Below, piece by piece: positions 1-64,000 of a stretch of DNA of 64,000 nucleotides. Numbering within the stretch: position 1 is the first letter of the stretch; every line of letters begins with the position of its first letter. The position numbers were made by a program, and so were the translations under genes. The notes beneath the pieces are model-generated. The model made no database searches and was not told where the DNA came from. It worked only from the letters and a program-made list of their open reading frames with translations. This stretch comes from a virus (Duplodnaviria > Heunggongvirae > Uroviricota > Caudoviricetes): the IMG/VR virus record IMGVR_UViG_3300031772_000005. One strand, written 5' to 3'.

Positions 1-9422: not shown

Positions 9423-9600
9423 AATAGTAAAAGGACCTAGTAAATACCACGTAATGTATAAAAAGCATTGGTGGAGTAGATGGAAATATTGCAGAAGACC
9501 TAAAGGGCAAGCACCTAATGATAACTTTGCTTATGTATGGCAATGGGATACTGAAAGAGGTGCTCAAGCTTATATTAATGAATGTTTGAGAGAAGATTGA
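9412..9600 (+). CDS. hypothetical small basic protein
   Basis: 62 aa, W/K/R-rich. Confidence 0.35.
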   Translation: MNYKIVKGPSKYHVMYKKHWWSRWKYCRRPKGQAPNDNFAYVWQWDTERGAQAYINECLRED

Positions 9601-9668
9601 TAGTTATATTAAAAATGGATTATAACGGTAGGCGTATAAGAGAAGTTAAAGAACTAATTTAAAAGATT

Positions 9669-9875
9669 ATGAGAATTAAAAAACAACAAAAGATAGAATC
9701 TTTGAAAACCTCGTTTAAAAATTTATCAAACGCAGACTTACTACACGAAGTCATAAGTAGAAGCGGTGGAGATGATTATGATGGATATTTTACAAAAGAT
9801 GGTCAAATGGAGTATGATATTCTTCATGAAATGCTGATAGAAAGATTAGGAGATTGGTACACACAAACCCCTTAA
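9669..9875 (+). CDS. hypothetical protein
   Basis: 68 aa. Confidence 0.4.
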   Translation: MRIKKQQKIESLKTSFKNLSNADLLHEVISRSGGDDYDGYFTKDGQMEYDILHEMLIERLGDWYTQTP

Positions 9876-9895
9876 TTTCTCTTATACGCTGTTAG

Positions 9896-9965
9896 TGTTT
9901 CGTTTTAATGAACACTAACACAAAGCTAACCTACCGTTTTAATGTCTGTTAGGTAACGTTATAAC
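9896..9965 (+). promoter_or_regulatory. two adjacent hairpins with identical CGTTTTAATG loops
   Basis: GTTAGTGTTT-CGTTTTAATG-AACACTAAC and ACCTACC-GTTTTAATG-TCTGTTAGGT; the 10-nt loop sequence occurs twice, 32 nt apart. Confidence 0.4.
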
Positions 9966-9978
9966 ATAAATAGATAAT

Positions 9979-10062
9979 ATGAGTAGAGAAATAATAATAG
10001 GTGTAATAGCCATTGGATTGATAATGATTACAGTAATAATAGATAAATATACTAGGTTATGA
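9979..10062 (+). CDS. 27-aa hydrophobic mini-ORF (MSREIIIGVIAIGLIMITVIIDKYTRL)
   Basis: Single TM-like peptide; its stop overlaps the next ATG (ATGA). Confidence 0.3.
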   Translation: MSREIIIGVIAIGLIMITVIIDKYTRL

Positions 10063-10313
10063 AAAAATCAGATGAGAAAAAACTACAGTCAGCCATTGAG
10101 GATATACTATGGATGGCTGCAAGATATGCACATGGAAGACATACTTATGCACCGTCTGTTGTACGTGATTCAGTAGCTGTATTTAAAGATGTATTTCCAG
10201 ACTTTAAAATAAAGCAAGACCATGTAATTGAATTACCTGCTGATGATGAAATAGGAGGTTGCTCTTTTAGGAGTGATTATTTAGATGATATTTTTAATAA
10301 TAAAACACTATGA
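10059..10313 (+). CDS. hypothetical protein
   Basis: 84 aa. Confidence 0.45.
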   Translation: MKKSDEKKLQSAIEDILWMAARYAHGRHTYAPSVVRDSVAVFKDVFPDFKIKQDHVIELPADDEIGGCSFRSDYLDDIFNNKTL

Positions 10314-10489
10314 CAGCAATAGATTTACTAGTAGAAAGACTAGCAGAGAATGGAATCTTACATAGCTCAGATGTTGCAGAAGCTAATGAGTTATTTAAGC
10401 AACAGATAATTGATGCTTTTGATGAGGGATGCTCTGAGCATACAATTTTTGGAGTTGATTATTATAAATTAACCTTTAAATCAGAATAA
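10310..10489 (+). CDS. small protein, paralog A (59 aa, not in ORF track)
   Basis: Starts MTA and ends YYKLTFKSE; same termini as the next ORF; ATGA overlap upstream. Confidence 0.45.
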   Translation: MTAIDLLVERLAENGILHSSDVAEANELFKQQIIDAFDEGCSEHTIFGVDYYKLTFKSE

Positions 10490-10490
10490 G

Positions 10491-10730
10491 ATGACAGCAG
10501 TAACAGAAATATTAGAACATTGTAAGAAATTAATTTCAGAAGGTCATCAAATAGATACACAAGGGCTTGTACATTGGATTGAAGACACTCTTTTAGAAAT
10601 GGAGAAGCAACAACTAGAGGATTGCTTTATGAAAACACATCAAACAGGTAGATTTGAATGTTTATTTGTTGCAGAAGAAAATTGGATTACTTTTGAATCA
10701 TGGTACAAAGAAACCTTTAAATCAGAATAA
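10491..10730 (+). CDS. small protein, paralog B
   Basis: Starts MTA and ends WYKETFKSE; a 19-nt DNA repeat aacctttaaatcagaataa ends both paralogs. Confidence 0.5.
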   Translation: MTAVTEILEHCKKLISEGHQIDTQGLVHWIEDTLLEMEKQQLEDCFMKTHQTGRFECLFVAEENWITFESWYKETFKSE

Positions 10731-10731
10731 T

Positions 10732-11247
10732 ATGAAACTAATTAAAACAGAAGATGAACAAGGAGTCATGTATTCCTTATCAGGAGATAATCTACCTGAG
10801 AATTATGTATTATCCAAACAAAACTGTGATGAACTATTTGGAGCAGTTGATGTTGAGAAGTTGGCGGAGTTTTCTGAAAACTCTGCAACAAGTAATGGAC
10901 TAAACACTTTTCAATATCCATACTTCAAAAAAGGATTCAATGAAGGCTTCAACAAAGCAATGGAGTTGAATAAAGACAAGGTGTTTGCTTTGGATGATAT
11001 GATTATGCAAGTTAAGGCAGCATTTTATAATGGTGTTATTGTCGGTAAAGGCAATGATCCTATTTTTAGCATTGATGATTTTGTACAATCTATTAGACCT
11101 ATTCAAGAACCAACAGAAATAGAAGTTGAGATTGTGATGGAATGTTTAGATCCTACTTGTGATGGTGTAAATAGAAAAGGTTGTTGTATACCTGGAGATA
11201 AGCCTAAACTTGACTCATCAGGAAATTTAATACTTAAAAAGATTTGA
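10732..11247 (+). CDS. hypothetical protein
   Basis: ATG at 10732 follows the paralog B stop directly; the longer 10654 start would overlap paralog B heavily. Confidence 0.5.
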   Translation: MKLIKTEDEQGVMYSLSGDNLPENYVLSKQNCDELFGAVDVEKLAEFSENSATSNGLNTFQYPYFKKGFNEGFNKAMELNKDKVFALDDMIMQVKAAFYNGVIVGKGNDPIFSIDDFVQSIRPIQEPTEIEVEIVMECLDPTCDGVNRKGCCIPGDKPKLDSSGNLILKKI

Positions 11248-11248
11248 T

Positions 11249-11569
11249 ATGGACTTTGGATTAGGATTATTTATAGGCATGTTTATCATGTGGGTTATAG
11301 CAATGAAATTAAAAGCTGAATGGAAAAGAGACCTTGAAAAGCTCAAGGATTATGAAACACTTGAAGAAGCTAAAAAGTATGCTGAATTATCTTATTATGG
11401 GGATGAAGTGGATGCTTTTATAGCAGGTGCTAATTACCAAGCTGAAAGAATGTATAGTGAGGAAAATATGATTTTATATTCTGACTACGTTCTTATGTGT
11501 TCAGCAGAAAAAACTTTAAAGCTACCATTACAGCCAAAAGAATGGTATGAACAATTTAAAAAGAAATAA
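11249..11569 (+). CDS. N-terminally membrane-anchored small protein
   Basis: FGLGLFIGMFIMWVIAMKL TM segment. Confidence 0.45.
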   Translation: MDFGLGLFIGMFIMWVIAMKLKAEWKRDLEKLKDYETLEEAKKYAELSYYGDEVDAFIAGANYQAERMYSEENMILYSDYVLMCSAEKTLKLPLQPKEWYEQFKKK

Positions 11570-11620
11570 GATGAATAAAAATTATGAAAGAGCTTTGTAT
11601 TTTTTTGCAGGAATAGGAGC

Positions 11621-11857
11621 TTGGAATTTAATAATGTATATACTAAACCTATAAATATGAAAGGAGAAATCAGAAAAAACGGAGAATTAAAAATAATATT
11701 ATCTCATGAAGATGATATGGATAAAGCTGCATTAGAAGCTTTAATAAAAACTGGAGATATTAAAGGAACATTGATTATATCACAAGAACAAGCTGTTAAA
11801 TTTGATGTGCCAATTGGAAGTGTAATATTAACTAATAAACTAAATAATAATGACTAA
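11621..11857 (+). CDS. hypothetical protein
   Basis: 78 aa. Confidence 0.4.
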   Translation: MEFNNVYTKPINMKGEIRKNGELKIILSHEDDMDKAALEALIKTGDIKGTLIISQEQAVKFDVPIGSVILTNKLNNND

Positions 11858-12245
11858 AGAAAGAAACACATTAGGACAATTCTTAAAAGGTTTAATGCCT
11901 TGGAATAAAAACAAAAAAGGTATTCATTTATCTCCAGACACTGAATTTAAATCAGGTGAAGATCATACTGGAGAAAATCATCCATCATGGAATGGTGGAG
12001 AGCAAACTCCAAAAAATGATTGTACTCATGTATGGACAGGAACTAATGAAAGAGTTAGAAAGCCAAGAATGATATATCAAGAAGCTCACGGGCCAATCCC
12101 TGCAGGTCATGTAATTTATCATATAGATGGTAATAAAAGAAATGATGATCCAAGTAACTTAGAAGCTATTAGTAGAGGAGAGTTAATGCAACGAAATGCT
12201 AATGAAGCTAGAGAACTTAAAAAAGATGATGATGAAAATAATTAA
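11850..12245 (+). CDS. free-standing HNH homing endonuclease
   Basis: HVIYHIDGNKRNDDPSNLEAIS is an HNH signature (H-x-D-G-N...N-L). Confidence 0.7.
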   Translation: MTKERNTLGQFLKGLMPWNKNKKGIHLSPDTEFKSGEDHTGENHPSWNGGEQTPKNDCTHVWTGTNERVRKPRMIYQEAHGPIPAGHVIYHIDGNKRNDDPSNLEAISRGELMQRNANEARELKKDDDENN

Positions 12246-12612
12246 AAATTTAATACTTGCTATAGTATGTACAGTATCTAGTATAGCATGTAGTGCTCAA
12301 TTTTATATGCATGCATCTACAGCACAAATTGGTACATGGTCCGTATCAGCAGATGATTGGATATGGGAAGAACCCGCAAACTGCAATATTGCTATTAAAA
12401 TCAAAGGTAATTTAATTAAAGTTAAGGATAAAGCAGATTCTTACTATATTACTTATGATATAATATCAGAAGAAGATAATGAAGCCATATGGGAAGCATT
12501 AGATGAACAAGAAAAACCTTGTAATGTTGTAATAACCGTTGTAGATGAGATAGATTATCTTATTATAGTTTATCCGCAAATATGTTTTAGGTATCAAACT
12601 ATAAATGACTAA
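12226..12612 (+). CDS. secreted protein / putative lipoprotein
   Basis: Signal-peptide-like MMMKIIKNLILAIVCTVSSIACSAQ; start placed after the HNH stop. Confidence 0.4.
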   Translation: MMMKIIKNLILAIVCTVSSIACSAQFYMHASTAQIGTWSVSADDWIWEEPANCNIAIKIKGNLIKVKDKADSYYITYDIISEEDNEAIWEALDEQEKPCNVVITVVDEIDYLIIVYPQICFRYQTIND

Positions 12613-12614
12613 AC

Positions 12615-12866
12615 ATGACTGAAGAAGAATTAATTGAAGAAGGTTTTGAACGGATTGATGTTCCAATAGAAGAAAGTGGTGATGAAGAAGATTACTATTA
12701 CTATAGATATTCATTAGGTAGTGGCCTTAGTTTGTATAGTTCAGAGAATACTGATTCACCAAAAAATAAATGGAGAGTAACTTTTGATGAATTTACAGAT
12801 AATATTATAGATATTGAAGATGTGCAAATTTTATTAGCCTTATTTAAAAAATGGAAAATAACTTAA
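12615..12866 (+). CDS. small acidic protein
   Basis: 83 aa, D/E/Y-rich. Confidence 0.4.
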   Translation: MTEEELIEEGFERIDVPIEESGDEEDYYYYRYSLGSGLSLYSSENTDSPKNKWRVTFDEFTDNIIDIEDVQILLALFKKWKIT

Positions 12867-12875
12867 ACTTAAAAA

Positions 12876-13259
12876 ATGTATACCGCTAAACTTAAAAAAG
12901 TTAATGGTAAGCTTTCACAACCAGATAAGAATAAAATCTTATATGATGCGTTTGTGAAAGCTTTACCAGAAGGCTCAGAAGTAGAATTATTTATGAATGT
13001 GGTAACAGATGGAGGATCTTTAGCTCAAATATCTAAAGTTCACACATGTATAAGAATGTTAGCTCAAGAATCCGGATATTCTTTTGAAGAGATGAAACAA
13101 CTCATTAAAGAAAGATCCGGATTATGTCTAGTATTTACAGAAGGAGATACTCAACAAGAGATATGTAAATCTTTTGGAGAATGTACTAAAGATGAATTAT
13201 CTATGAGTATACAAGCTTGTATTGAAATTGGAGAAATGTATAATATTAATCTAGGGTAG
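12876..13259 (+). CDS. hypothetical protein
   Basis: 127 aa. Confidence 0.45.
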   Translation: MYTAKLKKVNGKLSQPDKNKILYDAFVKALPEGSEVELFMNVVTDGGSLAQISKVHTCIRMLAQESGYSFEEMKQLIKERSGLCLVFTEGDTQQEICKSFGECTKDELSMSIQACIEIGEMYNINLG

Positions 13260-13560
13260 GAGCTACAAAGCCTTCATCCCCAGGTTCTAATATTTCTTTC
13301 TCTTCATATGCATCTTGTTCTTTTGCTACTTTTTCAATTTCAGCAAGTAATAAAGTAATAGTATAAAATGATCTTTCTAATTCATTCATATTTTCATACT
13401 TACCTGTCATGATTGTTTTAAGAGATTCTTCTCTTTTTACATCATCAGTTTCTTGTTGAAATAAGTAATATAATGTTTTTTTAAGCATAATATAATATGC
13501 TTTATTAACTTTGACATCCAATAAAATGTCTTCTTTTAATTCTTTAACTTTTACTGCCAT
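13246..13560 (-). CDS. hypothetical protein (lone minus-strand gene in the + module)
   Basis: 104-aa ORF filling a 250-nt gap with no + strand ORF; divergent from the UDG gene. Confidence 0.4.
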   Translation of the reverse strand: MAVKVKELKEDILLDVKVNKAYYIMLKKTLYYLFQQETDDVKREESLKTIMTGKYENMNELERSFYTITLLLAEIEKVAKEQDAYEEKEILEPGDEGFVAPTLD

Positions 13561-13579
13561 ACCACAAATATATAAAAAA

Positions 13580-14296
13580 ATGAAACAAGAATTAAATATT
13601 GAAGAAATAAAAGAAAAAATTTATGCTAAATTAGAACCCTCTGGGTGGGCTATTAAACTTAGAGGGTTTATATTTAGTAAAGAATTTGATGATATAATTA
13701 AAAAGTTAATTAAACAGACTCAAGACGGTAAAAGATTTACACCAACACTTAAAAATTGGTTTAGAGCTTTTGAAGAATGTCCTATTACGGAACTTAAAGT
13801 TGTTATAGTAGCAGCTGATCCATATCCGGGATTACATCAAGCGGATGGAATTCCGTTTAGTTTAAGCACATCATCAGAAAAACCTCAAGTTTTATCTTAT
13901 TTACTTGATGCAATAGATAAAACTGTATATGATAATAATAATCAAGTTGGTAGAGATACAGATCTCAAAAGATGGAGTAATCAAGGAATACTCTTACTTA
14001 ACTCAGCTTTGACAACAACTATAGGTAAACCGGGTCAGCATTTTGCAATCTGGCAAACTTTTTTAGCTTACTTATTTGATTACTTAACATGGAATTGTCC
14101 AGGTTTAGTATACATTTATATGGGTAAGACTGCTCAGCAATGGGCAGATGCTGTAAATGATAACAATTACAAATTTATGATTACTCATCCTGCACTCATG
14201 TTATTTAATAATGACACTGAATGGGATTGCGGAGATGTATTTAAGAAAACTACAGACTTAATACAAAAAAATTATAATTATCTTATACAGTGGTAA
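13580..14296 (+). CDS. uracil-DNA glycosylase-like protein (family 1-like)
   Basis: [24 protein letters not shown] aligns with UNG [34 protein letters not shown] aligns with QGVLLLNTVLTV; HPAL aligns with HPSPL. Start chosen at the ATG after the minus-strand gene. Confidence 0.65.
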   Translation: [238 protein letters not shown]

Positions 14297-14297
14297 A

Positions 14298-14888
14298 ATG
14301 AATGAAATTTTTAACAAATTACTAAAAGCAGGTATGACACCTAATGCTTTTTATTATCTGCATAGCTTACATCATAATATAGTACCTAACAAATTTATTA
14401 ATGCATCAATTGAATGTGCTAAACTACAAAATGATGAATGGCTTACTGAAACTAAAGCTTTAACTCAAAAAGCTAAAGATCTTGTAAATCAAATAGATAA
14501 GTACTTTACAGTGAGTAAAGCTAAAACATCCGTTACAGTAATGGGTGAAAATTATATGGAAAATATTGAACAATATTTAAGTATTTTTCCTAACTTTAAA
14601 CTCCCAAGTGGTAAACCCGCTAGGTGCAGTCCCAAAAATATAGAAACAGGTTTTAGATGGTTTTTTAATAATCATAATTATACTTGGGCTACTATATTTG
14701 AGGCAACAGCAAGATATGTGAATGAATTTGAAATGAGTGGCTGGAAATATATGAGAACTTCTCAATATTTTATTAGAAAACAGAGTTCTGTAGAAAGAAG
14801 TTTTGATTCTGAATTAGCTAATTATTGCAACATGATAGAAAATGGATTACAAGAAGATGATTTTAAATTTAGAGAAAATATTGTATGA
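14298..14888 (+). CDS. hypothetical protein
   Basis: 196 aa. Confidence 0.5.
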   Translation: MNEIFNKLLKAGMTPNAFYYLHSLHHNIVPNKFINASIECAKLQNDEWLTETKALTQKAKDLVNQIDKYFTVSKAKTSVTVMGENYMENIEQYLSIFPNFKLPSGKPARCSPKNIETGFRWFFNNHNYTWATIFEATARYVNEFEMSGWKYMRTSQYFIRKQSSVERSFDSELANYCNMIENGLQEDDFKFRENIV

Positions 14889-15058
14889 TTAAATTTAAAT
14901 TACTCATAATAGCTTTAGTCGGTAGTGTCTTAAGCTATTATATTATCAATCTCTTTTTATTTCCTATTAATATTTTACAATACATTGGTATTGAAGTTGT
15001 TATTTCAATATTTCATGCTATGTTTAATAAAATTAAAGTAGAAATAAATACTAATTAA
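14885..15058 (+). CDS. 57-aa hydrophobic small ORF (not in ORF track)
   Basis: MIKFKLLIIALVGSVLSYYIINLFLFPINILQYIGIEVVISIFHAMFNKIKVEINTN; ATGA overlap with upstream stop. Confidence 0.3.
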   Translation: MIKFKLLIIALVGSVLSYYIINLFLFPINILQYIGIEVVISIFHAMFNKIKVEINTN

Positions 15059-15068
15059 ACAATACTTC

Positions 15069-16076
15069 ATGAGTGATGCAAAAAAAACTGTTCCTGTAGA
15101 GTGGAAGAGTCAAAAGGAGGGCTTTCAAGATTCACTACACTACCTAAAAGGTAGAAAAATTGGTGCAATTAGAAGTTTAGCTACTCCTTGGCCTAAATTT
15201 AATGATGCATTAACAGATGGAATTGAATGGAATACAATGATTGTAATTGGAGGTAGACCCGCAAGTGGTAAAACTTTAATTGCAGAACAAATCATAAGAG
15301 AAGCTTTTGTATTAAACCCGACTGAAAATTTTAGAGTATTACAATTTCAATTTGAAATGCTTGCAAGATCTTCAGCTATTAGGGAATACTCTAGTGCTAT
15401 AGGACGTTCCTATAAATACTTATGTAGTGCTGATGGCAAATTATCTGATGAAGACTTAAAAAGATGTTATGAATATGCTAAAGAGAAGGTTAAACACCCT
15501 ATTGATATAGTAGAAACACCATGCACAATTGATGATTTTAAAAGAATAATACATAATTATATGAATTTACATTCAGAAGTATCTGATGAACTTGTAAAAA
15601 CATATACAAAAACTTTAATAACTATAGATCATTCATTATTATTTAAAAAAGCTGCCTATGAGAGAGAGAAACATGATACATTAAACAATTTAGGGGAAGC
15701 CCTAACAGAACTTAAAAGGATTTATCCAATAACATTTATAGTATTAAGTCAATTGAATAGGAATATTGATCATCCTGATAGATCTGAAGACGGTAAATAC
15801 GGAAACTACGTGCTAGAATCTGATATTTTTGGTGCTGATGCACTTCTTCAACATGCAGACACTGTAATAGGTATCAATAGACCTGGTAAACAAAAGATAA
15901 GATTTTATGGGCCAGATAGATTTATAATAGAAGATGAAAGAGTGATGGTATTACATTTTTTAAAATGTAGGAATGGAGATACCCGTTTAAGCTTTTTCAA
16001 AGCTGAATTTGAGAGAATGAGAATTGTAGAGATGGCAACACCTCCGCAACAAGAAAAAAGAATAGGAACTAAATAA
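15069..16076 (+). CDS. DnaB-family replicative helicase (RecA-like C-terminal domain only)
   Basis: Walker A GGRPASGKT, Walker B-like LITIDHSLL, H3 motif LSQLNRN; lacks the DnaB N-terminal domain. Confidence 0.65.
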   Translation: MSDAKKTVPVEWKSQKEGFQDSLHYLKGRKIGAIRSLATPWPKFNDALTDGIEWNTMIVIGGRPASGKTLIAEQIIREAFVLNPTENFRVLQFQFEMLARSSAIREYSSAIGRSYKYLCSADGKLSDEDLKRCYEYAKEKVKHPIDIVETPCTIDDFKRIIHNYMNLHSEVSDELVKTYTKTLITIDHSLLFKKAAYEREKHDTLNNLGEALTELKRIYPITFIVLSQLNRNIDHPDRSEDGKYGNYVLESDIFGADALLQHADTVIGINRPGKQKIRFYGPDRFIIEDERVMVLHFLKCRNGDTRLSFFKAEFERMRIVEMATPPQQEKRIGTK

Positions 16077-16082
16077 TTTAAA

Positions 16083-16619
16083 ATGAGTTTATCAACTAAA
16101 GATCCTGTGAATAGAAAAGAAAAAACTGAACAACTATTCAAGGAACATGAACATAAATTTAAGATTTTAGATATTAATAACCCTTTGTTTATACCAAAAT
16201 GTGCTTATAAACCATATGGTAAAACAGAATATATGCTTGGATTTTTTCCAAGTGAATTAAAAAGAGGTGAAGATATCTATACTGAATTTGTAAGTATAGA
16301 ACTTGATTCTGAAGATACTACACGTACCTTATATAAATGGAGATACAATCCCCATTATGAAACAGAATATGAGACAACAGAACCCAATGCTAAAGGAGAT
16401 GTAAGATATCTCATCCCAGTAGCTGAATTGATTAAGATTGAAATTAAAGCAGATCCACTAAATGAAGAGTCTGATAAATTTCCTGATTTTACAGAATTGA
16501 TGAACACAGATGAGGATGCTCCTCTATCTATGTTAACAATTAGAGATCTTGCAGCTATTATGTTGCAAAAACCGGTGAGTCAAAAAGAATGGTTAAATAA
16601 AATTATTAATAAATCATGA
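16083..16619 (+). CDS. hypothetical acidic protein
   Basis: 178 aa. Confidence 0.5.
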   Translation: MSLSTKDPVNRKEKTEQLFKEHEHKFKILDINNPLFIPKCAYKPYGKTEYMLGFFPSELKRGEDIYTEFVSIELDSEDTTRTLYKWRYNPHYETEYETTEPNAKGDVRYLIPVAELIKIEIKADPLNEESDKFPDFTELMNTDEDAPLSMLTIRDLAAIMLQKPVSQKEWLNKIINKS

Positions 16620-16954
16620 GTTTGATACTACCAACAGGATTAATTGCTCCAACAGAAATTAATCCTAAAAACCTTATTATATTTTCAAAACCAAAGATTG
16701 GTAAAACAAGTTTACTAGCTACATTAGACAAATGTCTTCTATTAGATTTAGAAGGTGGTTCTAATTATGTTAGTGCAATGAAAGTCCAAGCTAACTCTTT
16801 TGAAGAAATTAAAGAAATAGGTAAAGCTATTAAAGAAGCAGGGTATCCCTATAAATATGTAGCAGTTGACACTATTACAGCTTTAGAAGAGATGATTGTA
16901 CCTTATGCTGAAATACTATACTCCAAAAGCCCTAAACGTCCTTGGGGCATATAG
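16616..16954 (+). CDS. AAA_24/Sak4-like RecA-fold ATPase, exon 1 (ORF runs into the intron to an in-frame stop)
   Basis: Walker A SKPKIGKTSL, LDLEGG, YVAVDTITALEE (Walker B-like); the true exon end is probably near 16933-16942. Confidence 0.5.
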   Translation: MSLILPTGLIAPTEINPKNLIIFSKPKIGKTSLLATLDKCLLLDLEGGSNYVSAMKVQANSFEEIKEIGKAIKEAGYPYKYVAVDTITALEEMIVPYAEILYSKSPKRPWGI

Positions 16955-17817
16955 CAGTGATGTTATATGAAAATCTCTTTAATTGCTGGGAACACTTAAT
17001 TCATATGGGTAAATTTTATTATATGGGAAATTTTTACTATATTGTATAATAAATAAGATACATATGAAAAGTCAATCAGCAGCCAAGCTTTATAAATATT
17101 CAGCATTAGATAATAAACTAATTGGAAAAACTTTTAATAATATAGAAGTTTTAAGTTTATCACATGTAGAAAAAAGTAGAAGATTTTATGATATAAAATG
17201 TTTAAGATGTAATAACTTATCATATATGAGAGGTGATAGATTTACAGGAACTCAAAAATTAAATACATGTAGAAAATGCAGACAAGAAAATGCAATTCTT
17301 ACAAGTAAAAAAAGAGCGACTCCTGAATCAGTTTATTCAAGTTTATATGCTCAATGTAGAAAAGGAGCATCAGCTAGAAATATTACATTTTTAATTTCTT
17401 TAGAAGAATTTAAAAAAATTATTACAAAAGATTGTTATTATTGTGGAGTAGAACCTAGATTATCTAGTACATCTAAAAGATATAACAAAACAACAACGCA
17501 AATAAAACATAATGGTGTAGATAGATTTGACAATACTATAGGATATGTTTTAAATAATTGTGTGCCTTGTTGTAAATTTTGTAATCATATGAAAAGAGAC
17601 TATACTAAAGATGATTTTTTAAATCATATTAAGAAAATTTTTGTTTATAATGAAGGTTCAACGACTATCCCGTAAGGGAGTACATCACAAGCTAATGGTG
17701 ATGGAAATAGGAGAGTTCTCACTAGAGAACGTGATATAGTCTAATCTGTATAGAAATATGCAGCAGTTCATAAGAGAACGTATTAAGTATTGCAAACTTA
17801 ATAGAATATAAATGATG
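16934..17817 (+). mobile_element. group I intron (IA2-like) carrying an HNH homing-endonuclease ORF; boundaries approximate
   Basis: P-like AATTGCTGGGAA (16981-16992); Q-like AATCAGCAGCC (17074-17084, inside the ORF start); R-like GTTCTCACTAGAGAAC (17715-17730); S-like GATATAGTC (17733-17741); terminal hairpin TATTAAG/CTTAATA; flanking ORFs are the two halves of one ATPase. Confidence 0.55.
17064..17675 (+). CDS. HNH homing endonuclease (intron-encoded)
   Basis: NGVDRFDNTIGYVLNNCVPCCKFCNHMKRDYT HNH core plus multiple CxxC zinc knuckles. Confidence 0.75.
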   Translation: MKSQSAAKLYKYSALDNKLIGKTFNNIEVLSLSHVEKSRRFYDIKCLRCNNLSYMRGDRFTGTQKLNTCRKCRQENAILTSKKRATPESVYSSLYAQCRKGASARNITFLISLEEFKKIITKDCYYCGVEPRLSSTSKRYNKTTTQIKHNGVDRFDNTIGYVLNNCVPCCKFCNHMKRDYTKDDFLNHIKKIFVYNEGSTTIP

Positions 17818-18258
17818 GGTAAAAATTGGTTTAAAGAAGAAGATGGTGGTAAATTAAAATACGGTACTATATTAGGTTTACCTGATGGTGCGGGTTATTA
17901 TTGGACAAGACAAGCTTTTACTAAAGTTCTTGACTATATATTAACTTGGGCTCCTCATGTAATCTTTTTAGGTCACGTAAAAGATACCTTATTAGAAAAA
18001 GCTGGTGCAAGTTTTACTGCAACAGATTTAGATTTAACTGGTAAACTTAAAAGAATTACTATATCTAATTCAGATGCTATAGGTTATCTATACCGTAAAG
18101 GTAAAGCTAATTATATAAGCTTCAAAAGTGATGGTGACATAGCATGTGGTGCTAGACCTGATCACTTAAAAAACCAAGAAATTATGATTTCTGAAATTAC
18201 CCCAGAAGGTGAATATAAAACATACTGGGACAAAATATTTTTAAATATAAACAAATAA
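17812..18258 (+). CDS. AAA_24/Sak4-like ATPase, exon 2
   Basis: PHVIFLGHVKD resembles the AAA_24 C-terminal strand (nvifiaHe); in-frame stop immediately upstream, so no independent long ORF; exon probably begins at 17815 or 17818. Confidence 0.5.
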   Translation: MMGKNWFKEEDGGKLKYGTILGLPDGAGYYWTRQAFTKVLDYILTWAPHVIFLGHVKDTLLEKAGASFTATDLDLTGKLKRITISNSDAIGYLYRKGKANYISFKSDGDIACGARPDHLKNQEIMISEITPEGEYKTYWDKIFLNINK

Positions 18259-18270
18259 AAAACAAATAAA

Positions 18271-18948
18271 ATGGCTTTAAGTACAACAGATTTACCGGAA
18301 GGTGGCGGAGGATTACCAAAAACAATTGCACCGGGTAATCATACAGTGAAAATTAATAGTGTATATCTTGATGATTTCAAATTTATTCCAGGAGCTAAAC
18401 ATTTAATGTTTAACATAGAAACTAAGCCTATTGAAGGTTTTGAAGGATTTTTAATTGATAAAGATGATGAAAGTAAAGGTCACTATGAAGGCCAAATTGG
18501 TAGATTAAAAGCTAGTCAGTATGCATTTGCTGACGGTAAAACTAAATCAGGTATAGAGATATTTAGAGATAAATCTATAATGATTTTCCTTAAGCATTTG
18601 TGTATGGCTTTAGGAATACATGATTGGTTCATTGCACAAAATGATAAATATGACATAATTGAAGACTTAGTTCAAGCATTCAATGATGAAGCACCGTTTA
18701 AAGATATCTATTTAGATATGTGTATAGCAGGTAAAGAATATGAAGGTAAGTCAGGATATACTAATCATGATTTATGGATTGCAAAAGGAAATAAGACAGG
18801 TTATGCTTATGCTCAAGAAGGAGATAAAGTTATGACTTATGTAGAATCAGAACATCTTAAGAAATTAGAGGTTAAGCCTGTACAAGCTTTTGATGCAGAT
18901 GACTTTACAGTTCCTGCAAAGGCTTCAACAGATTTTAGTTTAGACTAA
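18271..18948 (+). CDS. hypothetical protein
   Basis: 225 aa, Gly-rich N-terminus. Confidence 0.5.
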   Translation: MALSTTDLPEGGGGLPKTIAPGNHTVKINSVYLDDFKFIPGAKHLMFNIETKPIEGFEGFLIDKDDESKGHYEGQIGRLKASQYAFADGKTKSGIEIFRDKSIMIFLKHLCMALGIHDWFIAQNDKYDIIEDLVQAFNDEAPFKDIYLDMCIAGKEYEGKSGYTNHDLWIAKGNKTGYAYAQEGDKVMTYVESEHLKKLEVKPVQAFDADDFTVPAKASTDFSLD

Positions 18949-18956
18949 ATTTATTT

Positions 18957-18992
18957 AGAAGGGAGATCTGTAATGGTCTCCCTTTCTATTTT
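18957..18992 (+). terminator. rho-independent terminator
   Basis: AGAAGGGAGA-tctgtaatgg-TCTCCCTTTCT followed by attttaat. Confidence 0.55.
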
Positions 18993-19004
18993 AATATTCT
19001 TAAT

Positions 19005-19982
19005 ATGCTTTCTACAATTAACTTAACAGATATAACTACTGTACCTATTGAATGGATATTTGAATATTATTTAAATCTCAAGGAAAAACTTGATGGTCAA
19101 GACATAAAGTTGGCTTCTGTTTTTAAATCAGAGAAGACTCCATCTATGTTTATTTATTTAGATTTAGAATCTTTTGAGTATAAATTTAAGGACTTTTCTT
19201 CTGGTTATCAAGGAGATAGCATATCTTTGATAAAGTATATGTTTAACATAGAATATCATGAAGCTATACTTAAGATAGAAAATGATTATGAAGCATTCTT
19301 AAAATATAATACTTCTTATGTACCTAGTATAATGCAAGTACATGATAGGTTTAAAGTAGTTGATTTTCAAATAAGACACTGGAATAATCTTGATCAAGAT
19401 TATTGGTCTAAGTATGGTATCAGTTCAAAAACATTAAGTAAATATAATGTAGCACCTTTAGAATTCTTTAACATGAGTAAGGATAATTTAGATGGTACAA
19501 GTACTAAACTAATTACACAACGTAATTATTTGTATGGCTATTTTAGAAATGATGGTAGTCTCTATAAAATTTATCTTCCTAAAACACCTGATCAGAAATT
19601 TGTGAAAGTAGCTAATTATGTACAGGGAAGTGAACAATTAATTGGTAAAGATTATTTAATTATCTTATCTTCCTTAAAAGATTTAATGGCTTTTAATAGA
19701 TTATCCTTACCTAATATTGAAGCAATTGCTCCAGATAGTGAAAATAGTATGATTGCAGAAAGTGCTCTACAGAAACTTATTGATATACATCATTATAAAA
19801 AATTAATAGTGTTATTTGATAATGATGAATCCGGAATGAAAGCAATGATAAGATATAAAACTAGATATCATCTAGATTATATTGAGTTACCTCTTGAAAA
19901 GGATTTATCAGATTCAGTTAAAAAGTATGGAGCTGAAGAAATTAGAAAAATATTATTAAAACTAATTAAAGAAATATTATGA
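19005..19982 (+). CDS. Toprim-domain protein, putative DnaG-like primase
   Basis: DxD motif LIVLFDNDESG; IILSSLKDLMAF may be the first Toprim strand; no zinc-ribbon seen. Confidence 0.4.
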   Translation: MLSTINLTDITTVPIEWIFEYYLNLKEKLDGQDIKLASVFKSEKTPSMFIYLDLESFEYKFKDFSSGYQGDSISLIKYMFNIEYHEAILKIENDYEAFLKYNTSYVPSIMQVHDRFKVVDFQIRHWNNLDQDYWSKYGISSKTLSKYNVAPLEFFNMSKDNLDGTSTKLITQRNYLYGYFRNDGSLYKIYLPKTPDQKFVKVANYVQGSEQLIGKDYLIILSSLKDLMAFNRLSLPNIEAIAPDSENSMIAESALQKLIDIHHYKKLIVLFDNDESGMKAMIRYKTRYHLDYIELPLEKDLSDSVKKYGAEEIRKILLKLIKEIL

Positions 19983-20404
19983 GTTGGATATATAAAGGTA
20001 AAGAATTTAATGATATGTGTATTCCACAAGATCATGTAGGATTTATTTACATAATGACTGCTATTATTGATGGTAAGTCAGTTACATATATTGGTAAGAA
20101 AAACTTTTTTGCTAATATTAAAAAACCTATGGGTAAAAAAGCTCTAGCAATGAGTACAGATAAACGATTAAAAAAATACATAAGAGAATTAAAACCAGCC
20201 TTTATGAATTATTATAGTAGTAATGCTGTATTAAAACAAGCTCATAAAGATGGTGTATTGATTAAAAGAGAAATACTACACATTTGTAAAACACAAACAG
20301 AATTAACTTATCAAGAAGTAAAGCATCAATTTAAATATGAGGTGCTAGAGAAAGAAGAATTCCTAAATGGAAATATATTAGGAAGATTTTATAAAATTAA
20401 ATAA
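19979..20404 (+). CDS. hypothetical basic protein
   Basis: 141 aa; ATGA coupling. Confidence 0.45.
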   Translation: MSWIYKGKEFNDMCIPQDHVGFIYIMTAIIDGKSVTYIGKKNFFANIKKPMGKKALAMSTDKRLKKYIRELKPAFMNYYSSNAVLKQAHKDGVLIKREILHICKTQTELTYQEVKHQFKYEVLEKEEFLNGNILGRFYKIK

Positions 20405-20406
20405 TT

Positions 20407-20736
20407 ATGAGTAATAATATTTTACCTTATTCCATAAAACTAAGAGTTGACAGTGTTGTACATTCTAGACAAATTCAAGAAACGTTATTTGCATTAGGAT
20501 ATAAATGGCAAAATAGAGATAGTCTAACTATACAATTTATTAATTTACCTTTTTTATGTGCACATCCGACAGGTTATATAAAACACCTTGATGACGAAAA
20601 TTATTATAATGATTTAGATTATAGAGAAGTAAGTTTATATGATCTATCTAATTCATTTTATGGTATATCTAACACTATAAATTTTGATAAAATAAAAATT
20701 GATATTGCATACCTTACAAATATTATAAATACATGA
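20407..20736 (+). CDS. hypothetical protein
   Basis: 109 aa. Confidence 0.45.
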   Translation: MSNNILPYSIKLRVDSVVHSRQIQETLFALGYKWQNRDSLTIQFINLPFLCAHPTGYIKHLDDENYYNDLDYREVSLYDLSNSFYGISNTINFDKIKIDIAYLTNIINT

Positions 20737-21149
20737 AAAAAACAATAATTGAAATTGATGAGGCACGTAATTTATTAGACATGCTTAAATCAAAAGATGA
20801 AGAAAATCATACTATGGCTTTTTTAGCTATTGAAAATTGTAATATAAAGGATTCAATAATTCTTTTATATATAGTATATAAATTTTCTAATTTAGATCAG
20901 GCACTTTGGAAAAATAATTGCCCTAAATTAGTTAAAGAATTAATAAATAAAAATTTCATAGATGTATTACCAGATGATGCTTTTCAAGCACCTACTATGA
21001 ATGCTGTATTTAACAGAATTATCAGAGTTAAGGCTCCACAAGATATTATGGTATTCTTTTTAGAATTACATAATAATTATTTATTATCTATTATGAAAGC
21101 TTGGGGATATGATACATATAAATTTGAAGTAAATATAAAATTAAATTAA
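20733..21149 (+). CDS. hypothetical protein
   Basis: 138 aa; ATGA coupling. Confidence 0.45.
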   Translation: MKKTIIEIDEARNLLDMLKSKDEENHTMAFLAIENCNIKDSIILLYIVYKFSNLDQALWKNNCPKLVKELINKNFIDVLPDDAFQAPTMNAVFNRIIRVKAPQDIMVFFLELHNNYLLSIMKAWGYDTYKFEVNIKLN

Positions 21150-21377
21150 ATGAAGCATAAAGAAGAATCCTTAGCTAAAATAAGTAAAACCTTAATTTTA
21201 GCTGAACCCTTTTATGGTTTCTTATTGATAATGTTAAATAAAATATGGAGCAATAAACTTGTTCCAACTGCTGGTGTAAGTAAAAATGGTATAAATTACC
21301 AGTTAGCTATAAATCCTGAATTTTGGGAAAACCTATCTAATGAACATAGATATGGTGTACTTAAGCATGAGCTTAAT
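21150..21377 (+). CDS. putative metallopeptidase-VWA protein (DUF2201-like), exon 1
   Basis: Ends ...YGVLKHELN, then an in-frame TAG at the intron start; joins exon 2 to give HELNHIAFFH (HExxHxxxxH). Confidence 0.55.
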
Positions 21378-22485
21378 TAGGGCTCCTTATATAGTAATGT
21401 ATATGTAAAACGTCTTAAATTGCGGGAACTGCCTAAAGCTTTATCTACCAAGTATGCATAGTAATATAGTATATGGCCAGAGTAACTATCTGGGTATGGT
21501 AAAAATGATAAAGATGTCCGAATGGCAAATCCGCAGCCAAATTTCTTAGTTATATAATTTATTTTTGGTATATTGTAGTATAAATACTTACATATATGAA
21601 AACAGAAATAGAACAAAAAGTAATTGATTATTATATTACTGATAAATTATCAGGTAAAAAGATTGCAAGTTTATTACAAATAAATGTAAAAACTGTATTT
21701 GCAATTTTAAAAAGAAATAATGTAAAATCAAGAACTTTGTCTGAATCAGCAATGAAATACACTTGTCAAGATGACTTTTTTAATGTTATAAACACAGAGA
21801 AAAAAGCTTATTGGTTAGGAGTATTGTTTGCAGATGGGAATATTACAAAAAAAGCAAGTAACTCTGGACAAATTATTTTTTCATCAAAAGATAAAGAATG
21901 GGTAGACCTATTTTTATCAGATATTGGATCAAATAATTCTTCAAATTGTGAATATCAAAAAGTATTTAAAAAATATATATGGAAAGCTCAGATAACTTCT
22001 GCGCAAATGTATAATAATTTAAATAATTTAGGATGTACACCAGCTAAAACTAAAACAATTAAAATACCTATGTTAAATGATGAGTTAATTCATCATTTTA
22101 TTAGAGGTTACTTTGATGGTGATGGTACAGTTGGTGTTTATAAAAATCTAACAAGTAATGACTGGAAAATTTTAAAATCCGGTTTTTGTTCAGGTTCACA
22201 AGAATTTATTATAGACTTATTGAAAATATTACCAGTAAAAAATAAAACTATTAAACAAGTTAAGAATTGTTATATAACACAACATTCTTTACATGATAGT
22301 CTTAATTTATTTGAATATATGTATAAAAATTATACTAGATGTTTAGATAGAAAAAGACAAGTTTTCATTAATTACTTAGACACATATAAACCAAGAAAGA
22401 GGTTCAACGACTACAATAGACCATCCCAATAGGGATGAAGGTATAGTCTGATCTCATGTGAAAGCATGAGTTAACAAAATGCTTG
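21378..22485 (+). mobile_element. group I intron (IA2-like) carrying a LAGLIDADG homing-endonuclease ORF
   Basis: P element AAATTGCGGGAA (21417-21428); Q element AAATCCGCAGCC (21537-21548); S element GGTATAGTCTG (22440-22450); P9 hairpin CTCATG-tgaaag-CATGAG (22453-22470); terminal G at 22485; exon 1 ends in U; 5' boundary +/-3 nt. Confidence 0.6.
21596..22432 (+). CDS. LAGLIDADG homing endonuclease (double-motif, intron-encoded)
   Basis: Two LAGLIDADG motifs: YWLGVLFADGNI and IRGYFDGDGTV. Confidence 0.8.
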   Translation: MKTEIEQKVIDYYITDKLSGKKIASLLQINVKTVFAILKRNNVKSRTLSESAMKYTCQDDFFNVINTEKKAYWLGVLFADGNITKKASNSGQIIFSSKDKEWVDLFLSDIGSNNSSNCEYQKVFKKYIWKAQITSAQMYNNLNNLGCTPAKTKTIKIPMLNDELIHHFIRGYFDGDGTVGVYKNLTSNDWKILKSGFCSGSQEFIIDLLKILPVKNKTIKQVKNCYITQHSLHDSLNLFEYMYKNYTRCLDRKRQVFINYLDTYKPRKRFNDYNRPSQ

Positions 22486-23580
22486 CATATTGCTTTTTTT
22501 CATCTTACTCAACATCATAACTATTCTGATAGAAAGCTAGCTAACATTGCTATGGATATGGAAATAAACCAATACATAGATGATGAACACTTACCTACTA
22601 AAGAATTAAGTAAAGAAGAATATGATGCTATAGTAGATCCTATTAAAGAAGAGATTACAAAGGCAAAAGAAAAAGATGATGTAACACTTGAAGAAATCAG
22701 GGCTTTAGTAGATACTATACCTATGAGAGGTATATTTATTAAAGATTATCCAGATTTAAATCTAGATATGAAAGCAGGTAGTAGATATTATTATGATAAA
22801 CTACGAGAAGCTAAAGAAAAGAAAGAAAAAACAGGTGGTAGTGGAGATTTAAACTTTGATGCATTATGTGATGATATGGGTTCTGATGATCCTAACTTAT
22901 GGAATCATACTACATGGGAGGAGTTTGATAATTTATCTGAAGCTGAAAAGAAATTAATTGATAAGCAAGTAGATACTTTACTTAAGCATGCAGCTGATAT
23001 GACTCAAAAGAAAAGAGGTACTATACCTGGAGAATTAGAAGCTTACTTATTAAGTTTAGAACAAATTGAAAAAGCTAAATTTGATTGGAAAGGGTATATC
23101 AGAAGATTTACCGGTGTATCTACTAAAGTATACACTAAAAAGATAAGAAGAAAAGAAAATAAAAGATTTTCAGATAATCCGGGCTTAAAACTTAAAATGA
23201 AACAACATATGTTACTAGCAATAGATACATCAGGTTCTGTAAGTGATGAAGAATTAAAAGAATTTATGAATGAAATTCATCATATTTACAAAACTGGAGT
23301 AGATATTACTATAATTCAATGTGATGCAACTATACAAAGTATAAAAGAATATAAAGGTAAATTTGATGGCATCCATATAGGAGGCAGAGGAGGTACAGCA
23401 TTTGATCCAGTATTAGAATATTATAACGGACATTTAAAGAAATATACTAGTTTAGTATATTTTACAGATGGAGAATGTCATACTTATGTAAAACCTAAAT
23501 CACCTGTATTATGGGTGTTATCTGAAAGATCACATATGAATGAAGATCTTCCGGGAAAAACGATTAAACTTGAACTATAA
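22486..23580 (+). CDS. putative metallopeptidase-VWA protein, exon 2 (VWA domain)
   Basis: MIDAS motif LLAIDTSGSVSDEEL; no ATG start (the track ORF uses TTG at 22483); frame is continuous with exon 1 after intron removal. Confidence 0.55.
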   Translation, partial: HIAFFHLTQHHNYSDRKLANIAMDMEINQYIDDEHLPTKELSKEEYDAIVDPIKEEITKAKEKDDVTLEEIRALVDTIPMRGIFIKDYPDLNLDMKAGSRYYYDKLREAKEKKEKTGGSGDLNFDALCDDMGSDDPNLWNHTTWEEFDNLSEAEKKLIDKQVDTLLKHAADMTQKKRGTIPGELEAYLLSLEQIEKAKFDWKGYIRRFTGVSTKVYTKKIRRKENKRFSDNPGLKLKMKQHMLLAIDTSGSVSDEELKEFMNEIHHIYKTGVDITIIQCDATIQSIKEYKGKFDGIHIGGRGGTAFDPVLEYYNGHLKKYTSLVYFTDGECHTYVKPKSPVLWVLSERSHMNEDLPGKTIKLEL

Positions 23581-23592
23581 ATAAAAACAAAA

Positions 23593-24774
23593 ATGAGCCA
23601 GAGTAAATTAATACAATTAAACGTAGATGAATTAAAAGATTATTTAGAGCACATGGTTTCTAATAATCAATATATACAAGCACAAGGTAAAGTACCTGTA
23701 ACAATAAACATTGAAGGTGATTCAGGCCTTGGTAAAACATCAGCTATAAAACAATTTGCTGACAGCAAGAATATGGATGTCATTAGATTAAATTTAGCTG
23801 AGTTTGAAGAGTTAGGTGATTTAGTAGGTTTTCCATTAAAAGAATACTTAATTGAGAATAAAGAAGGTAAGTCAGCTTGGGTAGTTGATGCTCAACTTGA
23901 AACTGCTGTAAAATCCGGTTATAGAGTTAAAGATAAAAGAATGTCACATGCTGCTCCTGAATGGATTCAGGGTAAAACAGAAGGTGGTTTCTTAATTCTT
24001 GATGATTATACTAGAGCTGATCACAGATTTATGCAAGCAACAATGACTTTAGTTGAAGAACAGTCTTATGCATCATGGAAGTTACCTAAAAACTGGCATA
24101 TTATTCTTACTACTAATCCAGATAATGGAGATTATAACGTAACTTCATTAGACAATGCACAAAGAACAAGATTTGTAAGTGTAGAACTTAAGTTTGATGT
24201 AAATGTATGGGCAAGATGGGCTGAAGCAAATAACATTGATGGAAGATGTATTAATTTTCTATTGATGCATCCTGAATTAGTTACAGAAACTATAAATCCT
24301 AGAAGTATAACATTATTCTTTAACTCAATTAGTTCATTACCTAAGTTTGAAGACTCTTTACCATTAATACAAATGATTGGTGAAGGATCCGTTGGACCTG
24401 AATTTTCAAGTTTATTTACTATGTTTATTAATAATAAGCTTGACAAAATTATTGCTCCTCAAGATGTGATTACTAATCCAAATGAAGCATATGTGTTAGG
24501 TGCATTATCATCAGCTATTGGTAAAGATGATGACTATAGAGCAGATATTGCAAGTGTAATTGCTACAAGACTTGTAAATTATTCTTTAATTCATGCTTCA
24601 AAAGAACCCGTAAGCGCACCTATGATTCAAAGATTAGTAAAACTTACAACAGATTGTGAGGCTTTTACTAATGATTTGAAATACTATATGGTTAAAGAAA
24701 TTGTTAATGGCAATAAAGTAAAATTTGGTGGAATGATGAGAGACACTACAGTTGTAAAGATGACTCTACAATAA
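23593..24774 (+). CDS. AAA_5-type (MoxR-like) ATPase
   Basis: Walker A GDSGLGKTS; GFLILDDYTRADHRFMQATMTLVEE...WHIILTTNPDNGDY matches the AAA_5 Walker B/sensor region. Confidence 0.65.
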   Translation: MSQSKLIQLNVDELKDYLEHMVSNNQYIQAQGKVPVTINIEGDSGLGKTSAIKQFADSKNMDVIRLNLAEFEELGDLVGFPLKEYLIENKEGKSAWVVDAQLETAVKSGYRVKDKRMSHAAPEWIQGKTEGGFLILDDYTRADHRFMQATMTLVEEQSYASWKLPKNWHIILTTNPDNGDYNVTSLDNAQRTRFVSVELKFDVNVWARWAEANNIDGRCINFLLMHPELVTETINPRSITLFFNSISSLPKFEDSLPLIQMIGEGSVGPEFSSLFTMFINNKLDKIIAPQDVITNPNEAYVLGALSSAIGKDDDYRADIASVIATRLVNYSLIHASKEPVSAPMIQRLVKLTTDCEAFTNDLKYYMVKEIVNGNKVKFGGMMRDTTVVKMTLQ

Positions 24775-24829
24775 TCACACATAGAACAGTTTCCCAATAA
24801 AAAAAACACAAAATAAAAATAAATCAACT

Positions 24830-24853
24830 TAAGCCGGTGTAATAGCCGGTTTT
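24830..24853 (+). terminator. weak hairpin AAGCCGG-tgtaatag-CCGGTTT
   Basis: 7-bp stem with one G-U pair, followed by ttaatt; between the ATPase gene and the next gene. Confidence 0.3.
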
Positions 24854-24865
24854 TAATTATTAATT

Positions 24866-26050
24866 ATGAGAAATCTTTTACATATCAATTTTAACTTTGA
24901 TAATAACTTCACGCGTACAATGGACATAAATTGTTTTGAATGCTATCCTGTTATACATGTTATTGCTGCAGAAACTCATTATAAAAATAGATTTAAAAAT
25001 CTTGACTTAAAATCTGAATATACACCTACTACAGGTGATAAAATATACTTTTTAAAAGGAATAAATATTCCTAGAGTAAAGATGAAAAATATAACAGCTG
25101 ATTATAAAATAAAAGTAGTAAGAGATATTAAAGAAGCCACTCATATTTTTGGTAGTCATCATACTTTTGATAAAATTAGTACAAGTAGTTATCATTACTG
25201 TATGTACACTTCTGACTTTATAGCCTTTTTTGAATCATGTAAACATCTATTAGATAAAAAACACGTAGATGATTTAAATACAGTTTTAGAATTTTACAAT
25301 GAACCTGAAATACTTTTAGATTATCATACTAAAAAAATATTAGCAGCTACTAATTTGCCTTTTGATTATAAACCAAATACAGTATTTACAGATGAACATC
25401 CTGAAATGAGTTATAGTGACCAATATTTTACTATAGATGAGGATATGATAGATGTATATAATCATGTATGTACAACTGATATTTATGATCAATCTGCATT
25501 GTTAGTTCATTTAAATGGTGATGATGCTATTAAAATTGATAGCATTGTTTATAAACAACTATGTGAAATGTTTGATAGTTCAGATCAAGATAATCATATA
25601 TTAGCTATGGAAATTATGGCTAATAGTGATTATACATCTAGTTTACTATATTTAGAGTTACTCTTTATGAACTATGGTTTTAGAATGGACCAGTGTGCAA
25701 CTAAAAGACACGTTAATTTTAAAAGTCTTACTAGTTTTTTACAAAGAAGTCATTTTAATATCAATGAAGATGTAGTTATTAACACATTAGCTAAACATGG
25801 ACAAGTTACTAAAGAAAAGTTAGATATATTATTTACAGATATGTATAATAAATTAGAAGATAGAGGATGTACTAGTAGAGTTAAAATAAAAACTATAACT
25901 ATTAGTGAAGACTTATTAGAAGGTATGAATGAAAACTATGAATTTGAAATAAGACCTGACTTTCAGGTTAAAGAAATGATTGTAGAGGAAATAGTTCCAG
26001 AAACACCAATAGAAATAGAAACAGATGAGTCTACAGACGATTTCTTTTAA
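24866..26050 (+). CDS. hypothetical protein with acidic C-terminus ending DDFF
   Basis: 394-aa ORF; C-terminus ETDESTDDFF. Confidence 0.5.
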   Translation: MRNLLHINFNFDNNFTRTMDINCFECYPVIHVIAAETHYKNRFKNLDLKSEYTPTTGDKIYFLKGINIPRVKMKNITADYKIKVVRDIKEATHIFGSHHTFDKISTSSYHYCMYTSDFIAFFESCKHLLDKKHVDDLNTVLEFYNEPEILLDYHTKKILAATNLPFDYKPNTVFTDEHPEMSYSDQYFTIDEDMIDVYNHVCTTDIYDQSALLVHLNGDDAIKIDSIVYKQLCEMFDSSDQDNHILAMEIMANSDYTSSLLYLELLFMNYGFRMDQCATKRHVNFKSLTSFLQRSHFNINEDVVINTLAKHGQVTKEKLDILFTDMYNKLEDRGCTSRVKIKTITISEDLLEGMNENYEFEIRPDFQVKEMIVEEIVPETPIEIETDESTDDFF

Positions 26051-27071
26051 TGAAGAATTAGAAAGATTTTACAGTGAAACTTTTTACTTTAGTTATAGTA
26101 GTATTAATAAACTACTATTTTCACCTAGAGCTTTTTATGACCACTATGTATTAAAACAAAAAGAAGATAGTATTGATGCCCACCTAGTTGCAGGTAGGGC
26201 ATTACACTGTCTTCTGTTAGAACCTGATAGCTTTAATGAGCAATTCATAGTTATGCCAGGTAAAATACCAGCAGATAATAATTTAATTATTATCACAAAT
26301 ATTTTTAAAAATTATTATTCAATATTAAATAATAATTCATTACTTTTGGAGGACTTCTCTGAAGATATACTTAGACAACTCTTATCCCTGAACTTACACC
26401 AAAGCCTTGTAGATGACAAAAAAGATTCTACTAAAACAGGAGACTCAAAAAGACTTGAAAAAATACTTACTGATCAAAATAAAGAATACTTTAATTTTCT
26501 TAAAAAACGGGAAGGTAAAACAGTAATTGACCAACAGACATTAGATAATTGTAATGCATCTGTTGACTTATTAAAAAATCATCCACAAGTTAAATCTTTA
26601 CTTCAGCTTAATGTAACTAGCACAGAAGATATTAAGATTTTAAATGAGGTACCATTAAAAATGGAACCAGGAAAATATAAATTTGGCTTTAAAGGTATTT
26701 TAGATAATATAGTAATTGATTACAAGACAAAAACATTATTCATAAATGATTTAAAAACTACAGGCAAAGCTTTACAAGATTTTCCCGATGCTGTTGATTA
26801 TTATAAATACTGGATACAGGCCGTAATATATCAACAGTTAGCATGGTCTAATTATTTAAAGAACTTACCTGACATATCTGAATGGAGGATTGTAATTACA
26901 TTTATTGTAATAGATAAGTTTAATCAAATTTACCCATTTCAGGTATCAAATGAAACGTTAGCCATATGGCAAAATGATTTCTTAGATATGTTAGGGGTAT
27001 TAGATTACCATTACACAGAAAAAGATTTTACATTACCATATGATTTAGCAAAAGGAAATGTAATACTTTAA
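26025..27071 (+). CDS. PD-(D/E)XK nuclease (RecB/Cas4/lambda-exonuclease-like)
   Basis: GILDNIVIDYKTKT (motif II/III, DYKT) and QAVIYQQL (QhxxY motif). Confidence 0.6.
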   Translation: MSLQTISFNEELERFYSETFYFSYSSINKLLFSPRAFYDHYVLKQKEDSIDAHLVAGRALHCLLLEPDSFNEQFIVMPGKIPADNNLIIITNIFKNYYSILNNNSLLLEDFSEDILRQLLSLNLHQSLVDDKKDSTKTGDSKRLEKILTDQNKEYFNFLKKREGKTVIDQQTLDNCNASVDLLKNHPQVKSLLQLNVTSTEDIKILNEVPLKMEPGKYKFGFKGILDNIVIDYKTKTLFINDLKTTGKALQDFPDAVDYYKYWIQAVIYQQLAWSNYLKNLPDISEWRIVITFIVIDKFNQIYPFQVSNETLAIWQNDFLDMLGVLDYHYTEKDFTLPYDLAKGNVIL

Positions 27072-27074
27072 ATT

Positions 27075-27638
27075 ATGGCAATAACATCTCTATATGGGGA
27101 ATACTTTCAAAAGTCTAAAATCTTTTTTTACCCACTTTTAGACATTAAAAAAGGTAGTAGTGTACTACCTGTAGAAACTTATTTAAGTTGGCAAGATAAC
27201 TATGATATCACTTCAGCAAAGTTAATTGTAACTTATAAGATAAGAGAAGACAATGATTATATACAATTTGAAAAGCATGTTTTATTAAAACATTCAAGAT
27301 TAACTGATTTTAAAAAAGCAGGTGATACATTTATTGCAATATTTGATTTTTCAGATTTGCAAAAAGATTGGGATTACTTAGTAGAAGGAAAATATAGCTT
27401 ACTTAATACGTTTATGAAACGTAAAGTATGTGCTTATTTTCAAGATAATAAAGCTAACAGCTTATACATTAATAGTTATTTATATCCAGAAGATCATTAT
27501 GAAATATATTCTGATTTACTTAATGCCGATATAGATATACTCAAAGATGTAGGTGAACTATGTAGTAAACCAAATCTACAATTAGAATGCTTTACTGAAA
27601 CCGTAGAAAGTTTGGAAAAGATAAAAATTCTAGATTAA
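27075..27638 (+). CDS. hypothetical protein
   Basis: 187 aa. Confidence 0.5.
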   Translation: MAITSLYGEYFQKSKIFFYPLLDIKKGSSVLPVETYLSWQDNYDITSAKLIVTYKIREDNDYIQFEKHVLLKHSRLTDFKKAGDTFIAIFDFSDLQKDWDYLVEGKYSLLNTFMKRKVCAYFQDNKANSLYINSYLYPEDHYEIYSDLLNADIDILKDVGELCSKPNLQLECFTETVESLEKIKILD

Positions 27639-27665
27639 TTTGTATAAATATTTAAAATCAACAAA

Positions 27666-28070
27666 ATGAGTAAAGATTCAATGTTCCTAGTACAAGCTAC
27701 TTGGAATGATCACCAAACTTTTAGAACTGTACCACTTACAGATGCATGCCCATATGTAGAATGTATTTGGGAAGCAGAACAAAAAGTATTAATTGTAATA
27801 AGTAAAATTACAAAAAATGCATTTCACATGATGCCTAAGTTAGATGATAATGGTGATCCTATGCCATCAAAAACTAGAAGGCCTAATGGCAGAATGATTA
27901 AAGAAGAAAAGAAGTCTGTAGAGACTTTTCAAGAATATTATATTGAAGATATGAAGGCTATTAAATTATTACTAGAAGCTACTTGCATTAACAGTAAGAC
28001 TTTTGATTTTAATAGTTTTCTAACTGCAGAAAAAGTTGCTGGGTTAACAGTGAATGAGGAAGTTAAGTAA
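27666..28070 (+). CDS. hypothetical protein
   Basis: 134 aa. Confidence 0.5.
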   Translation: MSKDSMFLVQATWNDHQTFRTVPLTDACPYVECIWEAEQKVLIVISKITKNAFHMMPKLDDNGDPMPSKTRRPNGRMIKEEKKSVETFQEYYIEDMKAIKLLLEATCINSKTFDFNSFLTAEKVAGLTVNEEVK

Positions 28071-28089
28071 TTAACTTTTCGCTTTGGAC

Positions 28090-28124
28090 AGGGAGAGTAT
28101 TCTAGAAAATGCTCTCCCTTTTTT
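28090..28124 (+). terminator. rho-independent terminator
   Basis: AGGGAGAG-tattctagaaaatg-CTCTCCCT followed by TTTTTT. Confidence 0.6.
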
Positions 28125-28163
28125 ATAAATTAAACGGGGAGACAGCTTAACTGAATAAATACT

Positions 28164-30155
28164 ATGAGACAACATTGGGTCATGGATTATGAAACTTTAT
28201 CTACATGCTTTTTAGGCGTATTTACAGATATTAAGTCAGATGAAACAAAAATATTCATCATGAGTAAGTTACATAATGATATTGATGATTTTTTATTTTT
28301 CTTAAATCATAATATTGAATTAGATGAATGGCATGTGTCATTCAATGGTTTAGGATTTGATGGTCAAATTACTCAGTATATGCTAAATTCTGCAGATCAG
28401 CTTAGGGAAATGTCCGGAGTTGATATAGCAGAATGGGTATACAGTAAAGCCCAACAAATTATTCAAACTCAAAACACAGGAGAATTTTTAGAATTTAGTG
28501 AAAAGAATATGCAGATACGTCAGGTAGATGTGTTTAAGCTAAATCACTGGGATAATCCTGCAAAAAGATCCAGTTTAAAATGGATACAATATAGTATGGA
28601 TTGGCATAATATTAAAGATATGCCTATTCATCACAGTAAAGATATTACTACACAAGAAGAAATTGATGAAATTATAAGCTATTGTATTAATGATGTTAAC
28701 TCTACTAAGCAAATCATGGCCCTAAGCAAGGATCAGATAGCTTTAAGAAAAAATTTGACAGAAGAATACGGTATTAATTTATTCAGTGCCTCTGAGCCAA
28801 GAATTTCAAAAGAATTGTTTATGCATTTCTTAAGTGAAGCTACAGGTATTAAAAAATATGATTTAAGACAATTAAGAACTATAAGAAAAGAAATAATAGT
28901 TAAAGATATTATTCTTGATTATGTTAAATTCAATAGTGCTCCTTTTCAGAAGTTACTTGAAAAGTTTAATGAAGCTATTGTATATCCGGAAGAAACTAAA
29001 AACGCTTTTAAATATTCAGTACAATATCATGGAGTCAAAACAGATTTTGGTCTAGGTGGTATACATGGAGCAACAGCTAAAGGTGTATATAAGTCAGATA
29101 ATAAAATGGTTATTATGACTAGTGACGTTGTAAGTTACTATCCTAATCTAGCTATTAGAAATAAATGGGCTCCGGCTCATCTTCCTAAAAAAGAATTCTG
29201 TGACCAATATGAATGGTTTTTTGATGAAAGAAGAAAGATAAGTAAAAAGGATATTAGAAACTATGTATATAAGATTATTCTTAATTCAACTTATGGATTA
29301 AGTAATGATAAAAACTGTTTTCTATATGATCCAGAATTTACAATGAGGATAACTATAAATGGTCAATTATCATTGGCTATGCTATATGAAATGATTATGG
29401 AAGAAATTCCGGGAGCAATTCCTTTGATGCAAAATACAGATGGTCTTGAGACTATAATACCTAGAGAATATGTAGAAAAGTACGTTGAGATATGTGATAG
29501 ATGGGAAAAGATAACTAAGCTTGAGTTAGAACATGATACTTATGAAAAAATTATCATAGGTGATGTAAATAATTATATTGCTGTTAATTCTCCAAAGACT
29601 GTTGATTATGATACTTACTTAGGTATCAAAGCAGAGAATCCTCATTATGTCTATAAAAGATTAGGGCCGGATTCTTATTCATATTCTAGTACAAAATGTA
29701 AAGGTAGATTTGAGTTTCATAATCTAGCTCTTCACAAAAATAAAAGTTTCTTAATAGTACCCAAAGCATTGTATAATTATTTTGTACATGATATAAAACC
29801 TGAAACTTTTGTAAGTCAACAAACTAATATATTTGATTTTTGTGGAGGTAAGAAAATTAAAGGTGATTGGGAATTTAATGAAGAAATTATTGAGGATGGT
29901 GTTCATAAAATTATACCTACTCAACATACTATTAGATATTATATATCTAATCATGGTTCTAAAATAATTAAACAAAATACTCTGGACGGTAGGCAGATAC
30001 AGGTTGAGGCCGGTAAATGGTTACAGAAACTCTTTATTAATTATAAAGAGCATCCAATAGATGAATATGATTTAAACTATGAATATTATTTAACTAAGAT
30101 TGAAAGTGAGATTAATAACTTTCAACCTAAGATTGTACAATTAAAATTATTATAA
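28164..30155 (+). CDS. family-B DNA polymerase
   Basis: Exo I MDYETL, Exo II FNGLGFDGQITQYML, Exo III YCINDVN, motif A DVVSYYPNL, motif B KIILNSTYGL, motif C-like NTDG. Confidence 0.8.
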   Translation: MRQHWVMDYETLSTCFLGVFTDIKSDETKIFIMSKLHNDIDDFLFFLNHNIELDEWHVSFNGLGFDGQITQYMLNSADQLREMSGVDIAEWVYSKAQQIIQTQNTGEFLEFSEKNMQIRQVDVFKLNHWDNPAKRSSLKWIQYSMDWHNIKDMPIHHSKDITTQEEIDEIISYCINDVNSTKQIMALSKDQIALRKNLTEEYGINLFSASEPRISKELFMHFLSEATGIKKYDLRQLRTIRKEIIVKDIILDYVKFNSAPFQKLLEKFNEAIVYPEETKNAFKYSVQYHGVKTDFGLGGIHGATAKGVYKSDNKMVIMTSDVVSYYPNLAIRNKWAPAHLPKKEFCDQYEWFFDERRKISKKDIRNYVYKIILNSTYGLSNDKNCFLYDPEFTMRITINGQLSLAMLYEMIMEEIPGAIPLMQNTDGLETIIPREYVEKYVEICDRWEKITKLELEHDTYEKIIIGDVNNYIAVNSPKTVDYDTYLGIKAENPHYVYKRLGPDSYSYSSTKCKGRFEFHNLALHKNKSFLIVPKALYNYFVHDIKPETFVSQQTNIFDFCGGKKIKGDWEFNEEIIEDGVHKIIPTQHTIRYYISNHGSKIIKQNTLDGRQIQVEAGKWLQKLFINYKEHPIDEYDLNYEYYLTKIESEINNFQPKIVQLKLL

Positions 30156-31633
30156 TGGCAGTAAGAATTAAAAGTGTTTCAAAAACAGATTTATGTAATG
30201 TAGTGGTCCCTGTATTTACAGATGGATATAAGATAAAATCTCATAGCAGTATTATTACTGCTGTTGAGGCCGGAATTATTAAAGCCGGCTATAAAATTAA
30301 GAATACAGTATACAAAGCAACAGCTGATGGTAAGTTAGCATACGGTACTTATTATTTAGAAGATGAAGAAGATGAAGAAATAGGACGTATGCTTACATGG
30401 GTTAATGCTTATACTAAACAATTTAAGTATAGAACTATCTCTGGTATATACATTAAAGATCTTAAAGGTTGTGTAGCTTTTGCAGGAGATGCTTATCTAA
30501 AAAAGTATACAGGTTTAGGTGATGAAATAGCTGATTTAAATTTATTATTTGCTGAAACTGTTGAAAAGAAGAATTTAATGATGGGTATTAACCTTAATCG
30601 TACTGAACAAGCTACTATACTAGGTAGATTATTTGCAGAGTATGGAGTATTTACTACTGAGCAAGCTTCTTTCTTTAAGACAATGATTACTGATACAGAA
30701 ACTTTATGGGATACTTATGCTAATGTAGCAGATACACTGCAGTCATCTCATCCTAAAGACTGGATCCGGAATCAAATATTACTAAACTATCTTTTTAATA
30801 ATTTACTTGAGTTACATACTACAGAAGAAGAAATAGAAGAAGCTACAGAACATACATTAGAAAATAACTATGGTCAACCTGATAATCAAACTAATATCTT
30901 AAATCAAATTGCAGACTTAGAAGCAGATCAAATAGATGAGAATGTTAGATATGAAGCAGCTGAAATTGAAGGTGAGCCTGAATTAGAAATGGTTGATCCT
31001 AAAACTAATGAACAACTAGTTGCTGAACATAATGCAACACATGATGATTCACAAATAAAGATTGAATATATTTCTCCAGAAAAACTTAAAGAAAAATATG
31101 GTGAAAATGTAGCTGTTAATGATTTAATGGAAAATATTTCAGAAGATTTAAGAAATATGCCAACTGGAGAACTTTTTAATATTGTAAAACCTAAAGTAGA
31201 AGAAGATACAAGTACTCAAAGTTTTATAGAAGCTCAAATGACTTATACTGACCCAGTTGGTAATACATTTGAAGCTCCTTTAATGTCAGCTGAAGTTATA
31301 GTTTTTGATTTAAGTAAACCGGATGAACCCGTGACAGATCTTCAAGAATTTAACAGATTAATGGATACAGTAGATACTGTAGCTGAAGAAGTTAAAGAAG
31401 ATTTACCAATTCATGAATTAATAGAACAAATAAATACTGTACCTAGTTTAGAACCTACTAATGAAGAATATCTTCTAATAGAGAAAGAGCTAGACCAAGA
31501 AATAATTAATGTTGAATCTTTATTTGAAACAGCTAAGCCACCTGTAGTAACAGGTATTTTAGATGAATGGGACTTATCTGTAGATAGAAGTAGTTCTGAT
31601 GAAGATGAAGATGAAGATGAATTTTTCTTGTAG
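30155..31633 (+). CDS. hypothetical acidic protein with SSB-like acidic C-terminal tail
   Basis: 492 aa; C-terminus SSSDEDEDEDEFFL; start overlaps the polymerase stop. Confidence 0.5.
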   Translation: MAVRIKSVSKTDLCNVVVPVFTDGYKIKSHSSIITAVEAGIIKAGYKIKNTVYKATADGKLAYGTYYLEDEEDEEIGRMLTWVNAYTKQFKYRTISGIYIKDLKGCVAFAGDAYLKKYTGLGDEIADLNLLFAETVEKKNLMMGINLNRTEQATILGRLFAEYGVFTTEQASFFKTMITDTETLWDTYANVADTLQSSHPKDWIRNQILLNYLFNNLLELHTTEEEIEEATEHTLENNYGQPDNQTNILNQIADLEADQIDENVRYEAAEIEGEPELEMVDPKTNEQLVAEHNATHDDSQIKIEYISPEKLKEKYGENVAVNDLMENISEDLRNMPTGELFNIVKPKVEEDTSTQSFIEAQMTYTDPVGNTFEAPLMSAEVIVFDLSKPDEPVTDLQEFNRLMDTVDTVAEEVKEDLPIHELIEQINTVPSLEPTNEEYLLIEKELDQEIINVESLFETAKPPVVTGILDEWDLSVDRSSSDEDEDEDEFFL

Positions 31634-31680
31634 GATACTTGTGCCCATAGCATAAGGTTTAATAAATAAATAATCAATTA

Positions 31681-31718
31681 AGGGGATACACTGTAATGGT
31701 GTATCCCCTTTTTTTTAT
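31681..31718. terminator. bidirectional terminator at the convergence of the + and - modules
   Basis: AAGGGGATACAC-tgtaatg-GTGTATCCCCTT flanked by T-runs on both strands; lies between the last + gene (ends 31633) and the last - gene (ends 31715). Confidence 0.6.
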
Positions 31719-34700
31719 AACCCTAAGTTTTCAGCAGTCTCTTTAGATTTGATAGCTGTTATAGCATCATAGTTTTTACCTTTAACACCCCATACAGCTC
31801 CAATATGATTCCATAATTTATAATCAAATGTACCATCTTCATTTTTCATTTGCCATGGATAAGGTCCAACATCTGATTTATATCTAGCAGCATCATCGCC
31901 TATCATCATATTACCTAAGTCAGCAGCAATTTTATATAAATTTTTAATATGACCCATAGCAATAGAAGTATTACTAAACATAGATAATGTTTGAGAAGTT
32001 CCTATAATTGGATAAAAAGCTTCATTTTCTGTTTTAACAGCCATTACTTGATATAATAACTGATTAGATAATGCTCCTGCAAAACCATAGTCTACTTCAC
32101 GTTGTTTTAATTTTTTAAATCTATCTTCATCATCTGGATCATAACCAAATATGAACTTAATTGCAATTGCAGATAAAGCAATAAATACACCTTCTACTAA
32201 TGTTTTAGCCATACCTGCTTTTTCTTCAGCTGTAAGTAATGGCCATGCTTTATGTAGGTTCTTTATAACTTTCATCATACCATCAAAAGCAGATATATAA
32301 TAACCTTTAGTTAAATTATTAGTTCCAAAATTATAAACAGCACCGCCAACATTACCTTTAGAGACATCCATGTGGAATCTATTAAGAATAAAACCTCCTG
32401 CAAAGTTTTTATAAAAACTAAATAATCTCCAACCTAAATATTGGCCCGCTTGTGGTGAATTAAAATCATCTATTATACCATTTAGTTTAAAACCTTTATC
32501 TTGTAATTTTAATCTAAAGTCATTAAATAATTCACTACTAGATATTTCTATAATATCACCTTCTTCTAGTTTATTAACATCAACTATTTTATTTTTCTTT
32601 TTTAATTCTTCTACAGTAACACTATATTTTTTTGCAATACTCTCTAAAGTATCTCCTATTTTAAATTCATGTTTAACATGTTCTGTTCCCCATTCAGGAT
32701 TTATTCCATCTTTTAGTTTAATGAGTCCTTCACTATCTAATTCAAAAGCATGTGCATATAATATTTTTTTTACAGAACCATCTGGTTGTGTTTGATCAAT
32801 CCATTTATTATGCATCATACCTTCATATAAAGCTAAACCTCCTTCAAGTTCAGCTAATCTTCTAACATCATACATAAAAGTCATGTCAACCATATCTTTT
32901 GTAAAAGTTCTAGATGCTGATTTACTAAAGTCTTTTTTAGTTTTACCTGTAACTGGATCAAAATATTCCATCATCTGAATATTTAAACTTTTAGGTCCTA
33001 ATGAATAAACACCTCCTGCCATTAATTCATAAGTTGTTTGTAAAGCTTTAGCCTTACCTAATGCTAATGATTTATAAGTAACATCTTTGCCTCCCGCACC
33101 TTCAACTAAACTTTGCCATTTTTGACCAAATCTTTGTTTAGCTGCAGAAACCATATCCATACCTATAATAGATCTACTAGATGCACTCATTATCATGTTA
33201 GTAATCTTATTTAGCATTACATGCTCATCAGTAAAATTATTATTTTTCTTACCGTAAAAAATCTTATCTAAAAAATAATCAAAAGCTTTACCTCTTCTAC
33301 TATCACCAGTTATTTTTACTAATGATATTAAGCCTGTAGCTTTTTTAACTTGTCTACTAGCTAACTTAACATTTTTATTAGCATTCTCAGGTTCATTAAT
33401 AACATCAGATATAGTTTGAAATAATGGTAGTAATTCATTTTTCATTACTTGCTCATTTCCAGAAGCAATATAATCTTCAAAAGCTCTTAAAAAATCAAGA
33501 GACACATCTTTTTTATCAAGATTTGAAAGACCCATAACAGGAATTTTAGATATCTGTGCTCCAGATAAATCTGTAGTAACTAATATTTGATCAGTATCAT
33601 AATTAAATCCTTGTTCTACTGTATCTGCTCTTTTCTTACTGTCAAAAGCACGAGTTACTCCTTCCTTTATGTTAGCAAGTTTTTCTCCAGGCTTACCAGC
33701 TTGTATCAATTCAAGATTTGTTCTATGATACATTCTAGGATAATCTAAATATAACTTACTTCCTTTTAAGAAATCTTTTTGGCCATCTAAAATTAAATTA
33801 CTTATAGTGTTTACTAATTGATATTCTGCAGTATTAGCATTTTTCATTGCTTTATACTCTTGATTTATGTATTTATTATCCACAGCACTGTCAATATCTC
33901 CAGGAACATAATCTCTTGGTAAAAAATCTGATTTACTTACATTAGTAATATGTTTACCTACTATAAGTTCTACTTTATCTGTAGCTTTATTATAACCTGT
34001 CTTATATTCTTTTTTAACATTATTATAAGTATACTTAGATCCGGGTACACCTTTAATAGTTACTTCTTTCCCTGTTATCGGATTTATTAAAGTTGTTGTT
34101 TTATAACTAGCATCATTTGTAGGTTTAGCTACTGTCCATACAGCTGTTCTAAATATCTTAGTGGTTTTAGTTTTATATGCTGAATCCCATGCTTGTTTTT
34201 CATAGTGATTACGTAAAAACCAATTTCTAAAATCTTCACTTTTACCCATAGCTTCAATAAGCTTAGGTGAATTTACCCACTCGTCAGCATTATCAACAGT
34301 AATATCCTCCATTTCTAAGCCTCTTAAAGCATAGTTAATAGCTTCAATATAATATTCAGTAGGTTCTTTAGAATTTAAATCTCCAAGTATTCTATATTGA
34401 GTACTTAAGAGTTCTTGTTCTAAAGCTCCAAGACCCATTTGATTTACTGCATTAAATAATCTATTATATTCAGCAGATTCTGCTTCAGTTAATTCAATAT
34501 TATTAACTAATTTAGCTTTATATCCTGCTAGTTCTGCTGTTTCAGCAGTAGTTAAACCTGTATATTTGTCATATGATTCTTCTAAAACTACAATATCTTC
34601 TTCAAGTTTTTTAAGTCTTTTTAAAGTTTCAGCTGATACTTGTAAACCATTAGCTTGGCCATTTTTATCAGTAATTTGTTTTACTAATTGAGATCTTTCA

Positions 34701-37700
34701 GCATATAATTCACCACGTTTTCTAGCTACTTCAGTTTGTCTACCTGGTTTATCAGTAATTTCTCTTATTATATTTTGAGCTGTTCTAAGATCATTATAAT
34801 ATTCTTGAGTATAAGCTACACTGAAGTTTTGTTTTTCCCATTTAAGTATTTCTTCTTCAAATTCTACAGGTGTATCTTCCATAGTAATACCAACAGAAGC
34901 TAATCTAGATATATAGTTATCAAAATCTTTTTGAATCCGGTCTTGATCTACAAACTGCTCATAAAATTTACTAGATTCAGTTCTATATTTTTTTCTTACT
35001 AAAACTTTTTCAAGTTCAGCACCTGTTTTAAAAGTACCATCTGGATTTTTAACATCATATAATCTTTTATATTCCATGTTAGCAAGAGTAAGTTGTGTCA
35101 TATTTTGCATATCAGCTAACTCATCTGCATCAACAACACTTAAAGCATTAATACTTTCTCTTTTTGCTTGTCTTTCTCTTTGGGCCTCAAATGAAGTTTC
35201 AGCACTAACAATAATTTTAGCACCTGTTTCAGGATGAATAACTTCATTTTCTTGAGTCCACATTTTTTTTACATCATATACTTCTTTTTTAAATTCTCTA
35301 TACATGTAATCTTCTTGAAATTTTTCAGAAGCTTTAAATGCTTCTTTAATAGCTACAGGATCATTTTTTTCTAAAGCTTGCTCATAATCATACTGTAGTC
35401 TACTTTTATCAGCTCTATAATTTTTATGAAGTTGCTGCCAAGCAAGAATTTCTTTTTCTTCAAATTCACCTGTTTTAGAATTTCTGTAACCTATCTTATC
35501 TGTAAATAAAATTTTATTAGCTACAGCAGATACATTATTACCTGTATAATTGACAGCTTTTACTTTTGGTGCTAATTTAATAGCATTAGTATCTTTTTGT
35601 TTATTATTGATTCTTTGCAAATCAGCTAATGAATTATTTAAACTTCTAGCAGCACCTGCAATAATTGGGTCATTCATATACATATAAGGTGTCAACATTG
35701 CATCAAATGATCCAACATCTCTTTTTTCACCAGATAAATATGAATTTAATGTAGCTTCACCAAGTCTTTTTAAATAATACTCACTAACAGCTTTAACTAC
35801 TTCTTTCCCAACACCTTTTGATACAGGTACACCTACTTCATCAATTGAAAAAACAAGACCATCTGGGTTAGCTATAATCTTATTAATAAATACATTAATT
35901 GTATCTGAATCAATTTGATCTGCTTTAAGAAATTGAGTAACTTTATCTTTAAATCTTTCTTCAATGTTCTCATTTATACCCTCCGTTACTTCACCATAAA
36001 ATTCAACAGTAAATCTTTTCTGTAAATCTTTAATTTTATCCTGTGCTTCAGCAATAGTATAACTAATACCATTCAATGTTTTAATAAATTCATTATTCTT
36101 ACCAAGACCTATTGTCTTTTTAATACTATGAATAAGATCATTGTTAGCAATTAAGATATTTGAATAGTAACTAATTTTAGGTATTATGTCATTAGCTTTA
36201 TAGTTTTCAATTTTTTCAAAATCAGATAGTATTTTATCTACATTTTCTGTAAATACATTAATGTCTTTTATTGAATTAAATAATGCTAAAGATTGATTTC
36301 TGAATTTAACATTCATATCTACAGATGCATCTATAATATCATCTACTTCTACTTCATTCACATTTAAGTTAACAGCACCTGCTTTACGCATATAATCTTT
36401 AATATAGTTAAAGATTCTAGTACCGTCATTACCTTTTAATTCTTTCTTGAGAACATTAGGTGATTTTTTAACAGCTTCAGCTATTACAAGTATTTTATTA
36501 TAGAAATCATTAACTGTTTTAGTTAATGCTTCCGGGGCTACTTGATTAAATTGTTCTGTTATATAATCAAATTCTTTTTTAAACTCTGCAAATTCAGATT
36601 CATCAAATACAATTTTATCAATAACAAAATCTTCACTTACTAACATATCAGAAAGTTGATCTAATGTAGTTGATGTATTTAATTTAGTAAGATTTATTTT
36701 ATTAACTAAAGCTTTTAAAACTTTTTTAATAGCATAAATAAGATTAGTTATGAATTTTTTAAAACCTGCATCTGTCTCAATTAAAGCATCTACTTTAGAA
36801 TCAGCATCTCTTTCTAAAGAAGTTACTAAAACCTCTTCTTTAAATCTATCATTTAATGTATCATCTTCATTATATAATTCAGGATACTTAGTCTTTACTT
36901 CTTCAACAATAGAAGCTCCTGTAGGAGTTGCTTCAAGTTGTCTGTATAAGTTATCAAATAAAGGTCTGTTAAGTACAGATATAGCTTTTATTAATGGGTG
37001 ACTGTATTCATGTAACACTATACCTGGTGTTAAATATTCACCTACAAAATATATTTTATTATTAAAATAAAAACTAGGTTGATTATCATAAGGTGTTTTA
37101 GAATCCATAAGTATTTCATATGCATCTTGAGCATTTATGAATTGATATGGTACTCCCATAGCTTTTTCAAGTTTCTGAGCAAGTCTATCAGCTACTTGTA
37201 AAACTTTATCATTTTCTAATATTTTTCTTGTATCATCATATTGGTTAAAGAAAGTATCTAATTCTGAAGCTCTACTTTCAACGGCAGATGCTTCATCTCT
37301 TTCTGTAACAGGTGTTATAATAACTTCTTTAGTATATTTATTATTGTCTCTTTCAGTAATCTCAAAAATATTTGGAAAACTTTCTGTTAAAGTGGTCATC
37401 AACTGAAGGTTAGGTTCAAAGACTAAAGCATTACTCGCTGCATCTTCAATAGCTGAACCAAAATTAGAATTACCTCTAGTAATATAATTTTTACCATCAA
37501 GTGTGTGAATAACTCCTTTCAATAAAGACTTAATAGCATGTTCATTTAAATAAGGATTTACAGATAAAGCTGAAGTAATTTTTTTAGAAATATTACTTTT
37601 TGTAGCAGTTAACCAATCTTTTACTTCTTGTTTATTAGGATAGTAATAATCCTCATTTTCTTTTATTTTTTTTACATCAATAGAATAATTGATAACAAAA

Positions 37701-37777
37701 CTTTGTGCAAGTTTAGCACCATATATTTTTTCAAGTGACTTAAATTCAGGTAAACTAGTTATTATACAACGTGCCAT
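31715..37777 (-). CDS. giant virion-associated protein (2020 aa) with LysM domain and HExxH motif
   Basis: Uninterrupted 6-kb ORF; LysM-like HEFKIGDTLESIAKKYSVTVEELKKKNKI near the C-terminus; VLHEYSHPL motif; hydrophobic C-terminal segments. Confidence 0.6.
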   Translation of the reverse strand: MARCIITSLPEFKSLEKIYGAKLAQSFVINYSIDVKKIKENEDYYYPNKQEVKDWLTATKSNISKKITSALSVNPYLNEHAIKSLLKGVIHTLDGKNYITRGNSNFGSAIEDAASNALVFEPNLQLMTTLTESFPNIFEITERDNNKYTKEVIITPVTERDEASAVESRASELDTFFNQYDDTRKILENDKVLQVADRLAQKLEKAMGVPYQFINAQDAYEILMDSKTPYDNQPSFYFNNKIYFVGEYLTPGIVLHEYSHPLIKAISVLNRPLFDNLYRQLEATPTGASIVEEVKTKYPELYNEDDTLNDRFKEEVLVTSLERDADSKVDALIETDAGFKKFITNLIYAIKKVLKALVNKINLTKLNTSTTLDQLSDMLVSEDFVIDKIVFDESEFAEFKKEFDYITEQFNQVAPEALTKTVNDFYNKILVIAEAVKKSPNVLKKELKGNDGTRIFNYIKDYMRKAGAVNLNVNEVEVDDIIDASVDMNVKFRNQSLALFNSIKDINVFTENVDKILSDFEKIENYKANDIIPKISYYSNILIANNDLIHSIKKTIGLGKNNEFIKTLNGISYTIAEAQDKIKDLQKRFTVEFYGEVTEGINENIEERFKDKVTQFLKADQIDSDTINVFINKIIANPDGLVFSIDEVGVPVSKGVGKEVVKAVSEYYLKRLGEATLNSYLSGEKRDVGSFDAMLTPYMYMNDPIIAGAARSLNNSLADLQRINNKQKDTNAIKLAPKVKAVNYTGNNVSAVANKILFTDKIGYRNSKTGEFEEKEILAWQQLHKNYRADKSRLQYDYEQALEKNDPVAIKEAFKASEKFQEDYMYREFKKEVYDVKKMWTQENEVIHPETGAKIIVSAETSFEAQRERQAKRESINALSVVDADELADMQNMTQLTLANMEYKRLYDVKNPDGTFKTGAELEKVLVRKKYRTESSKFYEQFVDQDRIQKDFDNYISRLASVGITMEDTPVEFEEEILKWEKQNFSVAYTQEYYNDLRTAQNIIREITDKPGRQTEVARKRGELYAERSQLVKQITDKNGQANGLQVSAETLKRLKKLEEDIVVLEESYDKYTGLTTAETAELAGYKAKLVNNIELTEAESAEYNRLFNAVNQMGLGALEQELLSTQYRILGDLNSKEPTEYYIEAINYALRGLEMEDITVDNADEWVNSPKLIEAMGKSEDFRNWFLRNHYEKQAWDSAYKTKTTKIFRTAVWTVAKPTNDASYKTTTLINPITGKEVTIKGVPGSKYTYNNVKKEYKTGYNKATDKVELIVGKHITNVSKSDFLPRDYVPGDIDSAVDNKYINQEYKAMKNANTAEYQLVNTISNLILDGQKDFLKGSKLYLDYPRMYHRTNLELIQAGKPGEKLANIKEGVTRAFDSKKRADTVEQGFNYDTDQILVTTDLSGAQISKIPVMGLSNLDKKDVSLDFLRAFEDYIASGNEQVMKNELLPLFQTISDVINEPENANKNVKLASRQVKKATGLISLVKITGDSRRGKAFDYFLDKIFYGKKNNNFTDEHVMLNKITNMIMSASSRSIIGMDMVSAAKQRFGQKWQSLVEGAGGKDVTYKSLALGKAKALQTTYELMAGGVYSLGPKSLNIQMMEYFDPVTGKTKKDFSKSASRTFTKDMVDMTFMYDVRRLAELEGGLALYEGMMHNKWIDQTQPDGSVKKILYAHAFELDSEGLIKLKDGINPEWGTEHVKHEFKIGDTLESIAKKYSVTVEELKKKNKIVDVNKLEEGDIIEISSSELFNDFRLKLQDKGFKLNGIIDDFNSPQAGQYLGWRLFSFYKNFAGGFILNRFHMDVSKGNVGGAVYNFGTNNLTKGYYISAFDGMMKVIKNLHKAWPLLTAEEKAGMAKTLVEGVFIALSAIAIKFIFGYDPDDEDRFKKLKQREVDYGFAGALSNQLLYQVMAVKTENEAFYPIIGTSQTLSMFSNTSIAMGHIKNLYKIAADLGNMMIGDDAARYKSDVGPYPWQMKNEDGTFDYKLWNHIGAVWGVKGKNYDAITAIKSKETAENLGL

Positions 37778-40700
37778 TATAATTTACATTTTAATACTGT
37801 TTCAATATATTGTTCTTCAGACATTGTACCTTCATACATTTGTACATAGTCACTAATTATTTCAGCTAAGTTACCTAAAGTTTCTTTTTCTTTTTCTGTT
37901 AACTCGGAATAAAAATTAAATATTACACTATCCATTGGTACAGTTACTTCATCTCTTACTTCATACTCTTTAGTAAGAATAACATTATCCGGAATAAACT
38001 TAGTTAACTTCTCAAATAAACTCTTTATCTCAGCTACAGTGTAACCTGCTTTATCACTACCAATTTTAGTTACATAAAATTTTAAGTCGGGTCTAGATTT
38101 AGCAAATAATAACATATCTTGAATTTCTTTTCCTATTTCCGGTAAAGTTGAAGATTTTACTACATCCCAATGTTTTTTAGTTACTACTGCATATGATTGT
38201 CCTTGTAATCCTTTAGCTTGTCCCTGTATAGCACCGAAGTTATCTCTAGCTGTTTTAGCTGCACCTGCACCATGTGTTGGTTTACCTCCTTTGGAACTTC
38301 CTTCATTAGAACCAAATACAAATATTTCATTAGGTTTAAGTTCTGTAATATTAGTTGGTGTGTATTCTCTAGTATCAGTTGATACTATCACAGGTTCTAT
38401 ATTTACTTTTACTTTACCCTCTAATTGAGGTCTAATCATATCATAAAATTCTGATACATTGACTTCTTTATCATTTGCAAAATCATAGAATAGATCAGGC
38501 ATTGCATCTATATCAACACCAATACTTTGCAACATACTTGTAGCTTCTATAAATGTATTAGTATTTAAAGGTGCATATGTATTATATGCATTATCTAAAT
38601 ACAAACCATTTGTAGCATTTTGTGGTATACGTATTATATGTACGTCATCTAGTGAAGATAATAAAGCATTTACTTCTGTCGCACCATTTGTAATTGCATA
38701 ACTTTGTAATTCATTACGTAATTCAGTTGCAATACTATTAACATATACTCCGGCTGATGGATTATTATAATCCGCAGGAGCAGCAACATAATTTTGAAAC
38801 TGATCTTTACTAACTACTTTATTAAAAATAGTATTTAAAGTAGGTGTGTTAATATGATTAGCCATGAAATCAGCTGAAGCATTTCTCATTACATCAACAT
38901 ATATAGCTTCATCTAGTATTTTTGGAAAACCATATTTACTAAATCCTACACCATGTTGATGTATCATCATTAAAGAAAACACTTTAAATATATCACTAAT
39001 CTTTTTATTATCCTCATCATCTTTTACTTTTCTAATATTTACATCACCCAGTTGTTTAAGATTTTGATTATATATTTCTGCTACTTCACCAATAGCCATT
39101 TTTTTATCATTAAGCTGAAGTACTTTAATATTTTCACCTTCTTTATTTTTATAAGGAGCTTGTGATAATTGGCCTAAAACAGGATACACTTCTTTTAATT
39201 GAGGGTATTGATTAATAATCTCCATTACTTGATCAGTATATGAGTAATCATTTGTACCCATTATAGCTTTAGCATTAAATACATTTATTAAAGCTCTTTT
39301 ATTTAAGTAAAGATCTGTTTCATTAGGGTACTTAGTTCTTAAAAATTCTCTTTCAATTACATATCTATTATAAGATGATTGTGACGGAAATGGATCATCG
39401 GCTATACTAAAAGGTTGTAAACCTCTTGCTGTATAATTATTACTATCATCTTTTTCTGTTATATATAACTGATTTCTGAAATCATTTTCTAATGTTTTTT
39501 CATCTATAAGTATCTGATCATTAGATATTTCAACACCTTTTGTTAAATCTTTACTTTTAACAATTTTCATACCTCTATATACATCTGGCATAGATACTAC
39601 ATTTCCATTAGCATCAATAAAGTTAGACATGTAGTTTTGAAAAATATATTGTATAACACCATTATTAAACTGGCTGCTAAATTTTTCTTGGCCATCTGCA
39701 CCTTTACCGTACTTTGCTGAAATAAGTTCTTTATTTGCTACTAATCTCGCACTAATATAATTAGATATATCAGCATTTAATCTTAATGGAAATAAAGGCT
39801 CAAGTATATCTATAGATAAATCATTAAGATAGAATGAACTTAAAATAGATTTTTCTTTTATATCTTGTAATAAGTCTGCATCAATTTTTGAAGACGTTGA
39901 TGCATTTATGTAATCAAGTTCTTTCTTTTTTATTTGTTGTACAGTTTTAACTATTTTAGTATCTGGATTTGCTTGACGCATTACATCACCAATACCTTTA
40001 ATGTATTTTTGAATCTCAATAAAATGTAAAAACATTGCTATTCTTTTTAACTCATTATCTCCATTATTAGGATCAGTGTTAGCTGTTTCAACAATTTTAA
40101 TCATGTCTTCTTTATCAAATGCATCTCCCGGATTAATTCCAGCCATATCTGATGCAACTGTAGCAGCATAATAATAGTTATCATTTTTAATTAAGTTAGC
40201 AGATCTGTTATAATCAGGTATTACATCTTCAATAGAATATAAACCTGTTATTCTATTATAACCTGTAGGATCATTAACCAACATTTGTTTTAATTTCTTA
40301 ACAGTTGTATCGTGGTAAGTCTTAAATTTAAAACCTGTAGCATATTGAATTTTTTCTACTCCTTTTAAATGATTTAAAAAAGCATCTACTTTAGCATAAT
40401 GTACTTTTAAAGCAATTTCTTTTTGTATATGTTCTGGTATGTATTTATCAACTACAGCTTCTGCAGATTTATATAAAATAAAGTTCTCATTTACAGGGCC
40501 CTTATTTATGATTGTAGAAAAAGTACTTTTCAATAACTTTTGTTGCATACCATATTCTCTAACTAAAGGATTAGCAACAAAGTATATAGCATCTTCTCTA
40601 GGTACACCTGCATTCATTAAATAATTAAGTACAGGTGTAGTTTCTGTATCTGCTTGAATATCAGCAACCCACGCATCTTTTTCAGCATCAAGTTGACCAT

Positions 40701-43700
40701 TCATTTTATGTGATCTAGTATCAGCAATACGTATATTTTCTTGATCATATCTATGAGATAAAGAAATTACTCTTTCCCCATTACTATTTAACATAGTATT
40801 ATGTCTAAGTAATAAACGTGTTTGATATTCATCTACACCTTCTATACTTTTTTGTTGAGCATCATCAAACTTAGAAGCTTGATATGTTGCAGGCATTTTG
40901 GCACCAATAGAATTCCAAATAGGGTGTTGTTTATTATCTTGAGCATCAATACCTAATGCAGCCTTAGCCATCATATTTTTTTCATGCTTATCTAAATTAT
41001 AACCAATCTCTAATGTTGTTGTAGGAGATATAGTTCTTTTAGTTTCGTCATTAGGATTTATTCTTTCTGATTCACCATGTGCTACATTATATCTATTATA
41101 TTCTGTAACATATTTTTGTATTTTATCAGCTATAGGTTTTAATAAGTAAGTATCATTAGGTCTTACTAATGATGCATAATTTTCTGGTATAGCAAGTAAA
41201 TTAGCTGTTGAAGCAATTAATTTATTTTCTAAAGCAGCTCTTTGTTTACTTAATAAACTCTTTGCACTAATTGTAGTTTTATCTTTAATCTGTTCCCCTT
41301 TCAAAGAAGCCAATTCCTTTGACAATTGAGAATTAGTTTTACTTGATTTAACATAAGTTCCTCTACTACTAATATGAGGCATCATGAAATAAAGTTTATC
41401 AACGTCAAAATCGGATCCGGCCTTTGCTACAATTTCAGTAGGTACTACAATTTTATTACCTGCAGCTGGATCTAAAAAATGGTATATCTCAGCAAATTCT
41501 AATGAGTTCAAATTTTGAATTGGAATACGTGCTCCAGACAGAGTTACTAATTGTCTATTGTCTCCTGTATTTAACCAGTTATCATCTTTAATTGCTTCAT
41601 TTAATCTATCTATAGTACCTATTCTTTCACCATTAAAAGAAACTTCAAGTATATTAATAAAATCTCCCTGTAGAGCAATTGCAACTTTCATTGCATCTGT
41701 ATTACCATTTGCACCTGGTTTGTAAAATGGTAGATTATTTGACCCCATCCATTTTTTTACATCATCTTCTGTAGCTTTTTTAAGATTAGGACTATTACTC
41801 CATAAACCATTATACATAGTTGACGGTACTTGTACAAGTGATTCCCCTTTAACTTTTTGTTTAATTAATCTTTTATTGATTACAGATAATAACATTTTTT
41901 CAATAGTATCTGCCTCTAAATGTAAAGACAAATCTGTTTTAAGAGACCCGTCAGGATTAACACCAATCATTTTAATTAAATGCTCAGGCATATCTCTTTT
42001 AGATAATTCTTTTTGTACTAAAGATAATAACTTAGTAAATTCACCTTGATATCTGCCATCTTTATATTCCCATTGAATCTCATGTAGTAATTCAATTTTC
42101 AAAAACTCAGTATAATTTGCAACATCATCGTGGTACTCTTTTGCTAACTCAGCATGTTTCTCATAAGATAATTTACCTTGCTCATATAAACCATCAAGTA
42201 TTAATCCTCTTAACTGTGTTGGAAATGGAATCTTACCTTTAAACTTATTATTTACTTCAGTAACATTCTTTAAATATTCTAAAGCTATTATGTTGTCTGT
42301 AAAAGTTAATTTATCTTTTAATTTAGTTTGAGTAGAATCTGTAAACACTTCATCAGCACTACCATTAGATGTAATACCACCTACTTTTGATCCAGATTCA
42401 TATGTTACATATTGAATGTTATTTCTTAACATTTCTTTATGTAAATGATCTAACTCACTATTCTTAATTTCTGATGGGATAAGAGGAGCTAATGCAAATT
42501 TATGCATAGATGTTACAGGAGCTAAAGTATCATTTAATAATTCACCATAATTCTGTAATTTATAAACCGGGAAAAATTCTTCTATTTCAGATGTTGTAAC
42601 AACTCTATCATTTATAATGTCTTGAAATAAAGCTTCTTGTTTATCAGACCAATTATTTTCTAATTTTTTAAGAGTTCTGTAACCATCAATAGTAATATAA
42701 CCTGCTCCATCAGCCTCATTCATTTCTTTATAAGACTTTAAATCTTTTTTAATATTTTCATCTATTATTTCTTTTATTTCTTTTTTAGTTTTACCTGAGT
42801 TTTTTAAACTTAATTCATAATCGTCTCTTAATCCTTTTTCAATATCTTTTAAATATACAGAAGGTCTATCTATATCTTTAATAATAGCTGTATTAAAAGT
42901 ACCGTCATAAGAAAATTTATCATATTCTGCACCAAGAGTTTTAGCAAGTTTAGCAGCATACGTTTTTTGATTCCACGTATTATTAATAAAGTTTTGAGCC
43001 CACTCATCAGTTAAAAATTTTCTACCTCCTGATTGAGAACCTGTATTTCTTTTATGTAATTCTTCTTTAACATGATTAAACTGAGACATGTCACCAATAA
43101 ATAAATTTACCGTCTCAAAATTATGAATCCAAGAATTATAAGTAAATGCTTTAACTAACATATACTCTTGTTCTTGTTCTGTTAATTTAGGATTTCCAGT
43201 TTTTTCAATTAATGATGGATCAATATATTTAGCATTAGTTAAGTTATTTAAATTATCACTAACCTGCTCATTAAAATATTGTATAATATCTTTTTGAATA
43301 GCATCTCTTAGATCTTTATTTTGTTTTACATAACCTATTAAACCATTTTTATTTTCAGTTATACCTTTCACTACATCATTACTAAGTAGTAATACTTTAG
43401 TGTCTTTACTTAATACTTTATCAAAAGCTGTAAATACTTCACCAGCATATACAGGATCTTCTTTTGTACCACCTACTCTTTTATTATAACCAGTATATTT
43501 TTTAAATTCTTCTCTATTGTTTTTAAACTTTTGAATTCTTTCAAATTCAGAAGCTATATAAGGTATCATAATTTTATCTATTGCGTACAATTCACCTGTT
43601 TGTTCTTTATTAAACATGTCAATATCTACATATAAACTACTATCTTTTCCTTTATCTTTAATAAGGCCTCCTTTAACTCTTACACCAAGAGAAGTCTTTT

Positions 43701-46700
43701 TACCAGCTGCTCTAATAAATTCTTGCAAACCACCTTTTAACATAGTGTGCATTTCTTGTAAAAACTTACTAGATTTGTCTAAGTCAGATGTATTAGTACC
43801 TTCACTAAATTCAGCAACTTGTGTTCCTGATACCATAGTTAAGTCTAAATATCTTTCATGTCTTCTATCTTTTTGTCCTTCATTTATTTTACCTGTCTCA
43901 TAATTAAATACACTTTTTAATATTTGAGAATAATTAGTAAAGCTTGATACTTTTGGATTTAAGTATTTCATATACTTAAACTCACTTTTAATCCAACAAT
44001 CTGTAAGATTTTCAATGCTATTTAAAGCATCAATTTTTCTTGATATTGAGAAATCTTGTACAAAAGGAAACACCATATCTCCAGCTGCATTAAATATACC
44101 TTTACCTTTTGTTTCTAAACCAAATTGTGCTTGTAATCCAGCTAACCTATCTAATATATTCTTTTGATATACTTGATCACCACCTAAACTTTTAATAACA
44201 CCTTTTGGTATTTTACTTTTAAGTAAAGCTAAAGGATCCATTACAAAACTTTTTAATGTTTTTTGTGCATCAACACTAGCATTAAAAGGATTACTTTGTA
44301 TTTCAGCTAAGTCTTTTACTATTTGATAGATATAAGGAAGACCATAATACTCAGAATTATCTTTTAATTCTTTTTTAATAACATTTAAATTATCTAAACC
44401 TATACCAATAGCTCTAGCAAAATCATAAGATTTATTTACATTTAAGAAACCAGGATTATTTTTATCTTCAAAAGTCTTAGTTAAACTAGCAAGCTTAGTT
44501 AACATAGTTATGTTATCTACTTTAGTAATAAAAGGGTTATCTTCCGGTTGAACTACTTTAAATTCATTCTGAAAGCTTCTAATTATATTACTAGGTTCAA
44601 TAGAAGCATCTATTACTTCCATAGTAAACCCTGTTATAGTAGGTTCCATATAACCTGTTTGTTCATCTAGCAACATTTCTTTAATAGGAAATGCTGTTAA
44701 TTGACTATAAGCTATATCAGATAAACTTAAATCTTGCCAAAAAGCTGCACTTACATCAAACTCTGATGTGTGCATTATTTTAGTAGGATCTGGTAATTTC
44801 TTTTCAACTAGTTGTTTTAATTCAGGTGCATAAGTTAATGAAGCTTCTACTAATTTTTTAAAAGCAACCTCTCTATTTTTAACGCCACCTACTTCTCTAA
44901 GTAGTATACCCCAAACTTTATTGAAGTCAACAAGTTCTTTGAAACCTAATTTGTTATTTACAGTTTTACCTTTTATAATTTTAAATAAACTTTTTACAAT
45001 ATACAAAGTTTCTTTACCTGCAAATTGCTCAGCAGATTTTTTACCTACTGACTTATCTACTATACCTGCACTATCATTACCATCAGATATATCTGTTTCA
45101 TCTACAGGATCACCATTTTCATCAAATACTTCATCTCCATAATCTATATCAATAAATTTTTGACGTATTAAATCAAATCTACTATTATTAGCATGGTACT
45201 TCATAACCCCGGATTTTTCATCTCCCCAGTTATTAATTGTATTTTGAAGTATTCTAATATTATCAAGTAAGGTTTCTTGCTCAGAAGTTAATTCTTTATA
45301 TACAGGTCCATCTTCTTTTATTTCAATTGAAGTAAAATCCGGCGAACCTCCTTTTATATAATTGTCAAATTGCGCTTTTGCATCTCTTACATCATTAACA
45401 ATAATTACATTTACATTTTTATCATTAACTAAAATATTATTATGCTTATAAAAATCTGATATAATCTCAATTGAACCTTTATATTTTTCTCCTTTAACTC
45501 TTTCTCCTTGTTTTATATCTGGAGTTAGATTATTAAAGTTTTCAACTTGACTATTTAAGAATATATACTTATCTTCTCCTTCTTTACTACGGATAATAGC
45601 AATTGATTCATTCTCTAAATCTTCTATAGTAGTCAGTTCACTAAATGATTTATCTGTAATAACTCCTAGTTCATCGTTAAGATCATCTAATCTATCTTCT
45701 AATACAGCTTTTACATAACCATAAGCTTTACTTCTATTAGTAATACCGTCTTCATCTTTTTCATTTGATAATAAAACTAGTGTACCTGATTTAGTAACAG
45801 CTTTACCATTACTAACTCTAGCATCATGATTTGCATCTACATAGTCAGATAATATTGAATCAATAGTATTAGATATAAGATTAGCTTCTTGTTTAGTTAA
45901 TACATCAACTTCAACATCAGTAACTTTTTCTACACCTCTATTAAGTAAATCCCATGTTACATTGTCTATAGAAGGGCTATAATTATTTAATAGGCTTGGA
46001 TCTTTACTTGCTAAATATAATGCATCAAACATTTCAGTTACTGATGCTGGATAATTACCTACTACAACATCTTTTGTATTAGTTTTACCTCCAAATAACT
46101 TATATAAGAAATCTAATATTTTTTGAAATATAGTTTTTTGAATAGGTGCTTTTGCTTTAAATGTTTTTGGATCTTTTGCATAAGTTCTAAAGTCTTCAGC
46201 AATCATTTCTTCAATTTCAAAAAATGACTTATTTGCATAAGGTGTATTACCTGACTTATCTTTATATTCTCTTATATCATTATATAACTTAAGCTTTTCT
46301 TTTTCAGTAAGATACAGTTGTGAAAATCCATGCCATGCTTCATGGTATACATCAACCATACTACCTTTCTGATAAATTGATATGTTAGCTAATATAGTTG
46401 GATCTATTAAGGTTGCTCCGGTTACTGTAAATCTTGCAAATGCATCTGAGTTAACTAAATTAGCTGCATGATCAAGTGTAATATATTTATTTAACGGTGA
46501 AGTATTCCACCAGTTATTAGCCTTTTCTATATCTTCAACAGTTACATCTCCGCTTAATTTTGCTGATCTATCTAAACCTTTAATATTTTGATTGAGTAAT
46601 GATGCAGCTCTAGATATTTTACTAGTAGGTTTAATAGGGCTAGTAAGTATAATAGGGTCTTCAAGTTCAGGTATAGTTTCTTTTTCTTCAGTTGCTATAA

Positions 46701-48981
46701 CTTCTTGCTCTTCAATCTCATCTTCGAGTCTTGGAGTTTCTTGTTTTACACCATACTCAGTTTCTGCTAAGTTACCTAAATAAGCACCTTGTGTACCATT
46801 TTCATTTACTGCATATACTTCTACTACATCTGCTATAACTTGTCCTGTTTCAGTTGTTAATTCAGGTCTTAAAACTAATCTAACTAAGTTACCTACTGCA
46901 GGCCAAGTTGGATCTTGAAATGTTTTACCTTCTTTTGATATTAAAGCGGTTTTATTTTGAAAATAAACTTTTGCTTCTCCTTCAATACCTGGTACTGTAA
47001 CATTAAAATTAGCATAATGAACTTTATAAAATCCTTTTTTAATAGCTGTAACATCAGCATCTATTACTTCTCCAGATTCTTTTAATCTATTTACTATAGC
47101 ATCTTTTAAATTTTTTGTATCAGACGCTGTATCTTCTTTTAACTCTGCTTTAACTTTATCAACTTTAGCAAGTAACTGAGAAGGTAAAGCAAATTCCATA
47201 TATGCATTAAACAAACCTGGATCAGAACTATTAATACTAATTTCTGTATTTAAATTTTTAATAAATTCAATGTAATCCTTAAACTCAATACTATCAGATT
47301 CTTTGTCATATGTCATATAACGTTCATTCTTAAGTAGTTCAGAATTAAAATTCATCTTAGCAGGGTATCTTCTTGTATTACCCTTACCACTCATTAATAC
47401 TTCATATATTCTTTGTGCATCATCAACTAACTGTGCTTCAGTTTTATTATCAATAGATTCTTGAGATAGATTAATTGAGTTATCTAAAAAATTTCTTTGA
47501 GGTTGTTCTTGTGAGGTATCATTAGAATAGTTAAACCAAAATTCTTTATTCTCTAATTTACCTCCAGTTTCATGTCTTCTTGTTGTAGCTTGAAGATCAT
47601 TACTAAAAAACTGTTTATAGAAATCAATTCTTTCTGAAAAACTAATATTCTTATTTGTTAATACTTGTGCTACTTGCAAAGCTATTTCTTTAGGTACATC
47701 AGCTCTATCTATAATACACTCATTACCATCTAACAATATACTTGCAAAACCTTTCTTGAATACTCCTCTACTTTGTTGAATAGTTTTTATAGTCTTAAAA
47801 GTATTTCTGTTAACACCGGATAATTGTGATATTTTATTTAAAGATATTTTATTACCAAATGATTCAGGTAATCCAGAACTTATTCCTAAAAAAGGTAATA
47901 GTACAGGTTGTTTATCAGCTAATACCTTTTCTTTAAATTCATATATTTTTTTAAAGTCCTCTTGTTGTTCTGTCTTAATTAAGTTATAATACTCATTAAA
48001 AGACATACCTAGTTCTCTACTATAACTTTTAGTAGCAATCTCATAAGGGTCTTGTATTTGATCTTCTTTACCGTATATATCAGTTACAGTATAATTGTCC
48101 CCTTTTTTTCTAGCATCTCTTAAAAATTGATAAACTAATTTACCTCCTTCATCTTTAGAACTTATGCCACCTTCTGAATTAAAATATATAGGTGCACCTA
48201 AAGTATTTGATATTACTAAAGCTACTATATTATCTGTAGGTGTAACTCCTGCAGCATTACTATTTTGTTTAGCAATAGATCTAGATTTTATAATTAAGTT
48301 TCTAGTATAAGTATCTAAATCTGTTTGAGCTATGCTAGATAAAGGTACAGCCTTAAGTTTAAGACTAACTCCTTCATATATTAAATCATTAGCTATTGTT
48401 TGTTGTGGATTAAGTACAGCTCTAATAGCATTAAGCGTAGTATAAATTATTTTTTTAGATTCTTCAACTTGTTCTACATCCGCAATATTTTTTGACGTAG
48501 GATCTACTGCTAAAAATTCTTGAAATGTACTTGTAAAAGAACTATATGGTTTTAATCTTTCACTAAAAAAACCTGGTACAGGATCAAATTCTTCAATATT
48601 AAAAGCTTCATCTAACTTTGTTTCCGCTAAACCTTTGAGAGCTTCTCCACTAACTACATTATTGTATGTACTAATGATTGTTTGTATACCTTTATCCGGA
48701 TGTAAAAAAGATTGTCCTAATTTATGAATAGATCTTAAATCTACAAAATCTTCAATTTCAAAAAAATCTGTATTGGCTATATCAATAATCATTCTTGGTA
48801 TATGCTGAACAATTTTTGCAGCAATTTCTGGAGTAGATACCTCAGCTTTACCATTAAAAATATGTTTTATATACTTAGTTACATCAAAGTTACTATTCTT
48901 TAATGCCGCATCTTGCATATGGCCATAAATGTTTTTATATAATTTCTCTACAGTTTCCGTAGAAAGGGCACAATTTATCAT
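37777..48981 (-). CDS. giant virion protein (3734 aa), candidate crAss-like virion RNA polymerase
   Basis: 11.2-kb uninterrupted ORF; AKAGSDFDVDKLYFMMPH resembles the beta-prime NADFDGDQMAVH Mg-binding loop; HEAWH motif; C-terminal Gly-rich module FVFGSNEGSSKGGKPTHGAGAAKTA. Confidence 0.55.
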   Translation of the reverse strand: MINCALSTETVEKLYKNIYGHMQDAALKNSNFDVTKYIKHIFNGKAEVSTPEIAAKIVQHIPRMIIDIANTDFFEIEDFVDLRSIHKLGQSFLHPDKGIQTIISTYNNVVSGEALKGLAETKLDEAFNIEEFDPVPGFFSERLKPYSSFTSTFQEFLAVDPTSKNIADVEQVEESKKIIYTTLNAIRAVLNPQQTIANDLIYEGVSLKLKAVPLSSIAQTDLDTYTRNLIIKSRSIAKQNSNAAGVTPTDNIVALVISNTLGAPIYFNSEGGISSKDEGGKLVYQFLRDARKKGDNYTVTDIYGKEDQIQDPYEIATKSYSRELGMSFNEYYNLIKTEQQEDFKKIYEFKEKVLADKQPVLLPFLGISSGLPESFGNKISLNKISQLSGVNRNTFKTIKTIQQSRGVFKKGFASILLDGNECIIDRADVPKEIALQVAQVLTNKNISFSERIDFYKQFFSNDLQATTRRHETGGKLENKEFWFNYSNDTSQEQPQRNFLDNSINLSQESIDNKTEAQLVDDAQRIYEVLMSGKGNTRRYPAKMNFNSELLKNERYMTYDKESDSIEFKDYIEFIKNLNTEISINSSDPGLFNAYMEFALPSQLLAKVDKVKAELKEDTASDTKNLKDAIVNRLKESGEVIDADVTAIKKGFYKVHYANFNVTVPGIEGEAKVYFQNKTALISKEGKTFQDPTWPAVGNLVRLVLRPELTTETGQVIADVVEVYAVNENGTQGAYLGNLAETEYGVKQETPRLEDEIEEQEVIATEEKETIPELEDPIILTSPIKPTSKISRAASLLNQNIKGLDRSAKLSGDVTVEDIEKANNWWNTSPLNKYITLDHAANLVNSDAFARFTVTGATLIDPTILANISIYQKGSMVDVYHEAWHGFSQLYLTEKEKLKLYNDIREYKDKSGNTPYANKSFFEIEEMIAEDFRTYAKDPKTFKAKAPIQKTIFQKILDFLYKLFGGKTNTKDVVVGNYPASVTEMFDALYLASKDPSLLNNYSPSIDNVTWDLLNRGVEKVTDVEVDVLTKQEANLISNTIDSILSDYVDANHDARVSNGKAVTKSGTLVLLSNEKDEDGITNRSKAYGYVKAVLEDRLDDLNDELGVITDKSFSELTTIEDLENESIAIIRSKEGEDKYIFLNSQVENFNNLTPDIKQGERVKGEKYKGSIEIISDFYKHNNILVNDKNVNVIIVNDVRDAKAQFDNYIKGGSPDFTSIEIKEDGPVYKELTSEQETLLDNIRILQNTINNWGDEKSGVMKYHANNSRFDLIRQKFIDIDYGDEVFDENGDPVDETDISDGNDSAGIVDKSVGKKSAEQFAGKETLYIVKSLFKIIKGKTVNNKLGFKELVDFNKVWGILLREVGGVKNREVAFKKLVEASLTYAPELKQLVEKKLPDPTKIMHTSEFDVSAAFWQDLSLSDIAYSQLTAFPIKEMLLDEQTGYMEPTITGFTMEVIDASIEPSNIIRSFQNEFKVVQPEDNPFITKVDNITMLTKLASLTKTFEDKNNPGFLNVNKSYDFARAIGIGLDNLNVIKKELKDNSEYYGLPYIYQIVKDLAEIQSNPFNASVDAQKTLKSFVMDPLALLKSKIPKGVIKSLGGDQVYQKNILDRLAGLQAQFGLETKGKGIFNAAGDMVFPFVQDFSISRKIDALNSIENLTDCWIKSEFKYMKYLNPKVSSFTNYSQILKSVFNYETGKINEGQKDRRHERYLDLTMVSGTQVAEFSEGTNTSDLDKSSKFLQEMHTMLKGGLQEFIRAAGKKTSLGVRVKGGLIKDKGKDSSLYVDIDMFNKEQTGELYAIDKIMIPYIASEFERIQKFKNNREEFKKYTGYNKRVGGTKEDPVYAGEVFTAFDKVLSKDTKVLLLSNDVVKGITENKNGLIGYVKQNKDLRDAIQKDIIQYFNEQVSDNLNNLTNAKYIDPSLIEKTGNPKLTEQEQEYMLVKAFTYNSWIHNFETVNLFIGDMSQFNHVKEELHKRNTGSQSGGRKFLTDEWAQNFINNTWNQKTYAAKLAKTLGAEYDKFSYDGTFNTAIIKDIDRPSVYLKDIEKGLRDDYELSLKNSGKTKKEIKEIIDENIKKDLKSYKEMNEADGAGYITIDGYRTLKKLENNWSDKQEALFQDIINDRVVTTSEIEEFFPVYKLQNYGELLNDTLAPVTSMHKFALAPLIPSEIKNSELDHLHKEMLRNNIQYVTYESGSKVGGITSNGSADEVFTDSTQTKLKDKLTFTDNIIALEYLKNVTEVNNKFKGKIPFPTQLRGLILDGLYEQGKLSYEKHAELAKEYHDDVANYTEFLKIELLHEIQWEYKDGRYQGEFTKLLSLVQKELSKRDMPEHLIKMIGVNPDGSLKTDLSLHLEADTIEKMLLSVINKRLIKQKVKGESLVQVPSTMYNGLWSNSPNLKKATEDDVKKWMGSNNLPFYKPGANGNTDAMKVAIALQGDFINILEVSFNGERIGTIDRLNEAIKDDNWLNTGDNRQLVTLSGARIPIQNLNSLEFAEIYHFLDPAAGNKIVVPTEIVAKAGSDFDVDKLYFMMPHISSRGTYVKSSKTNSQLSKELASLKGEQIKDKTTISAKSLLSKQRAALENKLIASTANLLAIPENYASLVRPNDTYLLKPIADKIQKYVTEYNRYNVAHGESERINPNDETKRTISPTTTLEIGYNLDKHEKNMMAKAALGIDAQDNKQHPIWNSIGAKMPATYQASKFDDAQQKSIEGVDEYQTRLLLRHNTMLNSNGERVISLSHRYDQENIRIADTRSHKMNGQLDAEKDAWVADIQADTETTPVLNYLMNAGVPREDAIYFVANPLVREYGMQQKLLKSTFSTIINKGPVNENFILYKSAEAVVDKYIPEHIQKEIALKVHYAKVDAFLNHLKGVEKIQYATGFKFKTYHDTTVKKLKQMLVNDPTGYNRITGLYSIEDVIPDYNRSANLIKNDNYYYAATVASDMAGINPGDAFDKEDMIKIVETANTDPNNGDNELKRIAMFLHFIEIQKYIKGIGDVMRQANPDTKIVKTVQQIKKKELDYINASTSSKIDADLLQDIKEKSILSSFYLNDLSIDILEPLFPLRLNADISNYISARLVANKELISAKYGKGADGQEKFSSQFNNGVIQYIFQNYMSNFIDANGNVVSMPDVYRGMKIVKSKDLTKGVEISNDQILIDEKTLENDFRNQLYITEKDDSNNYTARGLQPFSIADDPFPSQSSYNRYVIEREFLRTKYPNETDLYLNKRALINVFNAKAIMGTNDYSYTDQVMEIINQYPQLKEVYPVLGQLSQAPYKNKEGENIKVLQLNDKKMAIGEVAEIYNQNLKQLGDVNIRKVKDDEDNKKISDIFKVFSLMMIHQHGVGFSKYGFPKILDEAIYVDVMRNASADFMANHINTPTLNTIFNKVVSKDQFQNYVAAPADYNNPSAGVYVNSIATELRNELQSYAITNGATEVNALLSSLDDVHIIRIPQNATNGLYLDNAYNTYAPLNTNTFIEATSMLQSIGVDIDAMPDLFYDFANDKEVNVSEFYDMIRPQLEGKVKVNIEPVIVSTDTREYTPTNITELKPNEIFVFGSNEGSSKGGKPTHGAGAAKTARDNFGAIQGQAKGLQGQSYAVVTKKHWDVVKSSTLPEIGKEIQDMLLFAKSRPDLKFYVTKIGSDKAGYTVAEIKSLFEKLTKFIPDNVILTKEYEVRDEVTVPMDSVIFNFYSELTEKEKETLGNLAEIISDYVQMYEGTMSEEQYIETVLKCKL

Positions 48982-48991
48982 AACTTTCTTA

Positions 48992-51900
48992 TTAACAATC
49001 TGATGTGGAGTCTTGGAATAAATCTTTATCTAAATCTTCAGTAGATTTACCTTTAGTTTCTGTTTTTAATTCATCTTTTCTTTGAGAATTTACTAAAAGG
49101 TCTTTTACATTATCTGATGATTCAGTAATTAAAACTTTTTCTTGAGCTGTAGGTTTAACAGTAGGTGTCTCTATATTATCCATAAGATTTTCTTTTAAAA
49201 CAAATAGTTTATCAAGCTCATTAAAACTTATAGTTTTTTGTCTAACCTTAGCTCCTATACTTTTTAATACTATTTTTTCTGTAGTATTATTAACTGAAAC
49301 TACTGTTACTTCTGAACCTTGACTAGCAAACTCATTTGCATTATTTTTACCCGTAAAGATAATTTCTTTTGCTATAAGTCTGTCACCAATTTGTAGGTTA
49401 TTTTCAGTTAATTTAACAACTGCATTTTCAGCTAATTCTAATTCTCTTGTATCAACTAATTCTTGAAGAAGTGTAATATCAGTTAGACCTATTTTGTTTT
49501 GAGCAATAAGTATTGCAAACTTTTGTTTAAACTGATTTAACTGTTCAGAAGTAGCTTCTCTAATAAACTTAACTAAACTAGGATCTAAACCTCTAGTTAC
49601 TTCATCATTTGTTTGTTGTTGATCTGTAACAGCTGGTGATTTACCTTCTTCAGAAGTTTCTCTTTCAACTTCTTCTGGCGCTACTTCACCTTTTTTAGGT
49701 ATAACAGAATCAATCTGTGCTACTTGTTCAGGAGTAGGATACAAAGGAATTCTATAATTACCTGGTTCTAATAAAGTTTTTGATTTAGGTTTATTAGCTG
49801 AAGTAACTTTACCTGTTTCTTTATTGTAATCAATTTCAACAGGTAATATACTTATGTTAGCTTTAAGGCCAGTTAAATTAAATAACAAATTAGAGTATGC
49901 TAACTGTTGTAAAACATAACCAGGTTTTTGTGGAAACTTAGCATTTTCATTATTAAAGTTATTCCATTTACTAACCTTACCTGTTTTAACATCAATTATA
50001 TATACTTTACCTGATCTATCAACAGCAAGTAAATCTACTTCACCTGCTACTTTAGCTTCTTTGTCATATAGAATTATACCGTTATCACCGTAACCTCTAG
50101 ACATTATGTGAAGTCCTTTACTATCTATTACTTTTTTAATACTTACTAAGTAACCTTCATTATCAGGATCTGTATTAAATAAATTGTCAAAAGCTTCTTG
50201 ACTTATATTATCTTCATTAAATACATTAGGCTTGTTATCAAAAAGTAATCTTATCTGATTATCTAAATAATTACCAGCTATTCTAGAAGCTTCATTAGTT
50301 TTCTCAGCAACTAAATTAAGTACTGTATTTAATAAATCTTGATTACTTGATTTTTTTTGGACAGTTCTTTTTAATTCAGATATTTGTTTTTCAATTTCTT
50401 CTACTCTAGTTTTATCTCCAAACTCTCCTTGTTCAGTAAGTAGATCTTGTTCTAATGATTCAATAGTTCTTTCTTGTACAGAAACATCTATATTATCCTG
50501 TAAAGCAGCATAGATTTCCTTTAACTCTTTTTCTACTTCAGTATAAGTAAACTCACTAAATCCACTAAGACCTTTTTGTACACGTAAATTTTCAACAAAA
50601 GCTTTTATTGAATCTTTTGTTAAACCATCTTTTTGTATAGTACTGTTAAAACTAATTGTAATCTCATCAGCATTAACATGCTTATATTCTTCTTTAAATT
50701 GATTAATTACATTAGTAACTCTATCCATTGTAACACCATCAAGCTCATAACCTTTTGAGCTACGCTTAATTCTAGAGTTATCTTTAATTATTTGTTGTAT
50801 AGCATTTATAGTTACTTTTTGTTCCGGAGATAAATCTTCTTGAGATAATTTATCTAAATATTCATTTAATCTTATTATGAATAACTTATATTGACTGATT
50901 TTTAAATCATCTTCTGAAGTTTTATCTTCTTTTGCCTCAAGTTCTTTTAATCCTATCTCATGACTTTTTAAATAATTTCTCAATACAGATTCAGATAACT
51001 TGTCAGCACTAACTAATTCATTACCAATTAATAATTTAGGTATTTCATAAGTTTCATCAGTTGCTTTTGTAGCCGTTTCTAATTGTTGATTTTTATTATA
51101 TTCTTCAATTATACTAGCAGCTATATAATTACTTCTAACAAAAGATTCAAAAGCAATATTATAATCATCTAACTCAGCAATGTTTAAACTATTATCAGCA
51201 GCATATTTTTCAAAAGCTGCTACTAACTCATTATATACCTCTGGAGGCATACTATCTATATCTGTCTCATTGTTTATAGTAACCGGTTTTTCAAAAAAAG
51301 ATTCAATATCTTGAGTACCCTTTTCTATACTTCTATCAATAACTTCTTGCTTTGCTTTAGTAAATTCTTCTTTAATAGCAGCAACTTCTTCCGCATTAGG
51401 TTCTTTAGTTATTGTATATTTAACTCCACTAGCAAATGTAGAAATACCATATAGAGCTCTAAAATTTTGCAGATCTATTTCAATACCATCAATATTATCT
51501 ATTTTAAGTACATCACCATCTTTATAAAAAGTTAATCTTTCTATTTCTTCATCAACAGTAGCAATAGTATCAGCATATTCTCCGGTTAATAAATCTTGGT
51601 TAAGTTCATTTATTGTCATATTAGTAAACCCACCTAGTTCATTTCTTGTATCAAACTTATCTAGTGCATTAAGTCTAGCTTCTTGCATCTTATCTAATTC
51701 ATCTAACTCAGCTTGAACAGCTTCACTGTTAATTTCACTACTAGATTTTTTATTTCTGATACTTGCAATAAATACAAAAGGTGCTATAATTTCATCATAA
51801 TCAGGATGAGATTTTTTAATAACAGTTTTGTTTACATCATTGAAAATTTCTTCAGGTGTAATTCCAAATTGTTGCCACATTTGAAAATCATCTAAGCTAA

Positions 51901-54900
51901 TGTATAAACCTCTACTAGCTAAACCATTTAATAAATCATTGTCTTCTTTTTTATTAAACTCTTGATCTTTTAAAGCTTCATAATATTCTCTACGGTTATC
52001 ATATATATTTTTCATCCAGACTTTGTTTTTCTGAACGTGCTCAACAAAGTCTTTAGGATTATGTAAAAGATTTATATTTTCTACAAGTACTTGAGACTCA
52101 TGTTGTAAAGTGTGAAAGTCAATTAGTTTTTCAAAAGCTTCATCAGTAGCTTTATTAAATAAAGGTTGATTAGATTCTTTAGCAATAACTTTTAAGTATG
52201 CATTATAACTAATTTCTAATTCATCTTTTTGTTCAGCAACTACTTCATCATATTCTTTATCTAATTCTTCAGGAGAGATACCTGGATTTTCTTCTTTTAG
52301 TTTGTCAAGTATTTGTTTTTTATTTCTTGTAAATTTTGTATAAGATTCTAAAGCTTCTTTATAATTTTTAAGAGCTTCTAATTTTTTAGTTTTAAAATTA
52401 ATTTTACTTGTGTTTTCTGAAGTTTTAGGTAAACTATTTAACCCTTCTAATTCAGTCTTAATCATATCTACTTCATTAGCTAATCTTTTATTATCAAATA
52501 AAACATTAATATCTTCAAAACTAGCTTTTTTAAGTGGCCCATTAGATGTAACATCTTGTACAATACTGGACATTCTTTCCATTGTATTATCAAAAGACTC
52601 ATTTAAGAATACTGCATTACCAATAGCTACATTCCATGCATGATGAGTTGTCACTGCATCATTATAATCCGGACTATTTTTATTTTTAGCAGCTTCTTCT
52701 AGATTAATAGGATTAGGAAAATTCTTTTTGTAATAATTATATTTCTCCTCTATTCTATTAATTTTACTAATTACAGCATCTAGCTTTTCTAAATACTTAG
52801 CACCTTCTCCTGGAGGTACACTTGGTACAGCCTCTTCAAATTCTTCAGGTGTTAAATCTTTATATGACTCTAATGTCTCTGTGTAATGATGTAATACATC
52901 ATTTTCTGTAGCTCTTATTATAGCTTTATTAAAAGAAGCATCAGCGGCATCTCGTGATTCTTTTTCAGTACCTGTTAATCTTACTGTTTCCGCTTCTGCT
53001 TGCATACCTAATCCAATAGCATTAGCATTCCAGAAGTCAGCCATATCTACATTACTTAGTTCATTAACTAAGTTTTTACCATAAGTATCTCTTATTGCAG
53101 CATATTCACCAAACTCTTTAGGATTTTTAATTTTATTATATCCTATATTTAATAAATGAGGTACTCCATTTAATGGTGCAGCAAACATACCCATTACAAA
53201 ACCTGAAGCAAATGTTTCAAAACCTTGCCCGGTAAATTGATTCTTTACTGCAGATTTAGTAAGCCCCATTGCATAATCATATGTAGCTAACTTATCATTT
53301 GAAAAAGAATCAACATAGTAACTTTCTGTTGCTGAAGCAATTACATCCTGTGCATTTTCTTGTAATGCTTCAGTTAAGTTCTTTTTAAAATATGAAATAC
53401 CTCCAGCTACACTTTTTCTAATAGGATCTTTAGCAAATGATTTAAGTGTATTACTTAAATTATTTTTTCTCCAATTCAATTCAGGAGTTAATACTTTTTT
53501 ACCACTCTTTAAAGTTTGTTTAGTTGTAGTTCTAGCAATACTACCTCCTTTTAAATCTAAAATATCTTTTGTTTTAGCAGATAAAAAATTAGTACCTCTA
53601 CCTTTAACACCTACAAGATTATCTAATACAATTTTATTAGACATAAATATTAATGCAGTATTCCATTGTAATGTAGTTACACCAGCTTGTTTAGCTTGAT
53701 TCATCATGTTTTGCTGCATTTCATCTGAAGGCGCTTCTTTATGTTCATTATAATAGCTATTATATAACTTATTATAAACATCATTCTGCTTCATTCCCCC
53801 CTCTAATCTAGCTTCAGACAAGGCCATGTTAATACCTCTTATTTCACCATAGAATCCACCAACAGTTTTTCTACCAGCATCTGCTAATCTAGCTAAACCT
53901 GTTAAGTTATTTTCATTTTTAGCAATCTTAAGAGCTGCATCTGATAAATGTTCTAAAGGATTAAAAAACTTTACTGCTGAATTATTTAAACCTTTTTCTA
54001 TTTTAGATAGGTCCCAAAATTTTCTTGCAGAACTAACATTGTCAAGACCTCGCACTGTAGCATTTACAGCACGCATTCCATCAGTAGCTGCATCTAATCC
54101 TTTAATACCTCTTAATAAATTTTTTCCTGCATTAGCTGTTGTTGCAAATAAAGCGGGTGCTGTTCCACCACCTGTAACTGCTGTTGCTCCAATAGCTACA
54201 GCTTCTTCAAGTACAGCTTCTGTTATAATACCTGCAGTATAAGCAAAACTCATTGCAGTATTATTTAAGAATCCACCTACACCACCTTTAGAAGAATTAC
54301 CAATAGCAGCTGCTCTAGAATAAAATGCAGCATCTTCTGTATCAGCTGAAAAATCTCCTTGAAGCATTTTACCTAAACTTTTTGGACCTGATACAAAACC
54401 TCTTGTAAATAATGGCCAAAAAGAATGAGTCATCATTCTTTTAGTATCTTGCCATCCAGATGTACCTGCGTTAAATATAGCTTCATTATCTCTATAAGGA
54501 TGGAAACCTATTTTATCAAAAGTTTCTTGTCCATATGCTTTATATCTATCATAAAAAGCATTGCCGTCTGGACCTGCATTATATGAATACATCCTTGCAT
54601 ATTCATTCTTATCTTGATTAGCTTGATTATGAGCTAAAATTTCTTGCTTTAAACCAGCAGCAAAAACATCTACATTTGTATGTTTAGGTGATGCAGGTTT
54701 AGTAGCTGGGTTACCAACAATGTTTCTTATGGAATGTTGTTGATTAGTTAATTCATTTGCACCAGGCATCATAGGTGTAAAATGATCTGGGAAATCAGGG
54801 GATGGCATAGATAATCTATCTCCTTCAAAAGCAGATAAACTTTTAGTATTTAAATCTGGTGCATCTATTCCACCATAACCAGATCCTAATGAATCTAGTG

Positions 54901-54928
54901 AATTAAAAGGTACATCCGATTCTGCCAT
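48992..54928 (-). CDS. giant virion protein (1978 aa) with embedded PD-(D/E)XK nuclease domain
   Basis: 5.9-kb ORF; VAGEVDLLAVDRSGKVYIIDVKTG...QQLAY equals RecB-family motifs II, III and QxxxY; Gly-rich N-terminal region. Confidence 0.6.
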   Translation of the reverse strand: MAESDVPFNSLDSLGSGYGGIDAPDLNTKSLSAFEGDRLSMPSPDFPDHFTPMMPGANELTNQQHSIRNIVGNPATKPASPKHTNVDVFAAGLKQEILAHNQANQDKNEYARMYSYNAGPDGNAFYDRYKAYGQETFDKIGFHPYRDNEAIFNAGTSGWQDTKRMMTHSFWPLFTRGFVSGPKSLGKMLQGDFSADTEDAAFYSRAAAIGNSSKGGVGGFLNNTAMSFAYTAGIITEAVLEEAVAIGATAVTGGGTAPALFATTANAGKNLLRGIKGLDAATDGMRAVNATVRGLDNVSSARKFWDLSKIEKGLNNSAVKFFNPLEHLSDAALKIAKNENNLTGLARLADAGRKTVGGFYGEIRGINMALSEARLEGGMKQNDVYNKLYNSYYNEHKEAPSDEMQQNMMNQAKQAGVTTLQWNTALIFMSNKIVLDNLVGVKGRGTNFLSAKTKDILDLKGGSIARTTTKQTLKSGKKVLTPELNWRKNNLSNTLKSFAKDPIRKSVAGGISYFKKNLTEALQENAQDVIASATESYYVDSFSNDKLATYDYAMGLTKSAVKNQFTGQGFETFASGFVMGMFAAPLNGVPHLLNIGYNKIKNPKEFGEYAAIRDTYGKNLVNELSNVDMADFWNANAIGLGMQAEAETVRLTGTEKESRDAADASFNKAIIRATENDVLHHYTETLESYKDLTPEEFEEAVPSVPPGEGAKYLEKLDAVISKINRIEEKYNYYKKNFPNPINLEEAAKNKNSPDYNDAVTTHHAWNVAIGNAVFLNESFDNTMERMSSIVQDVTSNGPLKKASFEDINVLFDNKRLANEVDMIKTELEGLNSLPKTSENTSKINFKTKKLEALKNYKEALESYTKFTRNKKQILDKLKEENPGISPEELDKEYDEVVAEQKDELEISYNAYLKVIAKESNQPLFNKATDEAFEKLIDFHTLQHESQVLVENINLLHNPKDFVEHVQKNKVWMKNIYDNRREYYEALKDQEFNKKEDNDLLNGLASRGLYISLDDFQMWQQFGITPEEIFNDVNKTVIKKSHPDYDEIIAPFVFIASIRNKKSSSEINSEAVQAELDELDKMQEARLNALDKFDTRNELGGFTNMTINELNQDLLTGEYADTIATVDEEIERLTFYKDGDVLKIDNIDGIEIDLQNFRALYGISTFASGVKYTITKEPNAEEVAAIKEEFTKAKQEVIDRSIEKGTQDIESFFEKPVTINNETDIDSMPPEVYNELVAAFEKYAADNSLNIAELDDYNIAFESFVRSNYIAASIIEEYNKNQQLETATKATDETYEIPKLLIGNELVSADKLSESVLRNYLKSHEIGLKELEAKEDKTSEDDLKISQYKLFIIRLNEYLDKLSQEDLSPEQKVTINAIQQIIKDNSRIKRSSKGYELDGVTMDRVTNVINQFKEEYKHVNADEITISFNSTIQKDGLTKDSIKAFVENLRVQKGLSGFSEFTYTEVEKELKEIYAALQDNIDVSVQERTIESLEQDLLTEQGEFGDKTRVEEIEKQISELKRTVQKKSSNQDLLNTVLNLVAEKTNEASRIAGNYLDNQIRLLFDNKPNVFNEDNISQEAFDNLFNTDPDNEGYLVSIKKVIDSKGLHIMSRGYGDNGIILYDKEAKVAGEVDLLAVDRSGKVYIIDVKTGKVSKWNNFNNENAKFPQKPGYVLQQLAYSNLLFNLTGLKANISILPVEIDYNKETGKVTSANKPKSKTLLEPGNYRIPLYPTPEQVAQIDSVIPKKGEVAPEEVERETSEEGKSPAVTDQQQTNDEVTRGLDPSLVKFIREATSEQLNQFKQKFAILIAQNKIGLTDITLLQELVDTRELELAENAVVKLTENNLQIGDRLIAKEIIFTGKNNANEFASQGSEVTVVSVNNTTEKIVLKSIGAKVRQKTISFNELDKLFVLKENLMDNIETPTVKPTAQEKVLITESSDNVKDLLVNSQRKDELKTETKGKSTEDLDKDLFQDSTSDC

Positions 54929-57900
54929 TATCTTCCTGAATTGTGTTGAGTTACTTTATTAGCTACCTCTATACTATGTAATTTTGCTTTACTTAAGTTA
55001 TTACCTTGAGTAGTCATATTATCATATATAGTATAATCATTATATGTATTTGTTTCATGATCTAAAAGGCTATAGTTTGTTTCTAAGTTATAATCACCTG
55101 TACCTGTAGTATTTTTAGTAACATTAAATGAAGTTTTTTGATCCATTGATTTCCATTGGTAACCATTAGGATTAGATTCTACAATAGCCGCAATAGGATC
55201 TAAATAACTAGATACAAATAAACCATTAGACCAATTTTTAGAATCAGAAACAACGCTTATTCCATTAGTTAATATATCATTATAATCTGTTTCTGCATTA
55301 AGTAACCCTGCACCATCTTTACTTTTTATATAATTAGCTAACCATTCAGCATCAGGATAAATAATCATAGCTCCTTTATCTGCATTACCACCAGCAATAA
55401 CTTGGCTACTCATCTTAAAGTTTTTATATTTACTCTTAGTATCATTCATTGATAAGATCATATCATTAAGCATTCTTTTACCAGATTGTGTTTGCTGATA
55501 TCTAATATCTTTATCATCGCTTAAGTTGGTACCATTAAAACTAATACCTGATGTAGCAAAATCTAATTTTCTAAAATCTCTTTCAAACTCATGAAAATAA
55601 GCATTTCCTTTTGTACCAAAAGCTAATGGAGCAACATTAATTGATTGTCTTCCCGGTGTAAATAAACCACTAGCAGTCATATCACCTAAACCACTTTGTG
55701 AAAGTCCTGGTATAGCTGTAGGTGTTTTTATAGTTGAAGATTTCCAAGCTTTACCAGCTGCACTTACTAAATTTTGATAAGTATCATCAGGAAGTGCACT
55801 ATATCCAGGAGTAGCTATTATTTGTCTTGCTTGTTTTTGAAGCTCAATAACATGTGGATCACGTTGACCAAGCCTCATTGCATCTCTCATACGGTCCGCA
55901 TTACTATTTGATTTAGACTGAGGTAAATATCTTGTTTTTACATACTGTGTTAACTCTTGATTTATTGCAGCTAAACTTTTATTTAGTTTTGTAGGAGCTC
56001 CTGGTTTTCTAGCTATTCTATTAAATTCATCTTCACTTCTTAAAGTACCATCTGGTCTATATAAAAATTGAGCATCTTTAAGACCTTGGTTTGTAAGGTT
56101 TTGTTCAACTTGATTTGCACCATTAATTCTCCACTTTTTATCTGCTTCAAGATAACCAGTATAATCTTTAAAATTAGAAGATGCTTTTGTGTAACCTGGA
56201 TGACTTTGTTTTGTAATAAGACTTACACTTTTATTATGATCTATCCAATAATCTAATTTTTTAGAAATCCAAAATAAACTATTTGCACCAACAGTACCTT
56301 TTAAAAAAGCATCGGCATTACCTGATAAACCTGCTTTAAATTTAGCACGAGTCATACTTTTATCTTTTTCAGTATGTAATATTTTATCTGCTTGTGCTTC
56401 AGTCATTACACCTTCTTTTACAGCTTGATCTAATAATGCTAAAGATTCTTGCATATAAGGTACACCATAAGTATTAGTTTGTCTACTTGAAATATTTCTA
56501 CTTAATTGGGCCATGCTAACTTCTCCTGATGCAATTCCTTTATCTTCAAACTCTGTAAAAATATTATCATAAGATTCATTTTTAACAACTTGATTAAAAG
56601 TAGGATTTGGTATTTTATTACCATTTGCATCTTCAATAAATTCTTGAGAATCATAATGTGCAGCTCCTGTAGATAAATCCCATTTATCTTTAGCTCTTTT
56701 ATCTGCAGCTCTAATTTGTGCCGCAGCTACTTTTTCTCTACTTGCATTACTAGAAGCAACTTCTTGCATTCTATATGAATGATTTTGAGCACTTACCGCA
56801 AATGGATCAGCTACAATACTTTGTTTAGCATCTCTAAATGCAAATATTTGAGCTGACTCATCAAGATCTTTTTCCATTAATGATGATGCTAATGCATTAT
56901 CTACTTTCCATCTTAAGGATTTAATGTCACCATAAGGATTTTCAGATCCTGTAGATGTTGTTGCAGTACCTTGTCTATCCTGCATAGCATCAACATCTAC
57001 TTTTACTCTATTAAGTACATCATCATTTATTTGTTTACCGTATTCTAAGTTAGCTAAAGCTTTTGGTAAATCCGGATTTTTATCACCTGAATTAATTTGT
57101 TTTTGGATATCTCTAATTCTGCCATCATAAGAAACTGTATCATCTCTTAAAGATTCATAACGCATTGTTTGTTGCTGTTTTAATCTATTAAAATTAGTTT
57201 CTAAATAATTCATTTCAGCAGCATTTTTATCACCACCAAATTGAGCAGCATTAGAAGCAGCAAAGTTTTTTCTATCTACATATGCTTGTGTCTTATAAAC
57301 TTCTTGAATAGCTGGATCATTACCTAACTGAGATTCAAGTAACTTACTAAGAGGTTCCATTAACTGTTCACCATTTTTAGTAGTAACCATGTATCTACCA
57401 TCAGGACTCCACTTAACAGTTTCCATAGATAAACCAGCTTCTTTAGTTATCTGTAATGCTTTTTCTTGTACATTAACATAGTTAGTATATTTAGCATTTG
57501 ATATACCTAAAGTATCTGCAATTGCGGATTCTTTAAATTCTTCTCTTTGATAATCTAAAGCAGCTACACCATCTGCCCAATAAAGAGCACGGGTTTTTTC
57601 ATCTAATGAATTTTTAAGACCTTCTGCTCTATTTCTTTGTGCAGTATAATTTTTTGTAAAGGCCATATCTTTCATAAGATATTGATCTTCATAAAAAGGT
57701 TTAAATACTTGAGTAGCTTGAGTTACATTTTTTTCTAATGATAAATCTAGACCTGATACTTTTTTAAGAGTCACATCTATATTTTTTAAAAGTTCTTCTT
57801 TTCTTTGAATATTATCTTCATGAGTTAAATCTGCATAAAGGTATTGTCCATAAACTTGATTTAATTGTTTATAGTTACTATCATATTGTGTCTGCTTTGT

Positions 57901-57990
57901 TTGCAGTACATTATTATAGAAATTTAAATCCGGTTGAAAAGGTTGAAACTGAGGTATATAATCTGTTACGCCCTGGAGATAAGTACTCAT
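54928..57990 (-). CDS. large virion/structural protein (1020 aa)
   Basis: 3-kb ORF, start overlaps the GIY-YIG stop (TAATG); no recognisable catalytic motif. Confidence 0.55.
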   Translation of the reverse strand: MSTYLQGVTDYIPQFQPFQPDLNFYNNVLQTKQTQYDSNYKQLNQVYGQYLYADLTHEDNIQRKEELLKNIDVTLKKVSGLDLSLEKNVTQATQVFKPFYEDQYLMKDMAFTKNYTAQRNRAEGLKNSLDEKTRALYWADGVAALDYQREEFKESAIADTLGISNAKYTNYVNVQEKALQITKEAGLSMETVKWSPDGRYMVTTKNGEQLMEPLSKLLESQLGNDPAIQEVYKTQAYVDRKNFAASNAAQFGGDKNAAEMNYLETNFNRLKQQQTMRYESLRDDTVSYDGRIRDIQKQINSGDKNPDLPKALANLEYGKQINDDVLNRVKVDVDAMQDRQGTATTSTGSENPYGDIKSLRWKVDNALASSLMEKDLDESAQIFAFRDAKQSIVADPFAVSAQNHSYRMQEVASSNASREKVAAAQIRAADKRAKDKWDLSTGAAHYDSQEFIEDANGNKIPNPTFNQVVKNESYDNIFTEFEDKGIASGEVSMAQLSRNISSRQTNTYGVPYMQESLALLDQAVKEGVMTEAQADKILHTEKDKSMTRAKFKAGLSGNADAFLKGTVGANSLFWISKKLDYWIDHNKSVSLITKQSHPGYTKASSNFKDYTGYLEADKKWRINGANQVEQNLTNQGLKDAQFLYRPDGTLRSEDEFNRIARKPGAPTKLNKSLAAINQELTQYVKTRYLPQSKSNSNADRMRDAMRLGQRDPHVIELQKQARQIIATPGYSALPDDTYQNLVSAAGKAWKSSTIKTPTAIPGLSQSGLGDMTASGLFTPGRQSINVAPLAFGTKGNAYFHEFERDFRKLDFATSGISFNGTNLSDDKDIRYQQTQSGKRMLNDMILSMNDTKSKYKNFKMSSQVIAGGNADKGAMIIYPDAEWLANYIKSKDGAGLLNAETDYNDILTNGISVVSDSKNWSNGLFVSSYLDPIAAIVESNPNGYQWKSMDQKTSFNVTKNTTGTGDYNLETNYSLLDHETNTYNDYTIYDNMTTQGNNLSKAKLHSIEVANKVTQHNSGR

Positions 57991-58631
57991 TATAAGTAAA
58001 TTAAATTAGTAGTGTTTTTTCTTTTTCCTGAAATACGTCTTGATAATTCATATTTAGGAATATTTAAAGTATTTGCAGCAATTGCTAAAGATTCATATAC
58101 TTTACCTGTAATTATATTTTTTATAGATTTTCTTTTATGTGCATTAACAATATTAAAATCTACATTTTTTAATTTTTTTCTAGCTTTTGCTAAATTTAGT
58201 TTGCATTCTTCTGATGCATTGTATATTTTACCAGCTTCAATACATGCTAAAGAAGGCTTTTTACCTTTATTAGCAATTCTTAATTTTTCTTTTGTCTCTT
58301 CAGAATGAATAGAATAACTATTAGGATCTGTAGGTTTTAAATTATAACCAATAGATCTATCTAAACAATTAAGTTCATTAACCCAGTAGTGTTCTTTAGC
58401 ATGTAGATTAGTTATATCGCATTTTTCAATCATCTCAAAAATAAAGTTTTTTTCACCATATTTAGTCCATGCTTTTTGTAAATAACTGTTTTTATGTCTA
58501 TCTCTTCTTAAAGCATAGAGGTGACCATTTATTCTAGTTCTTATGTTAGAAGCACAACCAATATATATTTTACCACTAATTATATTAGTAATCTTATATA
58601 TACCTGATACTGATTGTAAATATGTTGCCAT
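57990..58631 (-). CDS. free-standing GIY-YIG homing endonuclease
   Basis: GIYKITNIISGKIYIGCASNIRTRINGH...NELN is a GIY-YIG core; basic DNA-binding C-terminal tail; located between two structural genes. Confidence 0.75.
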   Translation of the reverse strand: MATYLQSVSGIYKITNIISGKIYIGCASNIRTRINGHLYALRRDRHKNSYLQKAWTKYGEKNFIFEMIEKCDITNLHAKEHYWVNELNCLDRSIGYNLKPTDPNSYSIHSEETKEKLRIANKGKKPSLACIEAGKIYNASEECKLNLAKARKKLKNVDFNIVNAHKRKSIKNIITGKVYESLAIAANTLNIPKYELSRRISGKRKNTTNLIYL

Positions 58632-58694
58632 AATTAATGTTTATCTATATTGTAAATATATTAAAATCTTATAAGTTTATTAAACATATAAAGT

Positions 58695-60986
58695 TTAATA
58701 GAACATAAATGGAAATACATCTGATCCCATTACATAACCAGAAGTATGTGCACCACCATTTTTTGATTCAGCATTTTGCATGATCTTATCCATATTGAGA
58801 GTAGATTGTGTTTGTGAACTCATTGCAGCTTTAGCAGCTGCCGTAGCTTGTTCTACACTAAAACCTTGTCCTATATACTTTTGTAATAAACTATCAAAAG
58901 TTGCTCCTGGAACTTCTCCAGTTAACTCTTTACCACCTTCAAACCATAAATTACCTGTTCTAGCATCTATATCATATTGTGGATATAATCCATTAGTTAA
59001 AGCCAAGTTAGATGCATTCTTCCAACCCGTACCAAATGCTTGTCTTACATTTTGATCAGCTGCAATTTTTGCATTATCAAATTGTTGATTAGCCATTGTA
59101 TTCTGATCATATAATCTTTGAGCCGCACCTTGATTTATACCTTGAGCTTGATTTCTAGTATTAGCTGCATTTTGAGTAAACGTATTGGCTATATCAACAT
59201 TAGCATTGTTATATTTAGATAATGTATTAGCAGCTTGTTCTGCTCCTGTACCTTGTATACTTGACATATTAGATGCAAAAGCTTGAGGTCCACTAAACTG
59301 TCCTAATTGTTGCGCCATTAAATTAGCATATTCACTTTGTTGAGCTAAGTCTCTTGTTGGATCTAAATATGTTGGATCTGGAACTTCTGGTTCAAATCTT
59401 GGAGCCCAAGGCATATACTTTTTAATTCTTGATTTATCTTTAAGTGCACCATAATAATTTAACTTATCAGGAGTCATCCATTCAGCTTGACGTAACTCAG
59501 GAGCTTCTTCAAAATCAGGAGTATATTCATCAGCTCTTTTAATAGCTCCTGCTTTTATTTCTTCAGGTGTTAATTTAATACCATCAGCAGCTGCTTCTTT
59601 CATAACATATTTATTATACATTTCCGGATTTGTTTCATCATGCCAATACTTATCACCATTCTGATCAATAGATCCTTCTTTTTTCATTTGAGCTTCATAG
59701 TCAGCTTTATTTAATTTTACTGTTTGTGTATCTAAAGCACGGTACCACCATTCATCATCTTTATAACCAGCACTAATATCAGCAGCTGAAACCTTACCTG
59801 CTTTTAAAGCATCTACAATATCTTGATTTGTTTTTACTGTAATACCTTTTTTCTTTAATGTAGCTTTTACTGCATTACTAGGTTGGTGACTTACATTTTG
59901 TATGTAGTCAGCTACTAATTCAGGATTACTTTCAAGAATTTTTTGTTGCATTTCTCCTGCAGCTTTTTTAATATCAGCTTCAGTAAGAGGTTTACCTTTT
60001 CCTCCAATAGGTTCTAAACCATATTTATCTCTATAGAAGTTTAATCTAACTACTGACTCTGCATTAGTGTAAGCTTCTTTCATACCATAAGGGGTTCCTC
60101 CTGATTGTAATTTAGGCATACTACCTCCTCTAGCATATTCTTGAGGTACTTTCTCATAATCTGTATATTCAGGATATACGTATCCCGGATTAAATGGAGC
60201 TGATTCTGAATTCATTTCATAACCATATTGACCCATTGGCATAGCAATAGGTTCACCATTAGGCATTTGTTGTGGAGCTTCCATCATCTCTTCTTGAGGA
60301 TTTTGTTCCATACCTTGTTCCATTCCCTCTTCTTGAGGAGATTGTTGTTGAGCTAATTCTGGAATTAAATCTTCATCTGCTATATTATTAGCTTCCATAT
60401 ATGGCCTAGCTACTTCAGGTATACCTTGAGGAAAACCTTTTTTAGCTTCTTGTGCTACAGCAAGGGCTCCTAATTTCATAGTATAATTACGGATCATAAT
60501 CTCTGCAGTCTTTCTTTCTAAAGTACTTGAGTTAGGATCTTGTAATAATTTTCTATATTTACTTAAGTCATATTGTTTAGCTAATGTAGCTGGTGTATAT
60601 GATTTAGTATCTTTTACACTTTTACCAAATTGAGCTAATATTTTAGGATCCTTAAGCATCATTGATTTAGTATCACTAAAGATAAAAGTATCATCTGGAA
60701 GATTTAATGGTACACCTCCTGAAGAATGTCTAGGCCCTTTAATAGTAAGGTGTTCTGCCATACCATCACCATTAATGTCACCATAAACAGTTTCTCCTCC
60801 TTCAGCTTCTAAATTAGCTTCATCTCTAGGTACAGCTGAAATAGTATTAGCTACACTGATATTTTCAGGCCCACTACTCATATCTGCTCCACCCCAACTA
60901 AGAGATTGGTTAGGTGCTATTTGATTACCATTAATTTTACCTCCTGTAGCTTTACCAGGTAGTTTGGTTATTTTTACTCTATACAT
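58695..60986 (-). CDS. structural protein (763 aa), Q/N-rich C-terminal half
   Basis: 2.3-kb ORF; MEQGMEQ repeat; Ca-binding-like loop DINGDGMAEH near the N-terminus. Confidence 0.55.
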   Translation of the reverse strand: MYRVKITKLPGKATGGKINGNQIAPNQSLSWGGADMSSGPENISVANTISAVPRDEANLEAEGGETVYGDINGDGMAEHLTIKGPRHSSGGVPLNLPDDTFIFSDTKSMMLKDPKILAQFGKSVKDTKSYTPATLAKQYDLSKYRKLLQDPNSSTLERKTAEIMIRNYTMKLGALAVAQEAKKGFPQGIPEVARPYMEANNIADEDLIPELAQQQSPQEEGMEQGMEQNPQEEMMEAPQQMPNGEPIAMPMGQYGYEMNSESAPFNPGYVYPEYTDYEKVPQEYARGGSMPKLQSGGTPYGMKEAYTNAESVVRLNFYRDKYGLEPIGGKGKPLTEADIKKAAGEMQQKILESNPELVADYIQNVSHQPSNAVKATLKKKGITVKTNQDIVDALKAGKVSAADISAGYKDDEWWYRALDTQTVKLNKADYEAQMKKEGSIDQNGDKYWHDETNPEMYNKYVMKEAAADGIKLTPEEIKAGAIKRADEYTPDFEEAPELRQAEWMTPDKLNYYGALKDKSRIKKYMPWAPRFEPEVPDPTYLDPTRDLAQQSEYANLMAQQLGQFSGPQAFASNMSSIQGTGAEQAANTLSKYNNANVDIANTFTQNAANTRNQAQGINQGAAQRLYDQNTMANQQFDNAKIAADQNVRQAFGTGWKNASNLALTNGLYPQYDIDARTGNLWFEGGKELTGEVPGATFDSLLQKYIGQGFSVEQATAAAKAAMSSQTQSTLNMDKIMQNAESKNGGAHTSGYVMGSDVFPFMFY

Positions 60987-60996
60987 AATACTTTTA

Positions 60997-63963
60997 TTAA
61001 ATAAATTCTAATTCACCACCTTCTGCTAAAAACTGTCGGATCTGTTCTTCAGACATCCATGTTTCTTCACCTTGGAGACTACCACCTTTTTTACCCATTC
61101 TAAGACCGTTATCTCCTTCTTGATCTAATCTAAATCTACCTTCTTGATCCCAATCACCTCTATCTTTTTCATTAGTAGTAGCATATAACTGATCTGCATT
61201 ATATATATTACCTTGATTTCTATTTTGTTTAGCAGAATTAAATTGATCTAATAATGATATACCTTTATTTAATCCGGCATTAGTAAAATCTAGTGCACTT
61301 TGTGCATCAATGTTCCACTCTTGTTTATTTTTAAACTTTTGTGAAAATTGATTCATAGCACCATTTTGCTTTTCTTCATCAGATAATAAACCATTATTTT
61401 GATATGCTCCATCTTCTCCCATTTGAATACCAGCTTTTTGACCAGTTACATCATTAGTAAAGTTTTTCTCCATAGCCAAAGGATTCTCACGCATTAGCTT
61501 ATCCGCATTACCTTCAAAATTAGTTTTAGGTGCATGAATATCACCGGCTAAATTTTTATAAACTCCTGTTCCATTAGGATCTTTAAAATATCCAAATGGT
61601 ATATTAGATCCGGTATCACCAAACTGAGCTTGAGGAAGTGCTGTACCTCCTTTTTGTAAAAGTTTTAAATAACCTTCATATAAATTAATATCAACATTTT
61701 TTAATCTATTTAAGTAATCCAATTTTTGTGTAGGTGACATTTTTGCAAACTGACGTTTTCCAGTATTATCAATAGCTTGTTGACTTTTTCTAAATGCTCT
61801 AGGATCTTCTTGCGTATAACTTTCTTTTAAATCTTGTAATTTTTGAAAGTTTTTAGCTTCTTTATTTTGATAATCGGCTCTTTCTTGCCTACTCATATTT
61901 TTTGAATTATCATCTAACCATGTAGTTTCTGGTGTTTTCTTTTTAACAGTTTCTGGTGTACGTCTAAATGTACGTTGAGAAACAAGTTCATTCTTATTAT
62001 TTTGAGTTGGTGTAACTCTAACATTTGAAGCATTAGTTATAGGTTGTACATTTTCTGGAATAGCTTGAGGACCTACTTGTTGTGTATAGTCAAGAGATTC
62101 TAAATCACCAAGTTCTGGATATTGTTGACTTTGATCATACATTTTTTGCAATTCATAATTTTGCATTTCTTCAGCTGATACATCACCTTGACTTTGATTA
62201 TATAAATCTTGTTCATTAGGTACACCTAATAATCCAGCACCAAATCCAGCTAAATCTTGATTTCTTTGTTGATTATATTGTTGATCATAAAGTGCATCTT
62301 CTTCTGTACTTGGTCCTTCTTGTCCTTCTTCTAATGGAAGAGGTTCTTGTCTTGCTTGATAATTAGGATCAGCATTAAATTGATTTGGTATAATTTCTTG
62401 ATTTTGCATATAACTTTCTCGTGGTATAGCTTCAGGACTATACTTATTAGATCTTGTAAGCATATTAATATCTGAATCTACAGTTGGAGCTGGTTCATAA
62501 GTTTCATTTTCTAATTGTTCTTGAGTAGGAGGTATAAATTTTAATTCTGCTGCTAACTTAGGATCTACAGTATCTTCACCTGGATAATGACCATATATTT
62601 TTTTATATGCTTCATCATTTTTATCATGAAAACCTGTAGTACTTTGTTCCGTTGGAGCAAAATTCTTTTCAGTTAATCTTCTGTACATACTACGTGCTCT
62701 AGATTCCGGTTTATCAGCTGTACCAATAACACCTTTTGTACCTTCATTAGATCCCATCCAATGTGTTTGCCCATCAGAACCTTTATAACTTTGTGGTGTA
62801 CCTGATGCATTAATACCTGGTTTCCCCGGTACATTATAGTTTACTGTAAACTTTTTTGCATCTCCTTTATTAGGACCAAATCTTCTAATTTTATCTACTT
62901 TAATACTACTTACTTGTGCATTAGGTCCAATCATTCCACTAATAGGATTAAGTGTTCCTGTACCATATGGTCTACCTACTGGTTTATTCCAATTAGCTCC
63001 ACGGGTTATACCATTAGGAGGCATAAAAACAGATGGGTTATACTGTATACCTTGACTTCTTAAATACTGTTGAGCATAATCAAAATTTTGAGGATTAGTA
63101 TTTTGAGTTGTATTAGTATTTGATGCATTTGTAGTAGGAGATACTCTATGATTTAAACCAGCTCTTTCAGCTTCAGCTAATGTACCTTTTCTGACTACAT
63201 TACCTGATGTATCTAAAATATCAACTACAGTGTTATCTGTTTGACCAGCTGTTTGAAAATATCCACCTTGCTGAAAGTAAGGACTAATAGTATTTTTAGA
63301 ATCAGAATAATCTAAATCATATTGACTAAAGTCTTCTCCTCCTCCTGTAAATCTTGTTAATCCGGATTCTTCATCTGTAAAACCGCCTTGTTGATATCCC
63401 ATCCACTTTAATGGATCTTCTTTAAAAGATTCCCATGATGACATTGATTCTTTTGTAAAAGAACCAGCAGGCATAATTTTATTATATACTTTACCATCTG
63501 CTGATACATGCCTAATATGTAAATTACCTTTTGCATCTACATGTCTACCAGACTTTAAATCTGTACGTATTGGAGATTTACTAGTAGTTGCACTACTTTT
63601 ATTAGCATCTTTATTATTACTTTTACTAGTACTTTTACTAGTACTTACACTACTACTTGTACTAGTACTTTTTTTTCCATTACTAGTACCTACAATTTCA
63701 ATTTCATCAGCTGTAGGTAACGTTGTTTTAGTAACTACTTCTTCAGCTACAACAGGTGCAGTTTCGTCTGCAGTTACTACAACTTCTGGTATTACTTCTT
63801 TTTCAGCAACATCATCTTTTACTATTTCTTGTGTAACAGCTTCTGATCTATTACTATTATATGCAGGTTGATTAAAATTAATAGTATATTCTTTTGGTCT
63901 ACCAAACATACCTGTTCTACGTACATCAATATTAGCTAAACCTAAGTTACCTTGATTAGGCAT
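60997..63963 (-). CDS. structural protein (at least 988 aa) with Ser/Thr-rich linker; may extend beyond the window
   Basis: Reading frame stays open upstream of the ATG at 63963 through position 64000; S/T/K-rich low-complexity segment KKSTSTSSSVSTSKSTSKSNNK. Confidence 0.55.
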   Translation of the reverse strand: MPNQGNLGLANIDVRRTGMFGRPKEYTINFNQPAYNSNRSEAVTQEIVKDDVAEKEVIPEVVVTADETAPVVAEEVVTKTTLPTADEIEIVGTSNGKKSTSTSSSVSTSKSTSKSNNKDANKSSATTSKSPIRTDLKSGRHVDAKGNLHIRHVSADGKVYNKIMPAGSFTKESMSSWESFKEDPLKWMGYQQGGFTDEESGLTRFTGGGEDFSQYDLDYSDSKNTISPYFQQGGYFQTAGQTDNTVVDILDTSGNVVRKGTLAEAERAGLNHRVSPTTNASNTNTTQNTNPQNFDYAQQYLRSQGIQYNPSVFMPPNGITRGANWNKPVGRPYGTGTLNPISGMIGPNAQVSSIKVDKIRRFGPNKGDAKKFTVNYNVPGKPGINASGTPQSYKGSDGQTHWMGSNEGTKGVIGTADKPESRARSMYRRLTEKNFAPTEQSTTGFHDKNDEAYKKIYGHYPGEDTVDPKLAAELKFIPPTQEQLENETYEPAPTVDSDINMLTRSNKYSPEAIPRESYMQNQEIIPNQFNADPNYQARQEPLPLEEGQEGPSTEEDALYDQQYNQQRNQDLAGFGAGLLGVPNEQDLYNQSQGDVSAEEMQNYELQKMYDQSQQYPELGDLESLDYTQQVGPQAIPENVQPITNASNVRVTPTQNNKNELVSQRTFRRTPETVKKKTPETTWLDDNSKNMSRQERADYQNKEAKNFQKLQDLKESYTQEDPRAFRKSQQAIDNTGKRQFAKMSPTQKLDYLNRLKNVDINLYEGYLKLLQKGGTALPQAQFGDTGSNIPFGYFKDPNGTGVYKNLAGDIHAPKTNFEGNADKLMRENPLAMEKNFTNDVTGQKAGIQMGEDGAYQNNGLLSDEEKQNGAMNQFSQKFKNKQEWNIDAQSALDFTNAGLNKGISLLDQFNSAKQNRNQGNIYNADQLYATTNEKDRGDWDQEGRFRLDQEGDNGLRMGKKGGSLQGEETWMSEEQIRQFLAEGGELEFI

Positions 63964-64000
63964 AAATTGAGTAAATTGAGAAAGAGGATCATTACCTTGC

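Follow-up and report, generated by a model that had tools for sequence, protein, structure and literature searches.

A group I intron with a putative PacI-like endonuclease gene interrupts the ATPase gene of a crAss-like phage whose population also carries the uninterrupted allele

In phages, group I introns that bear an endonuclease and lie within conserved motifs of DNA-metabolism genes are textbook elements. Subgroup IA2, to which the T4 nrdB and td introns belong, is defined by P7.1 and P7.2, two additional helices located between P7 and the 3' strand of P3, and the T4 intron endonucleases I-TevI and I-TevII are GIY-YIG enzymes. Within the crAss-like phages, Yutin et al. 2021 (PMC7886860) reported group I introns in core genes (MCP, PolB, and primase, as well as ATP_43b) of the Delta group; where that report deals with these introns, it recognizes them by their endonuclease domains, and its text gives neither RNA structure nor boundaries. 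The intron described here adds to this known kind and leaves the concepts unchanged; its contribution to the group I intron load in crAss-like phage replication genes is a precisely bounded, structurally modelled example.

The window analyzed in this study is a 64,000-nt stretch of a virus record (IMG/VR IMGVR_UViG_3300031772_000005), and all of the features discussed lie on its plus strand. We conclude, with a probability of roughly 0.93, that an 881-nt mobile group I intron of the T4 type (IA2-like) interrupts a crAss-like phage gene for an AAA_24/Sak4-like ATPase.

The ORFs at 16616 to 16954 (112 amino acids) and 17812 to 18258 (148 amino acids) are the two halves of one putative recombination/replication ATPase gene, as an earlier note on this DNA, made without database searches, had proposed. 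They matched adjoining parts of the Pfam AAA_24 profile (positions 2 to 85, E = 1.1e-15, and 92 to 173, E = 3e-4, respectively), and both matched PHROG 124 (Sak4-like), although the name Sak4-like should be read as a family annotation only. When the exons were joined, the product, at 253 amino acids slightly smaller than the ~260 first suggested, gave a single AAA_24 (PF13479) stretch in which residues 17 to 203 aligned with profile positions 2 to 173 of 195 (76.4 bits; E = 3.4e-21; gathering cutoff, 27 bits). Exon 1 (16616 to 16933; codons 1 to 106) carries the Walker A motif SKPKIGKT, the GKT of which forms residues 29 to 31 of the spliced protein, and a Walker B-like motif, VAVDTITALEE, and it ends ...LYSKSP. 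Exon 2 (17815 to 18258; codons 107 to 253 and the stop codon) begins MGKNWF and includes VIFLGHVKD. The spliced ATPase aligned end to end with intact homologues of ~245 amino acids from crAss-like phages, the junction reading ...P|MGKNW... with invariant P and G columns, and tblastn searches with it returned one-piece matches to intact genes of these phages over 97 to 98% of its length.

The host phage is crAss-like (Suoliviridae/Delta-like). In gene order the window conforms to the Suoliviridae, and it shares with the matched crAss-like phages the succession DnaB helicase, hypothetical protein, ATPase, hypothetical protein, and primase. Its spliced ATPase is only ~40% identical to the protein of the gut genomes, and a megablast search with 24 kb of the window returned no close relative among annotated phages, the intron being the sole match.

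The limits of the intron were established by comparison with natural alleles that lack it. Three metagenomic contigs (L051 to L053) derive from the same phage (98.5 to 99.8% identical), with 98.2 to 99.8% identity to the window in the flanks on either side, and carry an uninterrupted ATPase gene from which exactly these 881 bases are absent. The intron-less allele L051 is colinear with the window to 16933/16934, and the alignment then passes from 16934 straight to 17815, where exon 2 resumes; the protein encoded by these contigs (P0001) is the predicted spliced product but for one residue. The intron therefore occupies positions 16934 to 17814, separating codon 106 (Pro) from codon 107 (Met). 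The comparison leaves a 1-nt ambiguity at an A, which is settled by the U/G rule of group I introns, since the other placement would leave an intron ending in A: the last base of exon 1 is U16933, the partner of G16944 in P1, and the last base of the intron is G17814 (omega G), followed by the first base of exon 2 at 17815. The predicted ligated-exon junction reads ...AAAAGCCCU|AUGGGUAAA..., which can also be written ...CUCCAAAAGCCCU|AUGGGUAAAAAUUGG....

The insert, originally estimated at ~880 nt, measures 881 nt, and its limits had to be moved, exon 1 ending at 16933 and not at 16954 and exon 2 starting at 17815 and not at 17812. U16933 was one of three exon 1 ends that the earlier note had named (16933, 16939, and 16942), and the intron-less alleles single it out. 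Splicing at U16939 or U16942/16943 would insert KR or KRP, which are absent from all of the homologues and from the intron-less allele, and a start of exon 2 at 17812 was likewise rejected, the preceding base being an A and the added Met being missing from the homologues and from P0001. Beyond 16933, the first ORF runs into the intron, which supplies its last seven codons and its stop codon; without splicing, the exon 1 frame is closed by a TAG at 16952 and would yield only a 112-amino-acid fragment; upstream of exon 2 lies an in-frame TAA (17809 to 17811), as had been noticed before.

The presence or absence of the intron is therefore a polymorphism at one precise site within one phage population. 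The intron ORF protein was found, in identical form, on at least 24 contigs, compared with three intron-less contigs, so the intron-containing genome was assembled more often. Contigs of this phage come from JGI or ENA samples, among them 3300031746, 3300031999, and ERZ27247916. The six intron-containing contigs that were read were identical at 881 of 881 positions, and such uniformity gives no sign, within this lineage, that the intron is under purifying selection.

The intron RNA has a complete group I core, in which all of the helices from P1 to P9.2 pair. P1 (16929 to 16948), identified by reading the sequence and in the unconstrained minimum-free-energy (MFE) fold, joins exon bases GCCCU (16929 to 16933) to a guide, GGGGC (16944 to 16948), with a U16933·G16944 wobble pair at the 5' splice site; in the fold it is lengthened by A16934-U16943 and A16935-U16942. 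It is followed by the P2 hairpin (16949 to 16968; 8 bp with a GUGA tetraloop), the 5' strand of P3 (16975 to 16980), whose CUCUUU makes six standard pairs, two of them G·U, with GGAGAG at 17710 to 17715, and the 5' strand of P4 (16984 to 16989), which pairs with 17076 to 17081. Between the P4 strands, positions 16994 to 17072 form P5 (16994 to 16997 with 17069 to 17072), P5a (17000 to 17007 with 17061 to 17068), and an AU-rich apical region; an 18-nt tandem duplication (17003 to 17038) falls within the apical part. The 5' strands of P6 and P6a occupy 17082 to 17096 (17082 to 17084 with 17655 to 17657 and 17090 to 17096 with 17644 to 17650), and these two helices close the loop that contains the endonuclease ORF. 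The 3' domain of the catalytic core (17663 to 17741) comprises P7 (17663 to 17668 with 17736 to 17741), P7.1 (17669 to 17671 with 17676 to 17678; GUAA loop), P7.2 (17683 to 17688 with 17698 to 17703), the 3' strand of P3 (17710 to 17715), and P8 (17716 to 17720 with 17725 to 17729). The remainder (17746 to 17814) folds into P9 (17746 to 17752 with 17757 to 17763; GAAA loop), P9.1 (17766 to 17769 with 17776 to 17779), and P9.2 (17781 to 17788 with 17796 to 17803) and ends with G17814. Judged by the presence of both P7.1 and P7.2 in this model, the architecture is of the T4 type (IA2-like).

The four conserved elements that had been picked out from the letters are all present: P (AATTGCTGGGAA, 16981 to 16992), which includes the 5' strand of P4; Q (AATCAGCAGCC, 17074 to 17084), which supplies the other P4 strand and lies 10 nt into the ORF beginning at 17064, where the earlier note had it overlapping the ORF start; and R (GTTCAACGACTAT, 17656 to 17668) and S (GATATAGTC, 17733 to 17741), which together form P7. 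The S element by itself is not significant, since at least one match occurred in 47 of 100 shuffles. The intron as a whole does exceed chance, as judged by the fold of the ORF-deleted intron, the BLAST matches of its 3' domain, and the covariation test. The unconstrained MFE fold of the ORF-deleted intron (z = -4.3) recovered every helix except P3, which is absent because P3 and P7 form a pseudoknot and cannot be drawn together.

Comparative analysis of 18 ORF-deleted cores (that of the window and those of 17 related introns) supported this model. Paired cells amounted to 90.9%, compared with 33 to 51% in controls with slid partners, pairs with double changes numbered 37 versus 7 to 13, and the covariation score was 0.353 versus at most 0.11. 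The P1 junction column was U·G in 14 of the 18 cores and C-G in 3, and four of the five pairs of this helix showed double changes; compensatory changes were found in all eight pairs of P2, and all four P5 pairs covaried. P4 and P6 were 100% paired among the relatives, with P4 column 62/165 changing from G-C to A-U or U-A, while P6a was drawn from the fold of the window's intron alone. P7 was invariant; double changes were seen in two pairs of P7.1, four of P7.2, and four of P8, and P9 and P9.2 covaried. Comparative support for P3 was weak (54.6% of cells paired), which we attribute to a register shift in the relatives. In related introns located elsewhere, whose sequences were read by eye, each P1 uses its own exon and places a U·G pair at the predicted junction.

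An Rfam scan, which the earlier note had suggested, was positive for the window in part. The window's intron falls below the RF00028 gathering score (50 bits), and a gathering-threshold scan of the whole window gave no match; an E-value scan of 16800 to 17950 recovered a 29-nt P7'/P9 piece (17733 to 17761; RF00028 model positions 223 to 251; 20.3 bits; E = 0.014), a partial score that we ascribe to the ~560-nt ORF in P6, which breaks the alignment. Other low-scoring matches in that interval (miRNA, snoRNA, and CRISPR-DR) were at chance level. L045, a homologous intron that lacks an ORF and interrupts a gene of the same family, matched RF00028 over its full length (86.2 bits; E = 2.9e-21) and aligned with both halves of the window's intron. 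An E-value scan of 9000 to 24000 revealed no further introns, and no second intron of this type came to light when the rest of the window was searched for GATATAGTC or AACGACTATCC. A tRNA scan found no tRNA genes, and hence no sign of suppressor-tRNA recoding in the window.

The ORF within the intron (17064 to 17675; 203 amino acids), which is looped out of P6, had been called an HNH ORF. Membership in the HNH/His-Me superfamily is suggested by matches to PHROG 1035 (endonuclease VII; 1.6e-17) and PHROG 3118 (HNH; 1.3e-12) and by a weak match to PacI (PDB 3LDY; E = 3.8e-4), the best among solved structures; a canonical Pfam HNH domain was not found, since the ORF had no Pfam match, and NCBIfam searches with the ATPase and the ORF product gave sub-threshold noise only. 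We therefore classify its product, from these profile and structure matches, as a putative PacI-like member of the superfamily. A zinc-ribbon-like CxxC...CxxC segment at the N terminus precedes a PacI-like nuclease domain (CYYC ... GVDRFDNTIGY ... CCKFCNHMK), in which CYYC and CCKFC flank GVDRFDNTIGYVLNN...CNHMK, a block that is also present in aligned PacI. In PacI, each subunit binds two zinc ions, and a tyrosine takes the place of the usual histidine base (PMC3384342). The ORF encroaches on the RNA core at both ends, its 5' end overlapping P5a', P5', and P4' and its 3' end overlapping P7 and the 5' strand and loop of P7.1. Because the protein has no Pfam match and its ATG (17064 to 17066) lies within the 3' strand of P5a, unlike the ATG of its relatives, which follows Q, the expression and activity of the endonuclease must be regarded as uncertain.

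These features bear on the possibility that the intron is decaying, that is, that its RNA core or its endonuclease is nonfunctional, as with impaired splicing or a dead nuclease, and that it persists as an immobile relic or lies in an ATPase pseudogene. The poorly supported P3 helix with its two G·U pairs, the absence of the usual start codon after Q, which leaves the ATG within P5a as the only one, the lack of an evident canonical HNH histidine and of a Pfam match, and the existence of relatives with an eroded or missing ORF (a shortened ORF region in cr118_1/L008 and none in L043/L045) all point in this direction. We nevertheless consider decay improbable, since the ORF is full length and retains both Cys pairs and the GVDR-D-GY-N-CN-K motif, as in active PacI, the core helices are all intact, with an invariant P7, the prevalence of the intron allele among the contigs indicates a viable population, and the ATPase gene was present in every related crAss-like genome examined.

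A second explanation is that the gene is permanently split by a free-standing endonuclease gene and that its halves are translated apart, exon 2 from the ATG at 17812 or that at 17815, to give a two-piece ATPase made with no splicing. A comparable arrangement is that of nrdA in phage Aeh1, where mobE splits the gene. In favor of this view, each piece is an ORF and an ATG stands at the junction or beside it, and gene callers report three separate ORFs (112, 203, and 148 amino acids) in place of one 253-amino-acid ATPase; public crAss-like phage records likewise list the equivalent pieces as separate coding sequences in related cases. However, a permanent split leaves unexplained why the insert has a complete, conserved, and covarying group I core, why its boundaries conform to the U/G rule and bring the exons back into exact frame, why P1 is made from exon sequence, and why L045, in the same gene, is a full Rfam group I intron with no endonuclease gene to account for a split. 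We regard it as highly improbable. That the insert is some other kind of intervening element is barely conceivable: group II introns, inteins, and programmed translational bypasses can all split phage genes, but nothing specific favors them, Rfam gave only the partial RF00028 match and chance-level matches, an intein is incompatible with an exon 1 frame closed by the TAG at 16952 and an insert that is out of frame, the HNH/endonuclease VII family matches of the ORF point to a nuclease and not a reverse transcriptase, and 881 nt is far too long for a bypass.

As a group I intron, the element would be expected to behave as follows. Transcription of the ATPase gene would run through the intron, the RNA of which would fold into the P1-to-P9.2 core; an external guanosine would attack after U16933, held in P1 by the guide GGGGC; and the freed 3'-OH of exon 1 would then attack after G17814, ligating the exons into a message for the intact 253-amino-acid ATPase. 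In coinfections, the PacI-like endonuclease would presumably cut intron-less alleles near CCCCT|ATGGGT, and repair from an intron-containing genome would copy the intron in (homing). The presumed target is the intron-less junction, ...CTCCAAATCCCCTATGGGTAAAAATTGG... (split as ...AAATCCCCT|ATGGGTAAA...), which occurs naturally as AAATCCCCTATGGGT in the intron-less allele and as AAAAGCCCTATGGGT in a related intron-less species (L054).

The two alleles also differ just beside the insertion site. Ser105 is encoded by AGC in all of the intron-containing genomes and by TCC in all of the intron-less ones, a two-base synonymous switch 4 to 5 nt from the insertion site. This switch could mark a coconversion tract from a foreign donor, or it could be a selected, cleavage-resistant target allele; if the latter, this environmental crAss-like phage would harbor a natural arms race between an intron and its target. 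In any case, alleles with and without the intron coexist in the same metagenome set and so provide both substrate and control for studies of splicing and homing in a group of phages difficult to grow in culture.

A 24-nt block of P9-P9.1 (17760 to 17783) is identical in 41 IMG/VR contigs and is also present in a Klebsiella phage, and BLAST searches with the 3' domain (R-S region) matched 440 phage records, including T4 nrdB introns and places annotated as thymidylate synthase plus homing endonuclease (td), such as those in Pseudomonas and Pectobacterium phages. The 3' domain also matched a place annotated Intron_gpI in a Staphylococcus phage and the annotated "ATPase split by intron" of Klebsiella phage Pylas. 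In contigs related to the window, introns occupy other sites in the ATPase gene (NP|RF near Walker A, the Tyr codon lying 14 nt upstream, the point that follows GHTKD, and about residue 210), and the Pro106|Met107 site of the window differs from every one of them. It may be suggested, tentatively, that a single lineage marked by the 24-nt block has colonized at least five ATPase gene positions and a DNA polymerase gene across crAss-like phages, its guide matched to the local exon each time, and that the window population may show an ongoing contest.

Among known systems, the Delta-group introns (PMC7886860) are alike in phage group, in gene (the ATP_43b AAA domain ATPase corresponding to AAA_24), and in being endonuclease-bearing group I introns; in the public cr50_1 genome, a related intron likewise splits the ATPase gene. 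The phage of the window derives from other metagenomes. The T4 nrdB and td introns share with the window a core with P7.1 and P7.2 and an ORF looped from a peripheral helix, and 17731 to 17811 is 79 to 83% identical to the nrdB intron of T4-like phages. Unlike these introns, that of the window lies in another host gene, has an ORF that overlaps the core strands P5a', P4', P7, and P7.1, and appears to encode a PacI-like HNH enzyme rather than a GIY-YIG one. In Klebsiella phage Pylas, a P-loop ATPase gene (gp35; NC_049444) is similarly split by an HNH-bearing group I intron, of which 52 nt of P7'-P9-P9.1 are 94% identical to the window and the 5' half is more divergent; Pylas belongs to the Schitoviridae and infects Klebsiella, unlike the window's phage, and the two ATPases are likened as P-loop ATPases. 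Finally, the HNH (beta-beta-alpha-metal) enzyme R.PacI shares C.YCG ... GVDR.D..GY...N...C..CN..K with the intron ORF; as a restriction enzyme, PacI is homodimeric and has an 8-bp site, whereas the intron ORF adds the N-terminal zinc-ribbon-like region and presumably encodes a homing enzyme with a long site.

The segment at 16934-17814 is, with a probability that we put at about 0.93, a group I intron with exactly these boundaries. The earlier note had proposed that two plus-strand ORFs, of 112 aa (16616-16954) and 148 aa (17812-18258), represent one split ATPase gene, and this was borne out: they match Pfam AAA_24 at profile positions 2-85 (E 1.1e-15) and 92-173 (E 3e-4), respectively, both match PHROG 124 ("Sak4-like ssDNA annealing protein"), and unbroken alleles exist. 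Because the profile ranges adjoin and the PHROG match is common to both, the ORFs are successive pieces of a single domain, the break falling between profile positions 85 and 92. In tblastn searches of annotated phages, the joined exons matched crAss-like phages only (36-42% identity), each time in one piece covering 97-98% of the query, in genes annotated as RecA, Sak4-like, or nucleotide-binding protein. The plus-strand gene order, a DnaB-like helicase (15069-16076; Pfam DnaB_C, 4.7e-20), a 178-aa ORF, the 112-aa ORF, a 203-aa ORF inside the intron (17064-17675), the 148-aa ORF, a 225-aa ORF, and a primase (19005-19982), agrees from the helicase onward with that of the crAss-like phage cr7_1 (Suoliviridae): DNA polymerase, hypothetical, helicase, hypothetical, this ATPase, hypothetical, and primase. 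Giant ORFs of up to 3734 aa, as expected of this phage group, lie on the window's minus strand; no close DNA relative was found among annotated phages.

Alignment with five intact homologues, which read ...LY(R/K)Q(T/S)P-MGK... at the junction with invariant P and G columns, ends exon 1 at ...LYSKSP and begins exon 2 at MGKNW...; exon 1 therefore ends in CCT, the T being 16933, and exon 2 starts with ATGGGT at 17815, after G17814. Intron-less alleles provided a stronger test of these boundaries. The gene for a 253-aa database protein (P0001), which is the predicted spliced protein except for a Gly-to-Ser difference at codon 213, is unbroken on three contigs (ENA k141_128855, JGI 3300032046, and Logan SRR9617926), in which the gene order is also the same. 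On either side of the insert, identity between these three intron-less contigs and the window is 98.2-99.8%, and the alignment skips from 16934 to 17815. The ambiguity is 1 nt (a shared A), and only the 881-nt placement at 16934-17814 lets exon 1 end in U and the insert in G. Homologues and intron-less alleles thus single out U16933 among the three exon-1 ends proposed earlier; they exclude the other two, 16939 and 16942, as well as an exon-2 start at 17812.

Helices of the RNA were read directly from the sequence and then checked by script. P1 (16929-33/16944-48; GCCCU/GGGGC) places U16933.G16944 at the splice site and is followed by P2 (16949-56/16961-68; GUGA loop) and P3 (16975-80/17710-15), which has two G.U pairs. 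The sequence elements designated P and Q in the earlier note form P4 (16984-89/17076-81), and its R and S form P7 (17663-68/17736-41). The 5' half of the core is completed by P5 (16994-97/17069-72), P5a (17000-07/17061-68), P6 (17082-84/17655-57), and P6a (17090-96/17644-50), and the 3' half by P7.1 (17669-71/17676-78; GUAA loop), P7.2 (17683-88/17698-703), P8 (17716-20/17725-29), P9 (17746-52/17757-63; GAAA loop), P9.1 (17766-69/17776-79), P9.2 (17781-88/17796-803), and the omega G at 17814. By eye only, 16939-16943 may form a partial P10 with the start of exon 2 (4 of the first 5 bases pairing). Minimum-free-energy folding, run unconstrained with a GAAA loop in place of the ORF, recovered every modelled helix except P3, which forms a pseudoknot with P7 and so cannot be drawn in the same fold; the energy lay 4.3 sd below that of dinucleotide shuffles, none of 100 being as low. 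At 17003-17038, shortly before the endonuclease ATG, the apical portion of P5a contains an 18-nt tandem duplication (ATATGGGTAAATTTTATT / ATATGGGAAATTTTTACT, 83%).

Comparative data support this core. The 24-nt block GCAGCAGTTCATAAGAGAACGTAT (17760-17783), extending from the P9 3' strand to P9.1, is exact in 41 IMG/VR contigs, including one (L010) from the window's own phage. We aligned the window core with 17 further distinct cores, ORFs removed, from these contigs and from the crAss-like genomes cr50_1, cr53_1, and cr118_1, and took as controls the structure slid by 1-3 columns and 500 column shuffles. Standard pairs filled 90.9% of cells in the modelled structure versus 33-51% when slid, 37 of 71 pairs were changed on both sides versus 7-13, and the covariation score was 0.353 versus at most 0.11; no shuffle reached any of these three values. 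The number of further pair types was unexceptional, being reached by 95 of the 500 shuffles. Most double changes fell in P2, P5, P7.2, P8, P9.2, and P1, and G-C in P4 changed to A-U or U-A. P7 and P9.1 are invariant across the aligned cores and thus uninformative for or against pairing, and P3 was poorly supported (54.6%); by eye, the relatives pair here one base out of register. P1 is particularly informative, since its guide matches the local exon at different insertion sites: introns elsewhere pair with their own exons (GCUCU/GGAGC, GCUGU/GCAGC, GCAGAU/GUCUGC, GGAU/GUCC, and CCU/GGG, read by eye), and in each case a U.G pair sits at the predicted junction. The corresponding alignment column is U.G in 14 of 18 cores and C-G in 3, the latter probably reflecting misalignment of this exon-dependent region. 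GCAGCAGTTCATAAGAGAACGTAT is also identical in Klebsiella phage Pylas and is far more conserved than the remainder of the intron; base pairing by itself is an insufficient explanation for this conservation.

The claim that the intron ORF encodes an HNH protein was upheld in part. The 203-aa product has no Pfam or NCBIfam match; it matches PHROG 3118 (HNH endonuclease, 1.3e-12), PHROG 1035 (endonuclease VII, 1.6e-17), and, among solved structures, the HNH restriction enzyme PacI (E 3.8e-4), with the aligned block C-YCG ... GVDR-D--GY---N---C--CN--K. A beta-beta-alpha-metal nuclease that binds two zinc ions per subunit, PacI has tyrosine in place of the usual histidine base (PMC3384342); a replacement of this type would account for the failure of canonical HNH profiles to detect the intron ORF. 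Residues 46-72 (CLRC...CRKC) resemble a zinc ribbon, with a weak supporting match to Rpb9 (E 0.3). The ORF body is looped out of P6, likewise in relatives, and the frame crosses P5', P4', and P6 at its 5' end and P7 and the P7.1 5' strand and loop at its 3' end. In relatives the ATG follows Q; in the window the sole ATG, 17064, lies within the P5a 3' strand and so would be buried on core folding, which we infer may limit endonuclease translation from the folded RNA.

Other endonuclease genes or candidates occur on the plus strand. A second endonuclease gene, of 131 aa (11850-12245; PHROG 1891 HNH endonuclease, 4.5e-24), whose equivalent on the intron-less contig L051 carries Pfam HNH_3, appears to be free-standing, no intron core having been detected in its surroundings. 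Upstream of the replication genes, 11226-11537 and L051 107-921 are colinear only in short pieces, which points to a small indel or replacement in one genome relative to the other. A 141-aa ORF (19979-20404), the start of which overlaps the primase stop codon, is likely a free-standing homing endonuclease, its equivalents on related contigs carrying Pfam SegE_GIY-YIG. The L051 equivalent of a 278-aa ORF (21596-22432) has a faint LAGLIDADG_3 match, and that of the following ORF (22483-23580) has Pfam DUF2201. The ~1.2 kb at 9422-10654 contains no ORF of ≥90 aa on either strand, and an Rfam E-value scan of 9000-24000 found nothing within it.

The intron is polymorphic within this phage. The exact 203-aa protein is found on at least 24 contigs; the intron is 881/881 identical, at the same site, in the six intron-containing contigs read and absent from three contigs of the same phage, both forms occurring in overlapping sample sets (JGI 33000317xx-33000320xx and ENA ERZ272476xx-ERZ272479xx). 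The sole exon difference near the insertion site is the Ser105 codon (16928-16930), 4-6 nt upstream of the junction, which reads AGC in the window and in each of the six intron-containing contigs (L058-L063), TCC in all three intron-less contigs (L051-L053), and AGC in an intron-less related species (L054/L055; 76% protein identity). G16929 of AGC forms the fifth P1 pair. Switching TCC to AGC requires two base changes via a non-Ser codon, which makes drift less likely, in our view, than co-conversion from a donor allele or selection for a resistant target.

Tblastn with the spliced protein and reading of junctions placed the same intron lineage at five or more positions of the ATPase gene among the contigs examined: NP/RF, just before Walker A (L012, L030, L043, L045, L013, and L022); 14 nt before the window's site, within the Tyr codon of ...LY (L014, L015, L018, L021, L027, L038, and L046); P106/M107 (window and L010 only); after GHTKD (cr50_1); and near residue 210 (L040 and L042). 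In cr53_1 and cr118_1, it also interrupts the DNA polymerase gene. Across the insertions in both genes, guide sequences fit each local site (L012, L014, L007, L040, L045, and others). The 3' domain is present in two or three copies within a few kb in some IMG/VR contigs, L017 (4924-5085 and 6034-6112) and L020 (three places), so that neighbouring genes there hold several introns of this lineage.

In an Rfam group I scan, as the earlier note suggested, the window did not reach the RF00028 gathering score, and permissive mode returned only model positions 223-251 (17733-17761; 20.3 bits, E 0.014), a weakness that we attribute to the ~560-nt ORF in P6. L043 and L045 carry the same intron without an ORF in the same gene, between ...VQNP and RFLILFGKPKSGKT; that of L045, which aligns with both halves of the window's intron, matches the full RF00028 model at 86.2 bits (gathering score, 50; E 2.9e-21).

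In conclusion, the observation of an interrupted ATPase gene is confirmed and its interpretation supported: this is an ordinary mobile group I intron, with putative splicing and homing. What is new is modest: the insertion site is distinct, the boundaries are exact, the RNA model is explicit and backed by covariation, and natural plus/minus alleles exist. This type of element has precedents in the same phage group and gene, since Yutin et al. report group I introns in ATP_43b, their "AAA domain ATPase", of Delta-group crAss-like phages (PMC7886860). BLAST of the 165-nt 3' domain returned 440 phage records. Among them, the nrdB intron of T4 and T4-like phages is 79-83% identical to the window's over 17731-17811; matches lie at places annotated as thymidylate synthase and homing endonuclease in Pseudomonas and Pectobacterium phages, as "Intron_gpI" in a Staphylococcus phage, and as "ATPase split by intron" in Klebsiella phage Pylas. 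T4-type (IA2) introns are recognized by P7.1 and P7.2, and the presence of both helices puts the window's intron with these phage introns.

Follow-up and report, generated by a model that had tools for sequence, protein, structure and literature searches.

The td intron of phage T4, with its endonuclease I-TevI, is a phage group I intron whose open reading frame (ORF) lies in the P6 region. In Herelleviridae phages, introns are known in the lysin, terminase, recA, and DNA polymerase genes, and HNH is the commonest endonuclease in the Bastillevirinae introns surveyed (PMC11878797). The locus described here lies in a 64,000-nucleotide stretch of Caudoviricetes DNA (IMG/VR record IMGVR_UViG_3300031772_000005), called the window below; coordinates are those of the window, and all features are on its plus strand. 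Here, very probably, a phage zincin-VWA gene is interrupted within its HExxH codons by a group I intron that is mobile, splices itself, and carries a LAGLIDADG endonuclease. As in the T4 td and Herelleviridae introns, a conserved catalytic motif is broken by a group I core, here predicted to self-splice, the loop that holds the ORF extends from P6, and close relatives vary in the presence of the intron. Unlike the Herelleviridae introns, the window intron has a host gene (zincin-VWA, DUF2201) and an insertion site that did not turn up in the phage records searched, and its endonuclease is a LAGLIDADG protein, in contrast to the HNH type commonest in Bastillevirinae introns. Its 3′ core differs too, being compact and lacking P7.1/P7.2 hairpins. 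Selfish elements of this kind are well known. The zincin-VWA gene adds a new host gene, and with it a new insertion site, to those listed for phage group I introns, and the finding leaves the understanding of group I introns and homing endonucleases unchanged.

A comparable neighbourhood is annotated in Klebsiella phage Pylas (Schitoviridae), in which an NTPase gene labelled “HNH intron splits the protein” lies beside a DUF2201 metallopeptidase/VWA gene. The two loci share an annotated group I intron among ATPase and VWA-peptidase genes. However, the Pylas intron is in the ATPase gene, with HNH, and the Pylas annotation shows an unbroken DUF2201 gene, whereas the window intron is inside the DUF2201 gene itself.

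A zincin-VWA gene in two exons

Two ORFs border the insert. The first (21150–21380) ends in GVLKHELN and a stop codon, and the second (22483–23580) opens with (TTG)HIAFFHLTQHH, both as described in a first-pass annotation of the window. That annotation read them as one zincin-VWA gene broken within HExxH, and this reading agrees with the uninterrupted homologues, with a precise intron-less allele, and with the presence of the MIDAS sequence DTSGS. Judged by sequence comparison, both ORFs belong as exons to a single DUF2201_N/DUF2201 gene. Of the 120 homologues with the highest scores in the database, 119 are unbroken proteins, 398–441 aa long, that span the two.

Exon 1 (21150–21373) matches residues 1–75 of the homologues 100% (tblastn) and ends in AAG CAT GAG CU, which encodes K, H, and E and supplies two bases of a Leu codon. 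Exon 2 (22482–23580) begins C UUG CAU, completing the Leu-Leu-His of HELLH, and continues with the remaining zincin domain and then a VWA domain with the MIDAS residues DTSGS...T...D. The Pfam DUF2201_N profile is broken exactly between the ORFs, with positions 3–68 in exon 1 and 70–236 in exon 2; exon 2 also matches DUF2201 at 64.8 bits. The separate pieces score 24.2 and 21.7 bits against DUF2201_N, versus 64.0 bits (cut-off 23.2) for a single continuous match over residues 5–285 of the spliced protein. This protein, of a predicted 440 aa, scores 64.3 bits against DUF2201 (cut-off 26.4) and contains both HELLHIAFFH and DTSGS. Gene callers miss it, reporting three separate, seemingly unrelated ORFs at the locus, with exon 2 started at an internal ATG to give 342 aa.

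An AAA+ (MoxR-like) ATPase gene follows at 23593–24774, outside the intron. It matches phrog_1297 ATPase (E 1e-33), and its matches to Pfam AAA_3 and AAA_5 are weak. The ATPase is presumed to be the partner of the VWA protein, a MoxR/vWA-peptidase pairing that is described in phages (PMC7824862).

The splice junction

The intron is placed at 21374–22481 and the splice junction at 21373|22482, as predicted from an invariant P1 U·G wobble, the ωG positioned by P9.0, the HELLH motif of homologues, and the intron-less allele of contig L004. The wobble U21373·G21381 is UG in all 14 homologous intron sequences, and G22481, beside the covarying P9.0, is unchanged in 14/14. HELLH occurs in 119/119 homologues. 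Applied to 24 loci with the intron, this rule gives an in-frame HELLH in 23; the remaining copy, L090, has a frameshift just past the junction. The ligated exons would read CU|CUUG, within CAUGAGCU|CUUGCAUAUU (cDNA form GAGCUCUUGCAU). The corrected junction yields the true protein, with HELLH.

The first-pass annotation had the intron length right (1108 nt) and set the junction at U21377/G22485, four bases too far downstream; a cDNA spliced there would read GAGCUUAAUCAU. A 5′ site after U21377 and a 3′ site after G22485 would fit the window in several ways, as a U precedes the 5′ site, a G precedes the 3′ site, the product is in frame and also forms an HExxH, and the same 1108 nt are excised. 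This register is nevertheless extremely unlikely. Its HELNH is found in 0/119 homologues, none of which has N at that residue, and its splice product scores 2.7 bits lower in Pfam. U21377 sits in the P1 loop without a G partner, and the P9.0 pairs stop at 22480, adjoining G22481. Because the base before CAT is A in five of the 14 introns (L088, L091, L097, L100, and L111), these would have no ωG. Finally, the intron-less allele has CTCTTA here and not CTTAAT. An alternative position of the annotation, 21374, is off by one, this base being a C paired with G in 9/14 homologues. Joining 21374 to 22482 also gives HELLH and was rejected, since the intron would have to end in C and, in 9/14 copies, the exon would end in C as well.

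The ribozyme fold

Covariation was assessed over 14 distinct homologous introns from other viral contigs; since these are close relatives (88–93% identical), some compensatory changes are counted several times. From P1 to P9.0, 97.5% of cells are paired. Compensatory changes are found in 29 of 81 pairs, against 11.5 ± 1.8 in shuffles and 1–5 in slid controls, and RNAalifold independently recovers P1, P2, P4–P6a, P7, P8, and P9. Covariation is uninformative for P4, P6, P6a, and P7 because their pairs are invariant. The set now provides 14 distinct sequences for covariation analysis of a compact phage ribozyme.

In the P1 hairpin (21369–21385), exon GAGCU and U21374 pair with the internal guide GGGCUC (21380–21385). 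P1 is 100% paired, the pair next to the U·G is C-G in nine introns and U·G in five, and there is one compensatory change, G-C to A-U in L088. The P2 hairpin (21388–21403) has a GUAA tetraloop, with compensatory changes in 3/6 pairs and 100% of cells paired. P3, just 4 bp long, forms a pseudoknot with P7: its 5′ strand GUCU (21412–21415) pairs with AGAC at 22418–22421, and 3/4 pairs are compensatory, with 100% of cells paired. The region 21420–21536 comprises P4 (21420–21426/21530–21536), J4/5, P5 (21430–21433/21524–21527), and a 90-nt P5 extension. P4 is invariant and fits the Rfam P/Q consensus. The extension consists of P5a, P5b, and two hairpins, one with a GNRA loop; its helices hold 15 compensatory pairs, and its layout recurs in the ORF-less terL intron of a Bacillus phage.

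The 5′ strands of P6 (CC) and P6a (UUUCUU), at 21537–21547, have their putative partners at 22401–22402 and 22393–22398, which would therefore close an 845-nt loop, L6a, that bears the ORF. RNAalifold predicts these pairs, and the ORF-less Bacillus relative has a CC/GG pairing and a short P6a hairpin in the corresponding place. By analogy with that intron, the long-range P6/P6a is preferred over a local P6 hairpin, CCAA/UUGG (21537–21550), which is broken in the window, L089, L092, and L108.

The 3′ catalytic core (22409–22448) contains P7 (22409–22413/22444–22448), P3′ (22418–22421), the P8 hairpin (22422–22437), and J8/7 (AAGGUA). P7 is invariant, P8 has two compensatory pairs, and the fit of the R and S elements to the RF00028 consensus has a high posterior probability. 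Of the elements listed in the first-pass annotation, P is present at 21417–21428, Q at 21527–21538, and S at 22440–22450; the R element is GGTTCAACGACTA at 22401–22413. The 3′ end of the intron (22451–22481) comprises P9.0, P9, and the terminal ωG22481. P9.0 consists of A22451-U22480 and U22452-A22479 and has an A-U to G-C change in L091; the P9 hairpin (22453–22470), already noticed in the first-pass annotation, has a GAAA loop and three compensatory pairs. A canonical P10 would have 2 bp at best.

Two further pairings were rejected. The 9-mer AAGCATGAG, reported earlier as exon 1 codons repeated in the 3′ arm of P9, does occur at both 21363 and 22462; the repeat is not significant (two or more copies in 18 of 100 shuffles), and it is not conserved in the homologous introns, in which the copies vary independently (in L100, exon CAUGAG and P9 arm UGUGAG), which speaks against the repeat as a duplication or a functional pairing. 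In a single-sequence fold, exon 1 AAGCAU (21363–21368) pairs with AUGCUU across the 3′ site; only about half of the homologues keep this pairing, and it was rejected as a required element.

Comparison with group I families

With the 1.26-kb region scanned alone, the Rfam Intron_gpI model (RF00028) matches the 3′ core at 34.2 bits and P3–P6 at 20.0 bits (E values 1e-6 and 0.02, one per half); the 845-nt loop divides the match in two. The covariance search proposed in the first-pass annotation thus gives matches to both halves, although neither reaches the gathering threshold of 50 bits, and a scan of the whole window at the gathering threshold and E ≤ 0.1 gives no match. The intron is therefore missed by threshold-based annotation as well. 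The Rfam cut-off misses other phage introns too, because the Bacillus phage terL intron scores 44.7 bits, also below 50, and the Staphylococcus lysin intron has no RF00028 match at E < 0.001. This limitation of the cut-off for phage introns has been discussed (PMC11878797). The earlier suggestion that lack of a group I model hit would count as refutation is misleading, since an annotated phage intron also falls below gathering.

The 5′ core (P2–P6) is 70–74% identical, with a shared layout, to sequence in two genes annotated in pieces in Herelleviridae phages, the terminase large subunit gene of Bacillus phage Yucatan (terL) and the lysin gene of Staphylococcus phage PALS_1. Together with the Rfam match in both halves, this identity puts the group I features beyond what chance would be expected to give. 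The call of a group I intron of about 1.1 kb agrees with the covarying helices, the two Rfam matches, and the precise intron-less allele.

The LAGLIDADG endonuclease

The 837-nt double-LAGLIDADG ORF that the first-pass annotation had recognized (21596–22432) is predicted to encode a monomeric, double-motif LAGLIDADG homing endonuclease of 278 aa with intact catalytic Asp residues. It matches Pfam LAGLIDADG_3 (PF14528) at 31.3 bits (cut-off 22.5) and phrog_4645 at E 1.7e-48. An N-terminal three-helix HTH (residues 2–40) precedes two LAGLIDADG half-domains with the motifs LGVLFADGN (D80) and IRGYFDGDG (D174/D176); D80/G81 and D174–G177 are invariant across 43 homologues. The AlphaFold model (pLDDT 88.9) shows the order alpha-beta-beta-alpha-beta-beta-alpha twice in one chain, and the best Foldseek match in the PDB is I-Tsp061I (E 1.7e-9), followed by I-AniI, I-SceI, and I-DmoI (probability 1.00). 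These enzymes share both halves of the fold and the Asp that closes each LAGLIDADG helix.

The protein also resembles the phage “mobile intron proteins” of Staphylococcus phage Romulus, Bacillus phage 0305phi8-36, and crAss-like cr116_1, including in its location in an intron; the Romulus protein is listed under a recombinase A-like gene. Identity is 14–18% to the solved structures and 25–34% to the cultured-phage proteins. Unlike all of these, the window endonuclease has the extra HTH and a C-terminal tail encoded by the ribozyme core. The ORF lies in the predicted P6a loop, its last 13 codons overlap P6a′, P6′, J6/7, P7, P3′, and the 5′ strand of P8, and its stop codon is inside the P8 loop. 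A scan around the ORF for promoters and terminators gave matches no more numerous than in shuffles.

Intron-less relatives and probable horizontal spread

At the position of GAGCT|intron|CTTGCAT in the window, a syntenic contig with 88% protein identity, L004, has GAGCTCTTACAT. It lacks the insert precisely, with the allele sequence GGTGTACTTAAGCATGAGCTCTTACATATTGCTTTCTTTC. Among 84 loci tested, the split gene occurs in only the near-identical L003 and L007. The insertion site is identical in every intron-bearing copy. Between loci, the intron is 88–93% identical, compared with 66–75% for the flanking exons, and the endonuclease protein is 84–91% identical, compared with 45–69% for the host protein. 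The excess of intron over exon identity indicates spread between phages by homing, as read from these alignments, and would make this a LAGLIDADG-bearing intron that moves between phages with host genes at 45–69% protein identity. From this signature of horizontal spread, we infer site-specific cleavage of the intron-less allele (GTACTTAAGCATGAGCTCTTACATATTGCTTTC) by the endonuclease.

Proposed mechanism and alternatives

The splicing steps are modelled on the standard group I pathway. The pre-mRNA would fold into P1–P9, and an exogenous guanosine held in P7 would attack the phosphate after U21373, which is positioned by its U·G wobble with G21381. G22481, placed by the 2-bp P9.0, would then take over the site of the guanosine, and the 3′ OH of U21373 would attack after G22481 to ligate CU|C. 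Ligation would restore K-H-E-L-L-H-I-A-F-F-H in the 440-aa protein. During co-infection with an intron-less relative, the endonuclease would presumably cut the conserved KHELLHIA-coding target, and repair of the cut would copy the intron into it (homing). We infer catalysis, the activity and target of the endonuclease, and the timing of expression.

It is very unlikely that splicing has been lost, with the insert either an intron in decay or a cassette of a free-standing endonuclease, and the gene a pseudogene or the source of two polypeptides. A precedent exists in phage genes that an endonuclease gene splits without any intron, and the sub-gathering Rfam scores and the three called ORFs, with exon 2 begun at its internal ATG, would fit such a state. 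However, the catalytic-core elements are all intact and invariant, and the peripheral helices stay paired through compensatory changes. The exons are open and in frame in 23/24 copies despite divergence of the host genes to 45–69% identity, which speaks for a spliced product that is still under selection. Two polypeptides would moreover separate HEL from the LH of the zinc site, and no start codon lies close to the 5′ end of exon 2. Somewhat less remote, though still unlikely, is an intron that splices and is immobile, with the LAGLIDADG protein an inactive nuclease or solely a maturase. Among the closest structural matches of the protein are I-AniI and the bI3 maturase, LAGLIDADG proteins with roles as splicing factors, but all 43 homologues keep the catalytic Asp of each motif, the 88–93% intron identity against 66–75% in the exons needs recent horizontal movement, and close relatives differ in the presence of the intron. 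A mobile, self-splicing intron is thus the preferred reading.

A broader reading, in which a single lineage of this intron and its endonuclease sweeps through the codons for the active site of the MoxR-partner peptidase and the endonuclease tail doubles as ribozyme core in a homing/splicing switch, is rather doubtful. If true, the sweep would span a diverse clade of uncultured phages with genomes of roughly 115–130 kb, the peptidase gene would be a hotspot for introns, and the conserved C-terminal tail would be a translation of the R element and P7–P8. The ribozyme could therefore not fold while the endonuclease is being translated, and vice versa, a built-in switch between homing and splicing. 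In this reading, the LAGLIDADG protein might also be a maturase.

Phage context and a second intron

The window phage belongs to an uncultured lineage: its DNA polymerase has at most 34% identity to any phage record, and 50,697 phage genomes contain no near-identical record. Its giant ORFs match no Pfam or PHROG family except for a LysM domain. Across relatives, the MoxR-partner peptidase gene has introns at at least three different sites. The window holds a second intron at 16934–17814, and the 3′ core of the Pylas intron is 94% identical to it over 52 nt.

A single metallopeptidase gene in two exons

Three ORFs lie in succession on the same strand: 21150-21380 (76 aa, ending in GVLKHELN and a stop codon), 21596-22432 (278 aa), and 22483-23580, whose listed TTG start is followed by HIAFFHLTQHH. 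In Pfam, the first matches positions 3-68 of the DUF2201_N profile ("putative metallopeptidase domain"), and the third matches positions 70-236, followed by the VWA-like DUF2201 domain. The spliced protein gives a single continuous DUF2201_N match of 64.0 bits; taken separately, the pieces score 24.2 and 21.7 bits. Thousands of homologues were found with the joined protein as query; 119 of the best 120 are uninterrupted proteins of 398-441 aa that cover the whole query at 63-88% identity, and the other, P0003 (99% identical), corresponds to the exon-2 ORF on a near-identical contig. The 88% identical protein P0001 is encoded on a syntenic viral contig, L004, where the gene is continuous and flanked, as in the window, by an upstream ORF of 138 aa and a downstream ATPase of 393 aa. 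At the site, L004 reads AGATATGGTGTACTTAAGCATGAGCT-CTTACATATTGC without an insert; the window shares 26 identical bases with it, then carries 1108 extra bases, and resumes with CTTGCATATTGC. The same insert is present in contigs L003 and L007 (the L003 intron copy has zero mismatches), and the gene is uninterrupted at all other loci among the 84 tested. These comparisons indicate that the two outer ORFs are one gene. The first-pass annotation had proposed a split zincin-VWA gene, and all the motifs it named were found where it placed them.

Cultured-phage relatives of the host gene are distant (25-28% identity) and include N4-like phages, Alteromonas AD45, and AR9/PBS1, where the annotation is "zincin-like protease fused to vWA domain". 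Phage pairs of a MoxR ATPase and a vWA-metallopeptidase are a proposed chaperone-cochaperone system for virion assembly and processing (Iyer and colleagues, PMC7824862). Such a MoxR-type ATPase directly follows the DUF2201 gene of the window.

Identification of the insert as a group I intron

In its 5' domain, the insert shares 70-74% identity with sequence inside the split lysin gene of Staphylococcus phage PALS_1 and the split terminase gene of Bacillus phage Yucatan, and sequences in Vibrio and Pseudomonas phages are similar to the same degree. The Rfam Intron_gpI model (RF00028), put forward as a check by the first-pass annotation, agrees in part: sub-threshold matches appear when the 1.26-kb region is scanned alone, but the gathering score is not reached. 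The matches comprise one of 34.2 bits (E 1e-6) to the 3' core, aligned as ...GGUUCAACGACUA...AGAC-CAUCCCAAUAGGGAUG-AAGGUAUAGUCUG-P9, and one of 20.0 bits to P3-P4-P5-P6. An 845-nt loop breaks the model, and no RF00028 match was reported in the whole-window scan. As a test for introns of phages, the gathering threshold is poor: the related Yucatan terL intron scores 44.7 bits and the PALS_1 lysin-gene intron is not found at E<0.001. The same limitation of the Rfam model for phage introns is described elsewhere (PMC11878797).

With the 278-aa ORF as query, 24 further loci were found in viral contigs; at all of them the ORF (84-91% protein identity) occupies the same position in a DUF2201 gene. 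Fourteen distinct intron copies were aligned with the ORF removed, and a hand-drawn P1-P9.0 structure was scored against them. Cells are paired in 97.5% of cases. Both-sided changes occur at 29 of 81 pairs; shuffled controls give 11.5 +/- 1.8 such pairs, and displacing the partners by 1-3 columns gives 1-5. Compensatory changes fall in P1, P2, P3 (3 of 4 pairs), P5, four P5-extension helices, P8, P9, and P9.0; P4, P6, P6a, and P7 are invariant in the alignment, and covariation speaks neither for nor against them. RNAalifold, applied independently to the same alignment, recovers P1, P2, P4, P5 with its extension, P6 with P6a, P7, P8, and P9. P6 (CC/GG plus UUUCUU/AAGAAA, which close the ORF loop) was assigned by analogy; an ORF-less Bacillus intron reads CC-AAG-[CCUCU...AGAGG]-AA-GG-UUCAACGACUA at the same place. 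GNRA tetraloops cap P2, P5c, and P9, and P7.1/P7.2 hairpins are absent from the intron at 21374-22481. Taken as sequence evidence, this argues firmly that the insert is a group I intron.

Position of the splice junction

In the first-pass annotation, U21377 was joined to the base that follows G22485, yielding HELNH. This junction is not supported: HELLH occurs in all 119 uninterrupted homologues and N in none. Enumeration of all in-frame U...G joins turned up another one with an excised length of 1108 nt, located after U21373 and G22481; it gives HELLH. In P1 (GAGCUU/GGGCUC), U21373 forms a wobble with G21381 in 14 of 14 introns, and the U21377 position falls in the P1 loop. An alternative junction at 21374, earlier suggested from P1, fails since the 21374-21380 pair is C-G in nine introns and U.G in five, so that splicing would follow C in most copies. 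At the other end, G22481 is invariant, and its two preceding bases form P9.0 with 22451-22452, a pairing that switches from A-U to G-C in locus L091. The base preceding CAT is A in L088, L091, L097, L100, and L111; these loci therefore have no terminal G at the 3' site first proposed. The intron-less L004 allele is CUC UUA, as expected from CU/C UUG (slash, junction), and under the U21373/G22481 rule the frame is open through HELLH at 23 of 24 intron-bearing loci. Six observations (the homologues' HELLH, the P1 wobble, P9.0 with G22481, the A before CAT, the intron-less allele, and the open frames) thus place the intron at 21374-22481. This corrects the original junction by 4 nt; the first-pass interpretation is otherwise supported.

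In L090 (~3398-3410), the frame is disrupted by an extra C just past the 3' splice site (TTTACCATAT versus TTTACATAT in L091), which reflects either an error of assembly or an allele in decay. The canonical P10 is weak (2 bp). RNAalifold pairs UGUAA at 21404-21408, just 3' of P2, with the exon 2 start UUGCA at 22483-22487 (5 bp). This pairing holds in 13 of 14 sequences, where its bases are either unchanged or altered on one side alone, and it could be a substitute for the weak P10 or chance.

The LAGLIDADG endonuclease

The middle ORF matches Pfam LAGLIDADG_3 above the cut-off and phrog_4645 "endonuclease" (E 1.7e-48). Its database relatives number more than 1100, with PF14528 present in all 120 listed. 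Across an alignment of 43 sequences, neither the Asp-Gly of motif 1 (LFADG) nor the DGDG of motif 2 varies. In the AlphaFold model (pLDDT 88.9), an N-terminal domain of three helices precedes two alpha-beta-beta-alpha-beta-beta-alpha halves, and the best PDB matches are I-Tsp061I, I-AniI, I-SceI, the bI3 maturase, and I-DmoI; the two-half fold and these matches bear out the earlier description of a double-LAGLIDADG protein.

Nucleotides 22393-22432 are dual-coding. The last 13 codons of the ORF are also P6a', P6', J6/7, P7, P3', and the P8 5' strand, so the C-terminal tail PRKRFNDYNRPSQ is the ribozyme from P6a' to P8 translated, and the stop codon sits in the P8 loop. The tail (...PRKRFNDYNR) is modeled with low confidence. 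FNDY-like tails occur in 62 of the 120 relatives and STTI-like tails (...STTI...) in 27 others; both are translations of one GUUCAACGACUA element in different frames, and the conservation of the tail is therefore probably imposed by the RNA.

Mobility and genomic setting

Compared with 13 other intron-bearing loci, the window is 88-93% identical in intron nucleotides and 66-75% identical in 200 nt of exon 1 plus 600 nt of exon 2. Host proteins at intron-bearing loci are 45-69% identical, and intron presence or absence differs among close relatives. Homing into a conserved target, here the codons for KHELLHIA, would be expected to leave such a footprint.

It is textbook knowledge that group I introns carrying homing endonucleases occur in conserved motifs of phage genes, and LAGLIDADG-bearing introns are annotated in Staphylococcus, Bacillus, and crAss-like phages. 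The intron at 21374-22481 has no record among 50,697 phage genomes, and in a full-text literature search for a group I intron in a phage vWA/metallopeptidase gene, none of the 12 titles listed, out of 25 papers matching at least three of four terms, is about such an intron. The novelty lies in the host gene and insertion site, in the uncultured lineage, and in a good set of comparative data.

A phage replication module and four giant ORFs are encoded in the window (G+C about 29%), which has no close cultured relative. The giant ORFs are consecutive on the minus strand at 31715-57990 (2020, 3734, 1978, and 1020 aa) and have no Pfam or PHROG family, save one LysM domain in the 2020-aa protein. 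Their layout is reminiscent of the virion-packaged giant proteins of N4-like or crAss-like phages.

Other introns and endonucleases

A second group I intron (16934-17814, 881 nt) splits an AAA_24-type ATPase gene with exons at 16616-16933 and 17815-18258. The intact 253-aa L004 counterpart reads ...YSKSP/MGKNWF..., and the join falls after U16933 (P1 GCCCU/GGGGC) and after G17814. This intron has hairpins at the P7.1/P7.2 position, scores 23.3 bits in Rfam, and contains an HNH/endonuclease-VII-like ORF (17064-17675). The annotated "HNH intron" of the Klebsiella phage Pylas NTPase gene shares 94% identity with its 3' core (17733-17784). A free-standing SegE-like GIY-YIG endonuclease gene (19979-20404; Pfam E 1.8e-21) sits between a primase-like gene and the split peptidase gene, and is also found in the intron-less relatives L004 and L005. 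In all, three homing-type nuclease genes of the window lie within 5.5 kb.

Four other viral contigs carry a further ~1-kb insertion at a second site of the DUF2201 gene: L088 (3463-4572), between residues ~100 and ~152 of the protein, and L095 (3796-4764), L096 (2834-3802), and L110 (4162-5130), between residues 379 and 380. In their 5' parts, these inserts match the core of the intron at 21374-22481 with 71-78% identity, which suggests several intron sites in one DUF2201 gene.

Follow-up and report, generated by a model that had tools for sequence, protein, structure and literature searches.

An N4 gp25/gp24-type gene pair with a zincin–VWA gene split by a group I intron in an uncultured tailed phage

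Positions 21150-24774 of the window (the whole 64,000-nucleotide stretch of DNA that was analysed) quite probably hold an intron-split operon of the N4 gp25/gp24 type, the two products of which would form an ATP-dependent protease or remodelling machine acting early in infection. Sequence comparison confirmed that the insertion at 21374-22481 in the first gene, which encodes a zincin–VWA protein, is a group I intron, probably mobile, cutting the zinc-binding motif.

A zincin–VWA gene in two exons

The gene consists of two exons on the + strand (21150-21373 and 22482-23580), which specify a single 440-aa protein once joined. Exon 1 contains codons 1-74 plus two nucleotides of Leu75, and the junction lies within this codon: exon 1 closes on K-H-E and the CT of the leucine codon, and exon 2 opens with its final C, followed by L-H-I-A, so that joining gives HELLH. 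The 3’ end of exon 1 therefore holds H73 and E74 of the HExxH motif, H77 being encoded by exon 2. The preliminary description of this VWA gene as intron-split is borne out by the way in which Pfam and PHROG profiles break at the junction. The 76-aa ORF at 21150-21380 matches positions 3-68 of PF13203 in a Pfam search, the ORF at 22483-23580 matches positions 69-236 of the same profile together with PF09967 (1e-17), and the match to PHROG 1314 is divided likewise (profile positions 9-79 and 80-390). An intronless syntenic relative, L003 (about 92% nucleotide identity to the window), is contiguous across the site, at 6224/6225 (equivalent to 21373/22482); exon 1 is 92.9% identical to L003 6001-6224, and exon 2 matches L003 from 6225 onward. 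Judging from the intronless homologs and L003, precise removal of 21374-22481 gives back an open, conserved 440-aa frame. The spliced product reads LKHELLHIAF, as do hundreds of uninterrupted homologs, and aligns over its full length with uninterrupted homologs of 434-441 aa.

The joined product scores well above the Pfam gathering cut-offs for both PF13203 (2.1e-17, 64.0 bits against a cut-off of 23.2, residues 5-285) and PF09967 (1.5e-17, 64.3 bits against 26.4, residues 319-437), and both scores rise when the exons are joined. The order of the domains is an N-terminal HExxH zincin (PF13203) followed by a C-terminal VWA domain (PF09967), matching in content and order the combination of DUF2201_N and DUF2201 (COG3864, “predicted metal-dependent peptidase”). 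The earlier proposal of a DUF2201-like metallopeptidase–VWA protein with an N-terminal HExxH module, for which a comparison with these two profiles had been suggested, is thus upheld by significant similarity to both and by the HELLH motif restored on joining. The N-terminal domain matches solely peptidase families (PF13203, PF18894 and SprT-like). In an alignment of homologs (A1), H73, E74 and H77 are each at least 90% conserved, the MIDAS residues (D323-x-S325-x-S327, T380 and D404) are invariant, and so is the AMDMEINQ motif in exon 2, the E102 of which is the putative third zinc ligand. The HExxH and MIDAS residues are given the roles usual for zincin and VWA domains in the literature. As AlphaFold yielded no usable model of the protein (pLDDT 44), a peptidase fold and a third zinc ligand are indicated by motifs alone. 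Given the conservation of the HExxH and MIDAS residues, the peptidase and MIDAS activities are probably both needed.

The intron and its endonuclease

The intron (21374-22481, + strand) is 1108 nt long. Nothing was found in it for the Rfam group I model (RF00028) at the gathering threshold of 50 bits; its 3’ half scores 34.2 bits (E 1.3e-6) and its 5’ half 20 bits, these low scores being due to a 0.84-kb ORF that splits the model. In L005 this site is occupied by an intron that lacks the ORF; its core is 98% identical, and its score is 83.5 bits. All of the P3-P9 core helices could be located, including the P3/P7 pseudoknot, and the canonical P, Q, R and S elements are present. P1 pairs GAGCU (21369-21373) with GGCUC (21381-21385, the P1 3’ strand/IGS), a U21373.G21381 pair marking the 5’ splice site; the last base of the intron, G22481, is the omega-G. 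The 5’ ribozyme core (21374-21547), delineated by MFE folding, helix mapping and covariation, contains P2 (21388-21403), the 5’ strand of P3 (21412-21415), P4 (21421-21426/21530-21535), P5 and its P5a-d extension (21430-21527) and the 5’ strands of P6 (21536-21538) and P6a (21542-21547). The 3’ core (22393-22481), for which an Rfam alignment was also available, contains P6a’ (22393-22398), P6’ (22401-22403), P7 (22409-22413/22444-22448), P3’ (22418-22421), P8 (22422-22437) and P9 (22453-22470); the Rfam alignment includes the R (GUUCAACGACUA) and S (AAGGUAUAGUC) elements. When the intron was folded without constraints (MFE) after deletion of the ORF, P1, P2, P4, P5, P6/6a, P7, P8 and P9 were recovered. 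In an alignment of just four sequences, 98% of the cells in the drawn helices pair, and compensatory double changes occur at 22 of the 76 pairs, versus 0-3 in slid controls. Staphylococcus, Bacillus and PhiPA3 phages contain sequences with 70-74% identity to the 5’ core. The intron is predicted to splice itself out of the mRNA, allowing the full-length zincin–VWA protein to be made.

The ORF within the intron (21596-22432, + strand) encodes a LAGLIDADG homing endonuclease of 278 aa, with matches to PF14528 (2.5e-7, 31.3 bits, cut-off 22.5) and PHROG 4645 (“endonuclease”, 1.7e-48). Its translation has an N-terminal HTH-like region and two LAGLIDADG motifs (LGVLFADGN and IRGYFDGDG), as expected of a monomeric enzyme. 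The ORF is placed in the P6a loop, and its final ~40 nt overlap P6a’, P6’, P7, P3’ and P8. L007 and L008 have 91% identical copies of the endonuclease gene in the equivalent position. The intron occurs at this site in divergent relatives, with or without the ORF, and is absent from L003 and L010. From phage to phage, the core of the intron keeps 95-98% identity, the exons there being only 66-86% identical. The view that a homing intron targets the VWA gene is supported on several counts: the contiguous intronless allele, the passing Rfam score of the L005 copy, the covariation, the LAGLIDADG ORF and an intron identity far above that of the exons. In co-infections, the endonuclease would cut intronless alleles, into which the intron would then be copied. 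Three different introns are found within one clade, their homing sites being the two zinc-ligand motifs and the partner ATPase. Mobile introns have settled in the zinc-binding codons, a choice typical of sequences that cannot drift.

Two other accounts of the insertion were considered. In one, the insert does not splice, and the gene is either divided into two separate polypeptides by a homing-endonuclease cassette or is a decaying pseudogene. Free-standing endonuclease genes are known to split phage genes, the frame of exon 1 closes at a stop 7 nt past the junction and the copy in the window falls below the Rfam cut-off; this account is nevertheless very unlikely, because the ribozyme core is complete, covarying and 98% identical to the copy that passes Rfam, the boundaries obey the U/G rules and P1 pairs to the exon. 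Moreover, no credible start codon is available to exon 2 (the TTG given as its start falls 1 nt into the exon), a zinc site with HE and xxH on two chains would be destroyed, and the exons retain every invariant residue. An intein or a group II intron is extremely improbable. Inteins also carry LAGLIDADG endonucleases, but the insert is out of frame with the exons and contains many stops, no reverse transcriptase is present and the Rfam matches are to group I only; the reading frames and the Rfam score of the L005 copy refute this account.

The ATPase partner and the genomic setting

The second gene (23593-24774, + strand) starts 12 nt downstream of the zincin–VWA gene and encodes a 393-aa AAA+ ATPase resembling N4 gp24. 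It matches PHROG 1297 (1e-33) and the AAA domains of Midasin (5.6e-8 with a single sequence and 2.5e-10 with a profile, for which Midasin is the sole significant PDB match), and Foldseek relates it to NorQ (3.5e-6) and to the “Gp24-like” protein of RaK2 (4e-9). Its Pfam matches are below threshold (AAA_5, 17.1 bits for a cut-off of 22; AAA_3, 18.8 bits for a cut-off of 27), and it has no match in NCBIfam. The preliminary assignment to AAA_5 is thus sound as regards a dynein/Midasin-related, N4 gp24-like ATPase, but falls short of the Pfam family itself. Weak relatives include a cyanophage “MoxR-like ATPase” and PHROG 249 (“porphyrin biosynthesis”, CobS-like). The motifs comprise Walker A (G42-x-x-G-x-GKT-S50), Walker B (LILD137-D138), sensor 1 (N175), an arginine finger (R193) and sensor 2 (P236-R237), with a helical C-terminal half. 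Walker A, N175, R193 and P236-R237 align with PEV2 gp33 and AD45-P1 gp052. The Walker B motif ends in DD rather than DE, and this is invariant within the clade; the ATPase could hydrolyse ATP slowly, or act as a switch and not as a motor.

The DNA comes from an uncultured tailed phage with a low GC content (~29%) and a length of about 118-128 kb. The pair forms part of a syntenic series (primase ... zincin–VWA, ATPase, o394, PD-(D/E)XK nuclease, PolA) shared by the window, L003 and L010, in all of which it lies on the opposite strand and side from the giant minus-strand genes. It is adjoined by no structural gene and linked to no gene for a client metalloenzyme. The ATPase and VWA genes are adjacent in L003, L004, L008, L010 and AD45-P1 (gp051/gp052), and one gene apart in PEV2, where gp33/gp35 are annotated as “transcribed in early infection” and have replication genes as neighbours. 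A terminator-like hairpin with a T-rich tail, identified by a consensus scan (24831-24852, + strand), lies between the stop codon of the ATPase gene and the next gene; with three such sites in the region versus 1.1 expected, it is a weak hint that the transcription unit ends here. Another ATPase/VWA pair is present in the window, with an ATPase gene at 3042-4112 (PF20030 bpMoxR 4e-14, AAA_5 3.6e-9) and a VWA gene at 4125-5462 (VWA_CoxE 0.0078, below the cut-off). As described previously, the gene order of the second pair (VWA then ATPase) is the reverse of that in the first. Pairwise similarity between the second pair and the first (3042-5462) was not detectable, making it unlikely that the two are recent duplicates of each other.

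Known relatives and the likely role of the pair

The locus is a pair of the N4 gp25/gp24 type, which has already been described, and represents a well-documented, ordinary instance of it, not a system of a new kind. Coliphage N4 gp24 (AAA ATPase) and gp25 (vWFA protein), with their orthologs in Schitoviridae, constitute the same two-protein set in an early/replication region, and have been listed without a function (PMC2784036). The sequences are highly divergent: the zincin–VWA protein is 25.5% identical to its N4-like homologs over 92% of its length (1e-15), and the ATPase is ~31% identical to that of Salmonella phage SP154 over 200 aa. The window differs further from N4-like phages in its interrupted zincin–VWA gene, in having DD in Walker B where PEV2 and AD45-P1 have DE, in gene order, which is reversed, and in having no gene between the two, which are separated by a 172-aa ORF in PEV2. 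A MoxR AAA+ protein paired with an N-terminal-metallopeptidase–vWA protein, identical in architecture and pairing, has been described in group 2.2 jumbo phages (PMC7824862); the jumbo-phage matches include phage G, RaK2 (“gp24-like/gp25-like”) and 350-kb phages of E. coli. The phage studied here, unlike these, is not a jumbo phage, and the context of the pair is replication rather than morphogenesis. NorQ-NorD, CbbQ-CbbO, RavA-ViaA and Midasin also combine a dynein/MoxR-clade AAA+ motor with a MIDAS VWA adaptor (MoxR–vWA systems are reviewed in PMC7159879), but the partners lack a zincin peptidase domain, the clients are metalloenzymes or pre-ribosomes and the sequence likeness is confined to the ATPase core. 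The intron, for its part, resembles those of T4 td/nrdB/sunY, SPO1-like DNA polymerase genes and Staphylococcus Twort/K-like lysin genes in interrupting a conserved catalytic codon, in having an endonuclease ORF in a peripheral loop and in its sporadic distribution. GIY-YIG or HNH endonucleases are typical of the T4 and SPO1 introns, whereas the enzyme here is of the LAGLIDADG type. To our knowledge, neither a gp25-like zincin–VWA host gene nor the HE-L/L-H site is among the described phage intron sites.

If the pair works as NorQ-NorD, CbbQ-CbbO, RavA-ViaA and Midasin do, its ATPase would form a hexamer docking the VWA domain, and the MIDAS site would grip an acidic residue of the target protein; in NorD, a finger of the VWA domain enters the NorQ pore (PMC13036017). 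ATP-driven remodelling would then hand the target to the fused zincin domain, making the pair a two-piece ATP-dependent protease or remodeller. Since the pair sits in a replication/early module, its action would come early in infection, and its target would be a host or replication-associated protein and not the virion. A tentative and rather unlikely extension makes it an FtsH-like protease of the replication module, stripping or destroying a DNA-bound or replication-blocking protein in the manner of SprT/Wss1 plus Cdc48, or degrading a host target in defence or takeover. If this were true, such a protease would span unrelated lineages (N4-like phages, jumbo phages and an abundant uncultured clade), and its indispensability would explain why the zinc-ligand motifs and the ATPase serve as homing sites for three introns.

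The one role proposed in print for this architecture lies in virion assembly; it was put forward for the group 2.2 jumbo phages by Iyer et al. 2021 (Viruses 13:63), with reference to a MoxR–VWA system needed for tail development in Acidianus two-tailed virus (PMC7824862). The pair would then be an assembly chaperone and co-chaperone with a maturation protease, the zincin domain trimming structural proteins. This role is doubtful here, as the primase gene on one side and the PD-(D/E)XK nuclease/PolA genes on the other flank the pair in the window, L003 and L010, no structural gene is adjacent, and the homologs in PEV2 are annotated as early-transcribed; a replication/early context in another lineage argues against it. 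Metal insertion or enzyme reactivation is the task of most characterised MoxR–VWA pairs (PMC13036017; PMC9976466), and the pair could by the same token be a chaperone for metal-cofactor insertion or activation, like NorQD, CobST, BchID or CbbQO, with the HExxH motif holding or delivering the metal. NorQ is among the best structural matches of the ATPase, and its weak cyanophage and PHROG 249 relatives point the same way, but such a function seems less probable still, given a full catalytic HExxH motif with a conserved glutamate, a domain matching peptidase families only and the lack of a linked client gene.

The intron-split pair also has consequences for annotation. Gene callers output a 76-aa fragment and a 342-aa “DUF2201” protein, and the PHROG family of the zincin–VWA gene is labelled “HNH endonuclease”, a mistake propagated to many GenBank phage records; both errors are worth fixing. 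The gp24/gp25-type pair is conserved in N4-like phages, many jumbo phages and an uncultured clade that is very abundant, with metagenomic homologs in the thousands, and the locus described here places it in the replication/early context of yet another lineage.

The divided zincin-VWA gene

The zincin-VWA gene is divided over two plus-strand ORFs: one of 76 aa (21150–21380), which ends in ...LKHELN and covers positions 3–68 of PF13203 (DUF2201_N), and another of 365 aa (listed from a TTG at 22483), which begins (M)HIAFFHL and covers PF13203 positions 69–236, followed by PF09967 (DUF2201, VWA-like; 1e-17). PF13203 is described as a 'putative metallopeptidase' family. The PHROG 1314 profile is split over the same two ORFs (9–79 and 80–390). 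Between them lies a 278-aa ORF (21596–22432, plus strand) with a Pfam LAGLIDADG_3 match, and a 393-aa ORF (23593–24774, plus strand) follows, with weak Pfam AAA_3/AAA_5 matches and a match to PHROG 1297 ('ATPase', 1e-33). This placement of the ORFs by Pfam and PHROG confirms that the locus reported in the preliminary description, an intron-split VWA gene beside an ATPase gene, is present in the sequence, and the interpretation given there is supported.

The splice boundaries were first set by group I rules (a U 5' of the splice site pairing with a G in P1, and a G as the last intron base), which place them at 21373/21374 and 22481/22482. Joining the exons (21150–21373 and 22482–23580) yields a 440-aa ORF, reading LKHELLHIAFFHL, which scores 64.0 bits against PF13203 and 64.3 bits against PF09967, the two families whose absence had been named as grounds for dismissing the assignment; both scores are higher than those of the separate ORFs. 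The join also restores the N-terminal HExxH module attributed to the VWA partner, as HELLH (H73, E74, H77). The intron cuts the codon of Leu75 (CT/C), within H73-E74-L-L-H77, and the predicted ligated-exon junction is ...CATGAGCT/CTTGCAT.... Homologs retrieved from the database number in the thousands; the best of full length (434–441 aa, 63–88% identity, 99–100% coverage) have no interruption at the junction, where they read LKHELLHIAF. The decisive test of the boundaries is provided by L003, an intronless, syntenic related contig (~92% nucleotide identity) that is contiguous across the site: window 21150–21373 corresponds to L003 6001–6224, and 22482–24774 to 6225–8516, with zero bases gained or lost across the junction. 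The L003-type insertion site is GGTGTACTTAAGCATGAGCT^CTTACATATTGC (^, junction), and the boundary bases leave no room for sliding.

In an alignment of zincin-VWA homologs (A1), H73, E74 and H77 are each at least 90% conserved, and the AMDMEINQ motif, 25 residues downstream of the HExxH, is invariant, as are the MIDAS residues D323, S325, S327, T380 and D404. By analogy with gluzincins, E102 of AMDMEINQ is presumably the third zinc ligand. Sequence and profile searches of the PDB with this protein gave zero matches at E ≤ 1, and the only NCBIfam match was SprT, far below threshold (19.6 bits versus 113). Neither protein of the pair matches any defence-system model in PADLOC. The AlphaFold2 model of the spliced protein has a mean pLDDT of 44 (alignment of 10 sequences) and was, therefore, kept out of the fold search. 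The family is labelled 'HNH endonuclease' in PHROG 1314 and in many GenBank phage records (H14, H15, H19, H22 and others), a propagating annotation error, since the protein has no HNH domain.

The group I intron and its endonuclease

A search of Rfam over the whole window returned nothing at the gathering threshold, nor at E ≤ 0.05. When confined to 21200–22700 (1.5 kb, with laxer filters), it gave two partial matches to the group I intron model RF00028, at 22315–22470 (34.2 bits, E 1.3e-6) and 21421–21579 (20 bits); they are partial because the ORF splits the model. In a related contig, L005, the same intron occupies this position but lacks the ORF (300 nt; core 98% identical to that of the window, exons ~82–86% identical in DNA), and this ORF-less copy passes the RF00028 threshold (83.5 bits; cut-off 50). 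With the ORF loop removed, unconstrained MFE folding of the window's intron recovered P1, P2, P4, P5, P6/P6a, P7, P8 and P9; P3 is formed by 21412–21415 and 22418–22421, in the usual pseudoknot with P7. The structure was tested on four sequences (the window, the first intron of L005, the contig L007 and a second, homologous intron of L005): 98% of the cells pair, and two-sided changes occur in 22 of the 76 pairs, versus 0–3 when partners are slid by 1–3 columns, none of 500 shuffles scoring as high, in a small alignment with a structure drawn from the window sequence (the latter affecting the compensatory counts less). An intein, a group II intron, a gene split by a free-standing homing endonuclease gene (HEG) and a pseudogene were each weighed for the insert and rejected.

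The 278-aa ORF has an HTH-like N-terminal region and two LAGLIDADG motifs. It is located in the P6a loop, its final ~40 nt traversing P6a', P6', P7 and P3' and reaching P8. In the contigs L007 and L008 this site is occupied by the same intron, with an ORF that is 91% identical; their exons are only 66–78% identical to those of the window, whereas the intron cores are 94–95% identical. The intron of L005 lacks the ORF, and L003 and L010 have no intron. A patchy distribution at a single site, and an intron conserved far better than the gene that houses it, are the classic hallmarks of horizontal transfer by homing. At the level of sequence, the RF00028 match of the ORF-less copy, the LAGLIDADG ORF and the conservation of the intron relative to the exons all favour the homing intron proposed for this gene, which would have spread horizontally through putative cleavage by the HEG, with occasional HEG loss.

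A second group I intron, also lacking an ORF, interrupts the zincin-VWA gene of L005 (L005 3729–4003; RF00028, 87.7 bits). It sits between D100 and M101, in the invariant AMD/MEINQ (the presumed third zinc ligand region), and has a P1 guide adapted to this exon. Most of the covariation comes from this intron, a homolog of the one at the HExxH site. Further along L005 (5040–6799), the partner ATPase gene ends after ...NIDGRC (approximately window residue 219, nt ~24250), and its stop is followed by a 314-aa GIY-YIG ORF, a group I-like P4/P5 (AATTGCTGGGAGGTCCTAAAGC) and the contig end. This interruption is probably a third intron (site GRC/INF), so that both genes of the pair would be homing targets in the clade.

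Relative to L003, the window has a second insertion at 16933–17814 (ORF 17064–17675), which divides an AAA_24 (Sak4/RecA-like) gene into 16616–16954 (PF13479 positions 2–85) and 17812–18258 (92–173). The insert contains sequences resembling the P (AATTGCTGGGAAC) and S/P9 (GATATAGTCTAATCTGTATAGAAATATGCAG) elements of group I introns, together with an ORF of 203 aa that matches nothing in Pfam; it is thus probably a further intron of this group, its endonuclease being either novel or degenerate. A GIY-YIG/NUMOD3 homing endonuclease (57990–58631, minus strand; PHROG 314, 1.2e-32; PF01541, 5.3e-8) is wedged between large minus-strand ORFs at 54928–57990 and 58695–60986, which may be the two parts of a single gene. 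The SegE-like gene at 19979–20404, a free-standing GIY-YIG nuclease gene, overlaps the primase gene at the latter's end; it looks fixed, not recently mobile, because it is conserved across L003, L004, L005, L007 and L010, the last with 75% aa identity. Three consecutive giant ORFs (2020, 3734 and 1978 aa) occupy the minus strand at 31715–54928, and the size of the three recalls that of N4-like and crAss-like virion RNA polymerases; a search with the 2020- and 1978-aa ORFs gave no PHROG match at 1e-5.

The ATPase and the two MoxR-VWA pairs

The zincin-VWA and ATPase genes are 12 nt apart and co-conserved, and weak evidence points to a terminator-like hairpin 3' of the latter. The description of the second protein as an AAA_5 ATPase holds in so far as it is homologous to Midasin, PHROG 1297 and gp33 of phage PEV2, but its Pfam AAA_5 match, like that to AAA_3, is under the cut-off; an NCBIfam search with it returned nothing. 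In the PDB, the only sequences that it matches significantly are AAA domains of Midasin (5.6e-8 for the sequence alone, 2.5e-10 for a profile of 15 sequences). The AlphaFold model (pLDDT 68) gave generic AAA+ matches in the fold search, among the best of which are the MoxR protein NorQ and NorQ-NorD complexes (E 3.5e-6, TM ~0.45 on the target). Viral-model matches include a RaK2 'Gp24-like protein', Aeromonas and Vibrio phage proteins named 'ATPase dynein-related AAA', a protein of a crAss-like virus (34% identity) and 'COG0714 MoxR-like ATPases', and tblastn identified ATPases of N4-like Salmonella and Erwinia phages (~26–31% identity). The protein aligns with PEV2 gp33 and AD45-P1 gp052 over Walker A, sensor 1, the arginine finger and a PR sensor-2 motif. 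Its Walker B reads LILDD (residues 137–138), an Asp replacing the catalytic Glu; D138 is invariant across 15 clade members, and the PEV2 and AD45-P1 homologs have DE.

As stated in the preliminary description, the gene order, VWA then ATPase, is opposite to that of the first pair, in which the ATPase gene (3042–4112) precedes the VWA gene (4125–5462). The first ATPase is a bpMoxR/AAA_5 protein (PF20030, 4e-14), and its VWA partner has a DxSxS motif and a weak CoxE-type match. An SPFH/Band_7 protein (6242–7183; 5.3e-18) is encoded ~0.8 kb downstream of that pair. A recent duplication was rejected: the two ATPases match each other with an E of 0.43 in BLASTP, and hhalign aligned the two VWA proteins over only 25 columns around DxSxS, on the MIDAS strand (3% probability). 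Judged by these comparisons, the two pairs represent separate branches of the MoxR-VWA systems.

Known counterparts and proposed function

PEV2 encodes homologs of the pair, gp33 ('N4 gp24-like, AAA_5') and gp35 ('N4 gp25-like, predicted metallopeptidase'), which are annotated as early-transcribed, with the helicase and DNA polymerase genes immediately downstream. In the Alteromonas phage AD45-P1 (gp052, COG0714), the pair is adjacent, with COG3864 then COG0714, as in the window. Coliphage N4 gp24 (AAA) and gp25 (vWFA) have been listed as conserved proteins of unknown function (Zhao et al., 2009; PMC2784036), and the same domain architecture and pairing were described in group 2.2 jumbo phages by Iyer et al. 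(PMC7824862). The architecture is, thus, already known: the locus is a divergent member of the N4 gp24/gp25-type MoxR plus zincin-VWA kind, and its insert is a further example of the phage group I introns that encode a LAGLIDADG endonuclease. No record in a phage collection (50,697 records) exceeds 33% identity to the zincin-VWA protein, and PolA reaches at most 34% with cultured phages (Vibrio phages), with no close cultured relative. The literature search found no paper joining 'crAss-like' and DUF2201, or 'N4-like', 'von Willebrand' and ATPase, and 'DUF2201' appeared in three unrelated papers only. The source clade is abundant and uncultured, with contigs of ~115–129 kb. One of these, L010 (JBIPNK010000148.1; 117,852 bp), is intronless and syntenic (64% aa identity), and was the only match in 185,579 species genomes; it was binned into a freshwater Chitinophagaceae MAG, is most likely the phage genome itself, and its binning hints weakly at a host in the Bacteroidota.

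If the pair works as characterised MoxR-VWA systems do, a hexamer of the ATPase would dock the VWA domain; in NorQD, the pore receives a finger of the VWA domain and the motor twists a linker (PMC13036017). By analogy, the MIDAS site would grip an acidic residue of the client, and remodelling would pass the client to the fused zincin domain, in a manner resembling a two-piece FtsH. A primase, the SegE-like nuclease and two small ORFs are conserved upstream of the pair, and a 394-aa ORF without assigned function, a PD-(D/E)XK nuclease and PolA downstream. Virion maturation or assembly, in line with the virion-assembly role proposed by Iyer et al. (PMC7824862), is less likely for a pair located between the primase and the PD-(D/E)XK nuclease/PolA, with early-transcribed homologs in PEV2; a role early in infection, associated with replication or directed at the host, is favoured instead, as the least secure part of this reading. 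The locus supplies context for such pairs, and a clean natural allele set, with intron-plus, ORF-less and intron-minus forms.

Follow-up and report, generated by a model that had tools for sequence, protein, structure and literature searches.

The closest described system is gp66 of Cellulophaga phage phi14:2 (PDB 6VR4; Drobysheva et al., bioRxiv 10.1101/2020.03.07.982082), a virion-packaged, DNA-dependent RNA polymerase (RNAP) of 2180 aa with a two-barrel core, a DFD(I/V)D-K catalytic loop, conserved Lys residues and a trigger-loop region (residues 1598-1636), encoded between the giant genes for gp67 and gp65. The same work reports that all crAss-like RNAPs have Val or Ile at position 4 of the catalytic motif. 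No HExxH motif is found in gp66 or gp67, and the only Cys residues of gp66 are Cys3 and Cys2179. The RNAP of Bacteroides phage crAss001 is gp50, with DFDVD at position 1483 and with gp47 and gp49 as the accompanying cargo proteins (Bayfield et al. 2023, PMC10172136). The Suoliviridae cr118_1 and cr4_1 (RefSeq) encode longer proteins (gp14, 4946 aa, and gp26, 4491 aa), which additionally incorporate a gp67-like protein. The two-barrel architecture and the Asp triad are shared by Neurospora QDE-1, plant RDR2 and cellular beta-prime. The N4-type virion RNAP (~3500 aa) and the 'polyvalent proteins' (Iyer et al. 2017, PMC5512222) are likewise giant delivered chains, in which the RNAP is flanked by zincin-type HExxH and other modules, including accessory enzymes such as ART and SLOG.

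The window, which is the whole 64,000-nucleotide stretch of viral DNA analysed here (IMG/VR record IMGVR_UViG_3300031772_000005), contains a single minus-strand open reading frame of 3734 codons with an ATG start at 37777..48981, and the ORF listing confirms the extent given in the original prediction, which had proposed a crAss-like virion RNAP. We put the probability at about 0.85 that it encodes a single-chain 'two-barrel' DNA-dependent RNAP, orthologous to gp66 and crAss001 gp50 and carried within a far longer cargo protein, with the inferred cargo chain included in that reading. The features of the locus are as follows, in the direction of transcription.

48992..54928, minus strand: upstream giant cargo gene in the gp67 position, 1978 aa (aa 1534-1744 match crAss001 gp47).
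37777..48981, minus strand: whole ORF, giant cargo protein with the predicted two-barrel RNA polymerase (ORF listing, BLASTP, homologs, Foldseek).
48970..48972, minus strand: Cys4 in the N-terminal consensus M-x-x-C-A-L (Cys in 91/91 aligned N-termini).
47182..48981, minus strand: N-terminal conserved block, aa 1-600.
46582..47181, minus strand: variable acidic linker and small beta-barrel, aa ~600-800.
45697..46584, minus strand: HExxH block, candidate gluzincin-like metallopeptidase, aa 800-1095 (conservation, profile).
46330-46344, minus strand: HEAWH, aa 880-884, in modelled helix 875-890.
46195-46212, minus strand: EEMIAE, aa 924-929, in modelled helix 920-936.
45232..45684, minus strand: lineage-specific insert, aa ~1100-1250 (occupancy 0.02-0.2 in the 97-sequence alignment).
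43645..45234, minus strand: conserved region before the modelled core, aa ~1250-1779 (conserved in the 97-sequence alignment).
40132..43644, minus strand: predicted RNAP core with both barrels, connector, and bridge-helix and trigger-loop region, aa 1780-2950 (AlphaFold, Foldseek, BLASTP).
42259..42564, minus strand: beta-rich domain upstream of the connector, candidate beta-like barrel, aa 2140-2241 (strands at model residues 361-462).
41368..41427, minus strand: catalytic loop AKAGSDFDVDKLYFMMPHIS, aa 2519-2538 (BLASTP to gp66, 97-homolog alignment).
40351..40734, minus strand: segment matching the trigger loop of gp66 and its flanks, aa 2750-2877 (from the second BLASTP alignment, E=2e-6).
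38782..40134, minus strand: conserved C-terminal body, aa ~2950-3400 (colinear in >80 full-length homologs).
37963..38325, minus strand: A1S_2505-family domain (NF049995, PHROG 2072), aa 3553-3673 (NCBIfam, PHROG).
37786..37788, minus strand: Cys3732, in a tail (...VLKCKL) that is conserved at the C-terminus (95/97 aligned sequences have Cys here).
31715..37777, minus strand: downstream giant cargo gene, gp65-like, 2020 aa (HEYSH at aa 256, LysM at aa 1705-1745).

The RNAP gene thus lies among giant genes, as had been predicted, with a gp67-like gene upstream and a gp65-like gene encoding HExxH and LysM downstream, as in phi14:2; this order is kept in relatives, including locus L003. The HEYSH of the downstream protein, which has a weak BLAST match to gp65, corresponds to a motif at aa 245 there. 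The replication module of the window is on the opposite strand to the RNAP gene, and the GC content of the phage is ~28%. Its closest PolA relatives are from Vibrio phages (34% identity), and for a 988-aa virion-side protein tblastn finds no counterpart among deposited phages. No crass-type major capsid, portal or terminase gene was identified in the 64-kb window, and the cargo-gene block is its only part that points to a place in the Crassvirales. A near-identical contig (L005) is present in IMG/VR. For this phage, the nearest protein relative is 77% identical and the nearest deposited phage ~24%. The RNAP assignment extends a known enzyme family by a divergent lineage that is uncultured.

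Sequence comparison and a structural model both support identification of the ORF product as a homolog of an experimentally characterised crAss-like virion RNAP. BLASTP aligns it to gp66 at 24% identity with E=6e-23 over 832 columns (aa 1778-2556 with gp66 664-1388), plus a second segment (aa 2750-2877 with gp66 1597-1731), and the best tblastn match is phi14:2 g066, annotated 'Catalytic RNA polymerase subunit'. The gp50 protein of crAss001 aligns to aa 2068-2537 (E=4e-16), and the tblastn matches to cr118_1 and cr4_1, at 27% identity, cover only the catalytic part of the protein, or 28% of the query. When aa 1780-2950 are modelled with AlphaFold (pLDDT 84, pTM 0.79), the model retrieves the gp66 crystal structure 6VR4_A with Foldseek at E=2e-33 and probability 1.0 (TMq 0.63, 1168 columns, 18% identity), followed by cellular beta-prime, RDR2, P23-45 gp96 and the phiKZ nvRNAP. 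The matches to RDR2 (7eu0_M) and beta-prime are weak (E 7e-3 to 0.3, TM ~0.1). The double-psi beta-barrel (DPBB) fold, whose absence around the motif would have counted against the original prediction, is instead supported by the match to 6VR4, in which two DPBB domains are joined by a connector and accompanied by a bridge helix and a trigger loop.

A second, beta-like barrel with conserved Lys had also been anticipated, and K2141, K2161 and K2199, invariant in 97/97 homologs and aligned to gp66 K1012, K1027 and K1065, are in the beta-rich segment before the connector. From the alignment and secondary structure, we infer that this three-Lys domain is the beta-like DPBB; the three Lys are presumably the equivalents of the beta-subunit Lys residues. 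The region at aa ~1250-1779 has no BLAST-level similarity to gp66; judged by colinearity, its likely counterparts are the N-terminal domains of gp66. By analogy with gp66 and crAss001, the RNAP would be packed in the capsid and would leave through the tail together with the DNA, in a partly unfolded state. After refolding in the host it would transcribe early genes without the host RNAP, in a rifampicin-resistant manner, as published work on gp66 and crAss001 suggests.

The catalytic loop is present as first described, with DFDVD at aa 2524-2528 (window 41398-41412), the sole D.D.D match in the 3734-aa protein. In the gp66 alignment each of its residues falls on its counterpart in the catalytic sequence GSDFDIDKMY (1361-DFDID-1365). 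A five-residue motif is weak by itself, and this one stands above chance because it falls on the catalytic residues inside the 832-column BLASTP alignment. All 97 aligned homologs keep D2524, D2526, D2528 and K2529, so the Asp triad is conserved in orthologs as the original prediction required, and position 4 is Val in 62 and Ile in 35. QDE-1, RDR2 and beta-prime differ in having Gly rather than Val at this position, and in the spacing of the His. The proposed parallel between the His of 'MMPH' and that of NADFDGDQMAVH does not hold up: it is at +8 from the last Asp compared to +5 in NADFDGDQMAVH, and it is kept in only 5/97 homologs, the others having Asn, Ser, Ala or Thr and gp66 Asn. This part of the likeness is coincidental.

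Nor is the protein an unusually large fusion, as had been suggested. More than 200 full-length colinear homologs were found, with at least 405 IMG/VR loci identified via a trimmed catalytic-loop alignment; most homologs are 3100-3520 aa long, and 51/147 cluster representatives are at least 3734 aa, with a maximum of 5338 aa. The cr118_1 and cr4_1 proteins contain the same HEAxH block and DFDxD, at spacings (HEAFH at aa 1734 and 2002, DFDxD at aa 3209 and 3433, respectively) similar to 880 to 2524 here. The 3734-aa gene is a real but ordinary giant RNAP for its family, in which 3100-5300 aa is typical and the 2180-aa gp66 represents the short end of the range. Its extra ~1550 residues consist of an N-terminal ~1100-aa module, two lineage-specific inserts (the second at aa ~2850-2950, just before the C-terminal body) and a C-terminal accessory slot; gp66 lacks both the N-terminal module and the A1S_2505 domain. 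The N-terminal 1100 aa have no tblastn match in 50,697 phage records, and their best Foldseek match in the PDB has an E value of only 0.05.

The HExxH block within this module is a candidate zincin-type peptidase. H880, E881, H884, E924, E925, E929 and R932 are invariant, with HExxH predicted on one helix and the Glu on the following helix, an arrangement that the polyvalent-protein literature (PMC5512222) gives for zincin metallopeptidases alongside a three-stranded beta-sheet core. A profile of the block matches 1700 cluster representatives, nearly all within giant proteins, and also matches crAss001 gp47 at aa 2138-2211 (HEAFH, E=2e-12). The location differs between the two phages: here the block lies within the RNAP protein, but in crAss001 it ends the upstream protein gp47. 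The gp47 gene is on the other strand, and aa 1693-1911 of its product align with the 1978-aa protein encoded upstream in the window. The block has no Pfam match and no structural match by Foldseek, its profile gives only spurious matches in the PDB, and its predicted beta-sheet region has pLDDT <50. It shares no HMM similarity with gp65 or with the zincin of the 2020-aa protein, and is thus not a recognisable duplicate of either.

We consider it a tentative possibility that the ORF product is a polyprotein, cut after packaging or ejection into three pieces: the N-terminal module, a ~2000-aa RNAP and a C-terminal effector that is set free. The HExxH domain of the chain itself or the gp65-like zincin might make the cuts, and the 3734-aa chain would then never act whole. 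The gp66 work describes fused polyproteins as 'likely cleaved into individual components' and suggests that a cleft-blocking domain may be cleaved (bioRxiv 10.1101/2020.03.07.982082), zincin peptidases that process such chains have been proposed for polyvalent proteins, and linkers at aa 600-800, 1100-1250 and 3400-3540 are poorly conserved. The distant relatives P0012 and P0013 seem to begin near aa 1680-1740 of the window protein, although the P0012 start is doubtful because an uncalled 3.2-kb stretch lies upstream of the gene. Against cleavage, no site is defined, and the N-terminal module and RNAP share one ORF in >80 full-length relatives. Such processing would be compatible with the RNAP reading rather than exclusive of it.

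The C-terminal accessory slot is occupied here by an A1S_2505-family domain, which scores 109.1 bits against NCBIfam NF049995 (cutoff 45, E=1.3e-31) and matches PHROG 2072 with E=2.5e-26. More than 2200 homologs of this type are known from the searches, mostly stand-alone proteins of 130-140 aa, with some fused to NADAR or DUF1810. The domain has no Pfam match even at E<=10, and its best PDB matches (2fg1/2afc) reach only E~1, over the motif 'IGCGLAG', giving no more than a hint of a macro-like fold; a SLOG/DprA-like identity is unsupported. At the same position relatives carry NADAR, RNase H, a 2OG-Fe(II) oxygenase, cpYpsA or an AAA_33 kinase, and an ART-PolyVal domain scoring below the Pfam cutoff; no C-terminal accessory domain was detected in crAss001 gp50. 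The repertoire of the slot (NADAR, RNase H, AlkB-like oxygenase, SLOG, kinase, ART, A1S_2505) would mark these polymerases as delivery vehicles for counter-defence activities in the first minute of infection, a design also reached, by convergence, in polyvalent proteins and the vRNAPs of the N4 type.

The three giant cargo proteins have Cys residues at their abutting termini. The upstream 1978-aa protein has a single Cys as its last residue (window 48995-48997), the RNAP has Cys at both ends, and the downstream 2020-aa protein has a single Cys, at position 4 (window 37766-37768), giving a complementary pattern in which the first protein has only a C-terminal Cys, the middle one both and the last only an N-terminal one. 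The counts come from phylogenetically related loci and are thus not independent events: the RNAP has an N-terminal Cys within the first 8 aa at 63/63 IMG/VR loci and a C-terminal Cys in the last 5 aa in 119/128 homologs (68/68 loci), and, with these two included, the four abutting termini carry Cys at 60/60, 63/63, 68/68 and 63/63 loci, while the same proteins are internally almost free of Cys (17 per 421,540 residues). The pattern recurs in phi14:2 (gp67 Cys1797; gp66 Cys3 and Cys2179; gp65 Cys3), crAss001 (gp47 Cys2339/2341; gp50 Cys5 and Cys2404/2412; gp49 Cys5) and DAC15. An RNAP C-terminal Cys and a downstream N-terminal Cys are present in cr108_1, cr118_1 and cr4_1, the downstream protein starting MICPN in the latter two, and the N-terminal Cys is missing where the upstream protein and RNAP are fused (cr118_1 gp14, cr4_1 gp26). 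The chain breaks are at differing positions between lineages, with Cys on both sides each time.

We consider it an even chance that crassvirus cargo proteins (gp67-like, RNAP and gp65-like) are tied head-to-tail through these single terminal Cys residues, as a redox-cleavable 'polyprotein' of ~0.6-0.9 MDa; in phi14:2, gp67, gp66 and gp65 add up to 5398 residues, or roughly 0.6 MDa. Cys4 would pair with the C-terminal Cys of the upstream protein and Cys3732 with Cys4 of the downstream protein. The three would be delivered covalently joined, functionally equivalent to the fused polyproteins of other crassviruses, until reduction in the host cytoplasm released them. Such a chain would fix a 1:1:1 stoichiometry, thread the tail in gene order and separate in the reducing cytoplasm; the position of its breaks would drift between lineages, with a new pair of Cys residues around each. 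Virions of crAss001 are documented to contain disulfides, with no such links reported from reduced versus non-reduced mass-spectrometry samples (crAss001 atlas, PMC10172136). A terminal-Cys linkage is unmentioned in the gp66 preprint, the crAss001 atlas and the searchable literature. Neither thioredoxin nor sulfhydryl oxidase is among the 10 plus-strand ORFs examined, and the window yielded no thiol oxidase.

The terminal Cys residues could instead serve in metal binding, in anchoring to portal or inner-capsid proteins, in homodimers or as sites of modification, which we think unlikely. The evidence for pairing is statistical, the C-terminal Cys often follows acidic residues (..TSDC, ..DLDC, ..EDPFKC) in a way that could suit metal binding, and the estimated ~6 copies of each cargo protein per crAss001 virion mean that other partners exist. 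However, the pattern is strictly complementary, Cys is lost exactly at fusions, and a Cys pair is present at every shifted break; anchoring or homodimer models do not predict this. If the head-to-tail linkage is real, the Cys rule addresses the open question of how a crassvirus packs ~5 MDa of cargo protein at set ratios and passes it through the tail in sequence, and it is cheaply testable now since the cultured phages phi14:2, crAss001 and DAC15 share the pattern.

There is very little to recommend a reading of DFDVD as fortuitous, in a structural or ejection protein that is tape-measure-like or bears an N4-type (T7-like) vRNAP: the giant size recalls the N4 vRNAP, a Pfam search of the whole protein finds nothing significant and nothing in the RNAP region, and phmmer searches of PDB sequences with the whole protein and aa 1668-2700 do not find 6VR4, so that sequence similarity is low (24%), but the gp66 alignment spans 832 columns, the catalytic residues are invariant among sequences only ~25% identical to the window protein, and the fold match to 6VR4 rejects a chance motif. 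The likeness to the N4 polymerase, which is T7-like and has no sequence or Foldseek structural similarity to this protein, is architectural and convergent only, and the 50 best Foldseek matches are all two-barrel RNAPs.

The 3734-aa protein is encoded by a single uninterrupted open reading frame in the ORF listing of the window (37777-48981, minus strand, ATG start), and both the frame and the motif AKAGSDFDVDKLYFMMPHIS (aa 2519-2538; window 41368-41427) are as originally described. DFDVD (aa 2524-2528) is the sole D.D.D match within the protein. A tblastn search of 50,697 phage records with aa 1334-3000 gave matches confined to crAss-like phages, the top one being Cellulophaga phage phi14:2 g066, annotated as 'Catalytic RNA polymerase subunit', whose product gp66 is a virion RNA polymerase (RNAP) of known structure (PDB 6VR4). 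Pairwise BLASTP aligns our aa 1778-2556 with residues 664-1388 of gp66 (2180 aa; E=6e-23), placing GSDFDVDKLYFMMPH on GSDFDIDKMYVMLPN, and a second segment pairs gp66 1597-1731 with our aa 2750-2877. The gp66 catalytic site is 1361-DFDID-1365 and its trigger loop comprises residues 1598-1636; motif position 4 is reported to be Ile or Val in all crAss-like RNAPs (bioRxiv 10.1101/2020.03.07.982082), and is Val here.

The predicted structure of aa 1780-2950, computed from an alignment of 33 homologs, has a mean pLDDT of 84 and a pTM of 0.79. Foldseek matches it in the PDB to the gp66 crystal structure (6VR4_A; E=2e-33, probability 1.0, TM 0.63, 1168 columns), which places a barrel fold around the motif. 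The matches that follow are weak and include T. thermophilus beta-prime, Arabidopsis RDR2, many other beta-prime/Rpb1 chains, P23-45 gp96 and the phiKZ non-virion RNAP. A T7-like polymerase was discarded, as none is among the 50 best PDB matches. A phmmer search of PDB sequences missed 6VR4, reflecting high sequence divergence (24% identity to gp66).

In a full-length alignment of 97 sequences D2524, D2526, D2528 and K2529 are invariant, the Asp triad being kept across orthologs, with F or Y at position 2525 and V (62) or I (35) at 2527. Conserved lysines, looked for upstream of the motif, are present in a beta-rich segment preceding the connector, where K2141, K2161 and K2199 are invariant and align with gp66 K1012, K1027 and K1065. 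The proposed parallel with the beta-prime His does not hold: ours lies 8 residues past the last Asp, versus 5 in NADFDGDQMAVH, is His in 5 of 97 homologs, and aligns with Asn in gp66. The RNAP interpretation itself is borne out by the gp66 homology, the 6VR4 fold match and the intact catalytic residues. Within the conserved giant chain lies a two-barrel polymerase core of the gp66 type whose catalytic residues are intact, and the protein is a new, divergent member of an already known enzyme family, not a new kind. Position 4 varies among 121 giant representatives (drawn from homologs P0249-P0395): 47 have DFDID and 43 DFDVD, 8 carry the 'cellular' Gly (DFDGD in 6, DYDGD in 2), and a few have F, Y, A or L.

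The giant chain sits in a crass-type cargo gene block, within a minus-strand arm whose genes are ordered 988-, 763-, 213-, 1020-, 1978-, 3734- and 2020-aa. A replication module occupies the plus-strand arm (SF2 helicase, MoxR ATPase, DnaB, DnaG-type primase, exonuclease, PolA), and the two arms converge at ~31633-31715 (near 31.7 kb), a point at which both GC skew and AT skew switch sign.

Genes of the two arms
60997-63963, minus strand, 988-aa virion-side protein, zero Cys
58695-60986, minus strand, 763-aa virion-side protein, zero Cys
57990-58631, minus strand, 213-aa GIY-YIG homing endonuclease (PHROG 314, E=1e-32)
54928-57990, minus strand, 1020-aa virion-side protein, zero Cys
22483-23580, plus strand, HNH endonuclease-like ORF of the replication arm (PHROG 1314, E=5e-50)

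The GIY-YIG ORF separates the 763-aa virion-side gene from the 1020-aa one, whose start overlaps with the ORF's stop. No tblastn match to the 988-aa protein was found in deposited phages. The upstream 1978-aa protein (48992-54928, minus strand) matches crAss001 gp47 over ~210 aa (aa 1534-1744 on gp47 1693-1911; E=5e-15); a sub-threshold Pfam PD-(D/E)XK nuclease match (aa 1601-1673) overlaps this region. The downstream 2020-aa protein has a LysM domain, a weak BLAST match to gp65 (a giant protein flanking gp66) and HEYSH at aa 256 (HEIMH at 245 in gp65). The order giant, RNAP, LysM-giant is kept in relatives.

A single-sequence search gave only 13 relatives, mostly contig-truncated, and a profile search more than 208, mostly of 3100-3520 aa and colinear with our protein over residues 2 to about 3400; P0055 and P0061 are nearest, at 77% identity.

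Layout of the 3734-aa protein
aa 1-600, conserved region of unknown fold
aa 600-800, variable acidic linker and small beta-barrel
aa 800-1095, conserved block with H880, E881, H884 and, 40 residues on, E924, E925, E929 and R932, all invariant
aa ~1100-1250, lineage-private insert
aa 1250-2850, conserved polymerase body
aa ~2850-2950, second private insert
aa 2950-3400, conserved region
aa 3400-3680, variable region
last ~55 aa, C-terminal tail, conserved again

The HExxH and Glu residues of the aa 800-1095 block lie on two predicted helices in an arrangement like that of zincin peptidases (as defined in PMC5512222). Because the sheet preceding the HExxH helix is predicted with low confidence and Pfam gives no match, the block is a candidate peptidase only. 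It matches crAss001 gp47 at the latter's C-terminal end (HEAFH at 2157; profile E=2e-12, BLASTP E=0.002), and shares no HMM-level similarity with the gp65 zincin or that of the 2020-aa protein. Its profile matched 1700 proteins among 1.84 billion cluster representatives; of the 150 top-ranked, almost every one is a giant (3200-5338 aa), in which HEAxH falls around residues 700-980 and DFD(V/I)D around 2200-2760. At least 405 loci are present in IMG/VR, and proteins of 4946 aa (cr118_1) and 4491 aa (cr4_1) carrying both HEAxH and DFDxD motifs are encoded by RefSeq crassviruses of the Suoliviridae. As 51 of 147 new representatives from the HExxH profile also reach 3734 aa or more, the protein, originally considered an unusually large fusion, is big beside gp66 and ordinary within its own family.

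Near the C-terminus, aa 3553-3673 score 109 bits against NCBIfam NF049995 ('A1S_2505 family phage non-structural protein'; cutoff 45) and also match PHROG 2072. This domain has more than 2200 homologs, mostly free-standing proteins of 130-140 aa, some fused to NADAR or DUF1810. Its profile finds in the PDB only two macro-like hypothetical proteins (E~1, over an 'IGCGLAG' motif), a hint of a macro-like fold. At the same position relatives carry NADAR, RNase H, 2OG-Fe(II) oxygenase, cpYpsA (SLOG) or AAA_33 kinase domains, and a sub-threshold ART-PolyVal match. The arrangement resembles that of polyvalent proteins and N4-type vRNAPs, the latter always fused to zincin domains (PMC5512222), although the likeness is architectural and involves no shared family.

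The cargo proteins, the RNAP and the giants on either side of it, have an unusual distribution of cysteines. The RNAP has four (residues 4, 422, 1662 and 3732), of which Cys4 is conserved in 91/91 homologs and Cys3732 in 95/97; Cys422 and Cys1662 are not conserved. A C-terminal Cys (last 1-5 residues) is present in 119 of 128 RNAP homologs.

Terminal cysteines of cargo proteins
48995-48997, minus strand, final residue and lone Cys of the 1978-aa protein
48970-48972, minus strand, RNAP Cys4
37786-37788, minus strand, RNAP Cys3732
37766-37768, minus strand, residue 4 and lone Cys of the 2020-aa protein
phi14:2, gp67 one Cys (last residue); gp66 Cys3 and Cys2179/2180 only; gp65 Cys3 only
crAss001, gp47 Cys2339/2341 only; gp50 Cys5 and Cys2404/2412; gp49 Cys5 only
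DAC15, upstream gp078 one Cys (residue 2220 of 2222); RNAP gp076 Cys5 and Cys2265 (last); downstream gp077 Cys4

Across 74 distinct IMG/VR loci, which are related and so not independent events, Cys occurs in the last 10 residues of the upstream ORF in 60/60, in the first 8 and last 10 of the RNAP in 63/63 and 68/68, and in the first 8 of the downstream ORF in 63/63. Interior Cys in these three ORFs number 17 per 421,540 residues (0.004%), compared with a Cys content of 1.04% in the plus-strand ORFs of the window. Besides the window, the pattern is seen at loci L001, L004 and L005-L088. Where the cargo chain is broken differs by lineage: here a break precedes aa 1, in crAss001 it follows the HExxH block, and in Suoliviridae there is none; every break has Cys on both sides. 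Fusion of the upstream protein to the RNAP is seen in cr118_1 and cr4_1; the fused protein lacks an N-terminal Cys and retains the C-terminal one, and the next protein begins MICPN. The RNAP-downstream junction pattern is also present in cr108_1, cr118_1 and cr4_1.

The simplest reading of these sequences is that a disulfide stands in for the missing peptide bond between cargo proteins; the three would then behave as one chain, comparable to the fused crassvirus polyproteins noted in the gp66 paper (bioRxiv 10.1101/2020.03.07.982082). Disulfides occur in crAss001 virions (PMC10172136), and no redox enzyme was seen among the 10 plus-strand ORFs of the window. The terminal Cys may instead serve metal bridging or bind other partners; their pairing at every break and the missing N-terminal Cys in the two fused proteins are not predicted by anchoring or homodimer models. 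No mention of cysteines was found in the gp66 preprint (bioRxiv 10.1101/2020.03.07.982082), the crAss001 atlas says nothing of them in cargo proteins (PMC10172136), and a literature search likewise yielded nothing. The terminal-cysteine rule could come as a surprise to specialists, and is directly testable in cultured phages.

Work on gp66 and crAss001 suggests that the giant RNAP chain would be packed in the capsid, extruded partly unfolded alongside the DNA, and would then transcribe early genes without need of host RNAP. We propose that the terminal Cys could keep the chain attached to the proteins on either side until it enters the reducing cytoplasm, that the HExxH block may act as a peptidase on the cargo chain or host targets, and that the C-terminal slot may deliver an accessory activity, possibly ADP-ribose-related.

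Several related loci have features of their own. L005 (IMGVR_UViG_3300032053_006388), an IMG/VR contig of 20.5 kb, probably represents this phage or a sister of it, given a catalytic loop 99% identical to that of the window and the same termini (MINCALSTET; upstream protein ...DLFQDSTSDC). In cr108_1 (L087:16380-16671, NC_055878.1) the annotated RNAP gene ends inside the catalytic loop (...TEIVAKAGSD) and coding picks up about 290 nt later (LYDIDKMYLY...), which suggests that an intron or other insertion splits the active-site motif. Directly upstream of the RNAP gene of the distant relative P0012 are 3.2 kb without a called gene (L002:4646-7845), and the true gene may extend beyond its called limits, via recoding, an intron or a frameshift. 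The annotated giant genes of cr4_1 (L088, NC_055893.1) show 7-38 in-frame stops under table 11, consistent with stop-codon reassignment.
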